Shown: piece after piece, positions 1 to 64,000 of the stretch
Numbering within the stretch: position 1 is the first letter of the stretch
Layout of the letters: every line of letters begins with the position of its first letter
Origin: Minisyncoccia bacterium
GTDB lineage: Bacteria > Patescibacteriota > Minisyncoccia > Phycocordibacterales > SBAW01
Reading direction: 5' to 3'
DNA: 64,000 bases
NCBI GenBank assembly: GCA_049997855.1
Contig: JBEKSG010000001.1
Location: forward strand, 58,059-122,058
Notes under the pieces: generated by a model
The model's database searches: none
What the model was told of the DNA's origin: nothing
The model's input: the letters and a program-made list of their open reading frames with translations, nothing else
Program-made: the position numbers and the translations under genes

Positions 1-1372
1 GGTCGGGGATCCAGGCGGCCGTGTTGAGGTCGTGCGTACGGCGGCGTTCGTCGCCGGTGTTTTTGCGAAGCTCGATAAAGTCTTCGATGTCGGCATGCCA
101 ATACTCGAGGTATACCGCGGCAGCGCCGCGGCGGCGGCCCGAGCGGTTGATGGAGATGGTAACGTCGTTGGCGATTTTAAGAAACGGGATGACCCCCTGG
201 CTCTCCACGCCGGTGCTTTTAACAATGGAACCGGTTGCACGCACGGGCGTCCAGTCGATGCCGAGGCCGCCCGCATATTTAAGGAGTTGCGCGCCATCGG
301 AGTAGTTTTTAAATATTGCATGGAGGTCGTCCGGCACCGTGGAGAGAAAGCACGACGAGAGCTGTGCGCGCACGAGCCCCGAGTGATAGAGCGTGGGGGA
401 GGACGGCGTGTAATACATCGTACTCATGACCTCGTAAAACTCAACAGCATAGCGGTTGCGCTCTTCCGGAGTTTTCTCGGCCAAGGCAATGCCCATCGCT
501 ATACGCATCCAAAAGATTTGCGGCGTCTCGAGGAGCTTGCGATTGCGGTGCTCTTTGGAAAGATAGTTGCTTTGCAATGTTTGAAGGCCGAGATACTTAA
601 ACTCATGATCGCGCTCGAGCGCGAGTGCGTCGGCTAAACGCGGCAAATCAAACTGTGCCATCTCCGGGTTAAATTGTCCGAGCTGCACGCCGCGCTTGAT
701 GGTTTGTATAAACGCATCTTTTTGTGCTTCCTCAATTTTTGCAGGTTCATGCTTGCCAAATACCTGGCTATACATCGATTGCAAAAGCAGACGAGCCGCC
801 ACCGTGGAGTGCGCCGGGTCGCGCTCGATCATCGAGCGCACCACCATAATGAGCACCTCGTGTATGTCTTTGGTAGAGATGCCTTCGTAGAGCTCGGTGC
901 GCACGCGGCTGACGATTGCCGGCACATCGACAACAGCCTCAAAGCCGCGCGCGGCGCGCAACAGCGTGCGCGTGAGCTTTGCTTCGCTAAAATACTCTTT
1001 GGTGCCTTCTTTTTTAGTGACAAGGAGCGCGTTTTCTCCTATTTTTTCGGCAATTTCCTGCTTTTTTTCTTCGCGCTTTTTTTCGTGCTCGTACCGGTAT
1101 ATGATGTAGTCTTTGGCGACGTTAAAATAGCCGCGCTCCATGAGCGCCGTTTCAACCAAGTCCTGAATATCCTCGACGCCCGGCACAAACGCCGTATTGC
1201 CAAACTTAAGGTCGATAGCGTCGACTACCGCGCGCATGATGTCCGAGGCATCGGCGTTGTGGGAGTCGCCGAGCACCGCGGCAAACGCTTTTTGGACAGC
1301 GATAGTTATTTTAACGGGGTCAAAGTCTGCTATCTCGCCGTTGCGCTTTTTAATCTTTTGCGTAATTGCCAT
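1..1372 (-). CDS. nrdA: Ribonucleotide reductase class I alpha subunit (partial, 5' part; continues beyond window start)
   Basis: Reverse-strand translation from ATG at 1370-1372 gives MAITQKIKKRNGEIADFDPVKI (ATP-cone), then ...GRRRGAAAVYLEYWHADIEDFIELRKNTGDERRRTHDLNTA, the conserved RNR large-subunit active-site region. Frame is open to position 1. Not in ORF track because it runs off the window. The plus-strand ORFs 32..637 and 674..1393 are antisense artefacts. Confidence 0.85.
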   Translation of the reverse strand, partial: MAITQKIKKRNGEIADFDPVKITIAVQKAFAAVLGDSHNADASDIMRAVVDAIDLKFGNTAFVPGVEDIQDLVETALMERGYFNVAKDYIIYRYEHEKKREEKKQEIAEKIGENALLVTKKEGTKEYFSEAKLTRTLLRAARGFEAVVDVPAIVSRVRTELYEGISTKDIHEVLIMVVRSMIERDPAHSTVAARLLLQSMYSQVFGKHEPAKIEEAQKDAFIQTIKRGVQLGQFNPEMAQFDLPRLADALALERDHEFKYLGLQTLQSNYLSKEHRNRKLLETPQIFWMRIAMGIALAEKTPEERNRYAVEFYEVMSTMYYTPSSPTLYHSGLVRAQLSSCFLSTVPDDLHAIFKNYSDGAQLLKYAGGLGIDWTPVRATGSIVKSTGVESQGVIPFLKIANDVTISINRSGRRRGAAAVYLEYWHADIEDFIELRKNTGDERRRTHDLNTAAWIPD

Positions 1373-1515
1373 ACCCAGTTCATATTATTGTAGTAATAGG
1401 TGTTAAAAAATTTAAAAAGGTTTGGCGTCTCAACGGGTCGGTTTTTGATTTTTGAGACGGATGTCAATTATACCTTTTTGAAGGATTAAATTCTGTGTAT
1501 AAGCCAGTCGGCAAT

Positions 1516-1549
1516 GTTTTTGCAAAAAATCAACACTTATTTTGCAAAA
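1516..1549. promoter_or_regulatory. Two copies of palindrome TTTTGCAAAA (1516-1527 and 1540-1549), centres about 23 bp apart, in the nrdA upstream/divergent region
   Basis: 12-bp perfect palindrome TTTTTGCAAAAA plus a second TTTTGCAAAA core seen directly in the sequence. Candidate operator; does not match the canonical NrdR box. Confidence 0.25.
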
Positions 1550-1648
1550 CGAGCACCGGCAAGCATGTTTTGAGTGATTTTTGTATGAATGTAGCCTAAA
1601 AATAACCCTCATTTTCCCACCAAAAACGCTCTAGGCGCCTTTTTCTTT

Positions 1649-1668
1649 TACAAATCTGTTGTAAAATA
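1649..1668 (+). promoter_or_regulatory. 20-nt element TACAAATCTGTTGTAAAATA containing a -10-like TAAAAT immediately abutting a start codon; exact second copy at 38985-39004
   Basis: Identical 20-mer at two loci 37 kb apart, each placing TAAAAT 6-7 nt upstream of an ATG, which implies leaderless transcripts. Confidence 0.4.
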
Positions 1669-2174
1669 TGCTTATGGAAACACACCACCAGAGCGATGGG
1701 CAAAATTTTTGGAACTTTATTTTTTCTATTCTTTTTATTGCAGTACTCGCGGGTTCTCTATGGCTCATGAAGGCGGTGCGCGGCGGCTATCTCGTTTCCG
1801 TGCCGCCGTTTGACGCGCTCCTCATGGCGCTCGCGTCGTTTCGCATTACGCGCCTCGTCGTATACGACAAAATCAGCCGCTGGTTTCGCGATTTGTTTCA
1901 ACATGCCGAGACAGGAGTCATGCGCACAATACGAGACCTCCTCGGTTGTCCGTGGTGCATCGGATTTTGGTCGGCGCTCGTGATTGTCGTAGGATATTTT
2001 ATCTTTCCATGGGCATGGTCGGTCATCTTCTTTTTGGCAGTGGCCGGCGTGGGCTCGCTTATACAGCTCTATGCCAACCAGATAGGCTGGCGCGCCGAAA
2101 ATTTAAAGCTCGATGCTCAAGAAAAAGAGGAGTGCCTGAGGGCGGAGATAGACCGCACCTCGCTCGGCAACTAG
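1668..2174 (+). CDS. DUF1360-like integral membrane protein (CPWC motif); true start possibly the second ATG at 1674
   Basis: ORF track; hydrophobic helices, GCPWCIGFW motif typical of the DUF1360 family. Confidence 0.5.
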   Translation: MLMETHHQSDGQNFWNFIFSILFIAVLAGSLWLMKAVRGGYLVSVPPFDALLMALASFRITRLVVYDKISRWFRDLFQHAETGVMRTIRDLLGCPWCIGFWSALVIVVGYFIFPWAWSVIFFLAVAGVGSLIQLYANQIGWRAENLKLDAQEKEECLRAEIDRTSLGN

Positions 2175-2180
2175 CACTAC

Positions 2181-2660
2181 CTAAAACCGGATTGGTATAT
2201 CAAGCTCTTTTTGCTTTGCCGGGTCGCCCGATGGATTGTCGTTTTTTAGCACCAACGTGCCGGTAGAGCCTGTCGGCTGGGCGGGGAAGGTGAGCGTTGC
2301 AGTAAACGGCACAAAGTCGGCGGTCGTCCAATCACTCTCAGCTTGGCCTTGACCTTGTGCTATCACCGTACCCGCGGCGTCTTTTAAGGTAATAGGAAAA
2401 ACTGCTTCAAAGTACCACGTGCCGCGTGCTTTTCCTATAATAGTGATTGTTGTTGAGCTGAGTGTAGAGTTTGGAAGCGGAGAAGTTACAACAATTAAAT
2501 CATCAAAAGATGCAGCTGCGGTAGGAGTGGTGGTACTCGTATTGCCAAAGTTTTGGGTAGGAGCCTCGGCCACTTTAGGTCCGGGGATAAAAATAAGAGC
2601 CAATATTCCAAGGACAATAACAATAAAAAGGCATATAACGATAATCCATCCTTTTTCCAT
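2181..2660 (-). CDS. Membrane-anchored Gmad2/Ig-like domain protein
   Basis: N-terminal TM anchor, Thr/Ser-rich linker, then GKARGTWYFEAVFPITLKDAAGTVIAQGQGQAESDW resembling the Gmad2 immunoglobulin-like domain. Confidence 0.45.
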   Translation of the reverse strand: MEKGWIIVICLFIVIVLGILALIFIPGPKVAEAPTQNFGNTSTTTPTAAASFDDLIVVTSPLPNSTLSSTTITIIGKARGTWYFEAVFPITLKDAAGTVIAQGQGQAESDWTTADFVPFTATLTFPAQPTGSTGTLVLKNDNPSGDPAKQKELDIPIRF

Positions 2661-2704
2661 GCGTACACTATAACATTCGTATGTTTTTGCGGTAGACTAA
2701 CCAT

Positions 2705-3901
2705 ATGGCGTCTCGTACGCATATTTTTGTACTCGGCCTCTGCGCTCTTTTATGTGCAGGGATGGGCAGTTTTGCAATACCAGCGCATGCACAAGACTCC
2801 AGCACCAGCCAGGGAGACCAAACGCAAGCAACCTCCGACGGCCTCAACGATGTTGTTACCTACGTTAAAGCGCAGGTAACGCAAGTATTGAGCCAAACCA
2901 CCAAAATAATTCCCGGCACGGACACCAGCTCGCCGTACCAAACTATCAAGGCAAAACTGCTCGACGGCCCCGACGCAGGACAAGTGATTGAAGTCGACAA
3001 CGACTACCTGATGATGAAGCCGGGCGACGTGTTTTATTTTAGGCATACGGTCAACACGGGCGAGGGCATCGACTTTTACTCGGTGTCCGATCCGTACCGC
3101 CTGCCGGTGTTGGAGTTTTTAATCGCGCTGTTTGTCGTTTTTCTTTTTATCATCGGCGGCAAGCAAGGGATACGCGGCCTTTTGGCGCTTATCGCGAGCT
3201 TCTTTTTTATCGGTTACCTGCTTTTGCCCGGCATTTTGCACGGCTACTCGCCAATTGTAGTGAGCGTATGCGTGTCGTCGCTCATTATTATATTGGGCTC
3301 CTACATAACGCACGGATTTAATCGCGCCACCACTGCGGCTGTTATCGGTATGATAGCCACGATTATCGTGACCGGCCTGTTGGCTTATCTGTCGATACAC
3401 TCCGCGCACCTCTCTGGCTTTACCAGCGAGGAAGCGACCTATCTCAACTTTGACACGCGCGGCTCGATCGATTTTGTCGGACTTTTGCTTGGGAGCATGA
3501 TGATAGGCCTCCTTGGCGTGCTCTACGATGCGGCCATTAGCCAGGCCGTGGCCGTGGAGGAGCTCTTTGCTATGGGCGCAAACAATGAGGAACATGCGCA
3601 TTCTCGCCATGTGTTTGTACGCGCGATGCGCATCGGTCGCGAACACATCGGTGCGTTGGTAAACACGCTAGCAATTACCTATGTGGGTGCGTCGCTTCCG
3701 CTCATTTTGCTTTTTGAAGAATCAAATTTAAATTTGTGGGTCACGGTCAACCAGGAAGTGTTTGCCACCGAGATAGTGCGCATGATGATAGGCTCGATTG
3801 GCCTCATCCTCGCGGTGCCTGTTACCACCGCGGTGGCAGTGTATATGCTCGCAGGAAAAAAGATACCTCTCAGTGCTATCCACAAAGGCCACCATCACTA
3901 A
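2705..3901 (+). CDS. YibE/F family membrane protein (signal peptide, extracytoplasmic N-domain, polytopic C-terminal part)
   Basis: ORF track; paralogous over its TM region to ORF 35206..35955; C-terminal His-rich tail HKGHHH. Confidence 0.55.
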   Translation: MASRTHIFVLGLCALLCAGMGSFAIPAHAQDSSTSQGDQTQATSDGLNDVVTYVKAQVTQVLSQTTKIIPGTDTSSPYQTIKAKLLDGPDAGQVIEVDNDYLMMKPGDVFYFRHTVNTGEGIDFYSVSDPYRLPVLEFLIALFVVFLFIIGGKQGIRGLLALIASFFFIGYLLLPGILHGYSPIVVSVCVSSLIIILGSYITHGFNRATTAAVIGMIATIIVTGLLAYLSIHSAHLSGFTSEEATYLNFDTRGSIDFVGLLLGSMMIGLLGVLYDAAISQAVAVEELFAMGANNEEHAHSRHVFVRAMRIGREHIGALVNTLAITYVGASLPLILLFEESNLNLWVTVNQEVFATEIVRMMIGSIGLILAVPVTTAVAVYMLAGKKIPLSAIHKGHHH

Positions 3902-3937
3902 TTGCAACTTATTTGCGTTTGTGATAAGGTAAAGGCA

Positions 3938-4369
3938 ATGAAGAAGGCCACGGTAGATTTAAAAGCGGCGCTTAAGGGAGCGGGGTTTAAAGCGACGCCT
4001 GGACGTTTACAGCTTTTGGAGCTTTTAGCTCACACCGATGAGCCTTTAAGCGTGCTCAAAATCCAAAAAAGGCTTGGTAAAAAGCTCAATGAAGTGACGC
4101 TATACCGCGCGCTCGAGGCTTTTACAGCAGCTGGTTTGGTACGCCGTGTCGACTTAGGCCACGACCACGCGCATTACGAGCTTGCACTCGGCCGTGCGCA
4201 TCACGACCATCTCGTGTGCACTAAATGCGGAGCGATAGAAGATATCGAAGGTTGTGCGCTTGTGCCGCTTCAAAAAAAGACACTCAAGCGGTCGCATTTT
4301 AAAAGCATTTACTCGCATAATTTGGAGTTTTTCGGCCTGTGCCGAGCATGCTCGAAGTACTATGAATAG
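3938..4369 (+). CDS. zur: Fur-family metalloregulator, likely zinc uptake regulator
   Basis: MKKATVDLKAALKGAGFKATPGRLQLLELL winged helix, HHDHLVCTKCG...E metal site; sits directly upstream of znuABC with ATGA overlap. Confidence 0.75.
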   Translation: MKKATVDLKAALKGAGFKATPGRLQLLELLAHTDEPLSVLKIQKRLGKKLNEVTLYRALEAFTAAGLVRRVDLGHDHAHYELALGRAHHDHLVCTKCGAIEDIEGCALVPLQKKTLKRSHFKSIYSHNLEFFGLCRACSKYYE

Positions 4370-5291
4370 AAACTGGCTTGTTGGAATCGTAGTCATTATT
4401 GTTCTCGTTACCGGCGGTTTTCTTATCTTTAGACGTGCCCCTGCGCCTAACGGCGGAGCGGCATCAAGTGGCGTTGTGCAAGTAGTTGCGGCGGAAAATT
4501 TTTGGGGCAGTATCGTATCGCAAATCGGCGGCGCGCACGTACAAGTTTTGAGTATCGTCTCAGACCCTAATGCCGACCCGCATGAGTACGAAAGCAATGC
4601 GAGCAACGCACGCGCGGTCTCTAATGCCGCTTATGTGATTGAAAACGGCGTCGGATACGACAGCTGGATGGACAAACTGTTATCCGCCGGTGGCAGCAAT
4701 CCCAACCGCAAAGTATTAAACGTGGGCCAGCTTGTCGGCAAACAGGAAGGCGACAATCCGCACCTCTGGTATAACCCTGTGTACGTCAACCAAGCCGCCG
4801 CGCAAATGGAGCAAGACTTAATCACAATTGACCCTTCCGACAAAGCGGATTTTGAGAAAAATTACCAAACATTGCAGTCCAACTTGGCTGAATACCAAAA
4901 CCGCATCGTTTCTATTAAGCAACAATATGCCGGCACCAACGTTGCCGCGACCGAAGATATTTTTGCTTATCTTGCCGCGGCAGCCGGGCTCAACCTCATC
5001 TCTCCTCCCGCATTCATTGAGGCAGTTGCCGAAGGCAATGACCCGCCTGCTCAAAGCGTCGTTGAGTTTGAAAATCAATTGAAAGCAAAAGAACCGGTAG
5101 TGCTTGTGTACAATGAACAAACAGTGACGCCTTTGACCGAGAACGTCAAAGCGCTCGCGGCGCAGGAGAATATTCCAGTCATCGGCGTTACCGAAACTAT
5201 CCAACCGCCGGATGCGACGTTCGAGGAATGGATGAACGCCGAGCTGATTGATCTGCAGAACGCTCTTAATGCAAACGTACTGGGACAATAA
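4362..5291 (+). CDS. znuA: Metal (zinc) ABC transporter substrate-binding protein, TroA/ZnuA family
   Basis: TM anchor then conserved SIVSDPNADPHEYE and TroA-like fold signature; operon context. Confidence 0.75.
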   Translation: MNRNWLVGIVVIIVLVTGGFLIFRRAPAPNGGAASSGVVQVVAAENFWGSIVSQIGGAHVQVLSIVSDPNADPHEYESNASNARAVSNAAYVIENGVGYDSWMDKLLSAGGSNPNRKVLNVGQLVGKQEGDNPHLWYNPVYVNQAAAQMEQDLITIDPSDKADFEKNYQTLQSNLAEYQNRIVSIKQQYAGTNVAATEDIFAYLAAAAGLNLISPPAFIEAVAEGNDPPAQSVVEFENQLKAKEPVVLVYNEQTVTPLTENVKALAAQENIPVIGVTETIQPPDATFEEWMNAELIDLQNALNANVLGQ

Positions 5292-5295
5292 CAAC

Positions 5296-6081
5296 ATGAA
5301 CGAACCAGTTATTACCGCAAAAAATTTAGCGGGAGGATATGCGAGTGTCCTCATATGGAAGAATGCAAGCTTCTCAATACATAAAGGTGAGTTTGTTGCG
5401 GTACTGGGGCCCAACGGCGCCGGCAAGACGACGCTGTTTCGACTTTTGCTTGGATTGGTTCAGCCTTTACAAGGCACTCTTTCCATTTTGGGTAGAAGTC
5501 CTACGCGCGGCAATCCGCGCATCGGCTACGTGCCCCAGCGTCATCACATAGACAGCGAAACAACCATCGAGGCTCTTGAGTTGGTGCGCCTCGGGGTTGA
5601 TGGCAATCATTGGGGTGTTGAAATCTCTGCCGATGCAAAAACGGAGGCTCTTGCCGCCCTTAAAACTGTTGGGGCGGAGGCATTAGCGCATCGACCGCTA
5701 GGCGCCCTCTCCGGCGGCGAGCTCCAGCGCATTTTCCTCGCTCAAGCATTAGTCGGCAAACCAGACCTGCTGTTGCTCGATGAGCCGCTTGCCAATCTCG
5801 ATATCCGCAGAGAGTCAAATTTTGTGCAGCTTATCAACAACGTCGTGCGCTCGCAAGGCGTTACGGTTTTGCTTATTGCACACAACATTAATCCGCTGTT
5901 CCCAGTGCTCGACCGCGTGATGTATGTGGCAAACGGCCATATCGCTACGGGCAAGCCGCATGAAGTGCTGACTTCCGAATCATTAAGCAAGCTGTACGAT
6001 ACACAGGTCGAAGTACTGCGAGACTCGCGCGGCAGGATAGCTATCGTCGGTACCGAAGAACCCGCGCACCACCATGAATAA
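5296..6081 (+). CDS. znuC: Metal ABC transporter ATP-binding protein
   Basis: Walker A GPNGAGKTT, signature LSGGELQR, Walker B LLLLDEP. Confidence 0.85.
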   Translation: MNEPVITAKNLAGGYASVLIWKNASFSIHKGEFVAVLGPNGAGKTTLFRLLLGLVQPLQGTLSILGRSPTRGNPRIGYVPQRHHIDSETTIEALELVRLGVDGNHWGVEISADAKTEALAALKTVGAEALAHRPLGALSGGELQRIFLAQALVGKPDLLLLDEPLANLDIRRESNFVQLINNVVRSQGVTVLLIAHNINPLFPVLDRVMYVANGHIATGKPHEVLTSESLSKLYDTQVEVLRDSRGRIAIVGTEEPAHHHE

Positions 6082-6919
6082 CGTAACGTTCAGCTTCAAC
6101 ATCATAGGCGATCTGCAAAACATGCTGCAGTACGATTTCATGTTGCATGCGTTTGAGGCGGGAACAATAGTTGCTATTGTCGCCGGTGTTGTCGGCTACT
6201 TCGTCGTATTGCGGCGCTCGTCGTTTGCGGCGCACGCACTTTCACACATCGGTTTTGCCGGAGCGGCAGGAGCCGTGCTTTTTGGCTTCAGTCCGCTTCT
6301 GGGGCTTTTGGCATTTACCACCGGAGGCGGCGTTGTTATGGCGACACTCGGTCGCAAAGCGGCAAGCCGCGATGTACAAATCGGGACAGTGTTGGCTTTT
6401 ATGCTCGGTCTCGGTGTTTTGTTTATCAGCCTGTACTCCGGCTACGCCACCGAAGCGTATTCGCTTCTTTTTGGCGAGATTTTGGGTATCAGCAGTACGG
6501 ATGTGCTGGTAACGCTTATCGCGGGGCTTATATTGCTTGCGGCAGTAGCCGTTTTGTATCGGCCACTGTTATTTACTTCGCTCGATGAAGATGTCGCTGA
6601 AGCAAAAGGGGTATCAATTTTCTGGCTTGGCGTTGCATTCATGATTTTGGTTGCAGTTGCAACCTCTATTGCGGTGCAGGTGGTGGGCGTACTGCTCATA
6701 TTTGCGCTCATGGTCACGCCCGCCGCTATAGCAGAGCGGATAGCTCGCCGCCCCGCTCAAGGCATAGCGATATCGATAGGCGTCGCCTTGCTTGCGACAT
6801 GGTTTGGGCTTTTTATTTCGTTTTATCTACCCTATCCGGTAAGCTTCTTTATCACGACTATAACATTTGCTATGTATCTCATAGTGCGTTTTTACAGAGG
6901 TTATTTTTACAGAGGTTAA
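6074..6919 (+). CDS. znuB: Metal ABC transporter permease (ABC-3 family)
   Basis: Polytopic membrane protein overlapping znuC stop. C-terminal RFYRGYFYRG is encoded by a 14-nt tandem duplication, and the stop lies inside the REP element. Confidence 0.75.
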   Translation: MNNVTFSFNIIGDLQNMLQYDFMLHAFEAGTIVAIVAGVVGYFVVLRRSSFAAHALSHIGFAGAAGAVLFGFSPLLGLLAFTTGGGVVMATLGRKAASRDVQIGTVLAFMLGLGVLFISLYSGYATEAYSLLFGEILGISSTDVLVTLIAGLILLAAVAVLYRPLLFTSLDEDVAEAKGVSIFWLGVAFMILVAVATSIAVQVVGVLLIFALMVTPAAIAERIARRPAQGIAISIGVALLATWFGLFISFYLPYPVSFFITTITFAMYLIVRFYRGYFYRG

Positions 6920-6956
6920 ACCTTCGTTACAACTTACGAAGGTTTAACCTCCGTAG
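6911..6956. repeat. REP doublet (inverted pair GAGGTTAAACCTTCGT / ACGAAGGTTTAACCTCCGT) between znuB and pilB
   Basis: Same palindromic family as REPs at 12062-12106, 12792-12829, 13402-13420; also acts as a likely terminator hairpin. Confidence 0.7.
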
Positions 6957-6997
6957 AGACTAGACAGAGAAAGGCTTTTTGGTATAACGGGCGCACT

Positions 6998-8164
6998 ATG
7001 AAACTTGCCTCTGCTCTCGAGGTCAAAACAGCTGCGCCTGTACCTGAGCATGAAGCAAGGATATCCGTCATCGCATTGGTTGACGATATCCTTGCTGAGG
7101 CACACCGACTCGGCGCCTCCGACATACACATCGATCCGCTCCCGCACACGGTGCGCATGCGCCTGCGCGTTGACGGTGTCTTGCATGACACGCGCGAGTT
7201 TCCCAAAAATATCCATCCCGAGGTGATAGCGCGCATCAAAGTGCTCTCGCGCCTCCGCACCGACGAGCATGCCGCCGGCCAGGACGGCCGCTTTCGTTTT
7301 GAAGTGCAAGGCGAGTGCGTCGACGTGCGCGTTTCTATTATGCCCACGTACCACGGCGAAAACGCGGTCTTGCGCTTGCTGTGCGCAAAAGCAAAACAAT
7401 ACTCGCTTGCCGACTTGGGTTTTACCTCGCGTAATCGGGAAAAAATAACGAATGCGATACAAAAACCCGGCGGCATGGTGCTCGCTACCGGCCCAACCGG
7501 GAGCGGCAAAACCACCACGCTCTATACGCTCTTAGATTTGCTTAACTCTAACGAGGTTTCCATCGTCACGATTGAAGACCCGATAGAATATGCCATCGAG
7601 GGTATTGAGCAAATCCAAGTTAATCCGCGCGCCGGGCTCGCATTTGCAAACGGATTGCGCTCAATGTTGCGCCAAGACCCCAACATCATCATGGTGGGCG
7701 AAATACGCGACGCCGAAACGGCGGCTATCGCGGTTAATACCGCGCTGACCGGACATCTTTTGCTCTCGACGCTCCACACCAACGACGCAGCCACGACACT
7801 CCCGCGCCTCCTCGATATGGGCATCGACGCCTATTTGGTGGCGTCGACCATCAATCTCGCTATAGGCCAGCGACTGGTGCGCAACATTTGTGCACACTGC
7901 AAACGGCGCATGCGTGACGGCTCATATAAAGGAACAGGATGCGACGAGTGCGGCGGGAGTGGTTACAAAGGGCGTGTGTGCATAAACGAGGTGCTCGTTG
8001 CGGACGAGCTCTTGCGCGAGGCCATCGTGCACAAAGCCTCTGCCGCGGAGCTCCGGAGCATTGCGATTGCAAACGGCATGGTTACCATGCAAGAAGATGG
8101 TTTTGCAAAAGCAAAAAACGGAGAAACAACACTTGAGGAAGTATTGCGCGTCGTCCGCGAATAA
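6998..8164 (+). CDS. Type IV pilus / type II secretion family assembly ATPase (PilB/GspE/ComGA-like, short form without N-terminal domains)
   Basis: Walker A GPTGSGKTT, Asp box, Walker B, His box, tetracysteine motif CAHC...CDECGGSGYKGR. Confidence 0.85.
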   Translation: MKLASALEVKTAAPVPEHEARISVIALVDDILAEAHRLGASDIHIDPLPHTVRMRLRVDGVLHDTREFPKNIHPEVIARIKVLSRLRTDEHAAGQDGRFRFEVQGECVDVRVSIMPTYHGENAVLRLLCAKAKQYSLADLGFTSRNREKITNAIQKPGGMVLATGPTGSGKTTTLYTLLDLLNSNEVSIVTIEDPIEYAIEGIEQIQVNPRAGLAFANGLRSMLRQDPNIIMVGEIRDAETAAIAVNTALTGHLLLSTLHTNDAATTLPRLLDMGIDAYLVASTINLAIGQRLVRNICAHCKRRMRDGSYKGTGCDECGGSGYKGRVCINEVLVADELLREAIVHKASAAELRSIAIANGMVTMQEDGFAKAKNGETTLEEVLRVVRE

Positions 8165-8169
8165 CCGGC

Positions 8170-9210
8170 ATGCATATGAAAGAACAAATTTTTTTATGCA
8201 AGCGCTTGGCCTATTTGATGAACGCCAATATTTCTTTGGTGGAGAGTCTCGAGATACTGCGCGCACAAGCAGGGGGGCGGAAGCCTCATGCGCTGTTTGA
8301 CCGGATGCTGATTGAAGTGCAAGAAGGGCGCGCGCTTTCGCAGGCCTTTAGCGCGTTTCCGCGTGTGTTTGGCGAATTTTGCGTTTCGATGATACAGGTG
8401 GGCGAGCGCAGCGGTACGCTCCCCGCCGCTCTCGAGCATGTGGCGGTCGAACTTGCAAAAAAGCAGCAGCTCCGTTCAAAAGTGTTGGGCGCTTTTATTT
8501 ATCCGGCAGTTATCGCCCTGGCAACACTCGGCATCACTGTCTTTTTGATGCTGTTTTTGTTTCCTAAAATAATGCCGATATTTAAAAGCCTCCACGCTGA
8601 GCTGCCGATGAGTACGCGCGTGGTGGTTGCCGCAAGTTCTTTTCTCTTGCACGATTGGCTCTTGTTATTGGCAGGCATCGCGCTTGTTGTGGCGGGAGGC
8701 GTTGTTGCGTATACGCGCAATGCGCGCGTGCGGCTCGCGTTTGAGCGCGCATTGCTCATGACGCCCGCGTTTGGCTCGATGCTCAAGAGCTACTATGTTT
8801 CAAACGCAAGCCGCATGCTCGGACTGCTTTTGCAAAGCGGTATGACGCTCCAGGATGCGGTGGTTGTCGCAGCGGAGGCGACCCGCAATCTGGTGTACAA
8901 GCGCGAGCTTGTGGCGCTTAGTGCGGTGGTAGCGCGCGGCGAGTTGTTATCAACTCATCTAGCCGCGCGCGCCGCATACTTCCCGCCGCTCTGTTCGCAC
9001 ATGGTAGCGGTGGGCGAGCGGAGCGGGACGCTCCCCGAAGCGCTCGGTTATGTGGCCGACCTTTACGGCGGCGAGGTCGACGAGCGCGCCAAAATACTCT
9101 CCGCGCTTGTCGAGCCGGTGCTCATGGTGTGCATGGGGCTCCTGGTTGGATTTATTGCTGTCTCCATCATCACTCCTATTTATGGCATCACGCAAAATCT
9201 CCATACCTAA
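8170..9210 (+). CDS. Type IV pilus inner-membrane platform protein (PilC/GspF family)
   Basis: Two GspF repeats with GERSGTL motif twice (VGERSGTLPAALEHV; VGERSGTLPEALGYV). Confidence 0.85.
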   Translation: MHMKEQIFLCKRLAYLMNANISLVESLEILRAQAGGRKPHALFDRMLIEVQEGRALSQAFSAFPRVFGEFCVSMIQVGERSGTLPAALEHVAVELAKKQQLRSKVLGAFIYPAVIALATLGITVFLMLFLFPKIMPIFKSLHAELPMSTRVVVAASSFLLHDWLLLLAGIALVVAGGVVAYTRNARVRLAFERALLMTPAFGSMLKSYYVSNASRMLGLLLQSGMTLQDAVVVAAEATRNLVYKRELVALSAVVARGELLSTHLAARAAYFPPLCSHMVAVGERSGTLPEALGYVADLYGGEVDERAKILSALVEPVLMVCMGLLVGFIAVSIITPIYGITQNLHT

Positions 9211-9667
9211 CAAACACGTGCGCGGATTTACACTCATTGAAGTGCTCGTGGTGCTGGGGATGTTCGCATTAGTTGGCGGATGTTCGCTCGTGATAGGTAT
9301 GGAAAGTTATCGGAGCGGTTCTCTCGCCGATGATCAGGCGTCGCTTGTCTCCGCGCTCCAAGAGGCAAGGAGCCAGGCCATAAGTGCCGTGTGCATCGGC
9401 AGTGCTTGCACGGCCGGGATGCCGCACGGCGTGCATATTACCCGGAAGCAGTTAGTGATTTTTCAAGGCGCTATATATAACGTCAACGACGACACCAATG
9501 ACTATATCCCTCTGCAAGACGCCGCACTTGCGACAAGCGGTTTGAACGACGTGGTATTTGCCGAATATTCGGGCGATGCAAACCCGCCCGGAGATATCGT
9601 CATGTCTGACGGAGCGGAACGTGTTGCCACAACCTCGATAGGCGCCGACGGGCAAATAGTATGGTAG
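9182..9667 (+). CDS. Prepilin-type N-terminal cleavage/methylation domain protein (minor pilin/pseudopilin)
   Basis: Leader MASRKISIPNKHVRG then FTLIEVLVVLG (class III signal, Glu+5). Start chosen inside the longer ORF 9050..9667 because that ORF overlaps pilC out of frame. Confidence 0.65.
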   Translation: MASRKISIPNKHVRGFTLIEVLVVLGMFALVGGCSLVIGMESYRSGSLADDQASLVSALQEARSQAISAVCIGSACTAGMPHGVHITRKQLVIFQGAIYNVNDDTNDYIPLQDAALATSGLNDVVFAEYSGDANPPGDIVMSDGAERVATTSIGADGQIVW

Positions 9668-11115
9668 CGCAAAAGGGTTTTTCGACGGTAGAGATGCTGG
9701 TAGCCATGACTCTCATGCTGCTCACGCTCGCGGCCGCGCTGCTCCTCTCTTTTGGAAGCCAATCATTGCTTGCGGACAGTGCCGGCAATACCGAGGCGCT
9801 TTCGCTGGCAGATGAGATACTCGGCAACGAGGAGGCGCTTGCGCGCAAAGATTTTAATTTAGTAGTCCCGACCACCGCCATCGCAACAATTGGCTCAACC
9901 GCCTACACCGAGTCGGTCGCTGTTCTGACACAAAACAACTCCTTAACTAAAAAAGTGACCGTCGCCGTGTCGTGGACGGGCGAGTACGGCCGCGCCGAGC
10001 AGGTGTCGCTCGGCACGTATGTCACCGACTTTGAAAATGCATTCTCGAGCGATACATGCGATACCGATCTTTCGGGTAACTGGATGGCTCCTATCGTGGC
10101 GAACGCAGTGCAAAACTTCGCGCAGCTCGCGGATGACGCCTCCGGCACGTACACGCTCACCGATGTAAAAGCTCGCCAAGGCAAGCTGTATGTCACCGCA
10201 AGCAACAGCTCGTCCGGTAAAGAAACTTTTTTTATTTTTACTCTTGCAAACAATATTCCGACTTTATTATCAAAGCTCGACAACGACGCCAAGCACAACA
10301 CCGGCCTCGCGGCGGTCGCGCTCTCAAACAATTACGCGTATGTCGCCGGTGCGCTTTCAAGCGACCAGCTCCAAATAATCGACATTAGCAATCCGAGCAA
10401 TCTGGCAAGCTCGAGCATTGTCGCGACCTATAAAATCCCCGCAAGCGATGTCCCCAATGCAGGCGCCGGCAACGCTATTTTTTATAAAAACGGTTATGTA
10501 TATCTCGGCCTCGTCGCGAGCGGCGGCGGCGAGTTTAACATCATCGACGTGCGCAATCCGCAAAGCCCCGAGTGGGTGGGGAGCTACAACGTCGGTAATG
10601 CGGTCAACGGCATATATATAGAAGGCTCGTACGCCTATCTCGCCAGCCCCAACGCGCGCAATCTTATCGTGCTCGACATCAGCAATCCGGCGAATCCGCT
10701 CTTGGTGGGTTCGTATACTCCTGCCACGAGCGCCAACGGCGAGCGAGTTCTCGCACTGGGCGACACCGTATATCTCGGCCGCACGTACGGCACCAACGAA
10801 CTCTATGCGTTAAACGCGACCGCGCCCGCTTCCATTGTGCCGCTTGGTTTTAAAGATTTGGGTGTGGGGAGCAATACCAGCATCAACGGCATGGTGTTGC
10901 GCTCGAACATCGCTTTTTTGCTCACCAACAAACAGCTCGTGAGTTACGACATGAGCAACCCGGCGGCTATCTCTGCATACGGTGCGCCGCTTGTGCTCCC
11001 AAACGCCACATCCGGCGCGGCGCTTGCGTGCGACGGCAACACACTCTTTGCGGCGGCTAACGACGCAAGCACTAACGGTCACGGCTACCTGTATGTGATA
11101 CAACCCGGCGTATGA
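9661..11115 (+). CDS. Pseudopilin-like protein fused to an LVIVD-repeat beta-propeller domain (candidate pilus tip adhesin)
   Basis: N-terminus KGFSTVEMLVAMTL (prepilin-like), followed by at least 4 repeats of the LxIIDISNP...VGSY type (LVIVD repeat). Confidence 0.6.
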   Translation: MVAQKGFSTVEMLVAMTLMLLTLAAALLLSFGSQSLLADSAGNTEALSLADEILGNEEALARKDFNLVVPTTAIATIGSTAYTESVAVLTQNNSLTKKVTVAVSWTGEYGRAEQVSLGTYVTDFENAFSSDTCDTDLSGNWMAPIVANAVQNFAQLADDASGTYTLTDVKARQGKLYVTASNSSSGKETFFIFTLANNIPTLLSKLDNDAKHNTGLAAVALSNNYAYVAGALSSDQLQIIDISNPSNLASSSIVATYKIPASDVPNAGAGNAIFYKNGYVYLGLVASGGGEFNIIDVRNPQSPEWVGSYNVGNAVNGIYIEGSYAYLASPNARNLIVLDISNPANPLLVGSYTPATSANGERVLALGDTVYLGRTYGTNELYALNATAPASIVPLGFKDLGVGSNTSINGMVLRSNIAFLLTNKQLVSYDMSNPAAISAYGAPLVLPNATSGAALACDGNTLFAAANDASTNGHGYLYVIQPGV

Positions 11116-11621
11116 ATAAAAAAATAACACAAGGATTTATCCGTCATGACGCCGGGTTTACGCTTATCGAAGTGATTATGTATCTCGCGCTTTTTAGCAT
11201 ACTGATGGCGGGCTCGCTCTCGGCTGCTTTTGCGCTGTGCGAGAGCAGCGGACACGAGCGCACGCGCGCGTTGTTGCTTGAGGAAGGCAATTTTATTATC
11301 GCCAAAACGGAGTGGGAACTTTCGGGCGCAGAACTTGTCACCGATCCAAGCGTCGGCAACTCCGGCGCGACGCTTTCGATTGAAAGGGTGTCGGGATACG
11401 ACAACACCGGCGCTCCTGTAACAAACGCCGTAGTGTTCGATCCGTCAACATTGGTTGGCGGCGGAGTTTCGCTTGCCTCCGTGCGTTTTTACCACGCCGC
11501 TGATTCGGGTATCGGTGCCAATCCCGAGAGCGTTGGCATAAGCTTTACGCTTGCTATGCGCACCGAGCAAGGTGCGCTGATGAGCCAAAGTTTTTTTAGC
11601 ACAACGACGCTTAAAAAATGA
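11112..11621 (+). CDS. Prepilin-type minor pilin/pseudopilin
   Basis: AGFTLIEVIMYLALFSIL N-terminal methylation motif. Confidence 0.7.
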   Translation: MNKKITQGFIRHDAGFTLIEVIMYLALFSILMAGSLSAAFALCESSGHERTRALLLEEGNFIIAKTEWELSGAELVTDPSVGNSGATLSIERVSGYDNTGAPVTNAVVFDPSTLVGGGVSLASVRFYHAADSGIGANPESVGISFTLAMRTEQGALMSQSFFSTTTLKK

Positions 11622-12058
11622 CTATGAAAAAACGGGGATTTATCGCGCTCATGTCCGTCATCATACTCTCGGCTGTCTTGCTCGGGATGGCAGCCACCGC
11701 GAGTACCGCGGGATTTTTTGCGCGGTTTAGCGCGCTCGATAAGGAGTATAAAAAAAGCGCGCTTGGGCTTGCCGACTCGTGCGCTAATGTCGCCCTTCTT
11801 ACTCTCGCGCAAAATTACGCATATACGCCCACTCTGCCTGTCGTGGTGTCGCTTGACAGCGACACATGCACCATACAATCAATAACCAACCTCGGCGCGC
11901 CCTCCGCCTCCTCGCGCACGGTGCTTATTACCGCTACAGCCAGTTATCGGGAGGCGTTTAGCGCAGTCGAGGTAAACGCCACGGCAGCAAACCCCGCTAG
12001 TAGTGCCTCTCCGGTCGCCTATCCCATAATCATTAACTCCTGGCGAGAAATCAACTAA
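11618..12058 (+). CDS. Pilus-associated small protein with N-terminal hydrophobic anchor (PilX-like minor pilin candidate)
   Basis: KRGFIALMSVIILSAVLLGMA N-terminus without Glu+5; operon position among pseudopilins. Confidence 0.4.
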   Translation: MTMKKRGFIALMSVIILSAVLLGMAATASTAGFFARFSALDKEYKKSALGLADSCANVALLTLAQNYAYTPTLPVVVSLDSDTCTIQSITNLGAPSASSRTVLITATASYREAFSAVEVNATAANPASSASPVAYPIIINSWREIN

Positions 12059-12061
12059 TAT

Positions 12062-12106
12062 ACGGAGGTTAAACCTTCGTTTAATGTACGGAGGTTAAAC
12101 CTCCGT
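12062..12106. repeat. REP doublet (ACGGAGGTTAAACCTTCGT + ACGGAGGTTAAACCTCCGT, direct) flanking the RAYT 3' end
   Basis: 19-bp perfect palindrome ACGGAGGTT-A-AACCTCCGT seen directly. Confidence 0.75.
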
Positions 12107-12761
12107 TTTCTCCGTAGGAAAGCCATTCTTTGAGACTATGTCTAAAATCTAACGCGGTTTCAAAATACTTTGGCAGCGTTGTTTTATTGAGAATGTTACC
12201 TTCTATACGTTTTGTGCCAATATAATCGGGATAACTTGAGTACGGATATTTTTTGAGATATGTTTCCGCTCTATTTTTGTCGGCAATGCCAGTCTCTTTC
12301 CATGCCGGTTCGATTAATTTTACCGGGTTTAAATGGATATAAGAAATAAGGTAAGAGAGATAGCGATCTTCACTAACGTGCGATGATTTGTATGTCCCTT
12401 GGAAGAGTGCACCTGAGTGTTTATATTTTTTATTAAAGTACATCGTGTAAGCTGTCGTCAGTTTCTGCATAAACTTGCTTATGCCCCCGTCTGCTTTTTC
12501 GTGCACAAGCAAATGAAAATGATTTGGCATTAAACAATAGACGCCAATATCTGTCAGGGTCTCTCCGCGCTCAACCATGTGGGCTTTTTCAAGCGTTTGA
12601 CCCTGCGCTCTGGTATCCGTTGAAATACTGCTATTACAGAGATAGAGAAGTGATATAAAACGATCATAATCTATTTGGGAGGTAAAAATGTCCCTTTTTT
12701 CGACGCCGCGATTGTATAAGTGGTAAAACTCTCCTGGTGCAAAGACGCTTTTTCGTGCCAT
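12081..12761 (-). CDS. REP-associated tyrosine transposase (RAYT; IS200/IS605-like Y1 HUH transposase)
   Basis: YHLYNRG, HUH motif NHFHLLVHE, C-terminal Tyr region. Gene bracketed by REP palindromes on both sides; the last residues GGLTSVH are encoded by the REP itself. Confidence 0.75.
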   Translation of the reverse strand: MARKSVFAPGEFYHLYNRGVEKRDIFTSQIDYDRFISLLYLCNSSISTDTRAQGQTLEKAHMVERGETLTDIGVYCLMPNHFHLLVHEKADGGISKFMQKLTTAYTMYFNKKYKHSGALFQGTYKSSHVSEDRYLSYLISYIHLNPVKLIEPAWKETGIADKNRAETYLKKYPYSSYPDYIGTKRIEGNILNKTTLPKYFETALDFRHSLKEWLSYGENGGLTSVH

Positions 12762-12791
12762 GGCGGCACTATACCAATCTGAAAAAAATAC

Positions 12792-12829
12792 ACAAAGGTT
12801 TAACCTTTGTACGGAGGTTAAACCTCCGT
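12792..12829. repeat. REP doublet (ACAAAGGTTTAACCTTTGT variant + ACGGAGGTTAAACCTCCGT) flanking the RAYT 5' end
   Basis: Direct sequence observation. Confidence 0.75.
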
Positions 12830-12877
12830 AACTTACGTGGGGCTTTACAAAGCTTGGAGTTTTGGTAGAGTCCCCGC

Positions 12878-13393
12878 ATGCAAACTATAAAGGACATTAT
12901 AAAGGACATTTTTTATAAAGGACAGAAAAAAACAGAAGTAGCAAAAGGTTTTACGCTTATCGAGATTTTGGTCGTTATTGGCATCATCGCCATTTTGGCG
13001 GCTATTGTGATAGTTGCCGTCAATCCTGCCCGCCAATTTGCCGAGGCGCGCAATAGTCAACGCCAAAGCAACGTTGAGTCTATCCTCAACGCGGTAGGGC
13101 AAAATATTGCCGACAATAAAGGGGTTTTTATCTGTGCGGCGGGCACACTCCCTCCAATTGCCACTACGATAGAAAGCACCGGCGGCTACGACTTGCGCGG
13201 ATGCATCGTGCCAACCTACATGGCCGAGATACCGGTTGACCCGTCAATCGGCACCATCTCAAGCGACGGCAGCACCTACAACACCGGCTATACCATCATG
13301 CAAAGCGCCTCAACCGCGCGCATCACGGTGTGCGCGCCCGGCGGCGCCGAGCCTGCAATCCAAGGGAGTGCCGCCATTTGCGTTACGCGATAA
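12878..13393 (+). CDS. Type IV major pilin (PilA-like)
   Basis: KGFTLIEILVVIGIIAILAAIVIVAVNP classical type IV pilin N-terminal helix, 24-aa basic leader, C-terminal Cys pair (CAAG...C, C...C). Confidence 0.75.
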   Translation: MQTIKDIIKDIFYKGQKKTEVAKGFTLIEILVVIGIIAILAAIVIVAVNPARQFAEARNSQRQSNVESILNAVGQNIADNKGVFICAAGTLPPIATTIESTGGYDLRGCIVPTYMAEIPVDPSIGTISSDGSTYNTGYTIMQSASTARITVCAPGGAEPAIQGSAAICVTR

Positions 13394-13401
13394 GTTCAAT
13401 T

Positions 13402-13420
13402 ACGGAGGTTTAACCTCCGT
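13402..13420. repeat. Single REP palindrome ACGGAGGTTTAACCTCCGT just after the pilin stop
   Basis: Direct sequence observation. Confidence 0.7.
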
Positions 13421-13515
13421 AAATTGATTCACCCGACCCTTCATCTGGTATTTAGTCAAGCTTGCTCACTGTTATAATAGTGCGGTATGTTTGAGCGGTA
13501 AGACAAGAGGGCGGT

Positions 13516-15357
13516 TTGACCGATTTATTAAATTATTTTAATAGTATGAATATCCAACGCACCGGCTCGACGTTTGTTTCCGGAATTCTTTTAGGTCTCG
13601 CTCTGTTTGTAGGTATTTCTTCTGCAGCGCAACCGGCTCCAGTTAAAGCACAATCTGTGCCGCTTGGCAGTCAGATTGTGTGTTTTGTTTTTACTAGTCT
13701 CAACATGTTTGGTCAGCCTATTCCGCCTCTGAGCACCAGTGATTGTCCGAGTGCGCCATCATACGGCACAGGCACACTTACAGTTATGAAAGTTGTTGTG
13801 GGAGGCACTGCAGTATCTTCTGGTTTTAGTATTCATGTTAAAAGTGGAGGTACTGATATCTCATACAGCCCGCAGCCGGGCTCAGTAACCGGGACCTCAT
13901 ATATCAGCCTTACGCCGGACAATTACACGGTGAGCGAAACAGGAGGGCCAGCCAACTACATCGGCGTCTTTAGTGGTGATTGCAACCCAAGCGGGATTGT
14001 ATCCGTGGCATCAAGTAGTATTCCTGCCGTGTGCACCATCACTAACACCTACACCGGATCGAGCGGAGGTGGGGGAGGCACGGCAAGCACGTCCGACCTC
14101 TCGATCAGTAAAACGGTCAGCACAAGTACTCCTAACGAGGGACAGACCATTACCTACACGCTTACGGTACACAACATCGGTCCCGATACGGCGCAGCATG
14201 TTTCGGTTACTGATATGCTCCCGGCAGGCCTCACTTATGTTTCCGATGACAGCGGGGGTACCTATACTCCAAGCACAGGAATCTGGCTTGTAGGTACAGT
14301 GACAACCCTGGCAAACGCTTTGCTCCATATCGTTGCCACAGTGGGCAATACCACAAATACTATTACCAACACAGCCAACATCGCTGCCGCCAGCAGCACC
14401 GACCCGGTAAGCACCAACAACACGGCACAGGTGAGCATTACGCCAGTAGCTCCCTCAAGCGGTGGCGGAGGCGGCGGCGGTGGAAGTGGCGGAAGTGGAA
14501 CCACCACCTCGGATGTAGCTATCACCAAAACAGTCGACAACAGCACGCCCAATATTGGCGGCACTGTCACCTACACAATCACTGCAAGCGATAGCGGGGT
14601 AGACGCAAGCGGCGTGGTAGTGCAGGACATTCTGCCCAGCGGGCTTACCTTTGTCTCAACCAGCACTGCCGACACGGTGGGTGTGTACAACCCGACCACG
14701 GGCAACTGGACTATAGGCGCTCTGAGCAGCACGACTCCTGCCGTGCTCCATATTATGGCTACCGTAAACAGCAGTTTGGACAACGGCACGGTTATCACCA
14801 ACACAGCTGCGGTGACCAGTGGCGATACTTCCTCGGATAGCGCAAACAACTCATCTTCGGCGCCGGTAACCGTTACTATCCCCGTTACGCCAACTAATAC
14901 CACTGGTGGTGGCGGAGGCGGTGGAGGTGGCGGGGGGGGCGGCGGTGGTGGAATTATCTCTGGTCCGCTCTCATACGGATACGGCGGAGGAGGAGGATAC
15001 CTAACACCGGGCTTGGTGCTCGGTACTTCTACCCAACAAGGAACATCGTGCGGTACATACCTCACCAGCTATTTGCGCATGGGCAGACCAAACGATGCCG
15101 GACAGGTTAAAAAACTGCAGACCTTCCTCAATACTTATGCCGGCGCAAAACTCCCGGTTACCGGCTTCTTTGGCAAGCTTACCGATGCGGCTGTGCGCAA
15201 GTTCCAGACGCAATATACCGCAGACGTGCTCACGCCGTGGATACCATACGGTCTTCCCGTTAACGAGACCACCGGCTACGTGTACAAGACAACGCAGCGC
15301 AAAATTAATCTTATTATGTGCAGCGCTCTCAACCTTCCGATGCCAAGGCTCCCTTAG
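13516..15357 (+). CDS. Large secreted cell-surface protein: DUF11-like conserved repeat domains separated by poly-Gly linkers, C-terminal peptidoglycan-binding (PG_binding_1-like) domain
   Basis: Signal peptide; two repeats LSISKTVSTSTPNEGQTITYTLTVHNIGPD.../ITKTVDNSTPNIGGTVTYTITASDSG... (DUF11 style); G8-G16 linkers; C-terminus RMGRPNDAGQVKKLQTFLN...GFFGKLTDAAVRKFQ. Confidence 0.65.
   Translation: MTDLLNYFNSMNIQRTGSTFVSGILLGLALFVGISSAAQPAPVKAQSVPLGSQIVCFVFTSLNMFGQPIPPLSTSDCPSAPSYGTGTLTVMKVVVGGTAVSSGFSIHVKSGGTDISYSPQPGSVTGTSYISLTPDNYTVSETGGPANYIGVFSGDCNPSGIVSVASSSIPAVCTITNTYTGSSGGGGGTASTSDLSISKTVSTSTPNEGQTITYTLTVHNIGPDTAQHVSVTDMLPAGLTYVSDDSGGTYTPSTGIWLVGTVTTLANALLHIVATVGNTTNTITNTANIAAASSTDPVSTNNTAQVSITPVAPSSGGGGGGGGSGGSGTTTSDVAITKTVDNSTPNIGGTVTYTITASDSGVDASGVVVQDILPSGLTFVSTSTADTVGVYNPTTGNWTIGALSSTTPAVLHIMATVNSSLDNGTVITNTAAVTSGDTSSDSANNSSSAPVTVTIPVTPTNTTGGGGGGGGGGGGGGGGIISGPLSYGYGGGGGYLTPGLVLGTSTQQGTSCGTYLTSYLRMGRPNDAGQVKKLQTFLNTYAGAKLPVTGFFGKLTDAAVRKFQTQYTADVLTPWIPYGLPVNETTGYVYKTTQRKINLIMCSALNLPMPRLP
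14932..14939 (+). repeat. G8 homopolymer inside the poly-Gly linker coding region of ORF 13516..15357
   Basis: cggggggggc seen directly; a potential slipped-strand site. Confidence 0.5.
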
Positions 15358-15610
15358 AGCCTATTTGACATCAACACAGCACAAAGTAACATAACCCGGC
15401 TGAGCTACGCTTGGCCGGAGACTCCGTGCTTCGATACGACTCTTAGATGGGTCCAAAACCTTCCGGCTTTCCGCTGGTTTCCCAGGAATTTGGACCCATC
15501 TAAACGCCGTATCTATACAGTATATGCCCATGGCAATGAATCTTTTTTGAAGAGTGCATATTGACGGGGTATCCTGCTCGTTCTCCAGTCGTAGCCGGAG
15601 ATAAAAATCA

Positions 15611-15639
15611 TTGACACTTCATAGTGAGCTTACGATAAT
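15611..15639 (+). promoter_or_regulatory. Sigma70-like promoter TTGACA-N17-GATAAT
   Basis: Consensus -35, 17-nt spacer, near-consensus -10; a second copy of the ATTGACACTTCAT element at 15802-15814. Confidence 0.5.
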
Positions 15640-15663
15640 GTATACGTTCAAGGAGCACGTACA

Positions 15664-15702
15664 ATGCTCTTACGAACAGGGAAACCGGCGACAGCCACAT
15701 GA
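15664..15702 (+). CDS. Candidate 12-aa sORF MLLRTGKPATAT with strong RBS AAGGAG (15650-15655, 8-nt spacing)
   Basis: Sits between the promoter at 15611 and the terminator at 15749. Could be a leader peptide or a small-protein gene; could equally be a non-coding RNA. Confidence 0.25.
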   Translation: MLLRTGKPATAT

Positions 15703-15748
15703 CTGTTGCTATTTTTTCTGTGTCACTATTAATTGGTTCAAAACTGAA

Positions 15749-15792
15749 GCGAAACGCTGCATAAGCGTTTCGCTGTTTTTGTTTTTTGTTTC
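15749..15792 (+). terminator. Rho-independent terminator: GCGAAACGCT-GCATA-AGCGTTTCGC followed by TGTTTTTGTTTTTTGTTT
   Basis: 10-bp perfect stem, 5-nt loop, U-rich tail. Confidence 0.7.
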
Positions 15793-15976
15793 AAAAATTG
15801 TTTATTGACACTTCATGTAGAGTTCAGAGCTTAGCCGCACAATACAACACGTGAGGCTGTGCTGTGAACTGTACAAGTACAGTCCACAAAAAGGTCGATG
15901 CCCCGACATCGCGCTCGCCGTACGGAGGCGAGATGCCGGGATTACCAATTATTTAAATTAAAAGCTTCAGAACTCT

Positions 15977-16648
15977 ATGAACAAACTTATTGCAGTGGCA
16001 ACAGGACTCGCGATGCTCGCAATGGCATCTCCGGCGTTCGCATCGGTCAACAGCAGCTCGATTACCATCTTGAACACGAACTCGGGTTACATCAGCAACA
16101 CCACTTCTGCAGTGGCACAAACCGGCGGCAATACCGCAGGCGGAAGCAATGCAGGGCATGGTGGCAATGGTGGCAGTATCGTTGCTGCCGGTAGCGGCAC
16201 TGACAACAACGGCGGTGCGACAGCCGGCAATGCCGGCAATGGAGGCAGCTCCAGCGCAGGCGGCACGGTCTCTTCGGGTGCTGCAACGTCGGACTCAGGC
16301 TCGGCAAACGCACTCAACAGCAATGTTGTTACGGTTAGCGGAGGCACCCTGAATAGTTCCTCGGCAACAGTGGAAAACAGCAATACCGGTAGTTATATTT
16401 CGGACGGCACCACTGCAGGCGCTCAAACAGGCGGCAATCATGCGCACGGTAGCAATGCTGGCAACGCTGGCAATGCCGGAAGCGTCGGTTCGAACGGCGG
16501 TAGCGGCAACAACGGCGGCGCGACGAGCGGCAATAGCGGCAGCGGCGGCAATAGCGGCACGGGCGGCTATGTTGCGACTGGCGCTTCGAGCGCAACTTCG
16601 GGCAGCATCAACGTGATGAACACGAACATCATTCGCACGCACTTCTAA
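15977..16648 (+). CDS. Secreted Gly/Asn/Ser/Thr-rich repeat protein (paralogous repeat family shared with 19151..22378 and 22424..22939)
   Basis: Signal peptide MNKLIAVATGLAMLAMASPAFA; repeats of the type TGGNTAGGS...ALNSNVVTV / SINVMNTNII. Confidence 0.55.
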   Translation: MNKLIAVATGLAMLAMASPAFASVNSSSITILNTNSGYISNTTSAVAQTGGNTAGGSNAGHGGNGGSIVAAGSGTDNNGGATAGNAGNGGSSSAGGTVSSGAATSDSGSANALNSNVVTVSGGTLNSSSATVENSNTGSYISDGTTAGAQTGGNHAHGSNAGNAGNAGSVGSNGGSGNNGGATSGNSGSGGNSGTGGYVATGASSATSGSINVMNTNIIRTHF

Positions 16649-16793
16649 ATCGCTGAAGGTTAGACGAGTTCGCTCGTGTAATATAGCGATTCTTTGAGGG
16701 TTCGGGAGCTTGGGTTAGCAAGCTCCCGCCCTCGGGAGAGTCTTTTGGGAAAGAAGGTTGTCCGGAGGGTTATTACTAACTTATTAGCAGCTA

Positions 16794-18983
16794 ATGATAA
16801 AAATTATGAAAAAACTCCTTACCAGCATCGCGACCATAGCGGCGGCTACGTTGTTTCTCGCCTCGGCGGGGCTTGCGTCAGCGTCATCTGTTGTCCCTGT
16901 GTACAACTTACAGCCGAGCTGGACAGCAGTCGGCGGTGTGGGCGTCTGGGCCGCGTATTACGCGCCTGATTCACAAGTCAGTTCTGGCATATCACCAGGA
17001 ACGACAGCAATCTACGATGGACGTGCGGCTGGCGTCATTAAGGCCGGTATTACCGCAGAACCGTCTGGGCCAAACGCAGGACACTACATGGATGAAGGTC
17101 TCCTAGGCTTTCAAGTGCCGAATGTAAGCCTCTCTTCATTCGCTTCGCAGACGCTCACATATGACGTCGATAAACAGACAGGCACAAACCCAGTGTGGGT
17201 ACGTATCAGACTGACAGATACAAATCAAACTGAATACCAGTTCATACCAACCACTAATCCCGCAGGCTGGCACACGGTTGACGCCGCTGCCGGGCAATGG
17301 CAGTTAATGGATGCCAATGGCGATGGCACTGGCCCAATGATGACACTTGCGCAGGTCGCTGCGGCCAATCCCGGGTTGGCGGTAGACCGCGTCTACTTGA
17401 CGTTGGGTATGGGCGATTCGTACAACGTAAGTCCCGGTGTCGGGACCGAAGCGTGGGTTGATACAGTCACAGTCGGCGGGACGACATATGATTTTGCACT
17501 TTCAGCGGTCACTGTCACGATAGATAAATTTATCGATGGGCACATGGCAACGGCGGCGAGCGCGAATAATTCCGCGTTCCCGATGGTTTCATCATGGACA
17601 AACGCTCCCAGTTACGGCAGTGGCAATTACGATCTCGGAACAGATGATTCATATCAAGCTGTTACGTCATCCATGAACGGAGGTGCGAGCTACACGACCA
17701 ATGAAGTAACCGCTCCATCTTCTGTCGTTGGCACAGACTGTACGACAGGAGATCCGTACGCACTCGTCGGTTATTCCTCCGGTCCGGATCTTACAACTGC
17801 AGAGGCGGCGACCCAGAGCCTGACACCTCCAAACTTCACTACTCTCACTCAAAATGAAGTGGTAATCGTCTGGAACAAGGAATGCCTCGCAGCCCCGACT
17901 CCGCTCGCTCCAGCAAATGGCACCATAACAACGACCGCAGGCTTTACCTCGGTGAGTTGGAATTCGGTAACGGATCAGGCCGGCGGCATCACGTATGTCT
18001 ACCAATCCTCTAATTCTTCGGCCACGAAACCTGATGGTTCGTTCGTGACACCGGCATACACCTCTGGATCCCTAACCGCAACGAACATCCCGACATCCGG
18101 AACTCCGGCAGGCACTTACTACTGGCACGTGCAGGCGAAAGATGCCGATGGCAACGTCAGCCCATGGAGTACGATGTGGTCGGTTACAGTCATCAACACT
18201 CCCGCAGTGATCACCAATCCTGCCACTAACGTGACTGCAACTGATGCAACACTCAACGGTGTCAATGAGGGGAACGGTGCTGGCGGACACTCGTTCTGGG
18301 TTTCGCTTGCTCCGTTCGTCACTACGAGCCCGACCATTCCGGCTGGCGTTTATTCCACGCCTGTTCTTCCGGGCGTTGCGGCGAACACGGCATTTTCTGA
18401 TCCTCTTTCGCTGGTTACCACGAACGGTATTCCAGGTAACATGCCCGCAATAACGCCAAGCACGAAGTACTACTACGCAGCATGGGCTTACATCGGTGGC
18501 ACCTGGTATCCGGGCGCAGTCTTAAACTTCACCACCCTCGCCGCACCAGTCCTCCTTCCGACTCCGGTCAATGCGTGTTCTAACCTCACGAGCCCTCCTG
18601 CAAACTACGTGCTGAAGAACGGCGTGGCGGGCAACGGCACATACGCACTTGCGCCATACACAATGTTCGTTGGCAAAGCCGGTAATTACACCGTGACCGG
18701 CTCCGGCGGGGATTACATCATCTGTCTCCCCAACGGAAACGGTACGGTCAATCTCGGCTACGGCAACGATACGGTCGTGACCGGCAACGGCAATCAGAAC
18801 ATCACGGTCGGCGCGGGCAATAGCGTCATCACGACCGGCAATGGCAACAGCAAGATTACCGCAGGCGCGGGCAATGACACCATCACCGTCGGCAATGGCA
18901 ACAATACAATCATCGCAGGCGGAGGCGCGAGCATTTGCCATGTCGGCAAAGGTCTCAATTCCATCACCGGCTGCACGCACTAG
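16794..18983 (+). CDS. Large secreted protein with FN3-like domains and C-terminal Gly/Asn-rich beta-roll-like repeats (GNGNxxITxGxGN)
   Basis: Signal peptide; FN3-like segment PAGTYYWHVQAKDADGNVSPWS; C-terminal GNDTVVTGNGNQNITVGAGNSVITTGNGNSKITAGAGNDTITVGNGNNTIIAGGGAS. Confidence 0.5.
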   Translation: MIKIMKKLLTSIATIAAATLFLASAGLASASSVVPVYNLQPSWTAVGGVGVWAAYYAPDSQVSSGISPGTTAIYDGRAAGVIKAGITAEPSGPNAGHYMDEGLLGFQVPNVSLSSFASQTLTYDVDKQTGTNPVWVRIRLTDTNQTEYQFIPTTNPAGWHTVDAAAGQWQLMDANGDGTGPMMTLAQVAAANPGLAVDRVYLTLGMGDSYNVSPGVGTEAWVDTVTVGGTTYDFALSAVTVTIDKFIDGHMATAASANNSAFPMVSSWTNAPSYGSGNYDLGTDDSYQAVTSSMNGGASYTTNEVTAPSSVVGTDCTTGDPYALVGYSSGPDLTTAEAATQSLTPPNFTTLTQNEVVIVWNKECLAAPTPLAPANGTITTTAGFTSVSWNSVTDQAGGITYVYQSSNSSATKPDGSFVTPAYTSGSLTATNIPTSGTPAGTYYWHVQAKDADGNVSPWSTMWSVTVINTPAVITNPATNVTATDATLNGVNEGNGAGGHSFWVSLAPFVTTSPTIPAGVYSTPVLPGVAANTAFSDPLSLVTTNGIPGNMPAITPSTKYYYAAWAYIGGTWYPGAVLNFTTLAAPVLLPTPVNACSNLTSPPANYVLKNGVAGNGTYALAPYTMFVGKAGNYTVTGSGGDYIICLPNGNGTVNLGYGNDTVVTGNGNQNITVGAGNSVITTGNGNSKITAGAGNDTITVGNGNNTIIAGGGASICHVGKGLNSITGCTH

Positions 18984-19150
18984 CTTTCGTCGAACATCAT
19001 ATGAAAAAGACGTAATTATCAAATAAATCGAAGGTGAGGATGACGGCGCCTCGGCGCATCGAATCCTCCCTTCTCATAAAGCCTTGTTTCTGGTATAAGA
19101 GACAGACCTCAAACACCCCAACGAGGCTTTAGAGAGGGAAACAATACATT

Positions 19151-22100
19151 ATGCATATACTGAAAAAGGATTGGACGTTGCCCACAGCCTCGCTAAGCGC
19201 TTTTTTGGTTCTTTCTCTTGTTGCCATTTCTTTCGGTATCTCGGCGCATGCTCAAACGGTGCCGACCGTTGCGCTTGCTCCCATCACGGGTCCTACGGTC
19301 ACCGTCGGAGATATTGCCACCTTTACCGCAAGCGCGACTGATTCAGATGCGAGCAGTACCATTGCCTACGGTCTCTCCGCCGCGCCTTCCGGCGCCATCA
19401 TCGACCCCACAGCCGGCACCTTCTTGTGGGATACCACCGGCGCTACGCCCGACACCTACACCTTTTCGGTAACGGCAACCGGCTCAACCGGCGGGTCCGA
19501 CAGCCAGAATGTCTCGATTGTCGTCAACGCTCCCGTCGTTCCGTCAGATGCAGACGCGTCTTCAACAGACCCCGATTTGCAAACACAGGTTGCCACCTCG
19601 ACCGACGGCACCGGCGGCACCGCCACCACGACCGGCGGGACAGTAACTACCGGCGACGCGGTTGCAACATCCAGCGTCGACAATGAGCTCAACTCCAACA
19701 CCACCGACCCCGACCAGCCGGGAAGAACAAACTCTTCAACCATTACGAGCGACAACACTAACGTCGGTGCGCTCGACAGTGTCGCAACCTCAACGGCGGA
19801 TACCGGCAGCAACACCGTGACCGGCGGCACTGCGGATAACACGATCGTCACCGGCGACGCCGTCTCAACCTCCAACGTCATCAACGAGGTCAATACCAAC
19901 ATCTTTAACTCCGACGGCCTCATCCTTTTTATCAACCAGCTCTTTGGCGGCGGTTTTGATATCAACGATTACGACCTTTCATACTTTTTTGCGGGCGGTC
20001 CCGGGATGTCAGAGACAACCAACCCGACCACCGGCAAGCCGCAATGCACTCTGCTCACGTGCCTCAATAGCAGCTCGCTCAACGTTCTTAATAGCAACAC
20101 GGCAACGGTAACCAACAGCGTTATCGTGCGCTCCTCAACCGGCGACAACACCGCTTCTTCCACCGGCGATGCCACCATAGACACCGGCAGCGCCTACGCC
20201 GCAGCCAACGTGGTCAACCTCGTCAACACCAACATCGTCAATTCGAGCTATCTCTTGCTCTCATTTAATAACTTTGGCGATTTGAGCGCCAATATCACGC
20301 TCCCCGGCAATGACTTTTTCCAACAGCTTTTTGCAAACGGCGAGGCGACCTCCTCGATGAACTCGAGCACCTATGCGGTAGACAACGTTAACAGCGTCGA
20401 CTTTACCGGCACCACGACGGCGGATGCGACAACGGGCGACAATATGGCATCGACAACCACCGCCGACGCGTCAACCACGCCAAGCGGCAGCGGGGTGGTT
20501 GCCACCGGCGACGCCTATTCATCGGCAAACACCTACAATCAGGCAAATACCAACGACGTCGGGGGCACCTCCGTCTTCATGCTCTTTCGCGTGGCGGGCA
20601 ATTGGACAGGGTCGGTCATCGGTTTGCCTGCCGGTATAACCGAGTCAACATTTCCCGACGGCAACGACCAACTCATTGAGTTTGTCTCGACCGGAGCTTC
20701 GACGACGCTTGCGACCGATTGGCTGCAAAAGTACAATTCCTCGCACTTTCTCGCGGCCGCGACAAGCACTGCCAATGTCGACAACGACGTTACGGTGTCT
20801 GCGGACACGGGCAGTAATCAGGCAACCACGGACACCGGCACCTCGTCGGTTACCACCGGCAACGCCTATGCGGCGGCGAGCGTGGTCAACCTCATAAACA
20901 CCAACATCGTCGGGCAAAATTGGATATTCTCCGTTTTTAACATCTTTGGCAATTTTAGTGGCGATATTGTCTTTGGCGGCAGCCTCAATCTTTCGCTGAG
21001 CGCGCTCACATCGACAAGCAATACATCTCCAAGCTCGGATGTGACCTATACCTTTACGGTGACAAACTCGGGCGATGCGGATGCAAGCAGCGTTCTTTTG
21101 AATGCAACCTTCGACAATACCTTGCTGTCGTTTGCTCCCACAGACATAGATGCCACATCGACTCCCGCGGGCGAGTCATGGAATCTTGGTCTTATTCCAC
21201 AAGGGCAGAGCCGGACCTTCAGCTTTACGGCGCATGTGGGCAGCAACTTCCCTGCCGGGCAATCGGCTACGGTCCCTCTGACAGCTGCGGTAGTAAACGA
21301 CAGCATCACGGCCCCCAGCACAAGCAACACTGCCGACGCGTCGATTGTCGTTTCGTCGCCTGCAAACCCTTCGACAAGCTCAGGATCTTCGAGCGGCGGT
21401 GGAGGGGGCGGTGGAGGCGGCGTCCTCAGCAGTTCAAATCCGCTCAGCTCATACTCGAATGATCCCAAGCTTTCGCTTACCAAAACGGTGTCTATCGCAA
21501 CGACCAGCGCAACAACCTCTGTCGATTACAAAGTGGTAGTTACCGACGACAAAAGCGCAGGACCTCTCTTCAACTCGTACCTTACCGACACGCTCACCGA
21601 CCCTACCGGCAAAGTGATGATGCAGCGCTCGTGGAATCTCGATACAATCAACCCGGGAGACGAAATAGACCTCACCTACTCGATAGTGTATGCCGCCACC
21701 TCGACTCCCGGCATCTACAACAACGTCGCGCAAGTCACCGGGTATAAAAACTACAGCGGGCTCGCGTACGGGACTCTAATATCGCCATTGGCGGCTACCG
21801 GCACGGTGTTGTTTACCCCGGAGGGCTACGTCGTCGCATCGAGCACGTCGGAGGGTATTGTCCTCGGTGCATCAACCTCTACCCCCTCTATTACCACTCC
21901 GACATCTTGCTCGCCTCTGCTCTCCACCTTCCTCGGTCGTGGTAGGGCAAACGATGCCGGTCAAGTAATGAAGCTCCAGCAGTTTCTTAACGATGAAGTG
22001 GAAGCCGCACTCCCAATCACCGGCGTCTTTGGCCCGCTCACCGAGGGGGCGGTAAAAGCGTTTCAAAGTAAGTATAAGGACCAGATACTCGCTCCGCTCG

Positions 22101-22378
22101 GCCTTACCGCTCCAACCGGCATAGTACTTTCCGCGACGCAGAGCCAAATAAACGCCTTGGTCTGCAATAATACCGGGTTGAGTTATCTCTTTACCACTGC
22201 TGAGCAAGTTACGAGCGTAGCGGCGCCAATGATAGCGCCGGTATATGTACCTAAGCCGCACATTGTAAAAACGCCAAGAGTGCCACAAACAGCTGCTGCT
22301 CCAACAACTGTTTCCGCCACTCCCGCCGCACCAAAGGCCGGACCCTTGGGATGGATCAAAAACCTATTTTCGTTCTAA
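19151..22378 (+). CDS. Very large (1075 aa) secreted surface protein: N-terminal TGDxxA...NTNIV repeat region, DUF11-like domains, poly-Gly linker, C-terminal peptidoglycan-binding domain
   Basis: Signal peptide; at least 5 repeats such as TGGTADNTIVTGDAVSTSNVINEVNTNIFN; C-terminus GRGRANDAGQVMKLQQFLN...GVFGPLTEGAVKAFQ paralogous to the 13516 C-terminus. Confidence 0.65.
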   Translation: MHILKKDWTLPTASLSAFLVLSLVAISFGISAHAQTVPTVALAPITGPTVTVGDIATFTASATDSDASSTIAYGLSAAPSGAIIDPTAGTFLWDTTGATPDTYTFSVTATGSTGGSDSQNVSIVVNAPVVPSDADASSTDPDLQTQVATSTDGTGGTATTTGGTVTTGDAVATSSVDNELNSNTTDPDQPGRTNSSTITSDNTNVGALDSVATSTADTGSNTVTGGTADNTIVTGDAVSTSNVINEVNTNIFNSDGLILFINQLFGGGFDINDYDLSYFFAGGPGMSETTNPTTGKPQCTLLTCLNSSSLNVLNSNTATVTNSVIVRSSTGDNTASSTGDATIDTGSAYAAANVVNLVNTNIVNSSYLLLSFNNFGDLSANITLPGNDFFQQLFANGEATSSMNSSTYAVDNVNSVDFTGTTTADATTGDNMASTTTADASTTPSGSGVVATGDAYSSANTYNQANTNDVGGTSVFMLFRVAGNWTGSVIGLPAGITESTFPDGNDQLIEFVSTGASTTLATDWLQKYNSSHFLAAATSTANVDNDVTVSADTGSNQATTDTGTSSVTTGNAYAAASVVNLINTNIVGQNWIFSVFNIFGNFSGDIVFGGSLNLSLSALTSTSNTSPSSDVTYTFTVTNSGDADASSVLLNATFDNTLLSFAPTDIDATSTPAGESWNLGLIPQGQSRTFSFTAHVGSNFPAGQSATVPLTAAVVNDSITAPSTSNTADASIVVSSPANPSTSSGSSSGGGGGGGGGVLSSSNPLSSYSNDPKLSLTKTVSIATTSATTSVDYKVVVTDDKSAGPLFNSYLTDTLTDPTGKVMMQRSWNLDTINPGDEIDLTYSIVYAATSTPGIYNNVAQVTGYKNYSGLAYGTLISPLAATGTVLFTPEGYVVASSTSEGIVLGASTSTPSITTPTSCSPLLSTFLGRGRANDAGQVMKLQQFLNDEVEAALPITGVFGPLTEGAVKAFQSKYKDQILAPLGLTAPTGIVLSATQSQINALVCNNTGLSYLFTTAEQVTSVAAPMIAPVYVPKPHIVKTPRVPQTAAAPTTVSATPAAPKAGPLGWIKNLFSF

Positions 22379-22423
22379 ATCGCAGTATAATGGGTTGATA
22401 CGGAGCGTACCCACCAACAACCT

Positions 22424-22939
22424 ATGAACTACCAGATAGCCATACTATGTATCGTGTTGGCAGCACTCCTGCCTGCCTCTGTGCATGCGCAAGTAATTTC
22501 TAACGTCAGCGCCTCTTCAGATACAGGAGGCAATACCGCAGAGAGCGGCACGGTTACCACAGGCGCATCAAGCGCCTCGGTGAAGGTAGAAAACATAAGC
22601 GGGGGAGGGGGAGGCACAGCAACCGTGCATATTGAGACCAGCGTAAATGGACAAACACACGAAGAAACCTACACTATGCCTGGCGGAAGCATCGGCGTCT
22701 CGGTCGTTGCAACCTCAAGCGGCTACGAGGCGCATGTGTGGGAGCCGGGGGCATCAACGCCTCAAAGCGGGAGCGTACACCGCGGAGCCTACGCATTAAC
22801 CTCTCTTTTGGAACACAACCAAGCGTCTACGAGCATCGCTTCCTCCATCGCAAGCTCTACAGCACAGGCGCATTTTATTGGGCGGATTTCAAGCTGGTTT
22901 GAGAGATTATTTAATATCTTCGGCTGGTTCGGCAAATAG
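22424..22939 (+). CDS. Small secreted protein of the same Thr/Gly repeat family
   Basis: Signal peptide; DTGGNTAESGTVTTGASSASVKVENISGG. Confidence 0.5.
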   Translation: MNYQIAILCIVLAALLPASVHAQVISNVSASSDTGGNTAESGTVTTGASSASVKVENISGGGGGTATVHIETSVNGQTHEETYTMPGGSIGVSVVATSSGYEAHVWEPGASTPQSGSVHRGAYALTSLLEHNQASTSIASSIASSTAQAHFIGRISSWFERLFNIFGWFGK

Positions 22940-22980
22940 TCGCTGGAGTATATAGAACATTTGACCGTAGTGTATACTAT

Positions 22981-24366
22981 ATGCATATGAGTAACTTGGT
23001 AAAAGCCCTCGTGGCTTTGGGCGCGGCAATTTTATTGGTAGGCAGTTTTTCGTTCGCATATGCACAAGGTTTGGACATTGGACAGTTGCAATCTCGCAGT
23101 AGCATATCCGGCGCTATCAATGCTTTCGTCGATCAACTGAAAGCAAAAGGCGACCCCGTCCCCGCAGAGGACCGCGATGCATATATCAACGGCAATAGTT
23201 TGGCGCGGTCCGGTGCCGCGTTCCAACCATACATCAAGGTGTGCACCGATGCGGGAGTAGGGCAGGCAAGCTGCAACGCGCGCGTCATTACCGACTCTGC
23301 CGGCGTGCCGGTTACTAATGCACGGAATCCGTCACAGTCATCGGCACTCCCCGCGGGCTACGGACCGGCGCAGTTCCACGGCGCCTACAACTTGCCGCTG
23401 ACCGCGGCGGCGGGCACACCGATCATCGCCATCGTCGATGCGTATGATGACCCGAACATTGCAAGCGACCTCAACACCTACAGCACCATGTACGGCTTAC
23501 CTCAATGCACTACCGCAAACGGATGCTTTAAGAAAGTAAATCAAACCGGCGGCACTAAATATCCAAACTCCAACGCCGGCTGGGCGCTTGAGATTTCGCT
23601 TGATGTCGAAATTGCGCATGCCACATGCCAAAATTGCAACATTATGCTTGTCGAAGCCAACTCGGCCACCTATACCAACCTTATGGCCGCAGAGGACTAC
23701 GCAATAGCTCATGCATCCGTGGTCTCAAACTCCTGGGGTAGCGGCGAGTTCGGCGGAGCCTCAGGCGAAACGTCCTATGACTATCACTTTACCAATCCAA
23801 ACCACCCGGGTGTGGCTATTACCTTTAGCGCCGGAGACGGCGGCTATGGCGCGGAGTACCCGGCTTCCTCGCCGTATGTCACGGCGGTCGGCGGCACTTC
23901 ATTGTCTGTAAACTCGCTCGGCAACAATACGTATAGCTATAAGAGCGAGAGCGCATGGAGCGGGACAGGGAGCGGTTGCAGCTCCTACGAGCCGCAACCG
24001 TCTTGGCAAACTGCATTAGGTCTTTCGGGATGTTCTAAACGAATAGTTGCCGATGTTTCGGCAGATGCCGATCCTAATACCGGCGCGGCGGTGTACGACT
24101 CGGTGCGCTACGCAGGCATGAGCGGTTGGTTCCAAGTCGGAGGCACGAGCCTGGCGTCGCCCATCATTGCGGCAACGTATGCCCTTTCGGGCAACATTCC
24201 CGCCAATACGTCTGAAAATTCTATCCCGTATAAAAACGTGGGCGATTTGCGCGATGTGACATCGGGCAGCAACGGCTCTTGCGGCGGCTCATACCTCTGC
24301 ACGGCCATGCCTGGCTTTGACGGTCCTACCGGCGAGGGCACTCCCAACGGCACAGCGGCATTTTAG
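22981..24366 (+). CDS. Secreted serine peptidase, sedolisin-like (S53; possibly S8 clan)
   Basis: Signal peptide; EISLDVEIAHA (sedolisin GExxLDVE-type Glu/Asp motif); catalytic Ser motif GGTSLASPIIAA; no HGT His motif. Confidence 0.55.
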   Translation: MHMSNLVKALVALGAAILLVGSFSFAYAQGLDIGQLQSRSSISGAINAFVDQLKAKGDPVPAEDRDAYINGNSLARSGAAFQPYIKVCTDAGVGQASCNARVITDSAGVPVTNARNPSQSSALPAGYGPAQFHGAYNLPLTAAAGTPIIAIVDAYDDPNIASDLNTYSTMYGLPQCTTANGCFKKVNQTGGTKYPNSNAGWALEISLDVEIAHATCQNCNIMLVEANSATYTNLMAAEDYAIAHASVVSNSWGSGEFGGASGETSYDYHFTNPNHPGVAITFSAGDGGYGAEYPASSPYVTAVGGTSLSVNSLGNNTYSYKSESAWSGTGSGCSSYEPQPSWQTALGLSGCSKRIVADVSADADPNTGAAVYDSVRYAGMSGWFQVGGTSLASPIIAATYALSGNIPANTSENSIPYKNVGDLRDVTSGSNGSCGGSYLCTAMPGFDGPTGEGTPNGTAAF

Positions 24367-24371
24367 GATGT

Positions 24372-25130
24372 TTATTGCGCAAGCACTTCTTCGATAACTT
24401 TTGCCGTTTCTATTGGACCCGACACTTCTTGCGTGCGTATGCCGGTAGGAATTACTACGGCGTCGTTTCCGCCCTCTTTGAGCGCATCGCCTACATAAAG
24501 CATGCTTGAGATAGGAATGCCGCTCATTTTTGCAAGCTCTCCAAGCCCGTAGGCTTTGGTGATGCCTTTGCGCGTGATATCTATGGTCGTGAGGCCGCCT
24601 GTGGCGTTTGCAAATTCCGGCAGCTCCCGCACGAGCGCCTCATGAAGTTTTTGTCGCATGTCGTCATGGCTCTTATGCCACACCTCTTTTTCTTTGAGAG
24701 GCGCTTGTTGCCCCAGGGGAGAAAACGCGATTTCCGCATCGCGGTCTTCAACACGCTCGCCCCACACGCGCACCGGCGCGTGTGAGAGACCCACTTCGGC
24801 AAGCGCTTGTGCGAGAACGCTCATAATGTGCTCTTTCTCTTCGTGAGTGAAGGCTTTGTTATAAACCGTTTGCCAGGCGTTATGTTTGTACTGCCAGCAT
24901 TGCGCCGCGCTGTCAGGAAATATATACAGGTGTGCGAAGTTGATGTCTGTCGGGAGTGCAGGCAAAAATTGCCTTTCAAATTGGGGAAAACCGGCTCCCG
25001 ACATCACCGCAACCGGCATTTTTTGCAGGAGTTTTCCTAACAGCTCGCCCATTTCTTTCGTGACAGGCTGTTTACTCTCGGCGAGCGTGCCGTCGAGATC
25101 GAATGCTACGAGCTTTGGCGTAAAATCCAT
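24372..25130 (-). CDS. HAD-IIB family hydrolase (phosphomannomutase/sugar-phosphatase-like)
   Basis: DLDGTL motif I (VAFDLDGTLAES), C-terminal YVGDALKEGGND (motif IV). Confidence 0.6.
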   Translation of the reverse strand: MDFTPKLVAFDLDGTLAESKQPVTKEMGELLGKLLQKMPVAVMSGAGFPQFERQFLPALPTDINFAHLYIFPDSAAQCWQYKHNAWQTVYNKAFTHEEKEHIMSVLAQALAEVGLSHAPVRVWGERVEDRDAEIAFSPLGQQAPLKEKEVWHKSHDDMRQKLHEALVRELPEFANATGGLTTIDITRKGITKAYGLGELAKMSGIPISSMLYVGDALKEGGNDAVVIPTGIRTQEVSGPIETAKVIEEVLAQ

Positions 25131-25177
25131 TTTTTCATTATACCATTGCTAAAAATCATTCTTTTGGTAAATTCTCC

Positions 25178-25191
25178 ATATTACGTAATAT
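25178..25191. promoter_or_regulatory. 14-bp perfect palindrome ATATTACGTAATAT (copy 1 of 3), upstream of the yerC-like gene
   Basis: Exact copies at 25653-25666 and 60599-60612. Confidence 0.5.
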
Positions 25192-25210
25192 CAATAATTA
25201 ACTCATCGGT

Positions 25211-25642
25211 ATGAAAGTACGAACAAAAGAGTTGGAAGAAAGTGTAAGAATCAAAGTTCTCGATGCCTTGTATACAGCAACTTCGGCAATACAGGGCCGC
25301 GCGGCCCTGAAGCTTTTCCTGCGCGATTTGTTGACCGAAAGCGAGAGAATTATGCTCGGGAGGAGAATACTCATTGCACAACAATTGCTCCAAGGCGAGC
25401 GACCTACGGCTATCGCTTCAAACCTCAAGGTGGGCTATGACAACATCTATCGTGTACAACGCTGGCTCAGCGATCAACTTCCTGGTTATGAGCAAGCGAT
25501 TAAGGAAATGGAAAAAGAACTGAAAAAGAGGCGAGACCATTATGAAGATAGGCGACTGTATGCGACTAATATGTTATATCGACTTAAGAAAAAATATCCC
25601 GGTCATTTTTTACTTTTTCCGACTCCAACTATAAAACAATAG
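25211..25642 (+). CDS. TrpR/YerC/YecD-family DNA-binding protein
   Basis: LLTESERIMLGRRILIAQQLLQGERPTAIASNLKVGYDNIYRVQRWL matches the YerC/TrpR helix pattern; gene is bracketed by identical palindromes. Confidence 0.5.
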   Translation: MKVRTKELEESVRIKVLDALYTATSAIQGRAALKLFLRDLLTESERIMLGRRILIAQQLLQGERPTAIASNLKVGYDNIYRVQRWLSDQLPGYEQAIKEMEKELKKRRDHYEDRRLYATNMLYRLKKKYPGHFLLFPTPTIKQ

Positions 25643-25652
25643 AAATATTATG

Positions 25653-25666
25653 ATATTACGTAATAT
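25653..25666. promoter_or_regulatory. 14-bp palindrome ATATTACGTAATAT (copy 2), between the yerC-like gene and the GH130 operon
   Basis: Direct sequence observation. Confidence 0.5.
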
Positions 25667-25733
25667 AGTAATATTCTTGGCAGAATAAACAAAAAGCGGA
25701 TATATCGCAAGCAGACCTATAAGGATCCTTATT

Positions 25734-27650
25734 TTACAGATTGTTGGGCAGTAATATTTTTAACAGTTTCTTGAGCGATATTTTGGCGACGCACACCACG
25801 GTGTCGGCGCCGCCGTAATACACCAGGAGCGTGTCTTTGCGCAACACTGCTCCGCACGAAAACACCGCTTTAGGCATCACGCCAATACGTTCGTACTCCT
25901 CGATAGGTTCAAGGATAGTATCCACGAGGCGTGAGACAACCACGGAGGGATTTTTTAAATCGAGCAGCACCGCCCCCAAGCGATAGGTCGACGTTTTAGA
26001 GACGCCGTGATAAATGAGCAGCCAACCCTTCCGAGTTTTAATGGGCGCGCCCGCAATGCCGATTTTTACCGAGTCCCACATGCCGGGCCGCGGATTCATG
26101 ATCTCGATACAGCGCGTAAGGCGCGTCTTGGTAAAGTCGAGCGTATTAAGAAAGTCGGCGCACAACTGCGGATCGATACGATGCAGCAGCATGTACTGAC
26201 CTTTTATCTTTTCGGGAAAGAGACAGGTGTCTTTATCATTGACGTTGTCGGGCGTGGTGAGCATGGGCTTTTGCCACTTGTCCCAGCGTTTGGCCAAAAA
26301 ATCCTTGACCGATATGGAGGTAATGGCAACACGCGTCGGATCAACGCCGTTATAGGCGGTATACATCATATATATGACGTTGCCAATCCTTGTGATGCGC
26401 GGGTCCTCACAGCCGGAGTTGCCGCCGCCTTTCTTCATTTCGAAATCTTCACGTGGCTTGTAGGCGGGCCCCTCGTCGCGCTCGGTGATTTTGATGCCAT
26501 TTTTGGTTTCCGCGTAGCCAAGGACCGACGTGTTGTCGTCGCCCATGGCGCGATACAAGAGATGGATAGTGCCGTCTATATCAAGCGCGGCAGTATTGAA
26601 CACGGCCTTCTTTTCCCACGCGTGGGCTTGGTTTGGCTTTATGATGGGGTTTTCTTTGGCACGCACCGCAAGCTCCACGCGGCGCTCGGGCATCATCGCG
26701 CTCAAAAGGTCGGGCAAGTTGAGCGAGGCGCGTGCGCACACGGTATCGGCGCCGCCATAATAGAGGTCAACTCGGCCGTTTTTTTGCAACAATGCGCCGG
26801 AGGGGAAGACGATATTTGGCACGATGCCGTATTTTTCGTAAATTTCTTCCGGCACCATAATTGGTCCGCGGGTAGCGCCGACGATTTTTGTGGGATCTTT
26901 GAGGTCGAGAAGGAGCGCCTCGATGCCAAACACGCGCTCGCCGCCGCCGAAATAGTTTTGTATGTAGGAATAAAACAACAACCAGCCGTCTTTGGTTTTA
27001 ATAGGTACCGAACCTACCTCCGCGTGGTCGTGATCAAAACGCAAGGGATTGATGATGTGCGATTCAAGCTCCGCATGCCACTCTTCCCAAAAGCCCAAAT
27101 CCCAGAGCTCTTCTATCTTGTCGCACTCCGCTATGGCGATATGTGCCGGCGGCTCGTCGGTGTGCACGGTAACAATGACCGTTATCTTGCCGCCGATGCG
27201 CTCGGGGAAGAGCGCCATGGCTTTGGCGTTAAAGGGAGTAATGAGGTGTCTCTCTTCAATCGATTCAAGATTTTTGGAAATAGCGCAGGCAACTTTGATA
27301 TTGCCCGGACCAAACGGCATGCCGCCGAGCGCCGTATAAAAAATGTAGTATTTGCCTTCAAAAAAAGTTATGCGCGGATCCTCGCATCCGTATGTTTCCC
27401 ACTCTTCGGTAGGCACGATAAATTGCTGGCGGTTTTGAAAGTGCTTGCCGTCTATCGTAAACGCTTTACCGATAGTCGAGATGCCGCCGGGGGCAAGCAG
27501 GGCGTCGGGGCGGCTTTGTGCTCGGTACAAGATATGCGTAAATTTGCCCACCTGCACCGGGCTTGGGTTAAACGCGCCGCGGGACTCCCATTGCCGGTCG
27601 TTGGCAGGAGCGATAAGTGGGTTATGCGAGCTTCTGCGGATAACGTACAT
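25734..27650 (-). CDS. Tandem double-domain glycoside hydrolase family 130 protein (beta-mannoside phosphorylase/hydrolase-like)
   Basis: Two internal repeats each with the GCEDPRIT motif, plus YYGGAD twice. Confidence 0.7.
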   Translation of the reverse strand: MYVIRRSSHNPLIAPANDRQWESRGAFNPSPVQVGKFTHILYRAQSRPDALLAPGGISTIGKAFTIDGKHFQNRQQFIVPTEEWETYGCEDPRITFFEGKYYIFYTALGGMPFGPGNIKVACAISKNLESIEERHLITPFNAKAMALFPERIGGKITVIVTVHTDEPPAHIAIAECDKIEELWDLGFWEEWHAELESHIINPLRFDHDHAEVGSVPIKTKDGWLLFYSYIQNYFGGGERVFGIEALLLDLKDPTKIVGATRGPIMVPEEIYEKYGIVPNIVFPSGALLQKNGRVDLYYGGADTVCARASLNLPDLLSAMMPERRVELAVRAKENPIIKPNQAHAWEKKAVFNTAALDIDGTIHLLYRAMGDDNTSVLGYAETKNGIKITERDEGPAYKPREDFEMKKGGGNSGCEDPRITRIGNVIYMMYTAYNGVDPTRVAITSISVKDFLAKRWDKWQKPMLTTPDNVNDKDTCLFPEKIKGQYMLLHRIDPQLCADFLNTLDFTKTRLTRCIEIMNPRPGMWDSVKIGIAGAPIKTRKGWLLIYHGVSKTSTYRLGAVLLDLKNPSVVVSRLVDTILEPIEEYERIGVMPKAVFSCGAVLRKDTLLVYYGGADTVVCVAKISLKKLLKILLPNNL

Positions 27651-27665
27651 ACTATATGCGGTATT

Positions 27666-28781
27666 TCATACCTTGTTTTCGGGACGGGTCAGCGTTGCCA
27701 AAAATTCATCGAGATTTATTTTTGCCGCGGCAATGCGCTTGTCGCCGCCGCCGTAGTACACAAGCAGGTCGTCGCCAAACACCACGCCGCCCGAGGCGTA
27801 AATGATGCCGGGCTTCCAGTCGTTTTCGTACCAGGCATCGGGCGAGAGTATCGGCTTGTGCGAGCGATAGAGCACTTTGGTCGGATCGTTGAGATCAAGC
27901 AAAAGCGCGCCTACCTTGTAACGCTCTCGGTCGTCTTTATCCATGGCGTGGTAGAGCAGTATCCACCCTTTTTTTGTCTTGATAGGCGGCGAAGCGGCGC
28001 TCCTCGTGCGATTGTGCCAGCCCACAACCCGGTCGGGCACCTGTTGCGGGTCGGGGCTCTCGTGCTGGAAGGGCGCCTCATCCGTCGAAAGCTTATCCAT
28101 GTAGGCAACCTTCACTTTGTTGGCATCTTCATCATAAAGATTATGAAGAAGCGCAAATTTGCCGTTTATTTTTTCGGGGAAAAGCACCCAGTTTTTGTGG
28201 CGCTCGCCCGGGCGCGAAAGATAATTAAATTTGTTCCACAACCACTGCGCGCGCGTGAGATTTTGTGCGTCAATGCTGGTGAGTGCAACACGCATAGAGC
28301 TCCAGCCGTTAAACATATTAAAAGTAAGATACACGCGACCGTCTATTTTTACCGCGCGCGGATCCTCACAGCCGCCCCAACCGCCGCCCGAAGGATTGTG
28401 TATTGTGTCGTACGTAAGCCGTGCCGGCGAGGTGTAGAGATGATGCTCCTTGGCTTCTGTAACGTTCTCGGCGGCATACACAGGGAAGGGGAGCCGCTCA
28501 TCAAAGTGGACGCCGTCGGTGCTTGAAGCGTAGCCAATGCGGGATATGCCATCGCGCCCGAGCGCGCGATAAAAAAGATGCACGCGGCCATCCTCAACCA
28601 CGGCGGCCGGATTAAACACCGCCTCCGACTCCCACCAGTTGAGAGCAATAGGCTCAAGCACGGGATTCTCCGCAATGCGATGCAACTGCGGAGCTATGCC
28701 GCGTTTTTTGCCTGACGGCCACAAAAGAATGATTAGGAGTGCGAGTACAAGAACGAGTACGATCAAAATGAAGATGATCAT
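27666..28781 (-). CDS. Membrane-anchored GH130 family protein
   Basis: N-terminal TM helix, GGCEDPRAV and YYGGGD motifs. Confidence 0.7.
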   Translation of the reverse strand: MIIFILIVLVLVLALLIILLWPSGKKRGIAPQLHRIAENPVLEPIALNWWESEAVFNPAAVVEDGRVHLFYRALGRDGISRIGYASSTDGVHFDERLPFPVYAAENVTEAKEHHLYTSPARLTYDTIHNPSGGGWGGCEDPRAVKIDGRVYLTFNMFNGWSSMRVALTSIDAQNLTRAQWLWNKFNYLSRPGERHKNWVLFPEKINGKFALLHNLYDEDANKVKVAYMDKLSTDEAPFQHESPDPQQVPDRVVGWHNRTRSAASPPIKTKKGWILLYHAMDKDDRERYKVGALLLDLNDPTKVLYRSHKPILSPDAWYENDWKPGIIYASGGVVFGDDLLVYYGGGDKRIAAAKINLDEFLATLTRPENKV

Positions 28782-28796
28782 AATATATGAAATTCC

Positions 28797-29150
28797 TTAC
28801 ACTCGGCCATAATTGTCTTCAAAGCGGGTAATGTCGTTTTCATCAAATTGACCAAGGGCAATTTCAAGAAACGTGAGACCTTCGGAGCCGCCGGCCACGC
28901 GGTGATGTGTGTGCCGTGCGACAAAAAACTCGTCCCCCGGGCTCACCTTAGTTTGTGTATCGCCAACAATGATCGTGCCAAAACCTTTGAGGATCTTCCA
29001 CTCCTCATCTCGATGCTCGTGCTGTTGCAAACTGAGCTCTTGGTTGGGGTCAATGGTGATTATTTTTACCGTAGAAGGCTCGTTAAGCGTAAAGCGCTCA
29101 AAGGAGCCCCATGGGCGCGCCTCTTTATAGTAATGAGAAAGGCCCCGCAT
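28797..29150 (-). CDS. Cupin domain protein (mannose-6-phosphate isomerase type II C-terminal-like)
   Basis: EARPWGSFERF...HRDEEWKILKG...GD...H cupin motifs; start set at the internal Met (MRGLSHYY). Confidence 0.55.
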   Translation of the reverse strand: MRGLSHYYKEARPWGSFERFTLNEPSTVKIITIDPNQELSLQQHEHRDEEWKILKGFGTIIVGDTQTKVSPGDEFFVARHTHHRVAGGSEGLTFLEIALGQFDENDITRFEDNYGRV

Positions 29151-29204
29151 GCACCTAGTATACGCTATTTTTGCAAGGGCGGTGCACAAAGATATGCACA
29201 GATG

Positions 29205-30428
29205 CTAACGTCCCATGGCTTTTAAAAGGAGCCGCGCCCCCAAAAACACCACCACCAACGAGGCGGCATACAACAGAAGCCCAACAGAGAGAACCTCTCG
29301 TTGCTGCAAAAATAATACGGCCGCTCCGAGGAGGAGACAGGCTCCCGTCATACGCCACAGCCACATAGATGCATCACGGAAGATCATGGTGGCGTAAAAA
29401 TCCCTGCCTCTACGACCTATCGATTCCATGGTATGCAAGTCGGTTACATGTATGGATACGCGTACCATCGGCCAAAGCACTGCGCCCACGCATCCATAAG
29501 CCATCAATGTTATCAGTGAGATGTGGGTAGCGAACAGGGCGGTTGCAAGAGAAAGCAAGAGCGTCGAAAAACCCAGGATCCGCAAGCGATTTTGAGTCGT
29601 ACGATATTGCGAAAATAGTAACACGAACAGCGCCGCAAAAAATGCAAACCCGGTGGCATAAAGCCCCACCTGTATCGCGCCGCCGAGCACAAACAGTACC
29701 ACGAGCGGCAATATGATGGTGGTGAATGTTTCTTGCAGTGCCGTGCCGGCAAGGTACGGTTGCGTGGCGCGGTTTTTGCGCTCGGTAATAAAATAAATGA
29801 CATCTTTCCATTCGATGGGCGCAGGCCGGTACTCGTTGAGATTACTAAAGCAAAAAAAACCAAGGAGGTACACCAGCGGCGTTAGAAGAAAAAGGAGTGT
29901 GAAATCCCCCCGATGCAAAAGCGTCCCTGACACAAACAAAAGCCCGGTCGCAAGCGCCGGCCCCACGACCGAAAATATCACTGTGCCGGTTGTGAGGAGA
30001 GACGAGTAAAAATCCCGCTCCTCGTCTTTGGTTTCGGAGAGCTCAAAGGTGTGGATGGTCAGCCAAAAGAGCCCGTTGCCGAGGCCGTTGAGGAACATCG
30101 CTACATATGCTAAAAGCGGCATACTACTATTGAGCAATACCACGAGCGTAACTCCCATAAAGATAAAGCTCCAAAAAAATCCGTACTTGATGTTAAATCG
30201 CATGCGCGAAGCGACAAATCCAAAGACGCAAAACGTGATAAAAATGCCGCTGTTAAAGATGGCGGTTGCCGCTACGTTGAGAAAGAAGCTCGAAAATTGC
30301 TGGTAGAGGAATATCTGGATGAACACGCTGGTGAGGCTGGTGGTGAGGCTGTAAATCCAAAAGAGCTGGACCAGCGAACGCACCGGCGGACGCAATCCCT
30401 TAAACTGCGCTACGATTCCTCTAACCAT
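29205..30428 (-). CDS. MFS transporter (12 TM)
   Basis: ORF track; polytopic hydrophobic pattern. Confidence 0.6.
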   Translation of the reverse strand: MVRGIVAQFKGLRPPVRSLVQLFWIYSLTTSLTSVFIQIFLYQQFSSFFLNVAATAIFNSGIFITFCVFGFVASRMRFNIKYGFFWSFIFMGVTLVVLLNSSMPLLAYVAMFLNGLGNGLFWLTIHTFELSETKDEERDFYSSLLTTGTVIFSVVGPALATGLLFVSGTLLHRGDFTLLFLLTPLVYLLGFFCFSNLNEYRPAPIEWKDVIYFITERKNRATQPYLAGTALQETFTTIILPLVVLFVLGGAIQVGLYATGFAFFAALFVLLFSQYRTTQNRLRILGFSTLLLSLATALFATHISLITLMAYGCVGAVLWPMVRVSIHVTDLHTMESIGRRGRDFYATMIFRDASMWLWRMTGACLLLGAAVLFLQQREVLSVGLLLYAASLVVVFLGARLLLKAMGR

Positions 30429-30592
30429 GGGGCAATTCTAACACCCGTATGAATATAAGTATTGTTATCCCCGCAAACCTTTACAGGGGGTATTGCGCAC
30501 AGCCCCGAGCTGGTACACTATACGTGGGACGAGGCTACGCACGGTGGATCCTCAGTTTGGTTACTATTAATAAATAATTAACACACGTTTTT

Positions 30593-30850
30593 ATGGTTAG
30601 AACCGCAAACCCAGCTTTATTAAAACCGATGAAGCTCTCACCCGAGCTTGAGGCAGTTGTAGGCAACGGCCCGATGCCGCGCTCAGCCGTTGTTAAGGAG
30701 CTTTGGGTGTACATTAAAAAGCACGATCTCCAGAATCCTCAGAATAAGCGCAATATTTTAGCCGACGATAAACTCAAAGCCGTGTTTGATGGTAAGAGCG
30801 AGGTCTCAATGTTTGAGATGACCAAACTCGTCTCCAAGCACCTGAGCTAG
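30593..30850 (+). CDS. SWIB/MDM2 domain protein
   Basis: LSPELEAVVG...SAVVKELWVYIKKHDLQNPQNKRNILADDKLKAVFDGKSEVSMFEMTKLVSKHL matches the SWIB fold signature nearly throughout. Confidence 0.7.
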   Translation: MVRTANPALLKPMKLSPELEAVVGNGPMPRSAVVKELWVYIKKHDLQNPQNKRNILADDKLKAVFDGKSEVSMFEMTKLVSKHLS

Positions 30851-30855
30851 ACTCC

Positions 30856-31692
30856 ATGTTCTCATACGCGCAGGCGGCGGTGCTCGGACTTCTTCAGGGA
30901 GTTACCGAACTCTTTCCCATATCGAGCTTGGGACACAGCGTCATACTCCCTTCACTTTTGGAATGGAACATCGACCAAGCATCCGCGTCGTTTGTTGGCT
31001 TTGTCGTACTTACACACTTAGCCACGGCGCTCGTACTCTTTGCGTTTTTTTGGCGCGATTGGCTCCGCATTATTATAAGTGTGTTGCGTTCGATAGGAGC
31101 GCGCACCCTGCGTGACCCGTATGCAAAGCTCGGCTGGCTTATTATCGTGAGCACCATTCCGGTAGGTGTACTTGGGTTTTTATTTCAAGATCCGCTCACG
31201 CATCTTTTTGCATCACCGCGCCTCGTGGCAGGAATGTTAATCCTCAACGGCCTTGTGCTTTATGCGGCAGAAAAGTTGCGCAGAAAAGCATCTGAGGGGG
31301 AGGCGAGCGATGCGGCGCTCGCACAGCTCTCGTTTACGCAGGCTATGGGCATAGGGTTGGCACAGTGCTTTGCGTTGGTGCCAGGTTTTTCGCGTACCGG
31401 ACTTACGATGACCGGTAGCTTGGCAAGTGGCCTTGGGCACGAAAACGCCGCGCGATATGCCTTTTTGCTCGCAACACCGGTCATTTTTTCGGCGGCGGTG
31501 CTTAAAGTGCCTCATGTGTTTAAAGAGGGCGGCGCCGTGCTCGGCCCGGCTTTATTCGGTGCTCTTTGTGCGGCGCTCGCCGCCTACGTCTCGGTGCGGT
31601 TTCTCACAACATACTTTAAAACAAACACACTTATGCCTTTTGCGGTTTATTGCGTCATCGCGGGTGCGGCGTGCGTCCTCTTGCTCGCCTAG
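30856..31692 (+). CDS. uppP: Undecaprenyl-diphosphate phosphatase
   Basis: GLLQGVTELFPISSLGHS motif of BacA/UppP. Confidence 0.85.
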   Translation: MFSYAQAAVLGLLQGVTELFPISSLGHSVILPSLLEWNIDQASASFVGFVVLTHLATALVLFAFFWRDWLRIIISVLRSIGARTLRDPYAKLGWLIIVSTIPVGVLGFLFQDPLTHLFASPRLVAGMLILNGLVLYAAEKLRRKASEGEASDAALAQLSFTQAMGIGLAQCFALVPGFSRTGLTMTGSLASGLGHENAARYAFLLATPVIFSAAVLKVPHVFKEGGAVLGPALFGALCAALAAYVSVRFLTTYFKTNTLMPFAVYCVIAGAACVLLLA

Positions 31693-31704
31693 TGTTTACG
31701 TCGC

Positions 31705-32799
31705 ATGATGCTCCGTATGTGTACCACCTCGCGCACGTATCTGGTTTTATTGCTGCTGGCCTCACTCCTTGCGATGGGCGCCGCTTACGCGGCGCTCTTT
31801 CCCTCGCAGGCACGCTCTGTCCTCGGCTTGCCCGGTCCGGAGCCGACGCTCGCGACCCTCAACACCGCGCCAGAAGGCTCGCTGTCGCTTGTGGTTGAAC
31901 CGCAAAACGGCGTCGCCCCCGTGCTCTTTTTGATACAAAACGCCAGCACATCGGTTGACATGGTGATGTACGAGCTCACCGACAGCCGCGTGGAACAGGC
32001 GCTGGTCGATGCAAAAAGCAGGGGCGTCGCGGTGCGAGTGTTGCTTAACGAGGGATATTACGGCAAACAAACCGGCGACTACGGTGCGCCCCTGCCGGTC
32101 AATCAGCCGGCGTACGAATATCTAGAATCGCACGGCGTTGCGATTAAATGGGCGCCCGCATACTTTGCGCTGACGCACCAAAAGACGCTGGTAGTAGACG
32201 GGAGTGAGGCTCTTATCATGTCTTTTAACTTAGTGCCGCGCTACTACGCAACCGGCAGAGATTTTGGCATTGATGATACCGACCGAGCAGACGTCTCCGC
32301 GATAGAAAAAACTTTTAACGAGGATTGGACCGGAGAGCAGGAGACCGCTCCGCAAGGCGACGATCTTTTATGGAGCCCGGGAGCAAAAAGCATAGTACTT
32401 TCGCTCATCGCGAGTGCGAGCTCAACGCTTGAGATATACAACGAAGAGATGAACGACCAAGATATTATACAGGCGCTTGAGGCGGCGGCCGGGAGAGGAG
32501 TTACCGTGCGAGTGGATATGACATACGCCACCAACTGGAAGCCAGTCTTTGCCGAGCTTACACAGAGCGGAGTGTTGGTGCGCACCTACGCCTCGAACTC
32601 AAAGAATCTCTACATACACGCCAAAATGATTTTGGTCGACAACCACATTGCATTTGTCGGCTCAGAAAATTTTTCGACAGGTTCTCTCGACGACAATCGC
32701 GAGCTTGGAATCGTATTTTTGCAACCAAACATATTAGCTTCTCTGCAAACCATCTTTAATGCCGATTGGTCAGATGCGCGCCCGTTTGCGTCTCAATAA
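31705..32799 (+). CDS. Secreted phospholipase D-like (two HKD motifs) protein
   Basis: HQKTLVVDG and HAKMILVDNHIAFVGSENFS HxK(x)4D motifs; signal peptide. Confidence 0.7.
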   Translation: MMLRMCTTSRTYLVLLLLASLLAMGAAYAALFPSQARSVLGLPGPEPTLATLNTAPEGSLSLVVEPQNGVAPVLFLIQNASTSVDMVMYELTDSRVEQALVDAKSRGVAVRVLLNEGYYGKQTGDYGAPLPVNQPAYEYLESHGVAIKWAPAYFALTHQKTLVVDGSEALIMSFNLVPRYYATGRDFGIDDTDRADVSAIEKTFNEDWTGEQETAPQGDDLLWSPGAKSIVLSLIASASSTLEIYNEEMNDQDIIQALEAAAGRGVTVRVDMTYATNWKPVFAELTQSGVLVRTYASNSKNLYIHAKMILVDNHIAFVGSENFSTGSLDDNRELGIVFLQPNILASLQTIFNADWSDARPFASQ

Positions 32800-32825
32800 A
32801 GAATTAGCGTATTATTAAAGAATAT

Positions 32826-33566
32826 ATGTTTTCAATCATCAGACGCGTGCTCTTTTTTCTCGTGCCATTTTCTCTGGCATTTTGGTATATCCACGAATTG
32901 TTCGAATCGGTTATTTCCCGTTCGACTCAAAACGGACTGGCGGGATTTTACTCCGTCGACGGGATTATTTTCGGTCTCATTTTAGCTTTTGTCATTCAGC
33001 GTGAGTGGGAGACCTGGACCAAGCTTTCGGAGTCGGTACGGACCGAGATAGACTCGGTACGGGAAATGTGGAAGTGGAGCAATTACGCCGAAGCGCCCCT
33101 GTGCAAAGAGGCGCACAAACATCTCGAAAGCTATCTGCAGTTGATTATTGCAGAATGGAACGACGGCGAAGAGCATATGCGGAGCGAAACCGTCGATGCG
33201 GAGCTCGACGGTCTCCGGGGCATACTGGTTGCTATGTCATCTTCGGTCGGCAGTCTTGCCGAGCCGTTGCGTAACGCCTTTATCAACCTTATCCAAGCGC
33301 GCAATCAGCGCCTTAACTTTAGCAACGAGCACATGCCTGTCATCTTAAAACGCATCGTATTTTTGACGGACATACTTCTTATTATTTTGTCTCTGTTTAT
33401 CGCCGTTAACAACGTGTATTTGGATTACATTTTTACCGCTTCCATAGGCTTGCTGGCTTTTGCGCTCATTCTCGTTGTCGACGATCTCGACAATCCCTTC
33501 CGGCCGGGTACCTGGCACTTAACGGCTGAGGGATACGAGCGACTGTTAGAGGAGCTTAAAGATTGA
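32826..33566 (+). CDS. Hypothetical membrane protein
   Basis: ORF track; N- and C-terminal hydrophobic segments. Confidence 0.35.
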   Translation: MFSIIRRVLFFLVPFSLAFWYIHELFESVISRSTQNGLAGFYSVDGIIFGLILAFVIQREWETWTKLSESVRTEIDSVREMWKWSNYAEAPLCKEAHKHLESYLQLIIAEWNDGEEHMRSETVDAELDGLRGILVAMSSSVGSLAEPLRNAFINLIQARNQRLNFSNEHMPVILKRIVFLTDILLIILSLFIAVNNVYLDYIFTASIGLLAFALILVVDDLDNPFRPGTWHLTAEGYERLLEELKD

Positions 33567-34841
33567 GATAAAAAAATTAATCGTACTATTGAGGAGAAAA
33601 CTTCCCATGGATTCTGTCGGTGTGTTTGGAGGAATAACTACTTGCGTACCTGGCACCGGACTTGGTGTTATTGATACCGTGCCAGTAGCTGAGACAGTCA
33701 CCTGGAGAGGGAATGCTTGCGTTTGGGGGGGCGCGGTGACTGCGCCTATGTTCTGCGGAACAACAGACGGCTGTGTAATTTTTTTTGTACTGACCGTTGA
33801 CGGTGTTTGAGGCGCGATTGTTGGTGGCGCGACAGGCGCGGCTTGTATTGCTGACGTTGAGATGGCTGGTGTAACCGTTTGCGTCAGGGGTGTGGCCAAG
33901 GGAGGCAACACGGTAATGGCAACGGTTGACGTCCCACTGCGGCCGGTGCTGTCGGTTGCCGTAACACTGATAGTGTGCACCCCAATATCATTGTAGATCG
34001 GCACCCAGCTTGCTTTGCCGGAGGTAGGGTCGATGGTCATAGTCGATGTGCCAATACTGTAAAAAGCATCCTTTGCCGTGTAAATCGGCGATACAAATCC
34101 TGTTGAGGTTGCGGCAAATGTAAGCGTACTGCCCGCGTTAACGCTCATGCCGGGCACAAAATTTATGAGGGATACCATAGCGGCCGGCAAGACGGTAATG
34201 GTAGCTGAAGTACTGGCAATGTTCCCATATTGGTCTTTTGCCGTCACAACGATAATGTGAGTACCGATATCTTGGGCAATGGGTGTCCAATTAAAGTTGC
34301 CCGAGGCGTTGAGCGTATAACTCTGCATGGATGAATTAAAAAAAGAATCGGCAATCGTATAGGTCGGGTTAAAAAGTCCGGAGACAGAGACCGAAAAGGT
34401 AACGGGGTTACCGATATTTACGTTTGCGCTCGGCGATAATGATTGTATCGAGACACTCGCGGTACCATCGACTATTATTTGTTGCGATACCGTTGCGCTG
34501 TCGCCTTGCGCGTCGGAGACGGTAATGGTGAGCCCATGAGTGCCGACATCGTCTTTATTGGGCGTCCACGAAAAATTGCCCGAGCTGTCCACATTAGTGC
34601 TCGTGACGCCGCCAGGGAAGGAGTCGACCAGATAATAGGTTGGATTGGTAAAGCCGCTCGTGATAATCGAGAAGGTAACTTTGGCGCCAGTGGGAACCTC
34701 GGCGGCAGGGTAGAGACCGGCAATGCTTGCCGTACTATCGGCGCGGGCAGGATTTTGTGCTAATGCAAAAATGCACACAAACACCAGAGCGGTGACTATG
34801 TATATTAAAGTTCGGCGCATATGCTTTTTAGTGTAACGCAT
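33546..34841 (-). CDS. Secreted protein with four tandem Ig-like (putative He_PIG-type) repeats and Pro/Thr-rich C-terminal stalk
   Basis: Four repeats of roughly 95 aa of the form VTFSxxxSGFxNPTYxxxDSF...SGNFxWTPxxxDIGTHxI.V.A.D. Confidence 0.5.
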   Translation of the reverse strand: MRYTKKHMRRTLIYIVTALVFVCIFALAQNPARADSTASIAGLYPAAEVPTGAKVTFSIITSGFTNPTYYLVDSFPGGVTSTNVDSSGNFSWTPNKDDVGTHGLTITVSDAQGDSATVSQQIIVDGTASVSIQSLSPSANVNIGNPVTFSVSVSGLFNPTYTIADSFFNSSMQSYTLNASGNFNWTPIAQDIGTHIIVVTAKDQYGNIASTSATITVLPAAMVSLINFVPGMSVNAGSTLTFAATSTGFVSPIYTAKDAFYSIGTSTMTIDPTSGKASWVPIYNDIGVHTISVTATDSTGRSGTSTVAITVLPPLATPLTQTVTPAISTSAIQAAPVAPPTIAPQTPSTVSTKKITQPSVVPQNIGAVTAPPQTQAFPLQVTVSATGTVSITPSPVPGTQVVIPPNTPTESMGSFLLNSTINFFISIFKLL

Positions 34842-35205
34842 AAAAAAAGAGCCGGGCAGGCTCTTTTGAATGACACACTAAACTTAGGGTTTGCGTACGT
34901 TCGAACCATTCGCGCGCCTAGAAACTATTTCCCCTTCCTCAAATACGACAATGTTAGGCCGAAACCTCAAAAAACCCTTAGGCCCTAAGACTACTTTAAT
35001 TGTCTTTAGCAACTTACATTTGATAGATATTTTTCCAACTCCAACAACCGTAGCAGGACACCATTTCTGTCCGAAGCGAACTTCGACTGGTTCTCCATCC
35101 TTCCACTGTTGTTCGAGACTCTGCAACGCGATAATCCCGTGCATGTTACCCATCTCCTATAAACGAACCGTTCCTTCTGGATAGTATCCTGCAGGCTAAT
35201 AATAG

Positions 35206-35955
35206 TCAACTTTCGCGGCCTTTTTGCCACCAGGTTGCCAAAACGGTCGAGGTGGGCATGGCGATAATAAGCCCGATTGTTCCGGCAAGCGTCCGTATGA
35301 TATCGCTCACCAAAGGCTCGTAGTTGAGTGCGCTCCATAGCGAGCTGCCGTCGCCGACATAGACAATAAGCAGGGGCAACGAAACTCCCGCATACACCAA
35401 AAATAAGGTGTTAATAATCGAGCCGAGATGCGCGATGCCAACGACGTAAGACTGCCGATAGATTTCCTGCATGGGCGCATCGGGCTGTGCGGCAACAAAT
35501 TCCATAACCGTAGCGACTTGCGTAACCACCATTTCTGTCAAAATGCCGAGCGTTCCGAGCATGATGCCCGCGGTTAATAATTGCCGCAAGTTAATCCCTG
35601 CCAGGCCCAAAAAACTATCGTCGGTTGAGGTGATGCCTGTTAAATGTGCCGCAGAGACGGCGCCGTGTACAACCGCGCTTATAAACAAGAAATTTAAAGC
35701 GATACCGATTACCGATACATGCGATAGTGTCGTAAACCCTTCGGTCAGATACACAATGCATACCAACATCGGCAATCCCACCAGCAACACCGCCAGCTCG
35801 GGATTGTAGCCGCCCACAATAAGCGGAGTAATAATCCACAATAGCGCGGCGATGGTTAACAGGAGCGAAAAGAGGATTCGAAAACCTTTTTTGCCGCACA
35901 CGACAAACACAAGCGCCAAAAATATGATCGACAATGCCGTAACTACCGGTTCCAT
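35206..35955 (-). CDS. YibE/F family membrane protein (paralog of 2705..3901, lacks the N-terminal extracytoplasmic domain)
   Basis: Alignable to the C-terminal 240 aa of ORF 2705. Confidence 0.5.
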   Translation of the reverse strand: MEPVVTALSIIFLALVFVVCGKKGFRILFSLLLTIAALLWIITPLIVGGYNPELAVLLVGLPMLVCIVYLTEGFTTLSHVSVIGIALNFLFISAVVHGAVSAAHLTGITSTDDSFLGLAGINLRQLLTAGIMLGTLGILTEMVVTQVATVMEFVAAQPDAPMQEIYRQSYVVGIAHLGSIINTLFLVYAGVSLPLLIVYVGDGSSLWSALNYEPLVSDIIRTLAGTIGLIIAMPTSTVLATWWQKGRES

Positions 35956-35958
35956 GAG

Positions 35959-37830
35959 TTATGTTTTACCTGCGACTAATGGTAGCAGATTGTATCGGAC
36001 TATGAAGTCGGATGCTTTGGTATTTTGCACCTGTGCGTTATACAGCGTTTGGCAAGAGGCGGCAGGCAGAGGTGCAAGCCTGGGGAAGGTGGTGCACGTA
36101 CCGTGCCCGAATATGCCGTCAACGGAGCCGATGTATTGCAGGTCCGAACTGATGATAAACTTTACCGCTCCCGTTCCGGGCACCCTCTGCGTCACCACCG
36201 GTGTCTTGGTGGTAAAAAGATCCTGACCGAGCACTGTAATAGGATATTGAATTCCCAACAAATCAGCAACCGTCGGATATAAGTCTATATGGCTCCCCGG
36301 CGTTTGGTCTACTCCCTCCGGCAACACATTGCCGGGAGCAAGAATAATAAGCGGTACATGCTGGTTTTGAGAATCGGAAGTGCCTATAAAAGCGCCATGA
36401 TCGCCATAAATAACAATGAGCGAATTATTGTACAAACCGTCCTTTTTTAAGCCGTCAATAAAATTCCCTAGCGCCTGGTCGCTGTAGTGCACGGCTTCTA
36501 AATATTGTTGCTGCGTCGGCGTGAGCGTTGTATCCTTCGGTATCGCCAACGTTTCAAGATCAGAGGGCAGGGTAAAGGGCGTATGCGTGCTCAGCGTAAT
36601 GAGCGTCGCCATGAACGGTTTCGGCAAGAACGTGAGTTTCGGCAGAGACTGCTCGAAAAAATCATTGTCCCCCAATCCTTCGGGCCCCACCTGCCGCGGC
36701 AGGACGTAAGCGGGCTTGCTGAAGACATCTTCATAGCCGAGCGAGGGGTACGCGTTTGAGCGATTCCAAAACGTTGCGACATCGCCGTGCATGGCCGCCG
36801 TGGTGTATCCGTTTGTGTCCAGGAGATGCGGCAAGGCGTCATACGTGTTTTCCGCATAGGTGGTGAATGCCACTTCATCGGGCAGGGGATACAACGAGTT
36901 TTGTGTGGAAAACTCCGCATCCGCCGTATTGCCTTCACCGTCTTGCGAGTAGTAGTTGGTAAAATACGCCCCTTCTTTCGAGAGTTCGGTGAGGTTGGGA
37001 GCGACTTCAACTCCGTTGATACTGTATCCTATGACCCAATTTTCGAGCGACTCCACTTGGATAAAAATAAGATTTTTGCTTTTAAGTATGCCAAAGTCGG
37101 AGCCTGTGGGTGGTAATGTTCTCTCCTTTGCCCACTCCGTCAAAAACGCTATGTCGGCCGCACTTGCCACGCGCGGCTGTAAAGCGTACTCTATCAAGCT
37201 TTCTGCATAAAAATTGACAATACCGACCTTGGCCACCAGCGAAGACAAGTTGTACATGTCGCTGTTGTCGTATAAATCTTGCGCGCTCCCAAACGTGAGT
37301 CGCTCCGAAACGATGAGCCCGCCATATCCGCCGCAGAAAACAACGATCATCAAAAAAAAAGGCAACATTTTTTCTGTTATTGAGAGCCGCCTCTCTTGTG
37401 TGCCTGTGTCGATTGCCATGTATCCCACAACCAACAAAAGCAACGGCACTATGAAAACAAGCAGTTTGTAGGTGATCAATGTTTTGATGGTGCTGATGAG
37501 ATCAATTGATTGACTAGAGTAAACAAGCGACGAGGCCTGCAAAAATCCTCCGGAATATCGGTAATACAAAAATTGCGAAATAAAGACAAGGCTTACGAGC
37601 AAAGAAACTAAAAAGAGATACGCATACCGAATGTATCTTTTTTCAAAAAACATCGCCGGGAAGAAGAGGACGGCACTGAGACCGACCGATGCCGCAACAC
37701 AACGCCACATAAAAGACCCCCACACAATATCGAGCCACCAGTTAAAAAGGAGGGTCTCTGCAATCAAAAGAAGTGCCAAAACGGTTGGCAGCCAAACTAT
37801 TTCAACAATACGGTTATATTTCATCAGCAA
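35959..37830 (-). CDS. LTA synthase / sulfatase-family membrane protein (phosphoglycerol or phosphoethanolamine transferase-like)
   Basis: 5 N-terminal TM helices plus an extracytoplasmic alkaline-phosphatase-superfamily domain (FIQVESLENW...YFTNYYSQDGEGNTADAEF). Confidence 0.6.
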   Translation of the reverse strand: MLMKYNRIVEIVWLPTVLALLLIAETLLFNWWLDIVWGSFMWRCVAASVGLSAVLFFPAMFFEKRYIRYAYLFLVSLLVSLVFISQFLYYRYSGGFLQASSLVYSSQSIDLISTIKTLITYKLLVFIVPLLLLVVGYMAIDTGTQERRLSITEKMLPFFLMIVVFCGGYGGLIVSERLTFGSAQDLYDNSDMYNLSSLVAKVGIVNFYAESLIEYALQPRVASAADIAFLTEWAKERTLPPTGSDFGILKSKNLIFIQVESLENWVIGYSINGVEVAPNLTELSKEGAYFTNYYSQDGEGNTADAEFSTQNSLYPLPDEVAFTTYAENTYDALPHLLDTNGYTTAAMHGDVATFWNRSNAYPSLGYEDVFSKPAYVLPRQVGPEGLGDNDFFEQSLPKLTFLPKPFMATLITLSTHTPFTLPSDLETLAIPKDTTLTPTQQQYLEAVHYSDQALGNFIDGLKKDGLYNNSLIVIYGDHGAFIGTSDSQNQHVPLIILAPGNVLPEGVDQTPGSHIDLYPTVADLLGIQYPITVLGQDLFTTKTPVVTQRVPGTGAVKFIISSDLQYIGSVDGIFGHGTCTTFPRLAPLPAASCQTLYNAQVQNTKASDFIVRYNLLPLVAGKT

Positions 37831-37919
37831 AATGCAATATAAGATACTATACGTATAAAGGTACGAATCCGTTTCCTATACACCCGAAAGAGTCTTGCTA
37901 TAATACGTGTAACAGCCAC

Positions 37920-38972
37920 ATGCCGCGACCATCCAAAGAACCGCATACTTTCTATAATACGACCGTTTTGATGTTAACTTCGTTTATTGTCGGTGCATTG
38001 CTTTCGGGTGGCATAACGGTTTTTGTATATTCACAAATGCCGTCATCAACGCTAAAGGCGATACGGGAAAGTGATATAGACCCCAACAATACCTACAAGT
38101 TTACCGATCCTTTAATAACTCTCTCGTCTTCCAATATAGAATCTCCCTTATATGATGCGCTGGAGCAGAATATAGAGTCATATATCGCCGAGCAAAAACC
38201 CGACGGCCTGCTTGCCGCGTCGGTATATTTTAGAGATATCAATGAGTCAAAGGGTTTTACCATCAATCCCGGCGACACCTATTATCCGGCGAGCTTGTAC
38301 AAGGTTCCGGTTATGATGACCTATTATGAAATTGCTGAGCAAGATCCTTCCATTTTGTCAGAGCAGTTGCCGTACGCTGGCGTTTCCAACTTAAACAACA
38401 TGGAGGAGGTGAGGTCGCCAATCCAACTCACGCCGGGCACCACGTATACCGTTGAGGAACTCATTGAGCATATGATCAGATACTCCGACAACAATGCGGC
38501 TCAATTATTGCTCTCCAATCTTTCGTCCAGCGGACGCTATCAAGAGTATCTCAATTTGTTTACCAGTCTTGGCATCAGTACCAGTACGGTAGATGAAGCG
38601 GCGGATTCGCTTACAGTTGGCAAATATCCGATTTTCTTGCGCACGTTGTATAACTCGACGTTTCTTGACCGCGATTACTCCGAGAAAGCGCTCCAACTTT
38701 TAACGGAGACCGATTTTACCGCAGGCATAGAGAGCGGTATTCCTAACGGGGTATTGGTTGCACAGAAATTTGGAGAGACCACGGTGGCAAATGAGCAGAC
38801 AGACATTGGCAAAGAGTTAAGCAACTGCGGCATTATCTATTATCCGAGTCATCCATACATATTGTGCATCATGACCAAAGGGGTTGGAGACAATGTTAAA
38901 GGTCTCGAAAGCAATATAGCGGCAATTTCTCGTATGGTGTATCAAAAAATGGAAGAGATTTATCCTTCCTAA
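37920..38972 (+). CDS. Class A beta-lactamase-like serine hydrolase (membrane-anchored)
   Basis: SLYK (SxxK), YSDNNAA (SDN), KFGET (KTG-like) motifs; start uncertain (ORF track start 37773). Confidence 0.5.
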   Translation: MPRPSKEPHTFYNTTVLMLTSFIVGALLSGGITVFVYSQMPSSTLKAIRESDIDPNNTYKFTDPLITLSSSNIESPLYDALEQNIESYIAEQKPDGLLAASVYFRDINESKGFTINPGDTYYPASLYKVPVMMTYYEIAEQDPSILSEQLPYAGVSNLNNMEEVRSPIQLTPGTTYTVEELIEHMIRYSDNNAAQLLLSNLSSSGRYQEYLNLFTSLGISTSTVDEAADSLTVGKYPIFLRTLYNSTFLDRDYSEKALQLLTETDFTAGIESGIPNGVLVAQKFGETTVANEQTDIGKELSNCGIIYYPSHPYILCIMTKGVGDNVKGLESNIAAISRMVYQKMEEIYPS

Positions 38973-38984
38973 AAAATGGAGGCG

Positions 38985-39004
38985 TACAAATCTGTTGTAA
39001 AATA
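38985..39004 (+). promoter_or_regulatory. Second copy of 20-mer TACAAATCTGTTGTAAAATA (-10-like TAAAAT 6 nt before the ATG at 39010)
   Basis: Exact identity to 1649-1668. Confidence 0.4.
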
Positions 39005-39009
39005 CAGGC

Positions 39010-39132
39010 ATGAAAAGGAAAGCGGTTCGGAGTGCTATAACGGGGCGGTTTGTACACAAGGGTAAGGCAAGAGCTAACCCCAAGACAACCGTCACCGAAA
39101 GCATAAGAATCCCAAAGCGTAAATCCAAATAA
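39010..39132 (+). CDS. Candidate 40-aa highly basic small protein MKRKAVRSAITGRFVHKGKARANPKTTVTESIRIPKRKSK (leaderless)
   Basis: Found by reading downstream of the conserved 20-mer; below the ORF-track size cutoff. Confidence 0.25.
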   Translation: MKRKAVRSAITGRFVHKGKARANPKTTVTESIRIPKRKSK

Positions 39133-39485
39133 TTTTTTGGGTTGCGGGCTGGGAAAACTCAAAAAAGAAAAGCCCGACTTGCAAAGACGGGGTAGTTTGG
39201 GGCATCAGCCAATATTTGACTGAGTTCTTTCCTTCAAGCGATTGGCGGCTCGTTTCCCGAATTCCTTTACGAGAAACAAGGGGTCCACTGCGGATGGTTC
39301 TTCGGGCAACATTTCGAAATACTGGTTCGTTGTCGCCCGAGCCGAGGACCTGATACTAAGCATTGCGAGACATGCCGCGAGGGCGCTCTGTACAACAAAG
39401 GGCATCGAAGTCTCCTCCTCTACAATCTAAAACCAATTATAAACATTGCCGCTGAATTTTAGATTAATTTTACGCGGTGCTATTT

Positions 39486-40115
39486 TTATTCTTCCAAATT
39501 CCTTACAGAATCGGCGTTGAGCGTCGGCTCCTGCGCGACGGTGTCGAGCATGCCGGTAATAGTCACATAATCTCCTATAAGTACATTCTGAGGAGAAATC
39601 TCTTGGCCGTCACGGTTGAGGAAACGTGTTCCGAAATTGTGCGTTTCGTAACTGCTTGCATCAGTGAGTACTATCCACCTAAAATCCGTCGAGCCCCATG
39701 CCGCACTGACGGTTATAGTCGTTCCATTTACCGCCACCACTCGTGCACTACGCAGGAGAGTGAGCCCGTTGTTGGCAATATGCATCTCACTGGGAAAGAG
39801 CGGGACGCCTGTGGCGACTGCGGGCGCAGACATCGCGGTACCTTGAGCCGCGGCTTTGTGCGGTGGAAGCGAAAAAAGGAAAACAGAGAACGAAAAAACA
39901 AAAAAGAAAATAGCGCCTACAAACAGAAAAGTTCCGAAGAGTTTGACATACGACATATCCACCATCGCCTTAAACCAGCGGCGGATTACTCCACTCCTCG
40001 CTCGGGGAAAGTCAAAGGAGTGCGGATCAAAGGTCTGCACCTCCGCAAAAAAGGCCGTAGGGGGAGCGTATAAACGCATGTTCTTAACTATAATTATATC
40101 CCGTGAAGCCATCAT
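39486..40115 (-). CDS. Hypothetical membrane-anchored protein
   Basis: ORF track; one TM helix. Confidence 0.3.
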   Translation of the reverse strand: MMASRDIIIVKNMRLYAPPTAFFAEVQTFDPHSFDFPRARSGVIRRWFKAMVDMSYVKLFGTFLFVGAIFFFVFSFSVFLFSLPPHKAAAQGTAMSAPAVATGVPLFPSEMHIANNGLTLLRSARVVAVNGTTITVSAAWGSTDFRWIVLTDASSYETHNFGTRFLNRDGQEISPQNVLIGDYVTITGMLDTVAQEPTLNADSVRNLEE

Positions 40116-40381
40116 GAATCACCGATGAATCCATTTGATTCATTTGGACTTCATGAGAAAGAACTTGGCGTGAAAGTTGGATATAAGATTTCTGTTACTA
40201 AACTCGCCACTGCCACAAAGAAGCCTGGCATAGAAGGGAAACGAGCGCGTCTTGCGGAGACTATCAAGAGCTTTCATCAAATTCATTGGGTAACTATATC
40301 AAAGATGAAAAAACACCCAAGGAAAAAATTCCTTGGGTGTTGATCTGCTCGGATGATCGCTCCTGAAACCTGCTTATTTAT

Positions 40382-40690
40382 TCAGTACGGATCATGCTCG
40401 TCGCGCACTTCCTGCACGACATAATATACGAGTGCAAAGAGGCTTATCATGATTCCGCCGAGCGCATACGAAATTGCGCTCAATGACAGATGCCACGGAT
40501 GTATGACCCACGTGTCCTGGTGATACCAAAAATGATCTCCGGCAACAGACCACAACGCAATGCCCGCGATGATTACTCCCACCATGCATGCGAAGTATAC
40601 GACTGCCCGGACCCACCACGACCAATTTTCATGCATCAGCTTCAACGGCACCGTGACGGGCCATCCAGCTACGAAGAAGATAATTTTCAC
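40382..40690 (-). CDS. Hypothetical small membrane protein (3 TM)
   Basis: ORF track. Confidence 0.3.
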   Translation of the reverse strand: MKIIFFVAGWPVTVPLKLMHENWSWWVRAVVYFACMVGVIIAGIALWSVAGDHFWYHQDTWVIHPWHLSLSAISYALGGIMISLFALVYYVVQEVRDEHDPY

Positions 40691-40794
40691 GGTTTTTCCC
40701 CCTGTGTTTTGTGCTAACTGTGCTACAGTATACAGATATATTTTAGAAAGTCAAGTATTAGTAAAGGGATGCCCAACACAGAGGCTGGGCAAGT

Positions 40795-41034
40795 TCATCG
40801 CGGCAGACCTTTATTTGCTTTGAAGATTCCGCCGCCGGAATGTAGACCGAACGAGGTGACAAGGCCGGGTATTGCTTGCGGCATGTTCTTATTACGCCAA
40901 CAAGCGTCGCAGTAAGCAGTCCCTTTTCTGACTGATTTTCCGCAGCGTACTCCTGTGGCGTAGTCTAATCCGTTACATGTTGCCTCATTGGTTTTTTCGG
41001 TAGGCTGCTTTTGAGCACTGATCGATATTGCCAT
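40795..41034 (-). CDS. Small Cys-rich zinc-ribbon-like protein
   Basis: CNGLDYATGVRCGKSVRKGTAYCDACW contains 4 Cys in a C..C...C..C arrangement. Confidence 0.35.
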   Translation of the reverse strand: MAISISAQKQPTEKTNEATCNGLDYATGVRCGKSVRKGTAYCDACWRNKNMPQAIPGLVTSFGLHSGGGIFKANKGLPR

Positions 41035-41215
41035 AGTACATCCTCCTACCCAAACTATATCATCGTTTCAGACCACCAGCTCAATGTATTAAAAAAGGGC
41101 CGCCCAAGAGGGGCGGCTTGAAACAACAGATCTTCCTGTTCGTGTGTTCGCGAACAACATGCTCCCATTGCTTGAGGCATGCCTCAAGCACGGCGGCGTC
41201 TTCGTGAAGAATCAT

Positions 41216-41869
41216 TCACATCTTCCAGCGTTCGGCGCGCTGGATCTTCAGCGCCCAGCAGACCTCCCGAACATTTTCACAGAGTCTCGTCTGTTGGTCG
41301 ACGATCTTATGAGTCGCCCGTTCATACAGAATATTGACGTAGTCCGGTTTGAATCTCAAAGCCCGGCCGATCGCAACGACATCCAGATGTAGCACGTCGC
41401 ACCCGATGAGGATGACTGCCTGCTGGGCAGCGGCGCATTTGGTGCTCTTCAGGGCGCCATCAACGATATGTTGCCATGACATACCGAATACTTGCGCGAC
41501 GCAGTCTCTTACGGCATAGATCGTCAGCTCAGCGTCACTGCTGCTTTTCATCTTCGGTGAGAATAGGCGCCAAATCTCCGTCGCACACGCCGACAGTTTC
41601 TTGTCGGCGGCGAGATGCGCCCTAGCATCCGCAATTTCCTTCCCCGAGCAGAACATGCTGTCTTGCAGAAAGCCATCCGCATCTTGCACAAACTTATGCG
41701 TACTCCCCAAGGCGAGCACCAATACTCGGGCATTCCAGCAATCCGACGAAGGATCGTCGACGGGTTCTTTGATCAGCTCGGGCGGAACTCCCATCCTACT
41801 CGAGACGATACCGGCTAAAGCCGCCAGTGTTTCCTCACGGCTTCTGTAGCCAACCTGCACATGTGCCAT
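41216..41869 (-). CDS. Hypothetical protein (start at MAHVQVGY)
   Basis: ORF track; no recognisable motif. Confidence 0.3.
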   Translation of the reverse strand: MAHVQVGYRSREETLAALAGIVSSRMGVPPELIKEPVDDPSSDCWNARVLVLALGSTHKFVQDADGFLQDSMFCSGKEIADARAHLAADKKLSACATEIWRLFSPKMKSSSDAELTIYAVRDCVAQVFGMSWQHIVDGALKSTKCAAAQQAVILIGCDVLHLDVVAIGRALRFKPDYVNILYERATHKIVDQQTRLCENVREVCWALKIQRAERWKM

Positions 41870-42093
41870 ATCTTTCTTTCTCCTGAGAGTTATGTATGGC
41901 CTTAAAGATCTCAAAACAGAACCGCACAATACTAAACCATACTATAGCACCCGGTACAATCGTACAATTATATCTTATACCACAAAAATCAATACTTGCA
42001 AATAGATTACAGCTGCATGAATCACCTACAAAGAGGAAGACCTTATTTGAGAGATGATACCGCTCCGCTCGAATAGTACAGGATTTAGTAAGC

Positions 42094-42125
42094 CAATTTA
42101 TCCCTGCGGCAGAAGCCGCAGGGAG
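42094..42125 (+). terminator. Hairpin CCCTGCGG-CAGAAG-CCGCAGGG followed by AGTTTTTGG
   Basis: 8-bp perfect stem; also may terminate the minus-strand membrane-protein operon. Confidence 0.4.
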
Positions 42126-42201
42126 TTTTTGGCTAAATGCTTAAACTGGTAACTTAACGATCCGAGACCCCCGCCGAGAATAAGGTCGCTCTCGCCGCAC
42201 C

Positions 42202-42360
42202 CTACTTTGAGGTAGGATTCAATGCGCCCCAGAATCCGACAACCGCAATGACTACGCCCAGAACTACGAGCGTCCACGTGAGCGTCATGCCCGTGAGACC
42301 TAAGAACGCCGCCACAATCACACAAAGCCCGAGCACCCCATTTGTCCAATCTTGCCACAT
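42202..42360 (-). CDS. Small 2-TM membrane protein (52 aa, start MWQDWTNG)
   Basis: ORF track 42202..42480, trimmed to the internal Met preceding the hydrophobic core. Confidence 0.3.
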   Translation of the reverse strand: MWQDWTNGVLGLCVIVAAFLGLTGMTLTWTLVVLGVVIAVVGFWGALNPTSK

Positions 42361-42542
42361 AGTATTTAGTATTAGTTGTTTTTGATAAAATGATGAAGCA
42401 AATCTCGGATGTGCCCCATGCGGTAAGTATATATCGGTTTTGGTGCTCTTTTGGAGCGAAGTGGAATAACGGGCTCCCACTGGCTGACAAGTTCAGAACC
42501 GCAGATTGGATACAGTTTGAGCGCGACCTACAGTTCAGTGGC

Positions 42543-43058
42543 CTACTTGACCTGCCGTTGTTTAGGCAGTTTTCTCTGACTTGAACGGACCAATACGTAA
42601 ATAGATACTGCCACGAGCGAGATGCCGACCGGCGGAAGCACATACAAAACGAATGCTGCGAAGTTGTAGAGGATAGTCGCACTCGTGTTCAGGACAGTAA
42701 ATAGGGTTGGCACGATGTACTGATACGACAAGAACATCAAGAAGAGCCAGACGACCGCCTTGATAAAGTTGTACAGCTCCCATGAGCCGAAACCCTTTAC
42801 GACGACGTCGTGCAACACTTTGTAAAAACGTGCTTCGTAGAGTAGGAAGCCAAGCGTGCAAAAAGTAAAAGCGCTGTAAAACGCTCGGTAGAAAAACTCG
42901 GGCTCCGACAGCGGCTTCACCTCTACCCACTGGAACTTCACACGAAGCGCGAAGCGCCAAAGTAGCAGCACCAAAAGCAAAACAGTGTACGGCACTGCCG
43001 AGCTAAAAACCTCTTTTGTTTGAGCAACGAGAACGGTTCGATACCACGGCTTTTTCAT
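42543..43058 (-). CDS. Hypothetical 4-TM membrane protein (start MKKPWYRT)
   Basis: ORF track trimmed. Confidence 0.4.
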   Translation of the reverse strand: MKKPWYRTVLVAQTKEVFSSAVPYTVLLLVLLLWRFALRVKFQWVEVKPLSEPEFFYRAFYSAFTFCTLGFLLYEARFYKVLHDVVVKGFGSWELYNFIKAVVWLFLMFLSYQYIVPTLFTVLNTSATILYNFAAFVLYVLPPVGISLVAVSIYVLVRSSQRKLPKQRQVK

Positions 43059-43075
43059 GTTGGATAAGTTCAGAA

Positions 43076-43315
43076 CTACTTCGGCCAAGCTAGGTAAATC
43101 TGGATACCCGACGCCATCAGCGAAAGCAGGATTGCCACTATCGCGATGCCTAACGACCAACGTGCATAGCGTTTCGACGAAGCTGAGTTTTCTACTGCCA
43201 GTCGTCGCTGTAGCTCGTGCGCCGCAAGAGCGCCGTACCTCGGGTCCCAGTTGTCCATTCTCTGGAACAGCTCTTCTTCGGTGTAGCTCGGCAACGGTTT
43301 ATCAAAGTTAGCCAT
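43076..43315 (-). CDS. Small tail-anchored membrane protein (cytoplasmic N-domain, C-terminal TM)
   Basis: ORF track. Confidence 0.4.
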   Translation of the reverse strand: MANFDKPLPSYTEEELFQRMDNWDPRYGALAAHELQRRLAVENSASSKRYARWSLGIAIVAILLSLMASGIQIYLAWPK

Positions 43316-43321
43316 ACAGGT

Positions 43322-44062
43322 TTACTCTTTTCTTGCGCCGTCTGCCTGCTCTTTTTCCAAGACAGCTCTTTCAGCCGAAAGCTCTTTATCGGTAAAGCGT
43401 AAATCGTTTTTGTACCAGATGCGGCTTCCTTTGCCGAACCCATAAAATCTCTTCATCTTGAGTGTGTCGGTTTTATTCGCATCGTTCAAGAGCAAACGAA
43501 CCTTCACGCGAAGGTCGGTTAGGTCCTCGATGACTTTCGGATACTGGTCGTCTATGGTGCCAAGAGCTTCATTGAAAAAACTGATGACGTTCTCTGCGAG
43601 TTTACCGCCCCCGCTCATAATGGTCCTTTTGAAGGCCTGATACTCGTTGTCTATCATCCGCAAGTGATGGTCAAAACCCTTGAGTTTTCTGATGATGACA
43701 TACACCTCGTTTACCAACTCCACGTTGTAGCTCTTGAAAAAGTCCATCGAAGGAAAGTCGTAAAACTGGAAGTTCTTTGGGAAAATGGCTCCCGGCGTTT
43801 TCAAAACATCCAAAAACTCGTTGGTTGTCCGTGCATCGTAGGCGGTTATGTTCAACCACTCAAGTAAGTAAATCTCTATCTGGCGTAGAAACTCTTTGTG
43901 CTCCTTGTTTGCGGCATAGATTTTTTCGTATCGGATTATCAGGTAAGGCACGATGACTGAAACCAACAAGGCGACGCTGCTTATCAAGACCGGCAAAACG
44001 TCTTTCCAAAAGTCGAACGACCCTCCGGTTCCTATTTGGTGGAAGTAGTGATGGGGATACAT
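43322..44062 (-). CDS. Hypothetical protein with N-terminal TM helix and about 200-aa cytoplasmic domain
   Basis: ORF track; no recognisable motif. Confidence 0.4.
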   Translation of the reverse strand: MYPHHYFHQIGTGGSFDFWKDVLPVLISSVALLVSVIVPYLIIRYEKIYAANKEHKEFLRQIEIYLLEWLNITAYDARTTNEFLDVLKTPGAIFPKNFQFYDFPSMDFFKSYNVELVNEVYVIIRKLKGFDHHLRMIDNEYQAFKRTIMSGGGKLAENVISFFNEALGTIDDQYPKVIEDLTDLRVKVRLLLNDANKTDTLKMKRFYGFGKGSRIWYKNDLRFTDKELSAERAVLEKEQADGARKE

Positions 44063-44074
44063 TCGCGTTCAGTA

Positions 44075-44326
44075 TTAGATGCGACCACGAAGAGCACTCA
44101 CGAGAGCAATCAGGTTTTGCAGCTTTCCTTCCGCGTTATCTTCGTTGAAGTTCTTGATAATGCCTTGCACCCTCGTAAGCAATGCGACGGGGTCCGCAGG
44201 CCGCGGTTCTTTTTTTGGTTTTGTGCTTTTTTCTTTTGCTGCTCTTGGCGGCGCTGCTACCATCCCCGCCTCGGTAAGAAGGGCTTGAACTTTCTTGAGC
44301 GTTTCGAGTGCTTTTTCGGCGTCCAT
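44075..44326 (-). CDS. Hypothetical small protein, Lys/Pro-rich middle
   Basis: ORF track. Confidence 0.3.
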   Translation of the reverse strand: MDAEKALETLKKVQALLTEAGMVAAPPRAAKEKSTKPKKEPRPADPVALLTRVQGIIKNFNEDNAEGKLQNLIALVSALRGRI

Positions 44327-44362
44327 TGTCCTGTAGTGTAATGTAAACTAAAGTAAAGGGCA

Positions 44363-45490
44363 ATGGAACCTCTACAGATACTCGAACGCTACTTCAACTC
44401 CTTTATCGGGTCCGAAGACCCGAAGCAGTTTTTTATGGGCCTCAAGGACTATCTCGACTATGGCGACGCGGTGCCAGAGTTTGACCTCATTACGACGCAG
44501 GTTTCAGCCATGCCAAAGGAGCTGATGGAACGGTACGAAAAACAACATAACGAAGCACTCTCCAAGATAAAAGAGGCGCACAAGAAAATAGCCAAGTACG
44601 TCGCCAAAAACAAAGTTGAGATACCAGTCGTTCTGAACGCTCTCAAACAGTACGATAGTTTCGAACAAAAACGCTCGACTAGCAGCTGGCCTCTTGCGTA
44701 CACCTTGCACGATGAGTTGCATGACGCAATCGAGTTCCTCTACCGGACCCCCGAGCACAAAGAGTTCGCCGAGAAGTTCATTGAGTTTTCCGACCCCACA
44801 AAGGCGCACGCGCGGCACTACCTACCCATCAAAGAGCTGGACGACTTTCTCGAAACGAAAAAGGAGTTTGAACGCCAGTATGAAAATGAGTTATGGGGTG
44901 CACAGCAGCACTTGTACGAGCTTTGTAAAATCGTTCGCGAAGGACATGCGATGGGCAAAGAAGTTATTGCTCGAGCACAGAGGAAAGAGCCCGGCGCAGT
45001 GTTCGACTGGATGAACTTCAGCGTGATTATGAGCGAGTGGATGAAAATCGAAGAAGGCCGCCCCGAGCGCGACCCTGTGTTCTTCAAACCGAAAGAAGTA
45101 CGGCCAAAGGCGCAGCGCTTTCACTTGTATGTTTTGTCCCGCTTCGCAGCTGCGCACGCAGCTCTTGCCGAGGTAAAGCAAGAGAAGCCGCTCTCCTTCG
45201 ATGAGAACGAGGCAGTTTTGTGGGTCAAGAACAAACCCTTTCCTATCCGTCGGGTATCGGACCAGTACGACTTGCTCCGGGTCATTTTTGCTGACCCAGC
45301 AGAGGTCGGTAAAGAGTGGTTTTTTGATGAGATAGCAGAGAAAGTAGACCCAGCACGCTCAAACGAACGGCTCAAGAAGTACTACAACGCCGCGTATCAG
45401 ATAAGTAAGAAACTCGCCGAAAAGGGACTTCCGGGCTTCTTTATTACGAAGAGACACTCTGCACGTATCGGTTCGACCTACTTGTCTTAG
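44363..45490 (+). CDS. Hypothetical cytoplasmic protein (375 aa)
   Basis: ORF track; no recognisable motif. Confidence 0.4.
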   Translation: MEPLQILERYFNSFIGSEDPKQFFMGLKDYLDYGDAVPEFDLITTQVSAMPKELMERYEKQHNEALSKIKEAHKKIAKYVAKNKVEIPVVLNALKQYDSFEQKRSTSSWPLAYTLHDELHDAIEFLYRTPEHKEFAEKFIEFSDPTKAHARHYLPIKELDDFLETKKEFERQYENELWGAQQHLYELCKIVREGHAMGKEVIARAQRKEPGAVFDWMNFSVIMSEWMKIEEGRPERDPVFFKPKEVRPKAQRFHLYVLSRFAAAHAALAEVKQEKPLSFDENEAVLWVKNKPFPIRRVSDQYDLLRVIFADPAEVGKEWFFDEIAEKVDPARSNERLKKYYNAAYQISKKLAEKGLPGFFITKRHSARIGSTYLS

Positions 45491-45714
45491 ATGTCTTAGA
45501 TTTTATCTAGGCCACACCAAGATACCCATTGTCTACGCTTAGTGCGTGGACGCTCAAAAAGGACAACCCGATAAACAGACCGAGGATACCGAGCTGATGC
45601 AGCGGTTTTTCGGCGACTTCGAAGCACGACGCAACATCGTCGGACTTTACGACCTGCTCTACAAAATCGACCGGCGCGTCAATCCAGACCTTTACCAGCA
45701 TAAAGAACCCGACC

Positions 45715-46836
45715 ATGGTTGATACCGTCATACTCACGCTGCCGCTCGAAAAAGCGCTCTTCCTCGACTTGAAGGCAAGCGGCGTTGAGCCATGGGACCT
45801 TCAAGCGCGAACCAAGGCCTACGAGAAGTTCGTCCGCAATCCTTCGCGCCGCGATGCCGAGAGCGGGCTGTACTTCCCGCGTCTTACCGGCTACAAGCGC
45901 AAGAACGGCAAGCTCACATGGCAAAAGAGCATGAAGATAGAGTTTTCCGCTCCGAAACTCATCTACAAAAACAATCTCGAAGAGCTGGCCGATAGCGACT
46001 TCGAAAATGTCGTGGACGCGCTCATGGACCGGATGCAGCAGATGGGCGTCGTCATCAAACGGCATGACTTGTGCAATGCCGAGGTGCGCTCGGTTCACTA
46101 CTCCAAAAACATCGAGCTAAAAGACGGTTACACGGCGCAGTACGTTATCGGCGAACTCGGCAAGATAAACCTCAACAAACGCTTCGACCTCACGCGTGCG
46201 CGTTTTATGAACGATGGGCAGAGCTTGTACCTCTACACCATCGCGCACTCGTTCGTTTTGTATGACAAGGTCGCCGACCTCGGCAAAGACGCGAAGCGAG
46301 CAATCGACAGAGAGCAGACACCGCAGCAGTTGAACTTGTTCAAACAGCTCGACAAGAAAAAAGAGATACTGCGCCTCGAGGTACGCTTGAGCCAGAAGCA
46401 GAAGATGAACTCACTCTTCAAGAAACTCGGGTTCGCAGAAAATCCTACCTTCCGCGACGTGTTCTCAAAAGCAAAGAGCAAGAAGGTCCTCGGGCACTAC
46501 TGGGAAACGATGATAGCCGGACACAGCGTCTCGCTCTTCGCACCATCGCTCACGCCGAAAGACCTGCTCAAACAGGTGCTCATCGCACGCAAGGGAGCGA
46601 AAGGCAAGACGGCAATCTACCTTGCGGGGTTGCTGCTGTTCGCTCGGGACGGCAACGGCCAACGCGAGCTGCGTTCGATACTCTGCAAAAAGAACGACGA
46701 CCGGACGTGGTACCGCATTGCGGCAGACGTGAAGAGCATCGCGACCGACTTGAGAAAAGTGCATCCGCGCGACTGGTACGACCAAGTTCAAAAGGCACTC
46801 ACGAGTTATCAGCGGTATCGCATGGACAGCAGTTAG
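45715..46836 (+). CDS. Hypothetical protein, possibly Rep_trans-like rolling-circle replication initiator
   Basis: Weak resemblance to RepC-type motifs (VLYDKVADLGKDAKR vs RIYNKKQERK; LRLEVRLSQKQ vs WRVEIELKRD). Not verified. Confidence 0.3.
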   Translation: MVDTVILTLPLEKALFLDLKASGVEPWDLQARTKAYEKFVRNPSRRDAESGLYFPRLTGYKRKNGKLTWQKSMKIEFSAPKLIYKNNLEELADSDFENVVDALMDRMQQMGVVIKRHDLCNAEVRSVHYSKNIELKDGYTAQYVIGELGKINLNKRFDLTRARFMNDGQSLYLYTIAHSFVLYDKVADLGKDAKRAIDREQTPQQLNLFKQLDKKKEILRLEVRLSQKQKMNSLFKKLGFAENPTFRDVFSKAKSKKVLGHYWETMIAGHSVSLFAPSLTPKDLLKQVLIARKGAKGKTAIYLAGLLLFARDGNGQRELRSILCKKNDDRTWYRIAADVKSIATDLRKVHPRDWYDQVQKALTSYQRYRMDSS

Positions 46837-47027
46837 AGGTCGTGCGTGTTCGAAACTATCAAATAAAAAATAACAACATGAAAACAGCAGTACAGAAGTT
46901 CGTTGAAGAGATGACAAAGGCCTTTGATGCCTACTACCGACAACGCCTTTCCGAGAGCGTAAAGCGCGGCCTCCGAGCCAAGAAGTTATCAACTCGGGCA
47001 AAGTTGCCCTGTAAACCAATGTAAAGT

Positions 47028-47216
47028 ATGATTATAGGCATGCAGCAGAGGGAGTTCTACAACCCGCAGGAACTGGCCGACAAGCTAGTCGTAAACGTCA
47101 TGACTATTTATCGCTACATCAAAGCGAAGAAACTCAAGGCGCACAAAATCGGAAAAGAGTTTCGCATCGAAAAGTCCGAGTTTGATGCGTTTCTGAAACG
47201 CACCAGTACGAAATAA
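47028..47216 (+). CDS. Excisionase/Xis-family helix-turn-helix DNA-binding protein
   Basis: PQELADKLVVNVMTIYRYIKAKKLKAHKIGKEFRI HTH pattern. Confidence 0.55.
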   Translation: MIIGMQQREFYNPQELADKLVVNVMTIYRYIKAKKLKAHKIGKEFRIEKSEFDAFLKRTSTK

Positions 47217-47220
47217 AACC

Positions 47221-49026
47221 ATGAACGAAAAGGAACTCATACAGCAAAGAGACAATCAGATACTCCGGCTCCAAAAGGAAGTCGAGAAACTGAAGAAGTC
47301 CATAAAAACACAACGGTATGGCATCGTCTGGGCCGATGTACCCGAGGCCTTCGAGGACGATGTAGAGAACAAGCTACCCGTACTCGAAGAGGTGCCAAAA
47401 CTCGCAATAAAGAGCAAGGACGACAAGCCGACGCACATACTCATCGAAGGCGACAACTACCACGCGCTCACGTGCCTCAACTACACGCACAAGGGCAAAG
47501 TGGACGTGATTTACATAGACCCGCCCTACAACACGGGCTCGGACGGCTTCCGCTACAGGGACAAGCGCATCCTCGATAAGTATCCTGACGGTACAGACGT
47601 GCCACAGGACCATCCGTTCAGACATAGCTACTGGTTGTCGTTTATGAAAAAACGCCTCGAACTCGCAAAGGACTTGCTCAAAGATGACGGCGTTATTTTC
47701 ATCAGCATTGACATAAATGAGATGGCCCAACTCAAGCTACTCGCCGATGAGGTCTTTGAAAACAACCTGATTAGCTTGATTACAGTAAAGGTAAAGGACC
47801 CTGCTGGTGTTGGCCAACAGAGCTTTATCTTCGATGTAGCCGAGTACGTCTTGATGTATGCAAAAAACACAGCGACGTTCAAAGCCAAGCACCAAGACCT
47901 TCCACTGGATTACGAAGAGTTGAATGAACAGTACGGGAGCTATAACAAAGTAGTGCTTGATTTTGGGAAGCCGAAGCTCGTAAAAGAGATTACGCGGCAA
48001 AATGTTGGTGCGATAAAAATCTATCAATGTCAGGACGCAGAAATTGGAAGGACGACGAACTTCACTTTCAAGGAGTACATCAAGAAGCGCGACACCATTT
48101 TTGCTGACTACAATCCAAGCGGCGGGATGATACTCGCCATCAGAGACCAGATACCGAAGAAGGGTCTGGCTTACATAGAATACGTCCCCACGAAAGGTAG
48201 AAATGCAGGGCAGATGACAAAGGGCTACTTTTTGAACGGCAGAATACTCGCGTGGCTCTCTACTGTCGCCAAGTACGAGAACGGTGTTTTGCGTAAACAG
48301 ACAAAAATGAGTAACGTCTGGAATGTTGCCAACGCCTCTCTTCATTTGGAAGGCAATGTTGATTTTACAAACGGAAAGAAACCCTTGGAGCTAGTAGAAA
48401 AGCTCATAGGAATGTTCAACATCCCGAACGGTCTGGTGCTCGACTTCTTCGCTGGGTCAGGCACGACAGGAGAAGCTGTTATGTCCCTGAACGCGACAGA
48501 TGCCGGAAAGCGACAGTTCATTTTGATTACGAATAACGACGAAATTACGAATGGAAAGACACAAAAGATAATGTCGGACGTTTGCTATCCGCGCATAAAA
48601 AACAGTATCAAGGGTTACAGAAGTAGGAAGGGGCTGGGCAACTCAATCAAGTTCTACAAGACCAGTTTTGTCGGTAAACACAACATTCTCGATGCGGATG
48701 ACAAAGACAGGGTACAACTCGCACATCATGCAGGAGAGATGTTGAGCATCGCAGAAAATACGCTCGACGCGGTCGAGAAAACCGACCACTGGCAGGTCTT
48801 CGAGAGCCGCGAGCGCTTCACAGCCGTTTATTTCCGCGAGGAGTACGACAAACTGGATGCCTTCATCGCGATGGTCAAGAAGCTCAAGAAACCTGTAACG
48901 GTCTACGTCTTCAGCTGGGAAGACGACCCGTACATCGCGGACTTCGAGGACCACGGCAACATCACAGTCAAGACGATACCGGAGCCGATAGTTGAGATTT
49001 ACAAGCAAATCTACAACCTTGTATGA
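47221..49026 (+). CDS. mod: Type III restriction-modification N6-adenine DNA methyltransferase (Mod)
   Basis: Motif IV IDPPYNT, motif I LVLDFFAGSGTTGEA; followed by res with ATGA overlap. Confidence 0.8.
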   Translation: MNEKELIQQRDNQILRLQKEVEKLKKSIKTQRYGIVWADVPEAFEDDVENKLPVLEEVPKLAIKSKDDKPTHILIEGDNYHALTCLNYTHKGKVDVIYIDPPYNTGSDGFRYRDKRILDKYPDGTDVPQDHPFRHSYWLSFMKKRLELAKDLLKDDGVIFISIDINEMAQLKLLADEVFENNLISLITVKVKDPAGVGQQSFIFDVAEYVLMYAKNTATFKAKHQDLPLDYEELNEQYGSYNKVVLDFGKPKLVKEITRQNVGAIKIYQCQDAEIGRTTNFTFKEYIKKRDTIFADYNPSGGMILAIRDQIPKKGLAYIEYVPTKGRNAGQMTKGYFLNGRILAWLSTVAKYENGVLRKQTKMSNVWNVANASLHLEGNVDFTNGKKPLELVEKLIGMFNIPNGLVLDFFAGSGTTGEAVMSLNATDAGKRQFILITNNDEITNGKTQKIMSDVCYPRIKNSIKGYRSRKGLGNSIKFYKTSFVGKHNILDADDKDRVQLAHHAGEMLSIAENTLDAVEKTDHWQVFESRERFTAVYFREEYDKLDAFIAMVKKLKKPVTVYVFSWEDDPYIADFEDHGNITVKTIPEPIVEIYKQIYNLV

Positions 49027-51398
49027 ACCTCAACCCGCTCAAGTTCCAGAGAGATGGCGTAGATACACTCACAACGCGCTTCCTTGCACTATGGAAGAAG
49101 AAAGGCCGCCAGTTGCCACTAGTGCTCAAAGCCCCGACGGGTAGCGGCAAGACCTACGTTGCCGCGCTCTTCGTGCGTGGTTTGAACCACCTGCCACAGT
49201 GGGATGAGGATAAGGCGTTCATCTGGATTACTTTTAGCGACGACCTTGCAATGCAGAGCAGGGACAAGTTCCGCGCGTACTTCGAGAACACTCTCGAGAA
49301 TGGATTGCTCACGGTCCAAGACATCAACCGCGGCAAACTCAATCCGAATGACATCCTTTTCTTGAACTGGCAGAAGGTTGTGTCAGTCGCCGCAGAAAAC
49401 CGCACCTTGCGCCGTCCTGATGACGAAGAGATGCGCAAAGAAAGCGGCAAGTATTTTGAGGACGTGATTGACGCGACGAAGCGAGACGCCCGCGAGATTA
49501 TCCTCATCATAGACGAAGCACACACGCACGTTTCGACCGTACTTGCGCAGAAGATAATTGACTACATAGACCCGAAGGTCGTGCTCCACGTTTCTGCAAC
49601 GCCCGACCCGAGCATCATTGCTCAAGCGGCCGAGAACGACAGCTTCATAAAGCTCGACCGCGATGCAGTCGTGGCACAAGGGCTCATCAAAGAGAGTATC
49701 GTATCGCAGACGACCGATGACCTGAAAGGAATGGGCCGCAAAGACCTCGACGAAGTGCTACTTGAGCTTGGAATGGAAAAACGCGAAGAGATTGTGAGGG
49801 AGTATAAGAAGTTAGGCAAGGACGTGAACCCTCTGATGCTCATACAGCTTCCGAATGACGACAAGGACCTCATTGACGCTGGCGAACGCACAAAAGAAGA
49901 AGTTGTGATGTCGTATCTGCTCAAGCGTGGTATGAAGGAGCACAAGATAGGCCGTTGGTTCGACGGCAAGAAGGAAAATATGACGGGCATTACGGAAAAC
50001 GACAGCGATGTTGATTTTATGCTCTTCAAGCAAGCAGCGGGCACGGGCTGGGACTGTCCACGCGCCTCGGTCTTGGTCATGTTCCGCGAAGTTCGCTCCG
50101 ATAAGTTCTACACGCAGACAGTCGGTCGCATCCTGCGCATGCCGGAGCCGCAGTTGAAGGATAACTACAAGGACAGCCCGCTTCTGCGTCGCGGTTATCT
50201 CTACACGAACTACAAGCGCGAGCAGGTAAAGGTGCCCGACGAAGATGAGAAGAACAAAGCACAAACGCAAGCTGCGTTCATCAAAGATGGTATCAAGAAC
50301 ATTACGCTTCAGTCTGACTACATCTCGCGCGTGGATTATGGCGACATACCGAGGTCGTGGACGTTTCAAGAGAACTTCCGCAACTCGATGAATGTCTACT
50401 TCAAAATCGGCAAAGATGACATTCTCGGGAAGGCAGAGAAGAAGCTCAAAGACGCGCGTCTCGACCTAGATGATACTCTCTTGAACTCTGTCGTCGCGAA
50501 CGCGCAGTTCGAGGACTTCGACCAGCTGTCGCTTGAGTTCGCGAAGCAAGGCACAGACGTGTCGCTCGAGATGTCGGTAAGTGATGTCGAAAAAACCTTC
50601 AACTACCTTTGCTATCAGCTGCTCAAAGAGCAACAGGATGAGCAAGCAAAATACTCCAACGTTGCACGTTCGTGGAGCGTCCTCAAGTCGGCTATTCGTA
50701 TCTGGTTCAAGGGCGTGCTTGGCGACGACAGCACCTACTACTACCGCGTGTTCGTGAAGGACATACAGAAAGGCCCCGAGAGCGTTCTACGCCCTGCGAT
50801 TACGAAAGCCCTTCGCGACTTCAAGCCGATAGCGCGTAAGCTCGTCGAGGAAAAGAAGAAGGAAGCCGAGACGAAGGAGGCCCCGACCTTCTCAATCCAA
50901 AGGGAGTACACCTACACCGACGACTACGAGGCAGTGCCACAAAAACTCTGCGCCCTCGACAAGTTCTTTGTGCTTCGCACCTACAGCGGCAAGGCAAACG
51001 AGACGAAGTTCGCATCCTATCTCGATAAGAAGGGCGGCAAAATCGCGTGGTGGTTCAAGAACGGCAATCAGGGCAAAGACTACTTTGCAGTACGCTACAT
51101 AAACTCATCAACGAAAGGAGAAGAGCTTTTCTACCCCGATTGGATAATCCTCTTCAAGGACGGGACTATCGGCATTTTCGATACAAAGAAAGGTCGCACG
51201 CTCACTGACCTCGAGACGGCAGATAAGGCCGCCGCGCTCCAGAAGAAGCTCAAGGAGTTCGGCAAGAAGTACGTCGGGGGCATCGTCCAAGAAGAAGCGG
51301 GTGTCTGGTATTACAATGATAGACCAAACTACAGCTTCAAGGATGGGCAGTCGGTCAACGATAGTAAGGACTGGAAGCCGTTTGAAAGTCTATTTTAG
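49023..51398 (+). CDS. res: Type III restriction endonuclease subunit (Res; SF2 helicase plus C-terminal PD-(D/E)xK nuclease)
   Basis: Walker A KAPTGSGKT, DEAH box IIDEAHTHV, motif VI QTVGRILR, C-terminal YPDWIIL...IGIFDTKKG nuclease motif. Confidence 0.8.
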   Translation: MNLNPLKFQRDGVDTLTTRFLALWKKKGRQLPLVLKAPTGSGKTYVAALFVRGLNHLPQWDEDKAFIWITFSDDLAMQSRDKFRAYFENTLENGLLTVQDINRGKLNPNDILFLNWQKVVSVAAENRTLRRPDDEEMRKESGKYFEDVIDATKRDAREIILIIDEAHTHVSTVLAQKIIDYIDPKVVLHVSATPDPSIIAQAAENDSFIKLDRDAVVAQGLIKESIVSQTTDDLKGMGRKDLDEVLLELGMEKREEIVREYKKLGKDVNPLMLIQLPNDDKDLIDAGERTKEEVVMSYLLKRGMKEHKIGRWFDGKKENMTGITENDSDVDFMLFKQAAGTGWDCPRASVLVMFREVRSDKFYTQTVGRILRMPEPQLKDNYKDSPLLRRGYLYTNYKREQVKVPDEDEKNKAQTQAAFIKDGIKNITLQSDYISRVDYGDIPRSWTFQENFRNSMNVYFKIGKDDILGKAEKKLKDARLDLDDTLLNSVVANAQFEDFDQLSLEFAKQGTDVSLEMSVSDVEKTFNYLCYQLLKEQQDEQAKYSNVARSWSVLKSAIRIWFKGVLGDDSTYYYRVFVKDIQKGPESVLRPAITKALRDFKPIARKLVEEKKKEAETKEAPTFSIQREYTYTDDYEAVPQKLCALDKFFVLRTYSGKANETKFASYLDKKGGKIAWWFKNGNQGKDYFAVRYINSSTKGEELFYPDWIILFKDGTIGIFDTKKGRTLTDLETADKAAALQKKLKEFGKKYVGGIVQEEAGVWYYNDRPNYSFKDGQSVNDSKDWKPFESLF

Positions 51399-51400
51399 CT

Positions 51401-52927
51401 ATGAAAGCAGTTGAGGTATCACGAGTATCGACCGAAGAACAAAAGGATGCGGGCAACTCGCTTCCGGCTCAAAGCGAACGCATAAAAAACTACTGCAAGC
51501 GCAAGGACTTCGACATAGCTGCGTCGTTCAGCTTCGATGAGAGCGCCTACAAGACCAAACGCGATGAGTTCGACAAACTGCTCACATTCGTTGAAGAAGC
51601 CATCAAAAAAGAGAAGCTGGCCGTTTGTTTCGATAAAGTGGACCGGCTTTCGCGTAGCGTTTTTGACAAGCGTGTTGCTCGACTGTACGAACTTGCCATT
51701 GCCGACAAGATAGAGCTGCACTTCGTCTCGGACGGGCAGGTCATAAACGCTCAGATGTCGGCTGTCGAGAAGTTCCAGTTCGGCATGAGCTTGGGCCTTG
51801 CAAAGTACTACTCGGACGCTATCAGCGACAACGTAAAGCGAGCGTTCGAGCAGAAGCGCCGGAAGGGCGAATGGACCGGCCCTGCGCCCTTGGGCTATCT
51901 CAACGTGGCTCTCGACGCAGAAAAGCGGCTTCGTAAGGACATCATTGTCGACCCCGAACGAGCACACCTCATCGAGCGCCTTTTCCTGCTGTACGCGACC
52001 GGCAACTACTCAATCACGACAGTGCATGAAGAGATAACACGCCTCGGGCTTCGTGGCCGCGAAGGAAACGTGTTGGCCCGCAGCAACATCGAGTTCACTC
52101 TCAAGAACCCTTTCTATTACGGTTTCGCACGACCACGCAAAGGTGCTCCGTATCCACACAAGTACAAGACGATAATCTCGCGTGAGCTTTTCGACCGCGT
52201 ACAGTCGGTTTTTTACAGCCGCCACAAAGCAACTTCGAAGCCGCTGTCCGACCTCTTTATCTTCAAAGGGCTTTTGCACTGCGACCACTGCGGCTGCGTC
52301 ATGTCGCCAGAGATAAAGAAGGGCCGTTTTATCTACTACTCCTGCACGAACGCCAAAAGGACCTGCAAACGCGTGTATGTGCGCGAGGAAGAGCTTCTGA
52401 AGCCCGTACAGGACGTTTTCAAGGCCTTTGAGAAGATACCGGCCGACGTTGAGAAGCGGCTTTTGAAGGAACTGCGCGACCTCAACGAAAGCGAGGTTGA
52501 GTACAACAAGAAAGAGCTGGTCCGTATCCGAGCCGAGTACGACCGCGTACAGAACCTCATCGACGGCTACATGGACATGCTCGCCGACAAGAGTATTACC
52601 AAGGATGACTATGACAAAAAACTGGAAAAGCTAAAAGACCGGCAGTACCGGTTGAACATCGAAGCGGAAGAACATACGAAAGCCGACCACGACTACAAAC
52701 TGACCATCTCCCACGTGTTTTCTATGTCGCGCCGCATGGGCGCCATCTTCGAGAGTTCGGAAGTGCCCGAGAAAAGGGCTATTTTGAACTTCTTACTTCA
52801 GAACCCGAAGGTATCAGACAAAAAGCTAGTGTTTACAATGGCAAAACCGTTTGATGCCGTACTCGAACTAGCTAACTGTCCAACTGGGCTCCGCGACCAG
52901 GACTCGAACCTGGAACCAACTCCTTAA
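51401..52927 (+). CDS. Large serine recombinase (integrase)
   Basis: N-terminal resolvase domain with catalytic RVSTEEQ, recombinase domain, zinc ribbon HCDHCGC...YYSCTN, coiled-coil; the 3' end overlaps tRNA-Asn. Confidence 0.8.
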   Translation: MKAVEVSRVSTEEQKDAGNSLPAQSERIKNYCKRKDFDIAASFSFDESAYKTKRDEFDKLLTFVEEAIKKEKLAVCFDKVDRLSRSVFDKRVARLYELAIADKIELHFVSDGQVINAQMSAVEKFQFGMSLGLAKYYSDAISDNVKRAFEQKRRKGEWTGPAPLGYLNVALDAEKRLRKDIIVDPERAHLIERLFLLYATGNYSITTVHEEITRLGLRGREGNVLARSNIEFTLKNPFYYGFARPRKGAPYPHKYKTIISRELFDRVQSVFYSRHKATSKPLSDLFIFKGLLHCDHCGCVMSPEIKKGRFIYYSCTNAKRTCKRVYVREEELLKPVQDVFKAFEKIPADVEKRLLKELRDLNESEVEYNKKELVRIRAEYDRVQNLIDGYMDMLADKSITKDDYDKKLEKLKDRQYRLNIEAEEHTKADHDYKLTISHVFSMSRRMGAIFESSEVPEKRAILNFLLQNPKVSDKKLVFTMAKPFDAVLELANCPTGLRDQDSNLEPTP

Positions 52928-52960
52928 CAGGGAGCTGCTCTACCATTGAGCTATCGCGGA
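52889..52960 (-). tRNA. tRNA-Asn (anticodon GUU)
   Basis: Manual fold: acceptor TCCGCGA/TCGCGGA, D-arm GCTC-AATGGTA-GAGC, anticodon arm GCTCC-CTGTTAA-GGAGT (GTT), T-arm CCAGG-TTCGAGT-CCTGG, discriminator G; CCA not encoded. Confidence 0.75.
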
Positions 52961-53049
52961 ATGTAAACAAACCTTAATACTATACATCTTTTTTCTTAAA
53001 AATCTAACCCTTTATTATATTATCTAGTCCCCTGGGGTATAATAAAAAT

Positions 53050-53415
53050 ATGAATTACAACATTAAAGGCACTGAGGTTGTTATTACTCCGGAGATCCGC
53101 GAGTATTTGGTAAAAAGGCTGGAGCGTTTCGACAAGTTTATGTCTGCCAAAGAAGCGGCGCGCGCCGATGTGGAGCTAGGTTATAAAGCTGGGGAAGAAA
53201 AAAGATATCGCGCTGAGATTATGTTGTTTGAACAGAGCTTACCCGTGCCACTGCGCGCCGTGGCGGAGGGTGGTGCTTTATACGAGGCAATAGACAAAGC
53301 GGCGGGAGATATTTTTATCGAGCTCACGCGCGAAAAAAAGAAGAAACAACACGTCTTTCGCCGCGGAGCGGCAAGGATTAAGGAATATATCCGCGGATTT
53401 CGCAGCCGGCCTTAG
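53050..53415 (+). CDS. hpf: Ribosome hibernation promoting factor / ribosome-associated inhibitor A (short form)
   Basis: MNYNIKGTEVVITPEIREYLVKRLERF matches the HPF/YfiA N-terminus. Confidence 0.7.
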   Translation: MNYNIKGTEVVITPEIREYLVKRLERFDKFMSAKEAARADVELGYKAGEEKRYRAEIMLFEQSLPVPLRAVAEGGALYEAIDKAAGDIFIELTREKKKKQHVFRRGAARIKEYIRGFRSRP

Positions 53416-54305
53416 TTTTTTGCGCCGCGCACAAAGTCGGCATACGACATTTCTTTTTTACCCTCGGGGATAACGCAGGTGATAGTAAGCACACCATCAG
53501 CAAATTCGGCATCGGTGATGATGACGCGTTTCCCATCTGCGGTGACAACATGTGCGCGGGGATTTTTGTCGAACGCGCGTATTTGTAAAAAAGCTTGTCG
53601 AGGATTTTCAAATTCGATGAGGGCTTGCCCGTCCGAAGCCTTTAGGCGAAGGAGGGAGTCGGCGTCGGTAAATTTTCGGGTAAACGTCGCTTTGCTCTCA
53701 TCTTGTGGCTCGGGCGTTATTTTACCGGCTATCCACAACGGGAGCGTCTCGGCAAGCAGGTTGCCTCCCTCGGTGGCAAGCAGATCCTCAAACTGCGAGC
53801 CCGGCATCGGCCACGCCTCTTCCTCAAGCTCCACGCGCGCTTGGGCGACAATCGGCCCCGTGTCCATCTGCTCGCTCATCTGCATGATTGATACACCGGT
53901 CGTGTGCTCATCGGCCAGTATCGCCGAGAGAACAGGCGAGGGACCGCGGAACTTTGGTAAGAGCGACGGATGCACGTTTAATGCGCCGTGCCGCGGCATC
54001 TCAAGAAATTTTTTTGGTATGAGCTTGGCGTAGGCTGCAACCACAAACACATCCCACTCGGTATTTTGCAACTTAGCAAACAGCGCCTCGTCTTTAAGCG
54101 TGGCCGGCGTAAGCACATCAATGCCGCGCTCGAGCGCCCACTTTTTAGCGGGAGCCATTTTGAGTTCCATCCCGCGGTCGGCAGGCTTGTCAGGTGCCGT
54201 TATCACCAGTGCCGGCAGGAACCCGTGGCTCTCAAGTGCGTTTAAAACGGTGACCGCAAAATGCGGTGTGCCAAAAAAAGCAAAAAGCGGTTTTTTAGTG
54301 CTCAT
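53412..54305 (-). CDS. fmt: Methionyl-tRNA formyltransferase
   Basis: Formyl-transferase N-domain (FFGTPHFAV...), GALNVHPSLLPKFRGPSP motif. Confidence 0.8.
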   Translation of the reverse strand: MSTKKPLFAFFGTPHFAVTVLNALESHGFLPALVITAPDKPADRGMELKMAPAKKWALERGIDVLTPATLKDEALFAKLQNTEWDVFVVAAYAKLIPKKFLEMPRHGALNVHPSLLPKFRGPSPVLSAILADEHTTGVSIMQMSEQMDTGPIVAQARVELEEEAWPMPGSQFEDLLATEGGNLLAETLPLWIAGKITPEPQDESKATFTRKFTDADSLLRLKASDGQALIEFENPRQAFLQIRAFDKNPRAHVVTADGKRVIITDAEFADGVLTITCVIPEGKKEMSYADFVRGAKN

Positions 54306-54891
54306 GTATTTCCTTGTCTGTTACTTTATCGTCTGTAAGCTTGATAGCTTTGTCGGTGTAAAGAATGCCTTCCAAGTGGTCGCATTCGTGTTGAAAGATG
54401 TGCGCTAGAAGCCCGCTTGCATGGTAGATAAAAGGCTTGCCGGTTTCGTTGAGCGCTTTAACGGTAGCTTTTTCGTGGCGCATCACAGTACCGTATTTGC
54501 CGCGCACCGAGAGACAGCCCTCCGACTTTTCTTTTTGTTTGCGAGAGAGCCGTGTGAGCTCCGGATTTATAAACACCAGATCAGGAGGAGAGAAGTGACC
54601 TGGGCGTGAACGCCGATACAGAGCGGAACTCTGTGGAGGGTGAGCGGAAAGGTCACTCCTCTCCTCCGACAGCTCTTTCTCCTCAAAAACACGTCCACTT
54701 ATGACAAACATGCGCAACGACTCGCCGATTTGTGGAGCGGCAATGGCGACGCCAAAATCCTCTTTAGATAAGGCTTTCTTCATGCGGGCGATGATTTTTT
54801 TTATAGCGGGCGATGTAACATCTTTTTTGGCGACCGGTTTTGCCTTTTGCCGCAAAATCAGAGCTCCCGCCTGCACGATTGGGTCTTTCAT
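54295..54891 (-). CDS. def: Peptide deformylase (with an internal insertion of about 40 aa)
   Basis: GVAIAAPQIG, EGCLS, HECDHLEG motifs. Confidence 0.8.
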   Translation of the reverse strand: MKDPIVQAGALILRQKAKPVAKKDVTSPAIKKIIARMKKALSKEDFGVAIAAPQIGESLRMFVISGRVFEEKELSEERSDLSAHPPQSSALYRRSRPGHFSPPDLVFINPELTRLSRKQKEKSEGCLSVRGKYGTVMRHEKATVKALNETGKPFIYHASGLLAHIFQHECDHLEGILYTDKAIKLTDDKVTDKEIHEH

Positions 54892-54954
54892 ACGAGATTT
54901 TTATTATGCCATGTTTAGAAAAAAAAGAAAGGGAGGCTCAAAAAAACGCCGCAA

Positions 54955-56154
54955 TTGGTGTATAGTACACATATGTGGCTCGGTAAAACCAAAGAGGTTG
55001 ATACTCAAGGAGATTTTGGCTATCTTGCGCCGGGGTCGTACTATTTTGACTCGGCGTGTCAGACGCTCCGACCCTCGCAGGTCATCGAAGCGCAGCGCTC
55101 CTATTTTGAAACCTTTAACGCCTGCGGCGGCCGGGTGTCATATCCGTGGGGAGAAAAGGTGGATGAAATAACCGAGCATGTGCGCACGGCGATGCTCGAC
55201 TATTTTGAGCTTTCGGCAAAGGAATACGCGGTTTCTTTTACGCTCAATACAACGTACGGGATTAATCTTTTACTTTCACAATTGCCGAGGGGTAAGTATG
55301 CGCGCGTTGTTACCTCGGAGATCGAGCACAACTCGGTGTTCTTGCCAACCATCTCACTTGCAAAACGGCTTGGCATCCCGCGCGTGATATTGTCGCGCGC
55401 CGAAGACGGCGCGCTCCGCTACGAGCCGAGCGACCTTGAGCGCGCGATAGTGGTAGTTAACGCGCGCTCCAACTTTGATGCACAAGCGCTCCACAACTTA
55501 CACGAGCTGGTACAAGACACGCATGCCAAAGGCGGCATTGTAATACTTGACGCGGCGCAGGCAGCCACACACGAGCCAGCACTCCTCCGAGGATGCGGCG
55601 CCGATGCTATCGTCGCCTCGGCGCACAAGATGTACGGCCCAAGTCTCGGCGTTATGACTGTGCGCATCGCATTGCTCAACGAACTTGAGCTTTCGTTTGT
55701 CGGCGGCGGGATGGTGCGCGATGTCGAGGAGGATTCTTTTTTGCCGAGCATTGAGCCACACGACAGACTCGAGCCCGGGCTCCAAAATTATAGTGGCATC
55801 GTTGGGTTCGATGCGGCTATGCCACGCCTCGCGGCCTATGAGGCAAGCGGCAAAGAGGCGAAGCTTACAACGCAACTGTCAAAGTCGCTCAGCGAGTTGC
55901 CGCTTACCCTTATTACCTCCAAGCCAAGCTCTATTGTGAGTTTTTACAGCGAAAAGGTAGACTCGAATCGTCTCGCGCTTTTTTTGGCGGGGCAGGGTGT
56001 AATGGTGCGCAGTGGATACTTTTGTTGTCATTATTATCTCCAAAAAGTAAAACAGTATCCACCGCTCGTGCGCTTCTCGCTCGGGGCACACAATACGGAG
56101 GAGGACATTACGCATGCGATTTCAATAGTAAAAACAATTCTTAACAATATATAA
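54955..56154 (+). CDS. Class V aminotransferase / cysteine desulfurase-like PLP enzyme
   Basis: SAHKMYGPSLG Lys-PLP motif. Confidence 0.6.
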   Translation: MVYSTHMWLGKTKEVDTQGDFGYLAPGSYYFDSACQTLRPSQVIEAQRSYFETFNACGGRVSYPWGEKVDEITEHVRTAMLDYFELSAKEYAVSFTLNTTYGINLLLSQLPRGKYARVVTSEIEHNSVFLPTISLAKRLGIPRVILSRAEDGALRYEPSDLERAIVVVNARSNFDAQALHNLHELVQDTHAKGGIVILDAAQAATHEPALLRGCGADAIVASAHKMYGPSLGVMTVRIALLNELELSFVGGGMVRDVEEDSFLPSIEPHDRLEPGLQNYSGIVGFDAAMPRLAAYEASGKEAKLTTQLSKSLSELPLTLITSKPSSIVSFYSEKVDSNRLALFLAGQGVMVRSGYFCCHYYLQKVKQYPPLVRFSLGAHNTEEDITHAISIVKTILNNI

Positions 56155-56157
56155 AAC

Positions 56158-57234
56158 ATGTTTTGCATTGCGGCTTTCATTATTTTATGCATCCTCGGGA
56201 TCTTTTCGGCCCGGTATCGCCGGCTTGCAGGCAAGGCGTGGTATTGCGTCTCGCGCAAACTAACCTTGAGGCCCTGCGAGATACGCTTTGACGAAGAGAT
56301 TAAAGGCAAACTATTAGGCAAGCTCATCCTCACGCATCCGCGCCTGGCGCGATTTTTGGGACGCTGGTTTGACGTGTTGGCATTTATTTTTGTGGTACTC
56401 AGCATTTGGAGTCTGGTAGTGGCGCTCATCGCCGGGCTCAATCTCTTTGTATATGGCACTTGCGATCCGCAAAATGCCGAGGCATGCTCCTTGAGTTCCG
56501 AGACGTGCTCTATCGCGAGCGCACAAGAAACATTTTGGCAATCGGTACTCGACAATCACGAGCTCCTATGGGCGTCTGAGCAAGTGGGCGACATCGGCGA
56601 GGCTATAACACGCATACCGGACAGGCTTAAAAACTGGAACGTCGCGGACTATATAACTACGGATAACACCTACTACGCACCGTTTGACGCGTCTAAACAA
56701 ACCGCGCTCGAAATCATCGACCCGGGTTGTATCTATTGCGCAAAATTATTTACCAATATTGAGGCGGCTGATTTTGAGCATAGTCACAACCTTACCTATA
56801 TTGTGTATCCGATTCCTAACCCCACCAAACCCGGCCAGTACAAGTTTAAAAACTCGTATCTCATTGCAGAGTATCTTGAGGCGGCCAAGCGCATTGCTCC
56901 GGCAACGGCAGGGAGCGTACCTCCCGATTGGCAAGTGCTCCAAGCGGTGTTTACCGGGGAGGATAGCAACGGCGCGCGGTTGCAAGATCTTTTTGACAGC
57001 TATTATACCACCGAACAGGCAACTATGGAGCTCCACACGCTCCTCCTTGCGGCAGGGTATGTGGAGAGCCAGCTATCAGCACTTGATAAAGAGGCCGCCT
57101 CGGCCGAGGTTGCGGGCGTACTCGCTGTGAATAAAGCAGTAGTCGAGCAGGAAATCCACACAGTTAAAATCCCGACTATCATTTTTGGCGGACAGCGTTA
57201 TAGCGAGGTGCTTACACCTGCGCAGTTGCGTTAA
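56158..57234 (+). CDS. Membrane-anchored thioredoxin-fold (DsbA-like) thiol-disulfide oxidoreductase
   Basis: N-terminal TM helices with Cys pairs (CDPQNAEAC), periplasmic domain with CIYC CxxC motif. Confidence 0.45.
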   Translation: MFCIAAFIILCILGIFSARYRRLAGKAWYCVSRKLTLRPCEIRFDEEIKGKLLGKLILTHPRLARFLGRWFDVLAFIFVVLSIWSLVVALIAGLNLFVYGTCDPQNAEACSLSSETCSIASAQETFWQSVLDNHELLWASEQVGDIGEAITRIPDRLKNWNVADYITTDNTYYAPFDASKQTALEIIDPGCIYCAKLFTNIEAADFEHSHNLTYIVYPIPNPTKPGQYKFKNSYLIAEYLEAAKRIAPATAGSVPPDWQVLQAVFTGEDSNGARLQDLFDSYYTTEQATMELHTLLLAAGYVESQLSALDKEAASAEVAGVLAVNKAVVEQEIHTVKIPTIIFGGQRYSEVLTPAQLR

Positions 57235-57236
57235 TT

Positions 57237-57560
57237 ATGGATCATATCAGCGCGCACATAAAAAAAGCCGCAGATAAACCCCGACGCCCTGGGGTCGGGG
57301 TCCCGACCAGGGCGTCGGGAGACCGTGTTACCGAGCGCGGCGAGCTGATGCAGTATTTTATGGAACGGTTGAATAGCTCGCGCGTGCGCGATGGCTTGCC
57401 CAAACTCACCATGCCACGCATGGGACACTTGCTGACGGCGATACCCACCAAAGATTTATACTATTTAAAAAGTGTGTGCGACAACGCAAAGGACTTTTCC
57501 AAAAAATTTTGGTGGGAGATCGATCCTAAGAAACATTCTGACAATAATCATGCAAAATAA
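57237..57560 (+). CDS. Hypothetical small protein overlapping the murA start
   Basis: ORF track; no motif. Confidence 0.3.
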   Translation: MDHISAHIKKAADKPRRPGVGVPTRASGDRVTERGELMQYFMERLNSSRVRDGLPKLTMPRMGHLLTAIPTKDLYYLKSVCDNAKDFSKKFWWEIDPKKHSDNNHAK

Positions 57561-58806
57561 ATTTATCGTCGAAGGGCTCGCAGGCAAAAAAACGCTGGAA
57601 GGCGAGATTGTCGTTGGCGGCGCTAAAAACGCAGCCACCAAGGCGCTTGCCGCCTCAATCTTGTTTGAAGACGAGTTGCAGTACCACAACATGCCTGAGA
57701 TAGAAGACGTCGCGCGCATGCGCGAGCTCCTCGCTGTTGCCAAGCAGGGCACCATACTCAATCCAGTGATGGATAAAAAAATATCCGAGCGCATGCGTTC
57801 ATCTATTGTAATGGCCGGCCCTTTGCTCGCGCGCGCAGGCGCGGTGACCTTCCCGTTCCCCGGGGGATGCGTGCTCGGCGAGCGGCCCATCGATTTGTTT
57901 TTGGAGGGATTTAAGGCGATGGGGGCCTGCATTGAGGAAAGAAACGATTTATTTGTTGTCACCGCGCCGGGTAAAAAATTAAAGGGTGCACACATCGCAT
58001 TCCCGTTTGTCTCGGTGACCGCAACCGAGACACTCATGCTCGCAGCAGTGCTTGCGGAAGGAGAGACAATTTTGGAAAATGCGGCTATGGAACCCGAGAT
58101 ATCGTGCTTGGCAGAGTTTTTAAACTTATGCGGCTCACACATCGACGGTGCAGGCACAAACACCATAAAAATTGCTGGTGGCAATTTGCTCAAAGCCGAA
58201 GGCAAAGCGTTTGTAACGCCTCCCGACAGGATAGAGGCGGGAAGCTTTGTGATACTCGCCGCGCTTGCCGGCAAAGAAGTAACAATACAAAAGTGCGAGC
58301 CAAAACATATGGGAGCGATTATCACTTTGATTCGGCATGCGGGCGTGCCGCTCGAGGTCGGCGCAGAGTATATAAAAGTATCGGCAGGCGACATCCGGAA
58401 CAGCGCGTTTAAGCTCGTTTCGGTGCGCACACACGAGTATCCGGGATTTCCCACCGACCTCCAAGCGCCGATGGCGGTGTTTCTCTCCCAGGCAACCGGC
58501 GAGGGCATGATACTCGAAACAATTTTTGACGGGCGCTTTAGGTACGCCGATGACTTGGTGCGCATGGGCGCCGACATCACGGTGATGAATCCGCACAAAA
58601 TGTTAATCAAAGGCCCGCGCCCTCTTAGCCGTAAAGAGCTCGAGAGCCCCGACCTGCGCGGCGGCTTGGCCTACATCATTGCCGCGGCGGTTGCCACCGG
58701 CACCTCAACAATCAGCAACGCCTACGTGATAGACCGCGGCTACGAGCATATAGAGGAACGCCTTCAAAAATTAGGCCTTAATATCAAGAGGGAAGTATCC
58801 GCATAA
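57550..58806 (+). CDS. murA: UDP-N-acetylglucosamine 1-carboxyvinyltransferase
   Basis: MQNKFIVEGLAGKKTLEGEIVVGGAKNAA N-terminus, full-length EPT fold signature. Confidence 0.85.
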   Translation: MQNKFIVEGLAGKKTLEGEIVVGGAKNAATKALAASILFEDELQYHNMPEIEDVARMRELLAVAKQGTILNPVMDKKISERMRSSIVMAGPLLARAGAVTFPFPGGCVLGERPIDLFLEGFKAMGACIEERNDLFVVTAPGKKLKGAHIAFPFVSVTATETLMLAAVLAEGETILENAAMEPEISCLAEFLNLCGSHIDGAGTNTIKIAGGNLLKAEGKAFVTPPDRIEAGSFVILAALAGKEVTIQKCEPKHMGAIITLIRHAGVPLEVGAEYIKVSAGDIRNSAFKLVSVRTHEYPGFPTDLQAPMAVFLSQATGEGMILETIFDGRFRYADDLVRMGADITVMNPHKMLIKGPRPLSRKELESPDLRGGLAYIIAAAVATGTSTISNAYVIDRGYEHIEERLQKLGLNIKREVSA

Positions 58807-58844
58807 TTTGTTTAAGTCGCTTTGCTCTTGTATCATGGCGGGGC

Positions 58845-59859
58845 TATGGCTTTTTTTACTCCCAAGCTCGGCATTGACCTCGGCACCACCAACACGCTGG
58901 TGTTTGTGCCGGGTAAGGGGGTCATACTCAACGAACCATCGGTGGTCGCAATCTCCGAGGTCGACAAGCACGTGTTGGCGGTGGGTTTTGCCGCCAAAGA
59001 AATGATAGGCCGCACGCCGGGCGAAATTGTGGCCTATCGGCCGCTCCGCGACGGCGTCATTGCCGACTATCGCGTCACGCAAGCGATGCTGCGCTATTTT
59101 ATACAAAAGGCGCTCGGGCGCTTCCAATTTTTTAAGCCGGAGGTGATGATTAGCGTGCCCACTGGCGTCACCTCGACCGAGCGGCGCGCGGTAGTAGAGG
59201 CCGCGATACGCGCGGGCGCAAAGAGTGCCTACGTGGTTAAAGAGTCGGTGCTCGCAGCCATCGGCGCGGGCATTCCCATACAAGAAGCGCGTGGCAACAT
59301 GGTGGTCGACCTCGGCGGCGGCACGTGCGATGTGGCGGTCATCAGCCTCGGCGGCATTGTGGCTTCCACAAGCGTTAAATGCGCGGGCGACAAGCTTGAC
59401 CATGCTATCGCCGATTATATTAAAAAAACATATAACCTCGGCATCGGCGAGAAGACCGCCGAGGACGTCAAAATCGCCATCGGTTCGGCGGTACCGATGG
59501 AAGAGGAGTTTGCCGTCATGGTGCGCGGCCGCGATTTTATCTCAGGGCTCCCGCGCACGGTTGAGATAAAAACCAATGACATTGTTAAAGCTATTGGCAA
59601 AGAACTCCGCGAAATAATCAAAGCAATACGCGATGTTTTGCAAGAGACGCCGCCCGAGCTCGCGAGCGACATTATTGATAGGGGTATCATCATGACAGGA
59701 GGCACTTCGCTGTTGCGCAACTTTCCCGAGCTGGTGCTCCGCCGCACGGGTGTTAAGGCTGAGGTGGCAAACGACCCTCTCTATTGCGTGGCGCGCGGCA
59801 CGGGCATTGCGCTCAACCATCTCGACACGTACAAAAAAGCCATCATCACTAAAAGGTAG
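58845..59859 (+). CDS. mreB: Rod shape-determining actin homolog MreB
   Basis: GIDLGTTNTLV phosphate-1 motif, DLGGGTCD phosphate-2. Confidence 0.85.
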
Positions 59860-59901
59860 CTCCCAAAAAGATTTGCATTTTGGGAGCTTATAATTATCCT
59901 C

Positions 59902-60588
59902 ATGACTCACCATGCCTATTTTTTAGAAGGCGAGCTGAACCTCTTGCAAGCGGTAAGCAACGACGTGCGCGCACGCGAGCATATAAAAAGTAATGATCCC
60001 GACTTTCTTGAACGAATGTACGAAAAGTTTGGCGTCGAAGAAGCGGCAAAGCTGAGAACTCTTGCGTCTTTTAGAGCGGCGGGAGAAAAAAGTTTTTTTA
60101 TTATCGCAATTTCTTCGATTACCATCGAGGCGCAGCAAGCGTTGCTCAAACTGCTCGAGGAACCGCGCACAGGATTGACGCTCGTGCTCGTGGTGCCGCA
60201 CGGTGCGCTGTTGCCAACACTGCGCTCGCGCATGCTCGCATATCCACACAAGTTGAAATTTGCTGAGCAAAATAGTCTGGTTGAGACGAAGTCGACCCGA
60301 GGACTTTTTGAACAGCAAATTTCAACTTTCCTAAAATCGCCCTATAAAGCGCGCAGTGCAATCATTACCGAGTTGCTTGGGGACGACGAGGGTGCCCGGG
60401 AGCGCGTGCGGGCTTTTTTAAACGGGCTCGAAATCGAGCTCCATACAAAATTTTTGCAGTCGAAGGGTAAAAAAGAGTTTCGCGAAGCGCTCGAGGATAT
60501 TGCGAAAGTGCGCTCTTACGCGGGCGACCGCTCGCCATCTTTTAAAATGTTACTTGAGCATTTGGCTTTGGCGTTACCGAGGTTTTGA
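59902..60588 (+). CDS. holB: DNA polymerase III delta-prime-like clamp-loader subunit (degenerate, no Walker A)
   Basis: HAYFLEG...LLKLLEEPRTGLTLVLVVPHGALLPTLRSR pattern. Confidence 0.55.
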   Translation: MTHHAYFLEGELNLLQAVSNDVRAREHIKSNDPDFLERMYEKFGVEEAAKLRTLASFRAAGEKSFFIIAISSITIEAQQALLKLLEEPRTGLTLVLVVPHGALLPTLRSRMLAYPHKLKFAEQNSLVETKSTRGLFEQQISTFLKSPYKARSAIITELLGDDEGARERVRAFLNGLEIELHTKFLQSKGKKEFREALEDIAKVRSYAGDRSPSFKMLLEHLALALPRF

Positions 60589-60598
60589 AATTATTACT

Positions 60599-60612
60599 AT
60601 ATTACGTAATAT
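60599..60612. promoter_or_regulatory. 14-bp palindrome ATATTACGTAATAT (copy 3), 12 nt upstream of the nth start
   Basis: Direct sequence observation. Confidence 0.5.
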
Positions 60613-60623
60613 AGGAAACTTTC

Positions 60624-61301
60624 ATGAGTCCCAAAAAACTACAAGAAAGAAAACTGCGCGTGCGAAAGCTCAACAAAGCTCTTGCGGAGCTTTTTCCGCA
60701 TGCAAGAATTGAGCTCAACTATAAAACGCCGTTGGAGCTTTTGGTGGCCGTCCAGCTCTCCGCACAGTCGACCGATAAAACCGTCAACAAGATTACCGAA
60801 ACGTTGTTTAAAAAATATAAAAATCTTGATGCCTACGTGCGTGCGAGCCAAACCGAACGAGGCAGGCGTGAGTTTGAACGCGCCATCTTTTCATCTGGAT
60901 TTTATCGCAACAAAGCTAAAAACATCCTTGCTGCCGCCGCAATGATAAAAGAAAAGTTTAATGGGAAAGTGCCCAAAACAATGGAAGGGATGTTGCGCCT
61001 GCCGGGCGTTGCGCGCAAAACAGCCAACGTGGTGCTTGCCGAGGCGTTCGGTGCTTTGGCAGGCGTTGCGGTAGATACGCATGTCATACGCTTTGTAAAA
61101 CGATTTGACCTTTCCGACGAAAAAATGCCCCAAAGAATAGAAAAAGACTTGACGCAACTCTTGCCGCACAAAGAATGGCGCGCGTTTACGCACAGGGTTA
61201 TCTGGTATGGCAGGCGCATGGCGCCTGCCAGGCCCTACGACACTGGCAAAGACCCGTTGGTTAAAATCTATCCGCCTGCCACCAAACGCTTTAGGGTGTA
61301 G
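60624..61301 (+). CDS. nth: Endonuclease III-family HhH-GPD DNA glycosylase lacking the C-terminal 4Fe-4S cysteine cluster
   Basis: LLVAVQLSAQSTDK, LPGVARKTANVVL HhH-GPD; no CxxxxxxCxxCxxxxxC at the C-terminus. Confidence 0.7.
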   Translation: MSPKKLQERKLRVRKLNKALAELFPHARIELNYKTPLELLVAVQLSAQSTDKTVNKITETLFKKYKNLDAYVRASQTERGRREFERAIFSSGFYRNKAKNILAAAAMIKEKFNGKVPKTMEGMLRLPGVARKTANVVLAEAFGALAGVAVDTHVIRFVKRFDLSDEKMPQRIEKDLTQLLPHKEWRAFTHRVIWYGRRMAPARPYDTGKDPLVKIYPPATKRFRV

Positions 61302-61435
61302 CACCGTGGAAACTTCTTGAGAAAAATCTAGGCGGGGGCGTGCCGCTTTTTAAGGAGCAGAGCGACTATAAAAAGTGGGGTTAAGGATTTTTTGAGAGAA
61401 TGTTCCCATGGTGCTGTTAATGTTATAATGTCGCC

Positions 61436-61987
61436 ATGGCATACGATTTTAAAACTTTTGATAAGAAGATTGCAGATATTACCGAGCGGCTCGGCAAAGA
61501 GCTGGCATCTGTGCGCACGGGGCGCGCCGGGCCGGCGATACTCGACGGCGTGTTAGTGGAGAGCTATGGCACTCGCGTGCCGATAACTCAAGTTGCCAAT
61601 ATCTCGATTGAAGACGCGCGCACGTTGCGTATCGTGCCGTGGGATAAAGCCCTAGCCAAAGAAATTGAGAAGGCTATAACAAGCGCAAATCTCGGCCTCT
61701 CGGTCGGTGTGGACGAAAAAGGGGTTCGCGTGTTTTTTCCCGAGCTCACCTCGGAGCGCCGCGTGTCGCTCCTTAAACTCGCCAAAGAAAAAGTTGAGGA
61801 GATGCGCACGTCGCTTCGCTCGGTACGCGATGAGGTGTGGAGTGATATCCAAAAGCTGGAACGTGACGGCAAGATGCCCGAAGACGACAAGTTTAAAGCA
61901 AAATACGACATGCAAAAGCGCGTCGATGCGGCCAACGCCGCCTTTGACACCGCGCTCGCGCGGAAAGAGAAGGAGATAGCGGGCTAA
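61436..61987 (+). CDS. frr: Ribosome recycling factor
   Basis: Full-length match (LASVRTGRA...VPWD...). Confidence 0.85.
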   Translation: MAYDFKTFDKKIADITERLGKELASVRTGRAGPAILDGVLVESYGTRVPITQVANISIEDARTLRIVPWDKALAKEIEKAITSANLGLSVGVDEKGVRVFFPELTSERRVSLLKLAKEKVEEMRTSLRSVRDEVWSDIQKLERDGKMPEDDKFKAKYDMQKRVDAANAAFDTALARKEKEIAG

Positions 61988-62004
61988 ATGCTATCATAAG
62001 GCGC

Positions 62005-63132
62005 ATGACCTTTGTCTACTTTATCCTCATTTTGGTGGTGCTTGTCATCGTGCACGAGTTTGGACATTTTATCGTGGCCAAATTGTGCGGCATACGTGTC
62101 GACGAGTTTGGCATATTTTTCCCGCCGCGCATCGCGGCCATCACAAGAGGGGAGACCATATACTCCATTAATTGGCTGCCGTTTGGCGGGTTTGTAAAAA
62201 TCTTCGGCGAAAATTACAACGACCTGCCTGCGCAGGCAGGAGGGCAAACCGGCACGCGGAGCTTTGCGAGCAAGCCGCCGCTTATGCAAGCCATGGTTAT
62301 CGTTGCGGGCATCGTGTGCAACCTTCTTTTTGCGTGGCTTGTGCTCTCGACGGGTTACATGGCGGGCATCCCTACCTCGCCCGGCACCAACACCTTTGGC
62401 ACCGTTACCAACGTACAGGTACTTGTGACTGACGTGTTGCCCGGCTCTCCGGCCGAAAAATCCGGTCTTGTGAGCAACGACCAGATAGAGAAAATACAAA
62501 CCGCCAGCGCCTCGCTCGATGTGCGCTCGCTTATACAAACTCAAAGCTCCGGCGCGGCTGATACCGTAACCAACTTTATTGTGGCGCATCAAGACGAGAG
62601 CGTAATTATCACGGTGTTGCGCGGCGGGCAACAAAAAGAGTTTTTAGCCAAAGCCGAGAGCGGACTTGTCGCAGGGCGCAAAGCAATAGGCGTTGAACTC
62701 TCCGATGTGGGCACGCTGAGGCTTGCGCCCCCGCAAGCTATACTCCAAGGTGCGATATTTGGCTACGACATTACCATCAACACAGCGCAAGGCCTCGCTG
62801 TTTTTTTAAAGCAATTGGCAACCGGCACCGCCGATTTTAGTCAAGTATCGGGCCCCATCGGCATCACCGTGTTTGGTGCGGCAACGCTCAAGGAGGGATG
62901 GGTAGCGGCGGCGCTCTTAACCGCGCTCATATCGATAAATCTGGCAATCATAAACCTCATCCCCATCCCCGGGCTTGACGGCGGCCGCTTGCTTATCATT
63001 GGCATCGAGGCAATACGCCGCCGCCCAATGCACCCGAGCCTCGTGATGAAGGCTACCATGGTCGGTTTTGTGCTCCTCATTATCCTCATGGCTGTAGTGT
63101 CGTATCACGACATAGTTCGCCTCGTGGGATAA
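62005..63132 (+). CDS. rseP: RIP site-2 metalloprotease (M50, RseP-like) with PDZ domain
   Basis: HEFGHF zinc motif in TM1; PDZ region; C-terminal NLIPIPGLDGG motif. Confidence 0.8.
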   Translation: MTFVYFILILVVLVIVHEFGHFIVAKLCGIRVDEFGIFFPPRIAAITRGETIYSINWLPFGGFVKIFGENYNDLPAQAGGQTGTRSFASKPPLMQAMVIVAGIVCNLLFAWLVLSTGYMAGIPTSPGTNTFGTVTNVQVLVTDVLPGSPAEKSGLVSNDQIEKIQTASASLDVRSLIQTQSSGAADTVTNFIVAHQDESVIITVLRGGQQKEFLAKAESGLVAGRKAIGVELSDVGTLRLAPPQAILQGAIFGYDITINTAQGLAVFLKQLATGTADFSQVSGPIGITVFGAATLKEGWVAAALLTALISINLAIINLIPIPGLDGGRLLIIGIEAIRRRPMHPSLVMKATMVGFVLLIILMAVVSYHDIVRLVG

Positions 63133-63137
63133 AAAAT

Positions 63138-64000
63138 ATGGACGATCGTCTGCAAACAAAACGAGAAGAGTTTGATTTTTTAGCGAAAGAGTACCAAGTT
63201 CATCCGGAGCTGTTTCTGCGGTCGGCATTTGTGGAGGATGCCGAGACGTTGGGAGAGTTTGGCATATACATCCCCGGCAAGGAATCCTGCGCACCCGGCC
63301 TCCTCAAATTATGGCCGGAAGATTTTATTGTTGAAGAACAAACACAAAAAGGCAACTCAAGTGTCAGCGGCACTCGTGCGACTGTCTCGGGAGAAGGCGG
63401 TACAGTGTATGCAACGCTCGTTAAGTGCGGGCTCTCAACAATCGAGGCAGTTGAGGACATTGCACAAAAACTGGGGCTTTGTGTCGAAGACATCGCCTAT
63501 GCGGGGATTAAAGACAAAGACGCTATTACGGCACAGCTTATCTCGCTCCGGCGCACGTCGGTTGCAAAAGTTGCAGCAATCAAAACCCCGAATTTTTTTC
63601 TTAAGGATATATATAGTGGGCAAGGCGCGATAGAAAAAGGCGGTCTCACCGGCAATCGCTTTACTATTGTCGTGCGTACCGAGCCGTCATTTTTTGAAGG
63701 CGGGCAAGCATCTTTATTTGTTAAAAAACTGACACAACTTAAAAGAAAGGGTTTTTATAATTTCTTTTACCTCCAACGTTTTGGCACACCACGCCTGCAC
63801 AACTTTGCCTGGGCACGACAGATTTTGCGCGGTGAGTATGAGGCCGCTGTGCGCGATATCATTGCCTTCGAAGGCTCGCGCGAGTTACCATACTTTAAAC
63901 AGATGCGCCAAAAAATGGATGCGTCGTTTGGCCGCTGGGACAAAATCCAAAAACTGATAGAGCCGCTGCCTCTCATGTTTAGGCACGAGCAAAGGCTCGC
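63138..64000 (+). CDS. truD: tRNA pseudouridine synthase TruD-like (partial, continues past window end)
   Basis: Hand translation: ...KESCAPGLLKLWPEDFIVEEQ (TruD N-terminal motif), IAYAGIKDKDAIT (catalytic Asp region); no stop before 64000. Confidence 0.6.
   Translation, partial: MDDRLQTKREEFDFLAKEYQVHPELFLRSAFVEDAETLGEFGIYIPGKESCAPGLLKLWPEDFIVEEQTQKGNSSVSGTRATVSGEGGTVYATLVKCGLSTIEAVEDIAQKLGLCVEDIAYAGIKDKDAITAQLISLRRTSVAKVAAIKTPNFFLKDIYSGQGAIEKGGLTGNRFTIVVRTEPSFFEGGQASLFVKKLTQLKRKGFYNFFYLQRFGTPRLHNFAWARQILRGEYEAAVRDIIAFEGSRELPYFKQMRQKMDASFGRWDKIQKLIEPLPLMFRHEQRL

Follow-up and report, generated by a model that had tools for sequence, protein, structure and literature searches.

In Streptomyces, a monoderm, the chaplins are co-encoded as long wall-anchored proteins (ChpA-C) and short secreted ones (ChpD-H), built on ~40-aa hydrophobic amyloid domains (presumably those of Pfam PF03777) with sortase anchoring. 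In curli and Fap fibers, a subunit polymerizes on a surface partner built from the same repeat. CLIPPER (DUF11)-stalk fibrillar adhesins combine a signal peptide, Ig-like DUF11/CLIPPER stalks and a C-terminal anchor (Protein Sci 2025, PMC12617251). Finally, the Pam pili of Saccharibacteria are CPR-specific surface filaments made from previously uncharacterized secreted proteins, with Ig-like pilins that polymerize by donor-strand exchange and PapD-like chaperones (bioRxiv 10.64898/2026.03.03.709456).

The locus described here lies at positions 13516-24366 of the window, the whole stretch of 64,000 nucleotides that we analyzed. It consists of six + strand ORFs, in the order g13516, g15977, g16794, g19151, g22424 and g22981, and inspection of the translations by eye indicates that each opens with a Sec-type signal peptide. 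Their features are as follows:

13516..15357, + strand: g13516, 613 aa; signal peptide, two DUF11/CLIPPER stalks split by Gly runs, G16 linker, anchor
15103-15216, + strand: PG_binding_1 anchor of g13516, aa 530-567 (Pfam PF01471, 27.1 bits, cut-off 23)
15358..15976, + strand: unusually long intergenic region upstream of g15977, with predicted promoter and hairpins
15611-15639, within this intergenic region: predicted near-consensus promoter
15687-15710 and 15748-15774, within this intergenic region: terminator-like hairpins
15977..16648, + strand: g15977, 223 aa, small secreted paralogue; signal peptide (..SPAFA, followed by SVNSS) and two truncated units
16046-16333, + strand: truncated unit 1 of g15977, aa 24-119, profile positions 1-61
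16349-16639, + strand: truncated unit 2 of g15977, aa 125-221, profile positions 1-61
16794..18983, + strand: g16794, 729 aa, secreted, between small and large genes; C-terminal Gly-rich RTX-like nonapeptide segment
19151..22378, + strand: g19151, 1075 aa; signal peptide, Ig domain, predicted beta-solenoid, stalk, peptidoglycan anchor
19265..19528, + strand: He_PIG-type Ig domain at the distal N-terminal tip of g19151, aa 39-126 (PF05345, E 5e-10, 40.1 bits)
19592..20995, + strand: predicted beta-solenoid region of g19151, aa 148-615, ~470 aa (profile units)
19592-19708, + strand: U0 of g19151, partial unit (profile)
19727-19993, + strand: U1 of g19151 (profile)
20063-20350, + strand: U2 of g19151 (profile)
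20357-20698, + strand: U3 of g19151 (profile)
20735-20995, + strand: U4 of g19151 (profile)
20993..21340, + strand: DUF11/CLIPPER stalk of g19151, aa 615-730 (PF01345, 33 bits, cut-off 24.6)
21470..21742, + strand: weak second DUF11-like stretch of g19151 after a G9 linker, aa 774-864 (E 0.0018, 19 bits, below cut-off)
21962..22075, + strand: PG_binding_1 anchor of g19151, aa 938-975 (25.7 bits, cut-off 23)
22331..22375, + strand: C-terminal aromatic amphipathic tail of g19151, ..GPLGWIKNLFSF (seen in the sequence)
22424..22939, + strand: g22424, 171 aa, second small secreted partner; signal peptide and one half-unit (profile E 3.5e-5)
22484-22597, + strand: half-unit of g22424, aa 21-58 (profile), NTNI ending absent
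22889-22936, + strand: aromatic C-terminal tail of g22424, SWFERLFNIFGWFGK, conserved among homologues in other loci
22981..24366, + strand: g22981, 461 aa, secreted sedolisin (S53, kumamolisin-like) peptidase directly 3' of the module (phmmer against PDB)

Both g13516 and g19151 show the fibrillar-adhesin traits of a signal peptide (by inspection), a repeated stalk domain and an anchor, for which peptidoglycan binding is predicted. The DUF11/CLIPPER match is far stronger in g13516 (199.2 bits in two stretches), which also resembles CLIPPER adhesins in matching the isopeptide-forming fimbrial domain model TIGR04226 (NCBIfam, 45.5 bits, cut-off 30). Inspection of its sequence points to candidate isopeptide Lys-Asp-Asn motifs (SISKTV, VTDMLP and TNTANI); phmmer did not align its DUF11 with the solved CLIPPER structure, and its N-terminal beta-rich region has no Pfam match. 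In g19151 the first DUF11 has no Lys for this triad, and K/D/N motifs in the second (SLTKTV, LTDTL, NNVAQV) were noted by inspection only. The Gly runs of the two proteins span 8-16 residues with mixed GGN codons, and their C-termini align (BLASTP E 1.5e-21; aa 920-1006 of g19151). A preliminary description of this DNA had recognized surface proteins here and had assigned the PG_binding_1 domain, DUF11 repeats and G8-G16 linkers to both genes, and it was right on each count, in that these are secreted cell-envelope proteins with the domains and linkers named. Unlike described CLIPPER adhesins, however, these proteins have one or two stalks with poly-Gly linkers and a non-covalent PG_binding_1 anchor, and small paralogues regularly accompany the large gene. 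The distal module of g19151 is also distinct, an undescribed 470-aa solenoid; Pfam and NCBIfam detected no recognized adhesive domain at the distal end, where He_PIG and the solenoid are the only domains.

The likeness to chaplins is one of logic and is seen here in the genes alone: a long wall-anchored multi-copy protein is accompanied by short secreted paralogues with fewer copies. In contrast to chaplin domains, the units are polar, rich in Asn and Thr and ~98 aa long, and anchoring relies on PG_binding_1 or a transmembrane helix. No chaplin-family model appears among the Pfam matches of the locus, and there is no sequence relationship. The parallel with a curli or Fap subunit growing on its partner is likewise known from gene arrangement alone; the unit is about 4-5 times longer, and in g19151 a fixed rod of 4.5 units precedes the stalk and the anchor. 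The Curlin and Fap Pfam models (curli CsgA/CsgB, FapC/FapB) gave no match. No CsgG or FapF outer-membrane secretion genes appear in the gene lists inspected, and none are expected because the Patescibacteria envelope is assumed to have a single membrane. The beta-helix proteins PfbA, UpaB, EtpA/HMW1, RsaA and SufB/SufD share no sequence similarity with the repeat, and structural scores against them reach only the generic level of a fold class. Like the Pam pili, the module involves previously uncharacterized secreted surface proteins specific to CPR bacteria, but it contains no Ig-like pilin or PapD-like chaperone genes or folds. In the Saccharibacteria-type loci L006 and L034 only a few kb separate the module from ATP synthase genes, and the Pam-pilus preprint mentions a conserved unnamed 'tail fibre-like protein' near such genes (bioRxiv 10.64898/2026.03.03.709456).

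A repeat unit of about 98 residues

The preliminary description had noted a repeat of about 35 aa ending in NTNI(V/I) in g15977, g19151 and g22424. The sharing holds, but the unit is ~98 aa long (consensus LNSSSLNVSNTNTATVTNNVTVSANTGNNTASGNTGSATITTGDAYAAANVVNLVNTNIVGSNGLLLLINIFGDWNGDIVLP...) and the 35-aa motif is its core, at profile positions ~25-60; the ending is found in g15977, as NSNVV and NTNII, and is missing in g22424. Pairwise BLASTP among the three proteins is marginal (E 0.01-0.2), and the similarity is gone once SEG is applied, so we turned to profile and shuffle tests. An HMM, which had been suggested as a check on the repeat, was made from 373 units of 100 homologues of g19151, with neither small gene included, and searched against all 633 six-frame ORFs of the window. 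It found four full units (E 1e-20 to 1e-34 each) and one partial unit in g19151 and, beyond that gene, picked out only g22424 (E 3.5e-5, bias-corrected) and g15977 (E 7.9e-5 bias-corrected and 3.8e-28 uncorrected, with 75 bits of HMMER bias removed). None of 1000 composition-preserving shuffles reached the real score of either small protein (g15977, 19.0 bits against a shuffle maximum of -19.8; g22424, 16.8 against 11.9). Additionally, less biased relatives of the small genes adjoin the large gene elsewhere, such as a 210-aa protein in L001 (E 6e-21). Low-complexity filtering, which the preliminary description had named as a possible end of all similarity between the three genes, therefore does remove it at the pairwise level, whereas the profile and shuffle signal stays.

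Small and large proteins share one register, NSSS..N.N...I.N...A.A.TG.N.A ... TG.A.A....N..N.N. Each unit of g15977 carries a ~35-aa Gly/Asn/Ser-rich insert and lacks the last, hydrophobic segment; homologues of this protein reach 49-52% identity, some of them labeled Kaiserbacteria and Patescibacteria, and its AlphaFold2 model alone, with a pLDDT of 49 from a 15-sequence alignment, is uninformative. In g22424 the half-unit is followed by a conserved 'T..NG...E' beta segment and then a Ser/Thr-rich spacer. The RTX GGxGxD nonapeptide is absent from the repeat of all three proteins. Across homologues of g19151 the rod is constant in unit number and invariant residues: only G, N, A, T, W and P are near-invariant, no acidic, basic or His residue is conserved in the family alignment, and a CxxxxC loop is conserved between units 1 and 2. 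The near-invariance of these residues alone suggests that the role of the rod is structural, not catalytic, and the units themselves are old and position-specific, not recent copies.

The C-terminal anchor, in contrast, swaps among homologues. PG-anchored relatives (P0002, P0013 and P0054) have aromatic tails similar to that of g19151, and others have a transmembrane helix and basic tail at this position. Because the anchors are interchangeable while the rod remains constant, the rod is probably displayed at the surface. The preliminary description anticipated a beta-helix. A solenoid-like fold is predicted for the repeat region of g19151, and Foldseek found no match to the solenoid model in PDB or BFVD. 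Searches of Pfam, NCBIfam and PDB sequences with the repeat, its consensus and four homologues returned only DUF11 and PG_binding_1, and we found no description of the repeat in the full-text literature. By these searches the family appears to be new, as the earlier failure to recognize a family by inspection had suggested.

A small-large gene module in Patescibacteria

We scanned 35 loci with 11 closer sequences, after setting aside an 81-sequence alignment as too diverse. In 31 of them the large gene is closely preceded, on the same strand, by a small ORF that carries the repeat, usually at a distance of 10-230 nt; the other four have no detectable small partner. The small paralogues in the scanned loci always comprise profile positions ~1-61 alone. 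Reciprocally, all four loci reached from small proteins also hold the large gene. Often, another small gene, of the g22424 type, and a subtilase-clan protease come 3' of the large gene, and homologues of g22424 adjoin it in 10 other loci with the tail conserved.

At 50% identity the family forms at least 1416 clusters, and module loci are labeled Parcubacteria, Kaiserbacteria, Zambryskibacteria, Kerfeldbacteria and Saccharibacteria. Every hit with a recognizable taxon name is labeled Patescibacteria, except that three loci of the scan have other, unverified labels assigned automatically to MAGs (two 'Gammaproteobacteria' and one 'Bdellovibrionales'); this statement covers named hits, and ten divergent homologues carry no taxon name. 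Among named hits, the module thus appears specific to Patescibacteria, and its presence in five differently labeled groups makes it group-wide, so that the earlier term 'lineage-specific' applies to Patescibacteria as a group and not to one narrow lineage. The further claim that the genes expanded in tandem fails: a repeat check of the module region detected no DNA-level repeat, for which reason we rejected recent tandem expansion, and the genes are not equivalent. The module is old and fixed, with g15977, g19151 and g22424 as non-equivalent partners.

Genes like g13516 occur upstream of the module in about nine other loci. The long intergenic stretch that precedes g15977 shares 91% identity with its counterpart in the nearest relative, L007, and has no Rfam match. 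Homologues of g16794 were found only in L007, L009 and L017 among the loci scanned, and this gene, which has a 54-bp tandem period at 18779-18921 and scores 20.8 bits against HemolysinCabind (Pfam cut-off 23), lies outside the module core. The predicted peptidase g22981 has no Pfam match at E <= 0.1 but aligns with kumamolisin 1t1e over aa 119-458 (phmmer against PDB, E 7.5e-15). Its orthologues occupy the corresponding position in L007 and L030, and an S8 peptidase does so in L004. Conserved synteny also fits plain co-regulation of independent surface proteins.

A proposed tethered solenoid and its small paralogues

Because small and large genes stand side by side across Patescibacteria, their products probably act together at the cell surface. 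We favor, with moderate confidence, a beta-solenoid structure at the surface that is tethered to peptidoglycan and works together with the small paralogues. After Sec export, g19151 would attach to the cell wall via its C-terminal PG_binding_1 domain, and poly-Gly linkers and DUF11/CLIPPER Ig-like stalks would push it outward. Its distal half would form a rigid rod of ~470 aa, with 4.5 copies of the ~98-aa beta-solenoid unit and a He_PIG cap. g19151 would thus be the anchored member of the module and g15977 and g22424 its small secreted partners, which may dock onto, cap or extend the anchored solenoid through stacked homologous beta-coils. The resulting structure may serve cell-to-cell or cell-to-substrate contact, and the S53 protease g22981 may process module components.

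Alternatively, the proteins could be independent, with g19151 and g13516 acting as monomeric wall-anchored fibrillar adhesins and the small paralogues, soluble or loosely bound as decoys or matrix, being only co-regulated. This is possible but unlikely, given that 31 of 35 loci, although very deeply diverged, keep the small-large pairing, that the unit truncation is identical in all small proteins, and that the rod is constant, unlike host-diversifying ligand-binding tips. We are more doubtful of a templated beta-solenoid assembly peculiar to Patescibacteria, in which the small paralogue, representing the first three-quarters of a solenoid unit, would grow on the exposed end of the wall-anchored rod. 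In another version, g22424 and g19151 would complete the small paralogue in trans with their C-terminal tails, which are aromatic and 'coil-4-like' and for which the likeness of SWFERLFNIFGWF to unit 4, NWIFSVFNIFGNF, is offered. Were this true, ultra-small epibionts would reach or hold their hosts by a functional-amyloid-like or donor-coil fiber that needs no dedicated secretion or assembly machine.

An S-layer or sheath, in which the large protein would cover the peptidoglycan as a two-dimensional lattice like beta-helix S-layer proteins and the small ones would be accessories, is improbable; Pfam and NCBIfam revealed no SLH or other known S-layer domain. A surface carbohydrate-active beta-helix enzyme of tailspike or pectate-lyase type, degrading host cell-wall polymers, is very improbable, and we rejected it because conserved charged residues are absent: no Asp, Glu, Lys, Arg or His position is conserved across the family. 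There was also no Pfam enzyme or Beta_helix match, no relative in phage genomes by tblastn and no BFVD match. Finally, that the repeat in g15977 and g22424 is Gly/Thr/Asn/Ser-rich low complexity is hardly credible, since the effect of SEG and the bias stripped from the g15977 score, which favor such an artifact, stand against the shuffles, the selection of only two extra ORFs of 633, the less biased orthologues and the conserved synteny.

Patescibacteria (CPR) account for much of bacterial diversity, and their cultivated members live attached to other cells, yet very few of their surface structures have been linked to genes so far. The family described here, with its 1416 or more clusters, adds a new predicted type of solenoid unit and a small partner in 31 of 35 loci. 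Loci labeled Saccharibacteria contain homologous pairs, and this group includes some cultivated strains, which may be genetically tractable. If the small proteins assemble on the anchored rod, the module would represent a new route to a surface fiber in single-membrane bacteria.

A repeat unit common to three genes

Six successive ORFs occupy positions 13516-24366 on the plus strand, and all six start with Sec-type signal peptides (e.g., ..AFA|S, ..AHA|Q, ..VHA|Q, in translations judged by eye). The GC content shows nothing unusual. Three of these genes, named by start position as g15977 (223 aa), g19151 (1075 aa) and g22424 (171 aa), had been proposed in a preliminary description to share a repeat of about 35 residues. 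Pairwise BLASTP between them gave only marginal similarity (E 0.01-0.2), and nothing was left under SEG. As the HMM check of the repeat, a profile of 98 positions was built by aligning four clear units of g19151 and then 373 units taken from 100 of its database homologues, with both small genes left out. Run against the complete six-frame ORF set of the window (633), the profile found four full units and one partial unit in g19151 (E 1e-20 to 1e-34) and matched, beyond that gene, two ORFs only: g22424 (E 3.5e-5) and g15977, whose E value was 3.8e-28 uncorrected and 7.9e-5 once 75 bits of compositional bias had been taken off. When the mature sequences were shuffled with composition preserved, none of 1000 shuffles reached the real score of g15977 (19.0 bits; shuffle maximum -19.8) or of g22424 (16.8 bits; shuffle maximum 11.9). 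Although the loss of pairwise similarity under SEG and the large bias correction for g15977 are what a compositional artefact would give, the selectivity of the profile and the shuffles make that reading less likely, and the similarity is therefore positional and not merely compositional.

Taken by itself, the loss of pairwise similarity under filtering would refute the shared repeat by the terms of the preliminary description; the profile and the shuffles support it, and its description needs amending. The 35-residue motif makes up only the core of the unit, which is longer, and g22424 has only a half-unit without the NTNI ending, while g15977 has two units, each broken by a Gly/Asn/Ser-rich insert of ~35 residues. 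Neither Pfam nor NCBIfam had a match for the repeat region, for its consensus or for four homologues, and the family profile found nothing relevant among PDB sequences, in agreement with the earlier view that no family is recognizable in the repeat by sequence inspection.

A predicted solenoid rod on known stalks and anchors

We modeled residues 130-640 of the large protein, g19151, with AlphaFold2 from an alignment of 81 sequences. The confident model (mean pLDDT 84.6, pTM 0.81, 300 residues at or above 90) is all beta except for two short helices. Each unit has the identical pattern of a 21-residue strand, two short strands, and strands of 11, 3 and 10 residues, which suggests about four stacked coils per unit. 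The model is best described as a beta-solenoid rod (aa 148-615) of a type without a close solved relative. Near-invariant rod positions in the 81 sequences hold only Gly, Asn, Ala, Thr, Trp and Pro, favoring a structural constraint over a catalytic site, and an enzymatic role is accordingly a less likely reading.

The rod family was searched for exhaustively among 1.84 billion representative proteins, which gave at least 1416 clusters at 50% identity (E <=1e-3), 1000 of them at E <=1e-10. Most matches run in one stretch over all 480 residues, in proteins of 700-1250 aa, and the rod is therefore a module of fixed architecture, not a repeat that varies in number. A unit-specific feature, the CxxxxC loop between units 1 and 2, is also conserved, and the gene region has no DNA-level repeat. 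These observations speak against the tandem expansion previously suggested.

The large protein consists, in order, of a signal peptide, a He_PIG Ig domain, the rod, DUF11 (aa 615-730), a G9 linker, a weak second DUF11, PG_binding_1 (aa 938-975), a Pro/Ala-rich segment and an aromatic tail. The first gene of the cluster, g13516, encodes two DUF11 domains and one PG_binding_1. Pfam thus bears out the domains earlier recognized by eye in these two proteins, whose C-termini align with E 1.5e-21 and which both contain runs of 8 to 16 Gly residues with mixed GGN codons. DUF11, recently renamed CLIPPER, is a CnaA-like stalk domain of fibrillar adhesins in which an isopeptide bond is frequent (PMC12617251), and g13516 scores above the threshold of the NCBIfam isopeptide-forming domain model. 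Downstream of the rod, homologues of the large protein differ: most have at least one DUF11-type domain, followed by one of two C-terminal anchor types. One type is PG_binding_1 plus a short aromatic tail, the other a transmembrane helix plus a basic tail. This combination, an unchanging distal module with exchangeable anchors, would be expected for a displayed surface structure.

Short aromatic amphipathic C-terminal tails are alike in g19151 (22331-22375) and the g22424 family (22889-22936). They read GWIKNLFSF, SWFERLFNIFGWFGK and, as a consensus, F..LF..FSWFG; the comparison covered the window genes, four homologues (P0002, P0013, P0014, P0054) and further loci. Other large homologues have the transmembrane helix and basic tail at this position. 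The tail resembles the final segment of the repeat unit (NWIFSVFNIFGNF), and its possible roles are those of in-plane membrane anchor, sorting signal and docking strand.

Pairing of large and small genes

We compared 35 loci, of which 26 came from species-representative genomes and the others were the window and loci encoding homologues from the databases. In 31 of them, the large gene is preceded on its own strand by a profile-matching ORF of fewer than 300 aa, with a gap mostly of 10-230 nt; one of the 31 (L019) probably has a split large gene. The exceptions are L006, whose small homologue is weak (E 0.05), L015, which runs into a contig end, L029, with mid-sized paralogues in place of the small ORF, and L010. 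Pairing is reciprocal, as all four loci reached via small-protein homologues have a large repeat protein downstream. The large gene is tightly coupled genetically to small secreted proteins made of truncated units of the same type, and we refer to the combination as the module.

The small proteins form a family of their own, with 200 matches that are all annotated as hypothetical and of which hardly any has a Pfam domain; where a taxon is named, it is Kaiserbacteria, Patescibacteria or Saccharibacteria. The small proteins have a register of conserved residues in common with the large protein but are always confined to profile positions ~1-61 and therefore stop short of the hydrophobic segment that closes the unit. 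Genes of the g22424 type, which adjoin the large gene in 10 other loci, encode a half-unit, a conserved 'T..NG...E' segment, a Ser/Thr-rich spacer and the aromatic tail. Taxon labels on homologues of the studied proteins are Sungbacteria, Zambryskibacteria, Kaiserbacteria, Parcubacteria, Woesebacteria and Saccharibacteria, which places the window within the Patescibacteria (CPR).

The nearest relatives repeat the whole arrangement, including a g13516-like DUF11/PG_binding protein upstream. By contrast with this core, g16794 has homologues in only three other loci and is thus an insertion outside the module. Its C-terminus (18779-18921) has a 54-bp (18-aa) tandem period encoding Gly-rich 'GNGNxxITxGAGN' RTX-like repeats, which score under the Pfam threshold. 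The last gene, g22981 (22981-24366), encodes a sedolisin-like peptidase with no Pfam match at E <=0.1 and a kumamolisin match in the PDB (E 7.5e-15), and is therefore a divergent S53 family member. A subtilase-clan protease follows the module in other loci as well (S53 in L007 and L030, S8 in L004).

A type IV pilus gene cluster (6998-13393), which includes four proteins with pilin-like N-termini (N-terminal methylation motifs), lies directly upstream of the surface-protein genes. The intergenic region before g15977 (15358-15976, 620 bp) is 91% identical to that of the nearest relative, L007, and had no match in Rfam. It holds the box ATTGACACTTCAT twice (15610 and 15806) and an inverted repeat with 15-bp arms around 15443-15504, and could encode a small RNA or a leader. 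Features of both regions are as follows.

Features upstream of the module
6998-8164, PilB-like ATPase of the pilus cluster
8170-9210, PilC-like platform protein of the pilus cluster
9661-11115, 484-aa protein of the pilus cluster with LVIVD beta-propeller repeats and a pilin-like N-terminus
12081-12761, minus strand, IS200-like Y1 transposase gene separating the pilin genes from the surface-protein cluster
15611-15639, near-consensus promoter (TTGACA-17-GATAAT) upstream of g15977
15687-15710, terminator-like hairpin downstream of the promoter
15748-15774, terminator-like hairpin downstream of the promoter, with an 11-bp stem and T-run

Other loci have neighbors of their own. In L033, a Kaiserbacteria locus, the small paralogue likewise has a Y1_Tnp gene (5492-6190) immediately ahead of it. 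A Zambryskibacteria locus (L001) has an orthologous trio of module genes with less compositional bias (6895-7524, 7652-8023 and 8001-10490). In front of its module, the stretch at 1389-6362 encodes three TasA/camelysin-like proteins, which have SipW-type signal peptides, and a SipW-type signal peptidase that carries a long acidic extension at its C-terminus; the same locus encodes a 217-aa protein with a PEP-CTERM-like C-terminus (188-841, minus strand), which is unexpected if these are single-membrane bacteria. The four Saccharibacteria-type loci (L006, L034, L035, L036) have a 192-197-aa 'TGPDSxN...' variant of the small paralogue, and their large proteins end in DTG(F/V)D(F/M)R, a transmembrane helix and KRLFS, which may be a sorting signal. 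A sortase gene is nearby in three (L006, L034, L036); L006 and L034 also have a glycosyltransferase and a small LPKTSD-type protein nearby, and their modules lie ~7 kb from ATP synthase genes.

Known systems and a proposed mechanism

While the stalk and anchor domains are already known, three elements are new: the ~98-aa solenoid unit with its 4.5-unit rod, absent from every family database searched, the small-paralogue family, and the near-obligate pairing of large and small genes across Patescibacteria. Full-text literature searches turned up an account of none of them. Tip, stalk and anchor are arranged overall as in fibrillar adhesins, and the logic of pairing recalls both Streptomyces chaplins, with long wall-anchored and short secreted forms, and two functional-amyloid pairs, CsgB/CsgA and FapB/FapC. 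When tested for membership, however, the module proteins fell outside the chaplin, curli (Csg) and Fap families. The Pam pili of Saccharibacteria, built from Ig-like pilins by donor-strand exchange, are a different system; the 2026 preprint describing them also notes, close to ATP synthase genes, a conserved 'tail fibre-like protein' that it leaves unnamed (bioRxiv 10.64898/2026.03.03.709456), a location similar to that of the module in Saccharibacteria-type loci.

Inspection of the sequences supports export of the module proteins through Sec, and the domain match supports a putative noncovalent tether of the large protein to peptidoglycan. Ig-like stalk domains on flexible Gly linkers are likewise supported, and the model supports a distal rod that would be rigid and solenoid-like. 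The main rival explanation for the pairing is that the proteins are independent wall-anchored adhesins that are merely co-regulated; an S-layer is less likely, and we consider it improbable that the module builds a templated or 'donor-coil' fiber without an assembly machine. In the mechanism we propose, the small proteins would associate physically with the rod by stacking their homologous coils onto it, and so form its cap or its extension. Module components may be processed by the neighboring secreted protease, and the resulting structure of rod and small proteins would serve in cell-surface contact.

What the first reader, a model, noticed from the sequence alone, without database searches (positions are those of the whole stretch)
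15600..15830. Self-contained promoter, sORF and terminator unit with a duplicated promoter element upstream of a surface-protein gene
TTGACA-N17-GATAAT (15611-15639) is followed by RBS AAGGAG and a 12-codon ORF (MLLRTGKPATAT). A strong intrinsic terminator (15749-15792) follows, then a second copy of ATTGACACTTCAT (15802-15814) before gene 15977. This could be a small RNA or micropeptide gene, or a transcription attenuator or leader controlling the downstream Gly/Asn-rich protein.
Basis: seen in the sequence. Interest (0 to 1): 0.5.

Follow-up and report, generated by a model that had tools for sequence, protein, structure and literature searches.

The report
Conserved attenuator leader with partner sRNA
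The flagged promoter-to-terminator unit is real and is conserved in 13 related Patescibacteria genomes; it most likely forms the front end of a long regulatory leader that, together with a neighbouring small RNA and a tiny reading frame, decides whether a secreted surface-protein gene is transcribed.

Summary
Orthologous intergenic regions (IGRs) from 12 other Patescibacteria loci were compared.

**Conserved in 13/13 loci:**
- the promoter P_B and the intrinsic terminator;
- a 12-nt motif, GGGAAACCRGCG;
- a covarying hairpin;
- an invariant AUG in that hairpin's loop.

**Not conserved:**
Its "RBS" carries no weight, because this genome does not use Shine-Dalgarno sequences.
- The second ATTGACACTTCAT copy is not conserved and is not a promoter.

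**Evidence for a leader.** No conserved promoter lies between the terminator and the gene. A strongly covarying hairpin starts just after the terminator. The unit is therefore best read as a 5' leader or attenuator.

**Evidence for translation.** The ORF from the invariant AUG (window 15699-15764) always stays open up to the terminator: 0 stops in 166 codons, against 23 in 316 in the other frames.

**Partner RNA.** A second conserved RNA gene lies upstream (A, 15365-15511). Its loop is complementary to the 12-nt motif in every locus.

**Proposed mechanism, inferred.** RNA A gates translation of the short ORF, and the translating ribosome overrides the terminator. No Rfam family matches. I rate this a new variant of a known kind.

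The parts
15365..15392 (+). Promoter P_A (TTGACA, 16-nt spacer, TAACAT) of the neighbouring RNA A.
   Evidence: TTGACA/N16-18/TAnnAT is positionally conserved in 13/13 loci.
15434..15511 (+). RNA A: a long conserved hairpin. Near its tip sit a small hairpin and an unpaired 3' bulge.
   Evidence: The covariance model R1 finds exactly one copy per locus. That includes 4 loci not used to build it, at E about 1e-21 to 1e-24. There is no other copy in the 64-kb window. 93.8% of cells are paired and 14/25 pairs show compensatory changes; 0/500 shuffles reach the observed paired fraction, cells changed on both sides or covariation score, and 1/500 reaches the count of compensatory pairs.
15472..15483 (+). 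RNA A apical motif CGCUGGUUUCCC, complementary to the B motif.
   Evidence: Identical in 12/13 loci; L053 has UGCUGGUUUCCC. It forms the longest A-B helix in all 13 loci. Duplex energy is -21 to -28 kcal/mol.
15535..15567 (+). Conserved block AATGAATCTTTTTTGAAGAGTGCATATTGACGG between A and B. Function unknown; it may be a regulator site or the 3' end of A.
   Evidence: It is 100% identical in L009, while the flanks differ. An ATATTGAC[G/A] element recurs 45-75 nt upstream of P_B in most loci.
15611..15639 (+). The transcription start is inferred at about 15644-15646.
   Evidence: 11/12 match. TTGACN/N16-18/(G/C/A)ATAAT is positionally conserved in 13/13 loci with unrelated spacer sequences.
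15651..15671 (+). 5' hairpin HP1.
   Evidence: A 5' hairpin is present at this position in all 9 loci folded and in the other 4, although its sequence is variable.
15664..15702 (+). It is not conserved.
   Evidence: present only in the window (ATG) and L009 (GTG). No start codon in this frame in 7 of 13 loci.
15679..15690 (+). B motif GGGAAACCGGCG. Nucleotides 1-8 lie outside hairpin HP2; nucleotides 9-12 form the base of HP2.
   Evidence: Near-invariant in 13/13 loci. The only variants are the transitions G1A, A4G and A9G. It is complementary to the RNA A loop.
15687..15710 (+). Hairpin HP2, with the invariant AUG (15699-15701) at the 3' edge of its loop.
   Evidence: Present in 13/13 loci. 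Compensatory changes occur at motif-anchored positions 13-16: A-U 6 / G-C 7; C-G 10 / U-A 2 / U-G 1; and so on. The AUG is invariant and sits 19-23 nt after the motif start.
15699..15764 (+). Conserved-position short ORF of 21 codons (MTVAIFSVSLLIGSKLKRNAA). Its TAA stop lies in the terminator loop.
   Evidence: In 13/13 loci the ORF stays open at least to the terminator. The stop falls inside the hairpin, or no more than 4 nt before it, in 9 loci, and beyond it in 4. Stop-codon counts: 0/166 codons in this frame against 23/316 in the other frames, Fisher p = 6e-5. With one representative per clade: 0/115 against 15/219, p = 0.0018. The peptide sequence itself is not conserved.
15748..15792 (+). 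Intrinsic terminator: an 11-bp stem at 15748-15774 plus a U-tract. It is read here as an attenuator.
   Evidence: A terminator hairpin of -10 to -20 kcal/mol followed by a T-run is present in 13/13 loci.
15804..15816 (+). Second copy of ATTGACACTTCAT. It is neither a promoter nor conserved.
   Evidence: No -10 at 16-18 nt. L009 has TTTGAATTCACGT at this position.
15817..15888 (+). First elements of the leader downstream of the terminator: a long alpha-beta hairpin (15817-15874) and a mutually exclusive beta-gamma hairpin (15863-15888).
   Evidence: Both are present in 13/13 loci. Alpha-beta shows extensive covariation. Beta-gamma covaries at two positions.
15889..15976 (+). The rest of the leader: conserved hairpins (GGUCGAU..AUCG; CGCC..GGAGGCG), a GAUG, and an A-rich tract without a Shine-Dalgarno sequence before the main ATG.
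   Evidence: Alignment A4; nhmmer matches to L009 and L008.
15977..16648 (+). Downstream gene: a 223-aa Gly/Asn/Ser-rich protein with an N-terminal signal-peptide-like segment.
   Evidence: No Pfam match. The family has 138 relatives at E <= 1e-10, named Kaiserbacteria or Parcubacteria where a name is given.

Best explanation
The unit at 15611-15792 is the promoter-proximal part of a structured 5' leader, about 330 nt long, for the downstream secreted-protein gene.

**Shown or strongly inferred.** Promoter P_B starts a transcript that contains, in order:
1. a 5' hairpin;
2. a conserved 12-nt site, GGGAAACCRGCG;
3. a hairpin (HP2) that holds an invariant AUG;
4. a short ORF running from that AUG into an intrinsic terminator.

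By default the terminator stops transcription. That gives a short RNA of about 142 nt and keeps the gene off.

**Inferred mechanism.** When the short ORF is translated, the ribosome occupies the 5' arm of the terminator. In some lineages it also occupies the first leader hairpin beyond it. The terminator hairpin then cannot form, and RNA polymerase reads through into the rest of the leader and the gene. This is the logic of coupling-type attenuation, as in pyrBI.

**Role of RNA A, also inferred.** The neighbouring RNA A (15365 to about 15511 or further) carries an exposed CGCUGGUUUCCC. This pairs with the 12-nt site at positions -20 to -9 relative to the AUG. Pairing would either open HP2 and expose the AUG (activation) or block ribosome access (repression). 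Either way, RNA A would set how often the terminator is overridden.

**What rests on what.** The promoter, terminator, motif, HP2, the AUG with its open frame, the A-B complementarity and the lack of a downstream promoter are shown by comparative sequence analysis. Translation of the ORF, its effect on termination, A-B pairing in vivo and the direction of control are all inferred.
For: 1. **Conservation of the region.** The whole IGR is conserved, unlike typical spacer DNA: 79% identity over 620 nt to L009, against about 62% amino-acid identity for the neighbouring protein.
2. **P_B.** It is conserved in position in 13/13 loci, with variable spacers.
3. **The terminator.** It is conserved in 13/13 loci with unrelated stem sequences.
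4. **No downstream promoter.** P_A and P_B are the only positionally conserved sigma70-like promoters. Nothing is conserved between the terminator and the ATG, and no extended -10 occurs there in any locus.
5. **Leader helix placement.** The covarying alpha-beta helix starts at 15817, 25-30 nt after the U-tract (about 20 nt in L022 and L049). The transcript must therefore come from upstream.
6. **Upstream gene is insulated.** In L008, L024, L032, L051 and L055 a terminator-like hairpin with a T-run follows the upstream gene's stop codon. This was read by eye.
7. **Invariant AUG.** It lies 19-23 nt after the motif in 13/13 loci.
8. **Open reading frame.** There are 0 stop codons in 166 codons between the AUG and the terminator, against 23 in 316 in the other frames: p = 6e-5, or p = 0.0018 with one representative per clade.
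9. **Position of the stop codon.** It falls in the terminator hairpin, or no more than 4 nt before it, in 9 loci. In L022, L049 and L053 the ORF instead runs on and stops in the apical loop of the alpha-beta hairpin; in L051 it stops at the start of alpha.
10. **No RNA antiterminator.** No conserved alternative structure exists, which leaves a ribosome or a protein as the agent of readthrough.
11. **RNA A is a genuine structured RNA** with its own conserved promoter.
12. **A-B helix.** The 11-14 bp helix is the longest possible between A and B in all 13 loci. It is always at the same sites and has -21 to -28 kcal/mol, against -8 to -13 for HP2. All but one of the motif variants keep pairing through G-U.
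13. **Translation without a Shine-Dalgarno sequence is normal in this organism**.
Against: - There is no expression data, so transcription starts, 3' ends, readthrough and translation are all unobserved.
- The AUG sits in a GC-rich hairpin. There is no A/U-rich unstructured region like the one before the main gene.
- The peptide is not conserved, and it carries no regulatory codon runs.
- In 4 of 13 loci the ORF runs past the terminator, so the stop-in-terminator pattern is not universal.
- The terminators are strong and have long U-tracts, as expected equally for a stand-alone sRNA.
- The two complementary motifs are almost invariant. Their pairing is therefore supported by conserved complementarity and wobble-compatible transitions, not by true double compensatory changes.
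- A 12-nt helix with G-U allowed is only marginally longer than the shuffled expectation of about 10 within any single locus.
- An unusual promoter downstream of the terminator cannot be excluded. L027 has one 9/12 candidate. The window, L009 and L008 have a TA(G/A)AGT hexamer at the start of alpha.
- L030 carries the gene with only about a 150-nt IGR and without A or B.
- In the window no terminator was found for RNA A. A and B could therefore lie on one transcript.
Confidence: 0.5

Rival explanations
1. B is a stand-alone, trans-acting small RNA of about 142 nt, ended by a constitutive terminator. Its exposed GGGAAACCRGCG is a seed that pairs with the neighbouring sRNA A, as an sRNA-sponge or antagonist pair, and/or with unknown mRNAs. 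The downstream gene would then use a promoter that was not recognised here.
For: - It has its own conserved promoter and a strong terminator.
- It has the architecture of a typical sRNA: a 5' hairpin, a single-stranded conserved motif, a second hairpin and a terminator.
- The complementarity with A is conserved.
- No conserved antiterminator structure exists.
- Weak -10-like hexamers occur near the start of alpha in some loci, and L027 has one 9/12 promoter candidate.
Against: - No promoter is positionally conserved between the terminator and the gene in 12 of 13 loci.
- The alpha arm of a strongly covarying helix begins about 20-30 nt after the U-tract, which leaves no room for a promoter.
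- This reading does not explain the invariant AUG or the stop-free frame up to the terminator.
- Only one copy per locus was seen, always in the same position relative to the gene.
Confidence: 0.25
2. B is the mRNA of a small protein: the 21-aa hydrophobic peptide MTVAIFSVSLLIGSKLKRNAA, encoded at 15699-15764. It might be a type I toxin, with RNA A as the antitoxin that pairs just upstream of the start codon.
For: - The AUG is invariant and the frame stays open up to the terminator.
- In the window and L009 the peptide is hydrophobic with a basic tail.
- The partner RNA pairs at -20 to -9 of the AUG.
- A gene with its own promoter and terminator is the simplest reading of an ORF.
Against: - The peptides are unrelated in sequence, length (10-55 aa) and hydropathy across loci. 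Examples are L019 MSVDPITRGGKDAESSR, L031 MRAALTHRER and L024 MAAYTKRTNKKN. The flanking protein stays about 45-50% identical over the same divergence.
- Between the window and L009 about half of the codon changes alter the amino acid (read).
- The similarity at the peptide N-terminus is explained by the 3' arm of HP2.
Confidence: 0.07
3. The two 12-nt motifs are DNA sites: an inverted repeat bound by a transcription factor that controls P_A and P_B. The terminator would then be a fixed, partly leaky stop with no RNA-level regulation.
For: - Both motifs are nearly invariant at the DNA level, and they form an inverted repeat.
- Other conserved DNA blocks occur nearby: 15535-15567, ATATTGAC elements, and DnaA-box-like sites in relatives.
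- True double compensatory changes between the motifs are lacking.
Against: - The A motif sits at a fixed place in the unpaired apical bulge of a strongly covarying RNA hairpin.
- The B motif is the single-stranded lead-in and base of a covarying hairpin.
- The spacing between the two motifs varies from 176 to 409 nt, and both lie downstream of their promoters.
- The variants that are seen are transitions that keep G-U pairing, which has no meaning for a DNA site.
Confidence: 0.08
4. One reading: a micropeptide gene (MLLRTGKPATAT) with an AAGGAG ribosome-binding site, plus a duplicated promoter that drives the downstream gene.
For: The sequence features exist in the window. The ORF survives with a GTG start in L009.
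Against: - The ORF is absent from the 11 more distant loci.
- Its RBS and start codon are paired in hairpin HP1.
- The genome shows no use of Shine-Dalgarno sequences.
- The second 13-mer has no -10 and is not conserved.
Confidence: 0.02

Closest known systems
Ribosome-coupled leader attenuation (E. coli pyrBI type; more loosely the trp/his leader-peptide attenuators). From my own knowledge.
   Same: - A promoter-proximal leader carries an intrinsic terminator upstream of the regulated gene.
- A short leader ORF overlaps the terminator, so a translating ribosome can physically prevent the hairpin from forming.
- The peptide sequence itself is unimportant.
   Different: - There is no link to nucleotide pools or RNA polymerase pausing.
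- There are no regulatory codon runs and no trp-type antiterminator or anti-antiterminator hairpins.
- The start codon is buried in a hairpin and has no Shine-Dalgarno sequence.
- The proposed input is a trans-encoded RNA rather than tRNA charging or NTP levels.
- The regulated gene encodes a secreted structural protein.
Antisense-RNA-mediated transcription attenuation: pT181 and pIP501 countertranscripts; pCF10 Anti-Q/prgQ; RnaG-icsA of Shigella (PMC2879508, seen). Mechanistic details are from my own knowledge.
   Same: - A small RNA encoded next to the target pairs with the nascent leader and changes how often an intrinsic terminator upstream of the gene is used.
- In pCF10 and icsA the controlled genes encode surface proteins.
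- In pCF10 the short terminated transcript also carries a small ORF.
   Different: - Those regulators are cis-antisense, with overlapping genes and full complementarity. RNA A is encoded in tandem on the same strand and shares only 12 nt.
- Those systems work through alternative RNA folds (preemptor versus terminator). None is conserved here.
- Here a ribosome is proposed as the link between pairing and termination.
Anti-antisense activation of translation by sRNAs (DsrA-rpoS, GlmZ-glmS, RNAIII-hla). From my own knowledge.
   Same: The sRNA pairs with the 5' arm of a hairpin, and the flank upstream of it, that occludes a start codon. The A-B duplex (-21 to -28 kcal/mol) is far more stable than HP2 (-8 to -13).
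   Different: - The direction of control is unknown here. Pairing at -20 to -9 could equally block the ribosome.
- The ORF controlled would be a non-conserved leader ORF rather than the regulated protein.
- No Hfq-type context is known in these organisms.
Type I toxin-antitoxin loci with a neighbouring trans-encoded antitoxin RNA (tisB/istR-1, zor/orz). From my own knowledge.
   Same: A short ORF mRNA with a structured 5' region lies next to an adjacent sRNA. The sRNA has short complementarity upstream of the start codon.
   Different: The peptide is not conserved, and it is hydrophobic only in the window's lineage. The genes are in tandem rather than divergent. The locus is tied to one downstream gene family.

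Membership tests
Sigma70-type promoter | -35 TTGACA-like and -10 TATAAT-like hexamers 16-18 nt apart, conserved in position while the spacer drifts. | tested here: met
   The window has an 11/12 match. A match of at least 9/12, with A at position 2 and T at position 6 of the -10, occurs at the equivalent position in 13/13 loci.
Sigma70-type promoter | A transcription start about 7 nt downstream of the -10. | not testable with these tools
   No transcript data are available.
Intrinsic (Rho-independent) terminator | A G+C-rich stem-loop followed directly by a U-tract. | tested here: met
   An 11-bp stem with 6 GC pairs, followed by GTTTTTGTTTTTTG. Hairpins of -10 to -20 kcal/mol followed by T-runs occur in 13/13 loci.
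Leader-peptide / ribosome-coupled attenuator | The terminator lies in the 5' leader of the regulated gene, with no separate promoter downstream. | tested here: met
   No conserved sigma70-like promoter or extended -10 lies between the terminator and the ATG. A covarying leader helix starts 20-30 nt after the U-tract. The conclusion is limited to consensus-type promoters.
Leader-peptide / ribosome-coupled attenuator | A short ORF in the leader whose translation reaches the terminator. | tested here: met
   The AUG is invariant. There are 0/166 stop codons before the terminator, against 23/316 in the other frames. The stop falls in or next to the hairpin in 9/13 loci and beyond it in 4/13.
Leader-peptide / ribosome-coupled attenuator | The ORF is actually translated, and translation changes termination. 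| not testable with these tools
   This needs reporter fusions, coupled in vitro transcription-translation, or ribosome profiling.
Leader-peptide attenuator, trp/his type | Alternative antiterminator and terminator hairpins, plus runs of regulatory codons. | tested here: not met
   When the 3' arm is removed, the 5' arm of the terminator has no consistent partner. The peptides share no enriched residue.
Trans-encoded base-pairing sRNA (for B itself) | Its own promoter and terminator, plus a conserved accessible seed. | tested here: met
   Motif nucleotides 1-8 are unpaired in most minimum-energy folds.
Trans-encoded base-pairing sRNA (for B itself) | It acts in trans on targets other than its own locus. 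| tested here: inconclusive
   The only conserved partner found is RNA A. Matches to the motif elsewhere in the window are no more frequent than chance: 12 against 6.8 +/- 2.8.
Antisense-RNA-mediated transcription attenuation (pT181/pIP501/pCF10/RnaG) | The regulator RNA is complementary to the nascent leader upstream of the terminator. | tested here: met
   An 11-14 bp A-B helix occurs at the same sites in 13/13 loci.
Antisense-RNA-mediated transcription attenuation (pT181/pIP501/pCF10/RnaG) | The regulator is transcribed from the opposite strand of the target (cis-antisense). | tested here: not met
   RNA A is on the same strand, about 200 nt upstream, with its own promoter.
Type I toxin-antitoxin | A conserved small hydrophobic toxin peptide. 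| tested here: not met
   The peptides differ in sequence, length and hydropathy.
Any Rfam 15 family (riboswitch, leader, sRNA) | A score at or above the family's gathering threshold. | tested here: not met
   The window gives only a tRNA. At E <= 10 over 15300-16050 only weak, irrelevant hits appear. Nine orthologous loci give no hits at gathering threshold.
   It occurs only in the window and L009. This genome does not use Shine-Dalgarno sequences.

The most novel reading that the evidence does not exclude
A trans-encoded small RNA (A) gates initiation on a tiny leader ORF. Ribosome traffic on that ORF overrides an intrinsic terminator. Together they would form an sRNA-controlled, translation-coupled attenuator that switches a conserved secreted-protein gene across Kaiserbacteria and Parcubacteria. 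These are reduced-genome, uncultured bacteria that otherwise appear to translate without Shine-Dalgarno sequences and often from leaderless mRNAs. This would be a regulatory design not described as such, and it would be the first RNA regulatory circuit defined in this lineage.
Probability: 0.25. Interest if true: 0.75.

Novelty: new variant of a known kind. Interest (0 to 1): 0.6.

Why it matters
Patescibacteria (CPR) have very small genomes and few recognisable regulators, and almost nothing is known about how they control gene expression.

This work finds two unannotated, strongly conserved RNA elements that are complementary to each other. It also finds a multi-part leader in front of a widespread secreted-protein family, with 138 relatives detected. 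This gives a concrete, testable regulatory circuit.

Cell-surface proteins are central to the episymbiotic lifestyle proposed for these bacteria. The control logic of a conserved surface-protein gene is therefore of biological interest.

The locus also gives two new RNA families that could be modelled and searched across metagenomes. It is a natural case for asking how internal start codons are chosen in an organism without Shine-Dalgarno sequences.

Tried and rejected
- **Rfam.** Searched at gathering threshold on the window and on 9 orthologous loci, and at E <= 10 on the region. Nothing relevant was found.
- **Pattern scan of viral contigs** with the RNA A motif. It gave 14 hits, all unrelated coding sequence, most from one phage. 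These are chance matches.
- **MAFFT plus RNAalifold on full-length B.** The alignment was not structure-aware and only 6 pairs were predicted. Two further MAFFT attempts on motif plus HP2 put the 3' arms out of register, because the stem register differs between clades. I therefore counted HP2 pairs per sequence, anchored on the motif. No covariance model of B was built.
- **RNA.duplexfold on long A and B segments.** It gave meaningless full-length duplexes (one search timed out). I replaced it with a longest-helix test and with short-segment duplex energies.
- **Search for a conserved antiterminator.** None was found.
- **Search for a promoter or extended -10 for the downstream gene.** None is conserved.
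- **The 15818-28 / 15967-77 inverted repeat (I7)**, which would pair the leader 5' end with the start codon. It is not conserved in L009 or L008 by eye, so I dropped it.
- **An 8-nt B-to-leader complementarity, UAAUUGGU/ACCAAUUA.** It is broken in L009, so I dropped it.
- **T-box idea** (a codon displayed in a loop upstream of a terminator). Rejected: there is no T-box match in Rfam and the gene has no amino-acid or aminoacyl-tRNA synthetase context.
- **AlphaFold2 model of the 223-aa protein.** Mean pLDDT was 49, too poor for a fold search.
- **Literature searches** for CPR/Patescibacteria sRNAs, structured RNAs and leaderless translation. No description of this locus was found.
Full report
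**1. Checking the observation**

The sequence shows the following:
- TTGACA at 15611-15616, a 17-nt spacer, then GATAAT at 15634-15639;
- AAGGAG at 15650-15655;
- ATG at 15664 opening a 12-codon frame (MLLRTGKPATAT), with TGA at 15700-15702;
- a perfect 11-bp stem at 15748-15774, followed by GTTTTTGTTTTTTG;
- ATTGACACTTCAT twice, at 15610-15622 and 15804-15816.

The other coordinates are correct.

The predicted transcript folds well below shuffled controls (z = -4.3). So does the whole 619-nt intergenic region, or IGR (z = -6.45). Rfam has no match at gathering threshold, and nothing relevant at E <= 10.

**2. Origin and relatives**

The window is a Patescibacteria metagenome contig (JGI 3300037843). 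Relatives carry the names Kaiserbacteria, Parcubacteria or Patescibacteria.

I used the neighbouring 729-aa protein and the downstream 223-aa protein as anchors. This recovered 12 further distinct loci with the same gene preceded by a 555-970 nt IGR: L008, L009, L019, L022, L024, L027, L031, L032, L049, L051, L053 and L055.

L009 matches the entire IGR at 79% identity (nhmmer E = 1.6e-104). The adjacent protein is only about 62% identical. The IGR is therefore under constraint.

One locus, L030, has the gene behind an IGR of about 150 nt and lacks the elements described below.

**3. Anatomy of the region**

Every one of the 13 IGRs has the same three modules.

*Module A.* It has a TTGACA/N16-18/TAnnAT promoter and a long hairpin. 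The hairpin tip carries a small CNGC-UUUNC-GCUG hairpin followed by an unpaired GUUUCCC.

*Module B, the flagged unit.* It contains, in order:
- a TTGACN/N16-18/(G/C/A)ATAAT promoter;
- a 5' hairpin of variable sequence;
- the motif GGGAAACCRGCG;
- a second hairpin, HP2, whose 5' arm begins inside the motif and whose loop ends in AUG;
- a variable linker;
- an intrinsic terminator.

*Module C.* This is a structured leader running to the main ATG.

I scanned all 13 IGRs with the same criteria as the promoter tool (at least 9/12 matches, A at position 2 and T at position 6 of the -10). P_A and P_B are the only hits conserved in position.

**4. RNA A is a genuine structured RNA**

- RNAalifold predicts 25 pairs, 14 with compensatory changes.
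- A covariance model built from 9 loci finds exactly one copy per locus. It also finds the 4 loci not used to build it, at E about 1e-21 to 1e-24.
- The forward strand scores about twice the reverse strand.
- There are no other copies in the 64-kb window.
- On 13 sequences, 93.8% of cells are paired, against 27-52% when the partner is slid by 1-3 columns. No shuffle out of 500 reaches the observed paired fraction, cells changed on both sides or covariation score; one of 500 reaches the count of compensatory pairs.

**5. Which parts of the flagged unit are conserved**

Conserved:
- The promoter and the terminator are present in 13/13 loci.
- In the alignment of B, only GG.AACC.GCG and the loop AUG are invariant (and for the four added loci).
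- HP2 is present in 13/13 loci, with compensatory changes at motif-anchored positions 13 to 16. Position 13 is A-U in 6 loci and G-C in 7. Position 14 is C-G in 10, U-A in 2 and U-G in 1.

- It is kept only in L009, with a GTG start. Seven loci have no start codon in that frame, and the other four give unrelated products or run into the AUG-frame ORF.
- Its AAGGAG and ATG are the arm and the loop of the 5' hairpin.
- The genome shows no use of Shine-Dalgarno sequences. Cores occur before 4 of 54 genes, against 8.3% at random positions.
- By contrast, 17 of 54 genes have a TAnnnT hexamer ending 5-10 nt before the start codon, against 6.7% at random. This points to frequent leaderless mRNAs.

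The second 13-mer copy is not a promoter:
- It is not conserved; L009 has TTTGAATTCACGT there.
- It has no -10 at 16-18 nt.
- It ends 6 nt before the first base of a covarying RNA helix.

**6. Leader or stand-alone sRNA?**

Downstream of the terminator every locus has two hairpins that exclude each other:
- a long alpha-beta hairpin (window 15817-15874), with extensive covariation;
- a beta-gamma hairpin (15863-15888), which covaries at two positions.

The alpha arm starts 25-30 nt after the U-tract in the window, and about 20 nt after it in L022 and L049.

No sigma70-like promoter is conserved between the terminator and the ATG. Only one 9/12 candidate lies between the terminator and alpha, in L027; three other scattered 9/12 hits lie inside B or just before the start codon. 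No extended -10 occurs there in any locus.

In several loci the upstream gene is followed by its own terminator-like hairpin with a T-run. This was read by eye.

In four loci RNA A also has a terminator before P_B. The transcript carrying the leader and the gene should therefore start at P_B, or at P_A where A lacks a terminator, as in the window. It must then pass the B terminator. That makes the terminator an attenuator by position.

**7. What could override the terminator?**

With the 3' arm removed, the 5' arm of the terminator has no consistent partner. There is therefore no conserved RNA antiterminator.

Instead, the invariant AUG opens a frame that stays open up to the terminator in 13/13 loci. 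The AUG is at 15699 in the window, always 19-23 nt after the motif start.

| Where the stop codon falls | Loci |
|---|---|
| In or beside the terminator loop | window (TAA 15762-15764), L009, L019, L027, L008, L055 |
| In the extended 5' arm, or no more than 4 nt before it | L031, L024, L032 |
| Beyond the terminator | L022, L049, L053, L051 |

In L022, L049 and L053 the ORF ends in the apical loop of the alpha-beta hairpin. In L051 it ends at the start of alpha.

Between the AUG and the terminator, the AUG frame has 0 stop codons in 166 codons. The other two frames have 23 in 316 (Fisher p = 6e-5). With one representative per clade the counts are 0/115 against 15/219 (p = 0.0018).

The peptides are unrelated in sequence and range from 10 to 55 residues. 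This argues for the act of translation mattering rather than the product. A ribosome reaching the end of this ORF would cover the terminator hairpin. That is the logic of pyrBI-type coupling attenuation (from my own knowledge).

**8. The partner RNA**

The apical CGCUGGUUUCCC of A is complementary to the B motif.
- This helix is the longest possible between A and B in all 13 loci. It is always at the same sites and is 11-14 bp long.
- Its energy is -21 to -28 kcal/mol, against -8 to -13 for HP2.
- The variants seen are B G1A, A4G and A9G, and A C1U. All are transitions, and all but the terminal G1A keep pairing through G-U.
- The site covers -20 to -9 relative to the AUG and includes the bottom four pairs of HP2.

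Pairing could therefore free the AUG, as in anti-antisense activation. It could equally block ribosome access.

I could not obtain true double compensatory changes, because both motifs are nearly invariant. Within a single locus, a 12-nt helix with G-U allowed is only modestly above the shuffled expectation of about 10. The argument rests on the recurrence of the same helix in 13 lineages.

**9. Verdict**

- The attenuator/leader reading is the best supported.
- The sRNA reading remains possible, because the terminated product exists in any case.
- The micropeptide and duplicated-promoter readings fail.

The specific mechanism is an inference from sequence. It proposes that RNA A gates a leader ORF whose translation overrides the terminator. 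I give 0.5 to the leader/attenuator explanation as a whole. I give about 0.25 to the full sRNA-plus-ribosome mechanism.

Nothing like these RNAs is in Rfam 15 or in the literature I could search. The closest known systems are coupling-type leader attenuators and antisense-RNA-driven attenuators, for example RnaG-icsA (PMC2879508). This locus differs from both in defined respects, so I rate it a new variant of a known kind.

Noticed in passing
window 6903-6955, 12056-12107, 12786-12830, 13396-13421; ORF 12081-12761 (-): A palindromic repeat of about 22-26 nt, TACGGAGGTT(T)AACCTCCGTA, occurs seven times at gene ends. Copies flank a 226-aa IS200-like Y1 transposase ORF (PF01797, E = 7.8e-11). This looks like a REP element with its RAYT-type transposase. 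In L022 and L053 a Y1_Tnp gene sits directly upstream of module A, with a different repeat (AGGTCGGTTCTCGGGGATTT) scattered in the IGR.
   Followed up: partly
whole window (54 gene starts): The genome appears not to use Shine-Dalgarno sequences: 4/54 genes have a core, against 8.3% at random positions. In contrast, 17/54 genes have a TAnnnT hexamer, often TGGTATAAT-like, ending 5-10 nt before the start codon, against 6.7% at random. This suggests many leaderless mRNAs.
   Followed up: partly
L008 2006-2062; L027 3561; L024 2462 and 2495; L032 1799; L022 3478; L049 1944; L053 1894 (between modules A and B): DnaA-box-like TTATCCACA sites (0-1 mismatch) occur in 7 of 13 orthologous IGRs, nearly all in the same orientation. 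L008 has four within 60 nt. The density is about 4 times the background of the loci. None occurs in the window's IGR. The meaning is unknown; DnaA-dependent control or proximity to an origin are possibilities.
   Followed up: partly
window 15535-15567 and 15582-15601: The block AATGAATCTTTTTTGAAGAGTGCATATTGACGG is 100% identical in L009, while its flanks differ. An ATATTGAC[G/A] element recurs 45-75 nt upstream of P_B in most loci, without a proper -10. Just upstream of P_B there is a hairpin (UCUCC..GGAGA) that shows compensatory changes in L009 (CCCCGG..UCGGGG).
   Followed up: partly
window 15817-15976: The leader after the terminator contains two mutually exclusive conserved hairpins (alpha-beta and beta-gamma), further conserved hairpins, and a conserved CCGUACGGAGGCG.GAUG. 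The last opens a mini-ORF that is variable and, in L019, in frame with the main gene. The main ATG is preceded by an A-rich tract without a Shine-Dalgarno sequence. This may be a second layer of control; I did not resolve it.
   Followed up: partly
window 15679-15692; L049 2178-2193: The B motif with its 3' flank reads GGGGAACCAGCGGC in L049 and L022-type loci, and GGGAAACCGGCGAC in the window. It resembles the loop and 3' strand of 16S rRNA helix 45 as I recall it from E. coli (GGGGAACCUGCGGU). The RNA A loop would then be nearly antisense to that rRNA segment. This is from memory only. No rRNA is present in the window or the loci, so it was not tested, and it may be a coincidence.
   Followed up: no
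window 15687-15720: In the window, HP2 is itself followed by AUUUUUUCUG, and the scanner flags it as terminator-like. L009 has AUUUUCUCUG at the same place. The U-run is not conserved in the other loci.
   Followed up: no
window 15977-16648 and 16723-16738: The 223-aa product belongs to a widespread family with no Pfam match: 138 relatives at E <= 1e-10. It has a signal-peptide-like N-terminus and two internal repeats (..NT.SA.AQTGGN.., families D10 and D12). The AlphaFold2 model is all-beta but of low confidence (pLDDT 49). A terminator-like hairpin follows the gene at 16723-16738, so the gene may be largely monocistronic.
   Followed up: partly

What the first reader, a model, noticed from the sequence alone, without database searches (positions are those of the whole stretch)
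25178..25666. 14-bp palindrome ATATTACGTAATAT on both sides of a TrpR/YerC-like regulator gene, with a third copy upstream of nth
Three exact copies lie at 25178-25191, 25653-25666 and 60599-60612. Two bracket the YerC/TrpR-family gene (25211..25642), one in its promoter and one in the divergent region before the GH130 operon. The third sits 12 nt upstream of the endonuclease III start. A TA-rich perfect palindrome with a CG centre is a typical dimeric HTH operator. This suggests a small regulon linking mannoside catabolism and DNA repair.
Basis: seen in the sequence. Interest (0 to 1): 0.55.

Follow-up and report, generated by a model that had tools for sequence, protein, structure and literature searches.

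The report
Regulator gene bracketed by its own operators
The three identical 14-base palindromes are most likely the binding sites of the small TrpR/HisR-like DNA-binding protein encoded between two of them, and this layout of a gene bracketed by its own genome-specific palindrome recurs in most of the 80 Parcubacteria relatives examined and does not appear to have been described.

Summary
ATATTACGTAATAT occurs exactly three times in the window, against none expected. One detail is wrong: copy 2 lies in a convergent gap at the 3' ends of the regulator and the GH130 gene, not before a GH130 promoter.

The enclosed gene belongs to the Trp_repressor family (PF01371) and forms a Parcubacteria-wide subfamily with an extra C-terminal helix and tail. 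In 52 of 80 homologous loci a perfect palindrome with the family centre lies on both sides of the gene. The shared core is 18-20 bp, differs between genomes, and tracks the recognition helix. Asp77 goes with GATATATC in 39 of 40 cassettes, non-Asp with CATATATG in 31 of 31, and Asn78 with the window's TACGTA centre.

The site before nth recurs at the same holB|nth junction in two other genomes, each carrying the commonest family core.

Best reading: cognate operator, giving autoregulation plus a small regulon that includes nth. The mannoside link rests on synteny only.

Some things do not fit a plain operator. Copies extend as perfect hairpins. Dispersed copies favour convergent gaps. One copy sits in frame inside miaA.

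The parts
25178..25191 (.). Copy 1 of the palindrome, in the 80-nt divergent gap between the PMM-like HAD gene and the regulator. Its centre is 26 nt before the regulator ATG.
   Evidence: The same position and core type are kept in L081, L082 and L084.
25164..25191 (+). Promoter-like element TTGGTA-16 nt-TAATAT. The -10 hexamer is the right arm of copy 1.
   Evidence: Read from the sequence. TTGGTA at the same spacing is conserved in L081, L082 and L084. It matches 8 of 12 positions, below the scan tool's threshold of 9. Inference only.
25211..25642 (+). 143-aa TrpR/HisR-family HTH protein. The recognition helix is VGYDNIYRVQRW (residues 74-85). A C-terminal helix and the tail LYATNMLYRLKKKYPGHFLLFP are conserved.
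25645..25674 (.). Copy 2 (core 25653-25666) inside a 30-nt near-palindrome. It lies 10 nt after the regulator stop and 67 nt before the GH130 stop, in a convergent gap.
   Evidence: Downstream copies exist in most homologous cassettes.
25699..25706 (.). The only GATATATC octamer in the 64-kb window. This is the family-type palindrome centre, so it may be a relic of an ancestral downstream site.
60597..60614 (.). Copy 3, an 18-nt perfect palindrome between the holB stop (60588) and the nth start (60624).
   Evidence: The same junction holds CACTATGATATATCATAGTG in L087/L088/L182 and ACTATGATATATCATAGT in L152. It is empty in L089-L092, L006 and L018.
60585..60612 (+). Promoter-like TTGAAA-16 nt-TAATAT overlapping copy 3. 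It would give nth a leader of only 4-5 nt.
   Evidence: 9 of 12 matches. A consensus match only.
60624..61301 (+). nth (endonuclease III), the candidate regulated gene.
24372..25130 (-). PMM-like HAD-IIB phosphatase, the divergent neighbour. It has its own TATAAT just upstream of the ATG. Any regulation by copy 1 is uncertain.
   Evidence: Synteny.
25734..27650 (-). GH130 mannoside phosphorylase, the convergent neighbour. Only its 3' end faces copy 2.

Best explanation
The palindrome is the cognate DNA site of the TrpR/HisR-family protein encoded at 25211-25642.

Shown:
- There are three exact copies.
- The protein family is established.
- Bracketing of the gene by a genome-specific palindrome is conserved across the family.
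- The core co-varies with the recognition helix.
- A family-type palindrome recurs at the holB|nth junction in other genomes.
- Upstream copies sit at preferred distances from the start codon.

Inferred:
- The protein binds as a dimer. It may bind as two dimers offset by 8 bp, on ATTAC/GTAAT half-sites spaced as in TrpR tandem binding.
- At copy 1 it occludes its own promoter (TTGGTA-16-TAATAT), giving negative autoregulation.
- At copy 3 it occludes a promoter-like element (TTGAAA-16-TAATAT) that drives a nearly leaderless nth.
- Copy 2, in the convergent gap, is a second site of the same protein. It would mark the 3' boundary of the gene through looping with copy 1 or by blocking read-through.
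- In most relatives this downstream site is built into a longer perfect hairpin with terminator polarity.
- The effector is unknown.
For: - Chance is excluded.
- The protein is PF01371. Its nearest solved relatives are 3FRW, 3KOR, 3G1C (E. eligens HisR) and TrpR.
- HisR/TrpR operators are 20-bp palindromes with lineage-specific consensus, for example cacTTTAnnnnnnTAAAgtg (PMC9413887). The family core here, CACTATGATATATCATAGTG, has the same size and the same CAC...GTG ends.
- In 80 homologous loci there are 63 upstream and 63 downstream perfect palindromes (arm of at least 6) with centre GATATATC or CATATATG. In 52 loci such a palindrome lies on both sides.
- The central 12-mers of the best upstream and downstream palindromes are identical in 53 of 64 cassettes. 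The shared arm averages 9.3 nt.
- Asp77 goes with G at position +/-4 in 39 of 40 cassettes, and non-Asp with C in 31 of 31. Finer helix classes match finer arm classes. Asn78 occurs only in the window clade, which has the TACGTA centre.
- At equal identity over the rest of the protein, pairs with the same residues at 76/77/78/80 share the operator arm in 33-43% of cases, against 3-8.5% for pairs that differ.
- Synteny HAD|regulator|GH130 is kept while the core changes, across the window, L081-L086, L001, L009, L015 and L025. The site therefore evolves in place.
- The centre-to-ATG distance is bimodal, at about 17 and 29-30 nt. A -10-like hexamer lies 6-9 nt before the ATG in the second class.
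Against: - There is no binding or transcript data, and the promoter hexamers are weak consensus matches.
- The covariation is partly confounded by shared ancestry. The Asp/non-Asp split may be a single deep event.
- The regulator of the L087 and L152 genomes was not recovered. Matching of the nth site to the regulator in trans is therefore direct only for the window.
- Copy 2 and most downstream copies lie in convergent gaps, where a promoter operator makes no sense.
- For the sister motif, only 29 of 137 sites adjoin a family gene. Dispersed sites favour convergent over divergent gaps, 16:3 against a background of 97:85 (p about 0.005-0.009).
- About a tenth of the dispersed sites are intragenic, including an in-frame site in miaA conserved in five genomes.
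- 45 of 104 copies extend as perfect palindromes beyond the shared core, against about 3 expected. A dimer footprint does not explain this.
- The two flanking sites show no helical phasing.
Confidence: 0.6

Rival explanations
1. Boundary or insulator element. The palindromes are hairpin, terminator-like elements at the ends of transcription units. The TrpR-like protein is a sequence-specific factor that acts on them, either as a roadblock terminator or by bridging sites. The gene sits between two such elements, and promoter repression is secondary.
For: - Perfect hairpin extension is specific to each copy and reaches 62 nt.
- Flanks are A-rich on the left and T-rich on the right, p=2e-5.
- Dispersed sites are enriched in convergent gaps.
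- The downstream neighbour is convergent in 59 of 78 cassettes.
- 3 of the 4 palindromes that resume after a mismatch do so across T/G, which is a U-G wobble on the sense strand.
- The protein has a long C-terminal helix, residues 93-128, that could mediate oligomerisation.
Against: - The window's own three copies are weak as RNA hairpins, at -2 to -7 kcal/mol with non-significant z-scores.
- None of them is called terminator-like.
- Several relatives have the opposite polarity, with the T-run on the left and the A-run on the right.
- Upstream copies show promoter-like geometry.
- There is no phasing between the flanking sites.
Confidence: 0.2
2. REPtron-like selfish element. The palindromes are a low-copy dispersed repeat family, spread or homogenised with the help of the protein whose gene they flank. 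This would resemble REP sequences and their RAYT transposase.
For: - The gene is flanked by the repeat, and further copies are dispersed.
- There are several paralogues per genome, each with its own palindrome class.
- Copies accumulate where insertion is harmless.
- In-frame intragenic copies exist.
- The holB|nth site looks like a 27-35-nt insertion into an ATGA gene overlap.
Against: - The protein has no nuclease or transposase domain.
- Copy number is very low: 3 in 84 kb here, and 1-2 exact copies on contigs of 140-190 kb in relatives.
- The regulator genes are stably syntenic.
- Sites are conserved at the same positions in genomes whose proteins are only 40-64% identical (miaA, five genomes) or 71-81% identical (nth). 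This indicates purifying selection, not repeated insertion.
Confidence: 0.12
3. The regulator controls the adjacent GH130 mannoside operon together with nth.
For: Synteny of PMM-like HAD, regulator, two GH130 genes and MPI is conserved in at least 9 genomes. Copy 1 lies in the gap shared with the HAD/PMM gene.
Against: - Copy 2 is at the 3' end of GH130.
- No copy lies upstream of GH130b or MPI (27666-29189) or anywhere else in that region.
- Other paralogue groups sit next to unrelated genes such as obg and secA.
- The HAD gene has its own TATAAT close to its ATG, more than 30 nt from the palindrome.
Confidence: 0.08

Closest known systems
HisR (YerC) and TrpR repressors, Pfam PF01371
   Same: - Same HTH fold family.
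- Operators are palindromes of about 20 bp with lineage-specific consensus and CAC...GTG-type ends (PMC9413887).
- From established knowledge, E. coli TrpR represses its own gene.
- TrpR dimers bind in tandem 8 bp apart (PDB 1TRR appears among the fold hits). This matches the 8-bp hexamer period around copy 2.
   Different: - The protein scores below the NCBIfam cut-offs for both TrpR (24 against 67.25) and YerC/YecD (16.4 against 42.2).
- It has about 45 extra C-terminal residues with invariant Tyr117, Tyr129 and His132.
- There are several paralogues per genome.
- Sites lie on both sides of the gene.
- Dispersed sites are not confined to promoters.
- The targets seen are nth, ruvA|uvrB, ruvC, folA, dCMP deaminase, dnaG, gatA, argS, rnc and an intragenic site in miaA. 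They are not amino-acid biosynthesis genes.
- The effector is unknown.
REP sequences with their RAYT gene (REPtron)
   Same: The gene is flanked by copies of a genome-specific palindrome that also occurs elsewhere, mostly outside promoters. Different paralogues go with different palindrome classes.
   Different: There is no HUH/Y1 transposase domain. Copy number is units to tens per genome, not hundreds. Site positions are conserved across divergent genomes.
Bidirectional intrinsic terminators
   Same: In relatives, many copies are perfect hairpins flanked by an A-run and a T-run, in convergent gaps.
   Different: The apical 18-20 bp are identical among copies within a genome and track a protein's recognition helix. 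The window's copies are AT-only, short and not predicted as terminators.
Chromosome-site systems such as MatP-matS, Noc-NBS and ParB-parS (from general knowledge)
   Same: A small DNA-binding protein pairs with a few to tens of palindromic sites per genome. Some sites lie inside genes, and the sites are conserved at the nucleotide level. A coiled-coil-like C-terminal helix could bridge sites.
   Different: Specificity diversifies rapidly between genomes and paralogues. Sites bracket the protein's own gene. No clustering around an origin or terminus was seen in the window.

Membership tests
TrpR/HisR family repressor-operator system (PF01371) | The protein carries the Trp_repressor domain. | tested here: met
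   E=3.9e-12, 46.5 bits against a cut-off of 27, covering residues 17-100.
TrpR/HisR family repressor-operator system (PF01371) | The fold resembles solved TrpR/HisR structures. | tested here: met
   Profile against PDB: 3FRW 3.7e-8, 3KOR 6.8e-7, 3G1C 2.4e-5. The Foldseek top hits are the same proteins and E. coli TrpR, with weak E-values for a monomer model of pLDDT 73.5.
TrpR/HisR family repressor-operator system (PF01371) | The operator is a palindrome of about 18-20 bp. | tested here: met
   The window has a 14-nt core, with copy 3 an 18-nt perfect palindrome. Across the family the shared arm averages 9.3 nt.
TrpR/HisR family repressor-operator system (PF01371) | The operator overlaps the promoter of the regulated genes. 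| tested here: inconclusive
   There are promoter-like hexamers over copies 1 and 3 and preferred centre-to-ATG distances. No TSS data exist. Copy 2 and many dispersed sites are not at promoters.
TrpR/HisR family repressor-operator system (PF01371) | DNA binding depends on an amino-acid co-repressor. | not testable with these tools
   No ligand information is available.
TrpR (TIGR01321) or YerC/YecD=HisR (TIGR02531) equivalogs | The score reaches the curated equivalog cut-off. | tested here: not met
   24 bits against 67.25, and 16.4 bits against 42.2. This is a distinct subfamily.
REP/RAYT (REPtron) | The flanked gene encodes an HUH Y1 transposase (PF01797). | tested here: not met
   only the Trp_repressor domain is found. 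The window's Y1_Tnp gene lies elsewhere, at 12081-12761.
REP/RAYT (REPtron) | The repeat is present in tens to hundreds of copies per genome. | tested here: not met
   There are 3 copies in 84 kb of this contig. Large contigs of relatives hold 1-2 exact copies.
Intrinsic terminator | A stable G+C-containing stem is followed by a U-tract. | tested here: not met
   For the window copies: not called by the scan, and fold energies are -2.3 to -7.3 kcal/mol with non-significant z-scores. The feature is partly met for copies in relatives.
Known RNA families (Rfam) | A covariance-model match lies at the site. | tested here: not met
   the only hit in the window is a tRNA at 52889-52960.

The most novel reading that the evidence does not exclude
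Parcubacteria carry a family of small TrpR-like proteins that are not ordinary promoter repressors. Each would recognise its own genome-specific palindromic hairpin element at transcription-unit boundaries, including both ends of its own gene and a few conserved intragenic positions such as miaA. There it would act as a sequence-specific insulator, roadblock terminator or site-bridging factor. The recognition code would be simple and fast-evolving (residues 76-80 against operator positions 4-9).
Probability: 0.2. Interest if true: 0.8.

Novelty: new variant of a known kind. Interest (0 to 1): 0.6.

Why it matters
Almost nothing is known about transcription control in Patescibacteria (CPR).

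This work gives a large set of natural protein-site pairs, with more than 1000 homologues in the protein search. The likely binding site can be read directly from both sides of each gene. The specificity changes are visible, for example Asp77 with G at position +/-4 and Asn78 with the TACGTA centre.

That makes the recognition code directly testable. It could also supply orthogonal repressor-operator pairs.

The work points to a small, partly conserved target set rich in DNA repair and nucleotide-metabolism genes: nth, ruvA|uvrB, ruvC, folA, dCMP deaminase and dnaG. This set is separate from the LexA network already described for this group (Sanchez-Osuna et al. 2017, seen only as a reference in PMC8565304).

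The bracketing of the gene, the hairpin growth of individual sites and the conserved in-frame site in miaA are not explained by textbook operator models.

Tried and rejected
- **Chance or low complexity.** Rejected.
- **Longer repeat or recent duplication.** Flanks of the three copies differ. Only copy 2 (reverse complement) and copy 3 share 21 nt.
- **Known RNA family or tRNA at the sites.** None.
- **RNA hairpin or terminator in the window.** Weak and non-significant.
- **Mobile gene cassette.** Rejected, because synteny is stable while the core changes.
- **Origin-of-replication context.** DnaA-box-like TATCCACA was seen upstream of some orthologues. There is no cluster and no skew switch in the window.
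- **DNA looping tested by helical phasing.** Centre-to-centre distances (median 475 bp, the same as the window) show no periodicity. This does not exclude looping at that length.
- **Conserved -35 box at a fixed offset across the whole family.** None found. Only a -10-like hexamer appears in the class with a centre-to-ATG distance of 27-33 nt.
- **G-U wobble test for RNA-level pairing.** Only 4 informative cases, 3 of them T/G. Too few to decide.
- **Regulator of the L087 genome.** Not recovered. The same sample gave four contigs with the motif but none next to a family gene.
- **Literature.** Five full-text searches found nothing describing this family or layout.
- **LexA or NrdR boxes as an alternative identity.** Considered from memory only. 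Not tested.

Full report
**Observation.** ATATTACGTAATAT occurs exactly three times in the window, at 25178, 25653 and 60599. None of 100 dinucleotide-preserving shuffles gave a match. Relaxing to three mismatches adds only one chance-level hit. Another 20 kb of the same 148.9-kb contig holds no further copy. Copy 3 is an 18-nt perfect palindrome at 60597-60614. Copy 2 is the centre of a 30-nt near-palindrome built from ATATTA/TAATAT hexamers at an 8-bp period. Copy 2 (reverse complement) and copy 3 share 21 nt.

The gene between copies 1 and 2 (25211-25642, +) is a Pfam Trp_repressor protein. The neighbours are a PMM-like HAD phosphatase (24372-25130, -) and a GH130 phosphorylase (25734-27650, -). 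GH130 is on the minus strand, so copy 2 lies between two 3' ends.

**The protein.** It is a 143-aa member of a large subfamily. The protein search returned 1076 hits, and all named ones are Parcubacteria/Minisyncoccia. Identity among the 31 aligned members is 62-84%. About 45 residues beyond the TrpR-like domain are conserved, with consensus LYATSALYRLKKKYPLHFLLFP. The protein falls below the NCBIfam cut-offs for both TrpR and YerC/YecD. The nearest solved structures are the structural-genomics TrpR-like proteins 3FRW, 3KOR and 3G1C, followed by E. coli TrpR. The AF2 model has pLDDT 73.5 and a long helix at residues 93-128. YerC is now known as HisR, a histidine repressor. Its operators, like those of TrpR, are 20-bp palindromes with lineage-specific consensus (PMC9413887).

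**The bracketing layout is a family trait.** I fetched 80 homologous loci from GTDB species genomes. Nearly all have a perfect palindrome just upstream of the ATG, and most have the same palindrome just downstream of the stop.
- There are 63 upstream and 63 downstream perfect palindromes (arm of at least 6) with centre GATATATC or CATATATG. In 52 of the 80 loci such a palindrome lies on both sides of the gene.
- At arm 7 or more, only 16 copies lie elsewhere in 1.07 Mb, and some of those flank further paralogues (L001, L060, L040).
- The central 12-mers of the best upstream and downstream palindromes are identical in 53 of 64 cassettes.
- The shared arm averages 9.3 nt, which gives an 18-20-bp core.
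- The median centre-to-centre distance is 475 bp, exactly the window's spacing.
- The gene usually runs against both neighbours. The upstream neighbour is divergent in 50 of 75 loci, and the downstream neighbour is convergent in 59 of 78.

**Close relatives.** The window's close relatives (73-84% identical; L081-L086) keep the synteny HAD|regulator|GH130-GH130-MPI. L081, L082 and L084 keep ATATTACGTAATAT-type cores and L086 has ATATTATGTAATAT. L081, L082 and L086 carry the core on both sides, while L084 has lost the downstream copy. More distant members of the same syntenic group carry GATATATC-type cores (L001, L009, L015, L025). The site therefore changes in place and is not carried on a mobile cassette.

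**The core tracks the recognition helix.**
- With window numbering (helix VGYDNIYRV = residues 74-82), Asp77 accompanies GATATATC in 39 of 40 cassettes. A non-Asp residue accompanies CATATATG in 31 of 31.
- Finer classes also match. Arg76 with Gly80 goes with GGATTGATATATCAATCC. Lys/Thr76 with Trp80 goes with GACTTGATATATCAAGTC. AGYxTIER goes with ACTACCATATATGGTAGT.
- Thr78 is otherwise near-invariant. It is Asn only in the window clade, which is also the clade with the TACGTA centre.
- Within bins of equal identity outside the helix, pairs with the same residues at 76/77/78/80 share the operator arm in 33-43% of cases, against 3-8.5% otherwise.
- Shared ancestry still contributes to this signal. 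It is strong support, not proof.

**The nth site.** In the closest nth relative (81%; L087/L088/L182) the same holB|nth junction carries CACTATGATATATCATAGTG, 5 nt before the ATG. In another genome (71%; L152) it carries ACTATGATATATCATAGT. In other relatives (60-76%) holB and nth abut or overlap (ATGA in the 76% group) and carry no palindrome. So a family-type palindrome recurs at this junction, and in the window it has the window regulator's sequence.

A promoter-like TTGAAA-16-TAATAT overlaps copy 3. TTGGTA-16-TAATAT overlaps copy 1 and is conserved in L081, L082 and L084. Across the family, the distance from the palindrome centre to the regulator ATG clusters at about 17 and about 29-30 nt. 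In the second class a -10-like hexamer lies 6-9 nt before the ATG. This suggests short-leader or leaderless mRNAs whose core promoter the site overlaps. That step is inference, because there are no transcript data.

**What does not fit a plain operator.**
- Individual copies extend as perfect palindromes beyond the shared core, with copy-specific arms up to 62 nt. An extension of 3 nt or more occurs in 45 of 104 copies, against about 3 expected.
- A scan of metagenome contigs for the commonest core, ACTATGATATATCATAGT, returned 120 loci with 137 sites. Only 29 of those sites adjoin a family gene.
- The dispersed sites favour convergent over divergent gaps, 16:3 against a background of 97:85 (p about 0.005-0.009).
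- Their flanks show A-left/T-right polarity, as at bidirectional terminators (p=2e-5).
- About a tenth of the dispersed sites are intragenic.
- In five genomes whose MiaA proteins are only 40-64% identical to one another, the 18-mer lies in frame at the same place in miaA. It codes TMIYHS just before PIVVGGTGFY. That is nucleotide-level conservation inside a gene.
- Sites also lie next to the 5' ends of ruvA|uvrB, ruvC, folA, dCMP deaminase, dnaG, a NUDIX gene, gatA, argS and rnc. This gives a repair and nucleotide-metabolism flavour that I did not test statistically.
- The window's own copies are short, AT-only and not significant as RNA hairpins or terminators. No Rfam family matches them.

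**Conclusion.** The best-supported account is that the palindrome is the cognate site of the encoded TrpR/HisR-like protein.
- Copy 1 gives autorepression.
- Copy 3 controls nth.
- Copy 2 is a second site at the 3' boundary of the gene. Its role is unresolved. It could loop with copy 1, block read-through, or be a remnant of the terminator-embedded sites seen in relatives.

The mannoside link is only synteny.

The main rival is that these are boundary or insulator elements with a dedicated binding protein. A weaker rival is a REPtron-like selfish system. That rival is undercut by the low copy number, the stable synteny, the conserved site positions and the absence of any catalytic domain.

I found no description of this family or layout in five full-text literature searches. 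I class it as a new variant of the TrpR/HisR repressor-operator kind.

Noticed in passing
window 62223-62240; also L063 4494, L078 3644, L091 5390, L131 513, L160 41, L176 12752: A second, unrelated 18-nt palindrome, CCTGCCTGCGCAGGCAGG, recurs with unrelated flanks in seven different Parcubacteria genomes within 2.08 Mb, where chance predicts about 3e-5. In the window it lies in frame inside the rseP (M50 peptidase) gene, coding LPAQAG. In L091 it lies inside murA. It may be another dispersed, conserved palindromic element.
   Followed up: partly
L126 1158, L148 207, L183 11512, L186 413, L207 271: The family palindrome ACTATGATATATCATAGT lies in frame inside miaA, coding TMIYHS immediately before the PIVVGGTGFY motif. 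This holds in five genomes whose MiaA proteins are only 40-64% identical to one another. All 18 nt are conserved while the neighbouring codons diverge.
   Followed up: partly
window 12081-12761 (-): A Y1_Tnp (PF01797, IS200/RAYT-like) gene with an HFHLL motif. No flanking palindrome with an arm of 5 or more was found next to it.
   Followed up: partly
window 25699-25706: The only GATATATC octamer in the 64-kb window lies 33 nt from copy 2, in the same 91-nt gap. GATATATC is the centre of the family-type palindrome, so this may be a relic of the ancestral downstream site from before the specificity switch.
   Followed up: partly
window 25719-25732: A 14-nt perfect palindrome, ATAAGGATCCTTAT, lies directly after the GH130 stop codon.
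   Followed up: no
window 25292-25309; L021 8624-8637: A GC-rich perfect palindrome lies inside the regulator's coding sequence at the same codons (the invariant G29-R30 stretch). It probably follows from the codons GGC CGC GCG GCC.
   Followed up: no
L040 8395-8902; L200 479-991: More distant TrpR-like paralogues, missed by tblastn at 1e-6, are also bracketed by palindromes: ACGATATATCGT-type in L040 and ACTATGATATATCATAGT in L200. The layout therefore extends beyond the subfamily studied here.
   Followed up: partly
L001, L009, L034, L035, upstream of the regulator: DnaA-box-like TATCCACA sequences lie upstream of several orthologues. There is no cluster of DnaA boxes and no GC-skew switch in the window.
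   Followed up: partly
L040 8964-9917; L075 9513-9773: A methylguanine-DNA methyltransferase-like gene lies divergent from the regulator in two genomes, joined by a uracil-DNA glycosylase-like gene in L040. In L075 a second palindrome copy sits 48 nt before the methyltransferase-like gene. The identifications are by eye from the sequences, not by Pfam.
   Followed up: no
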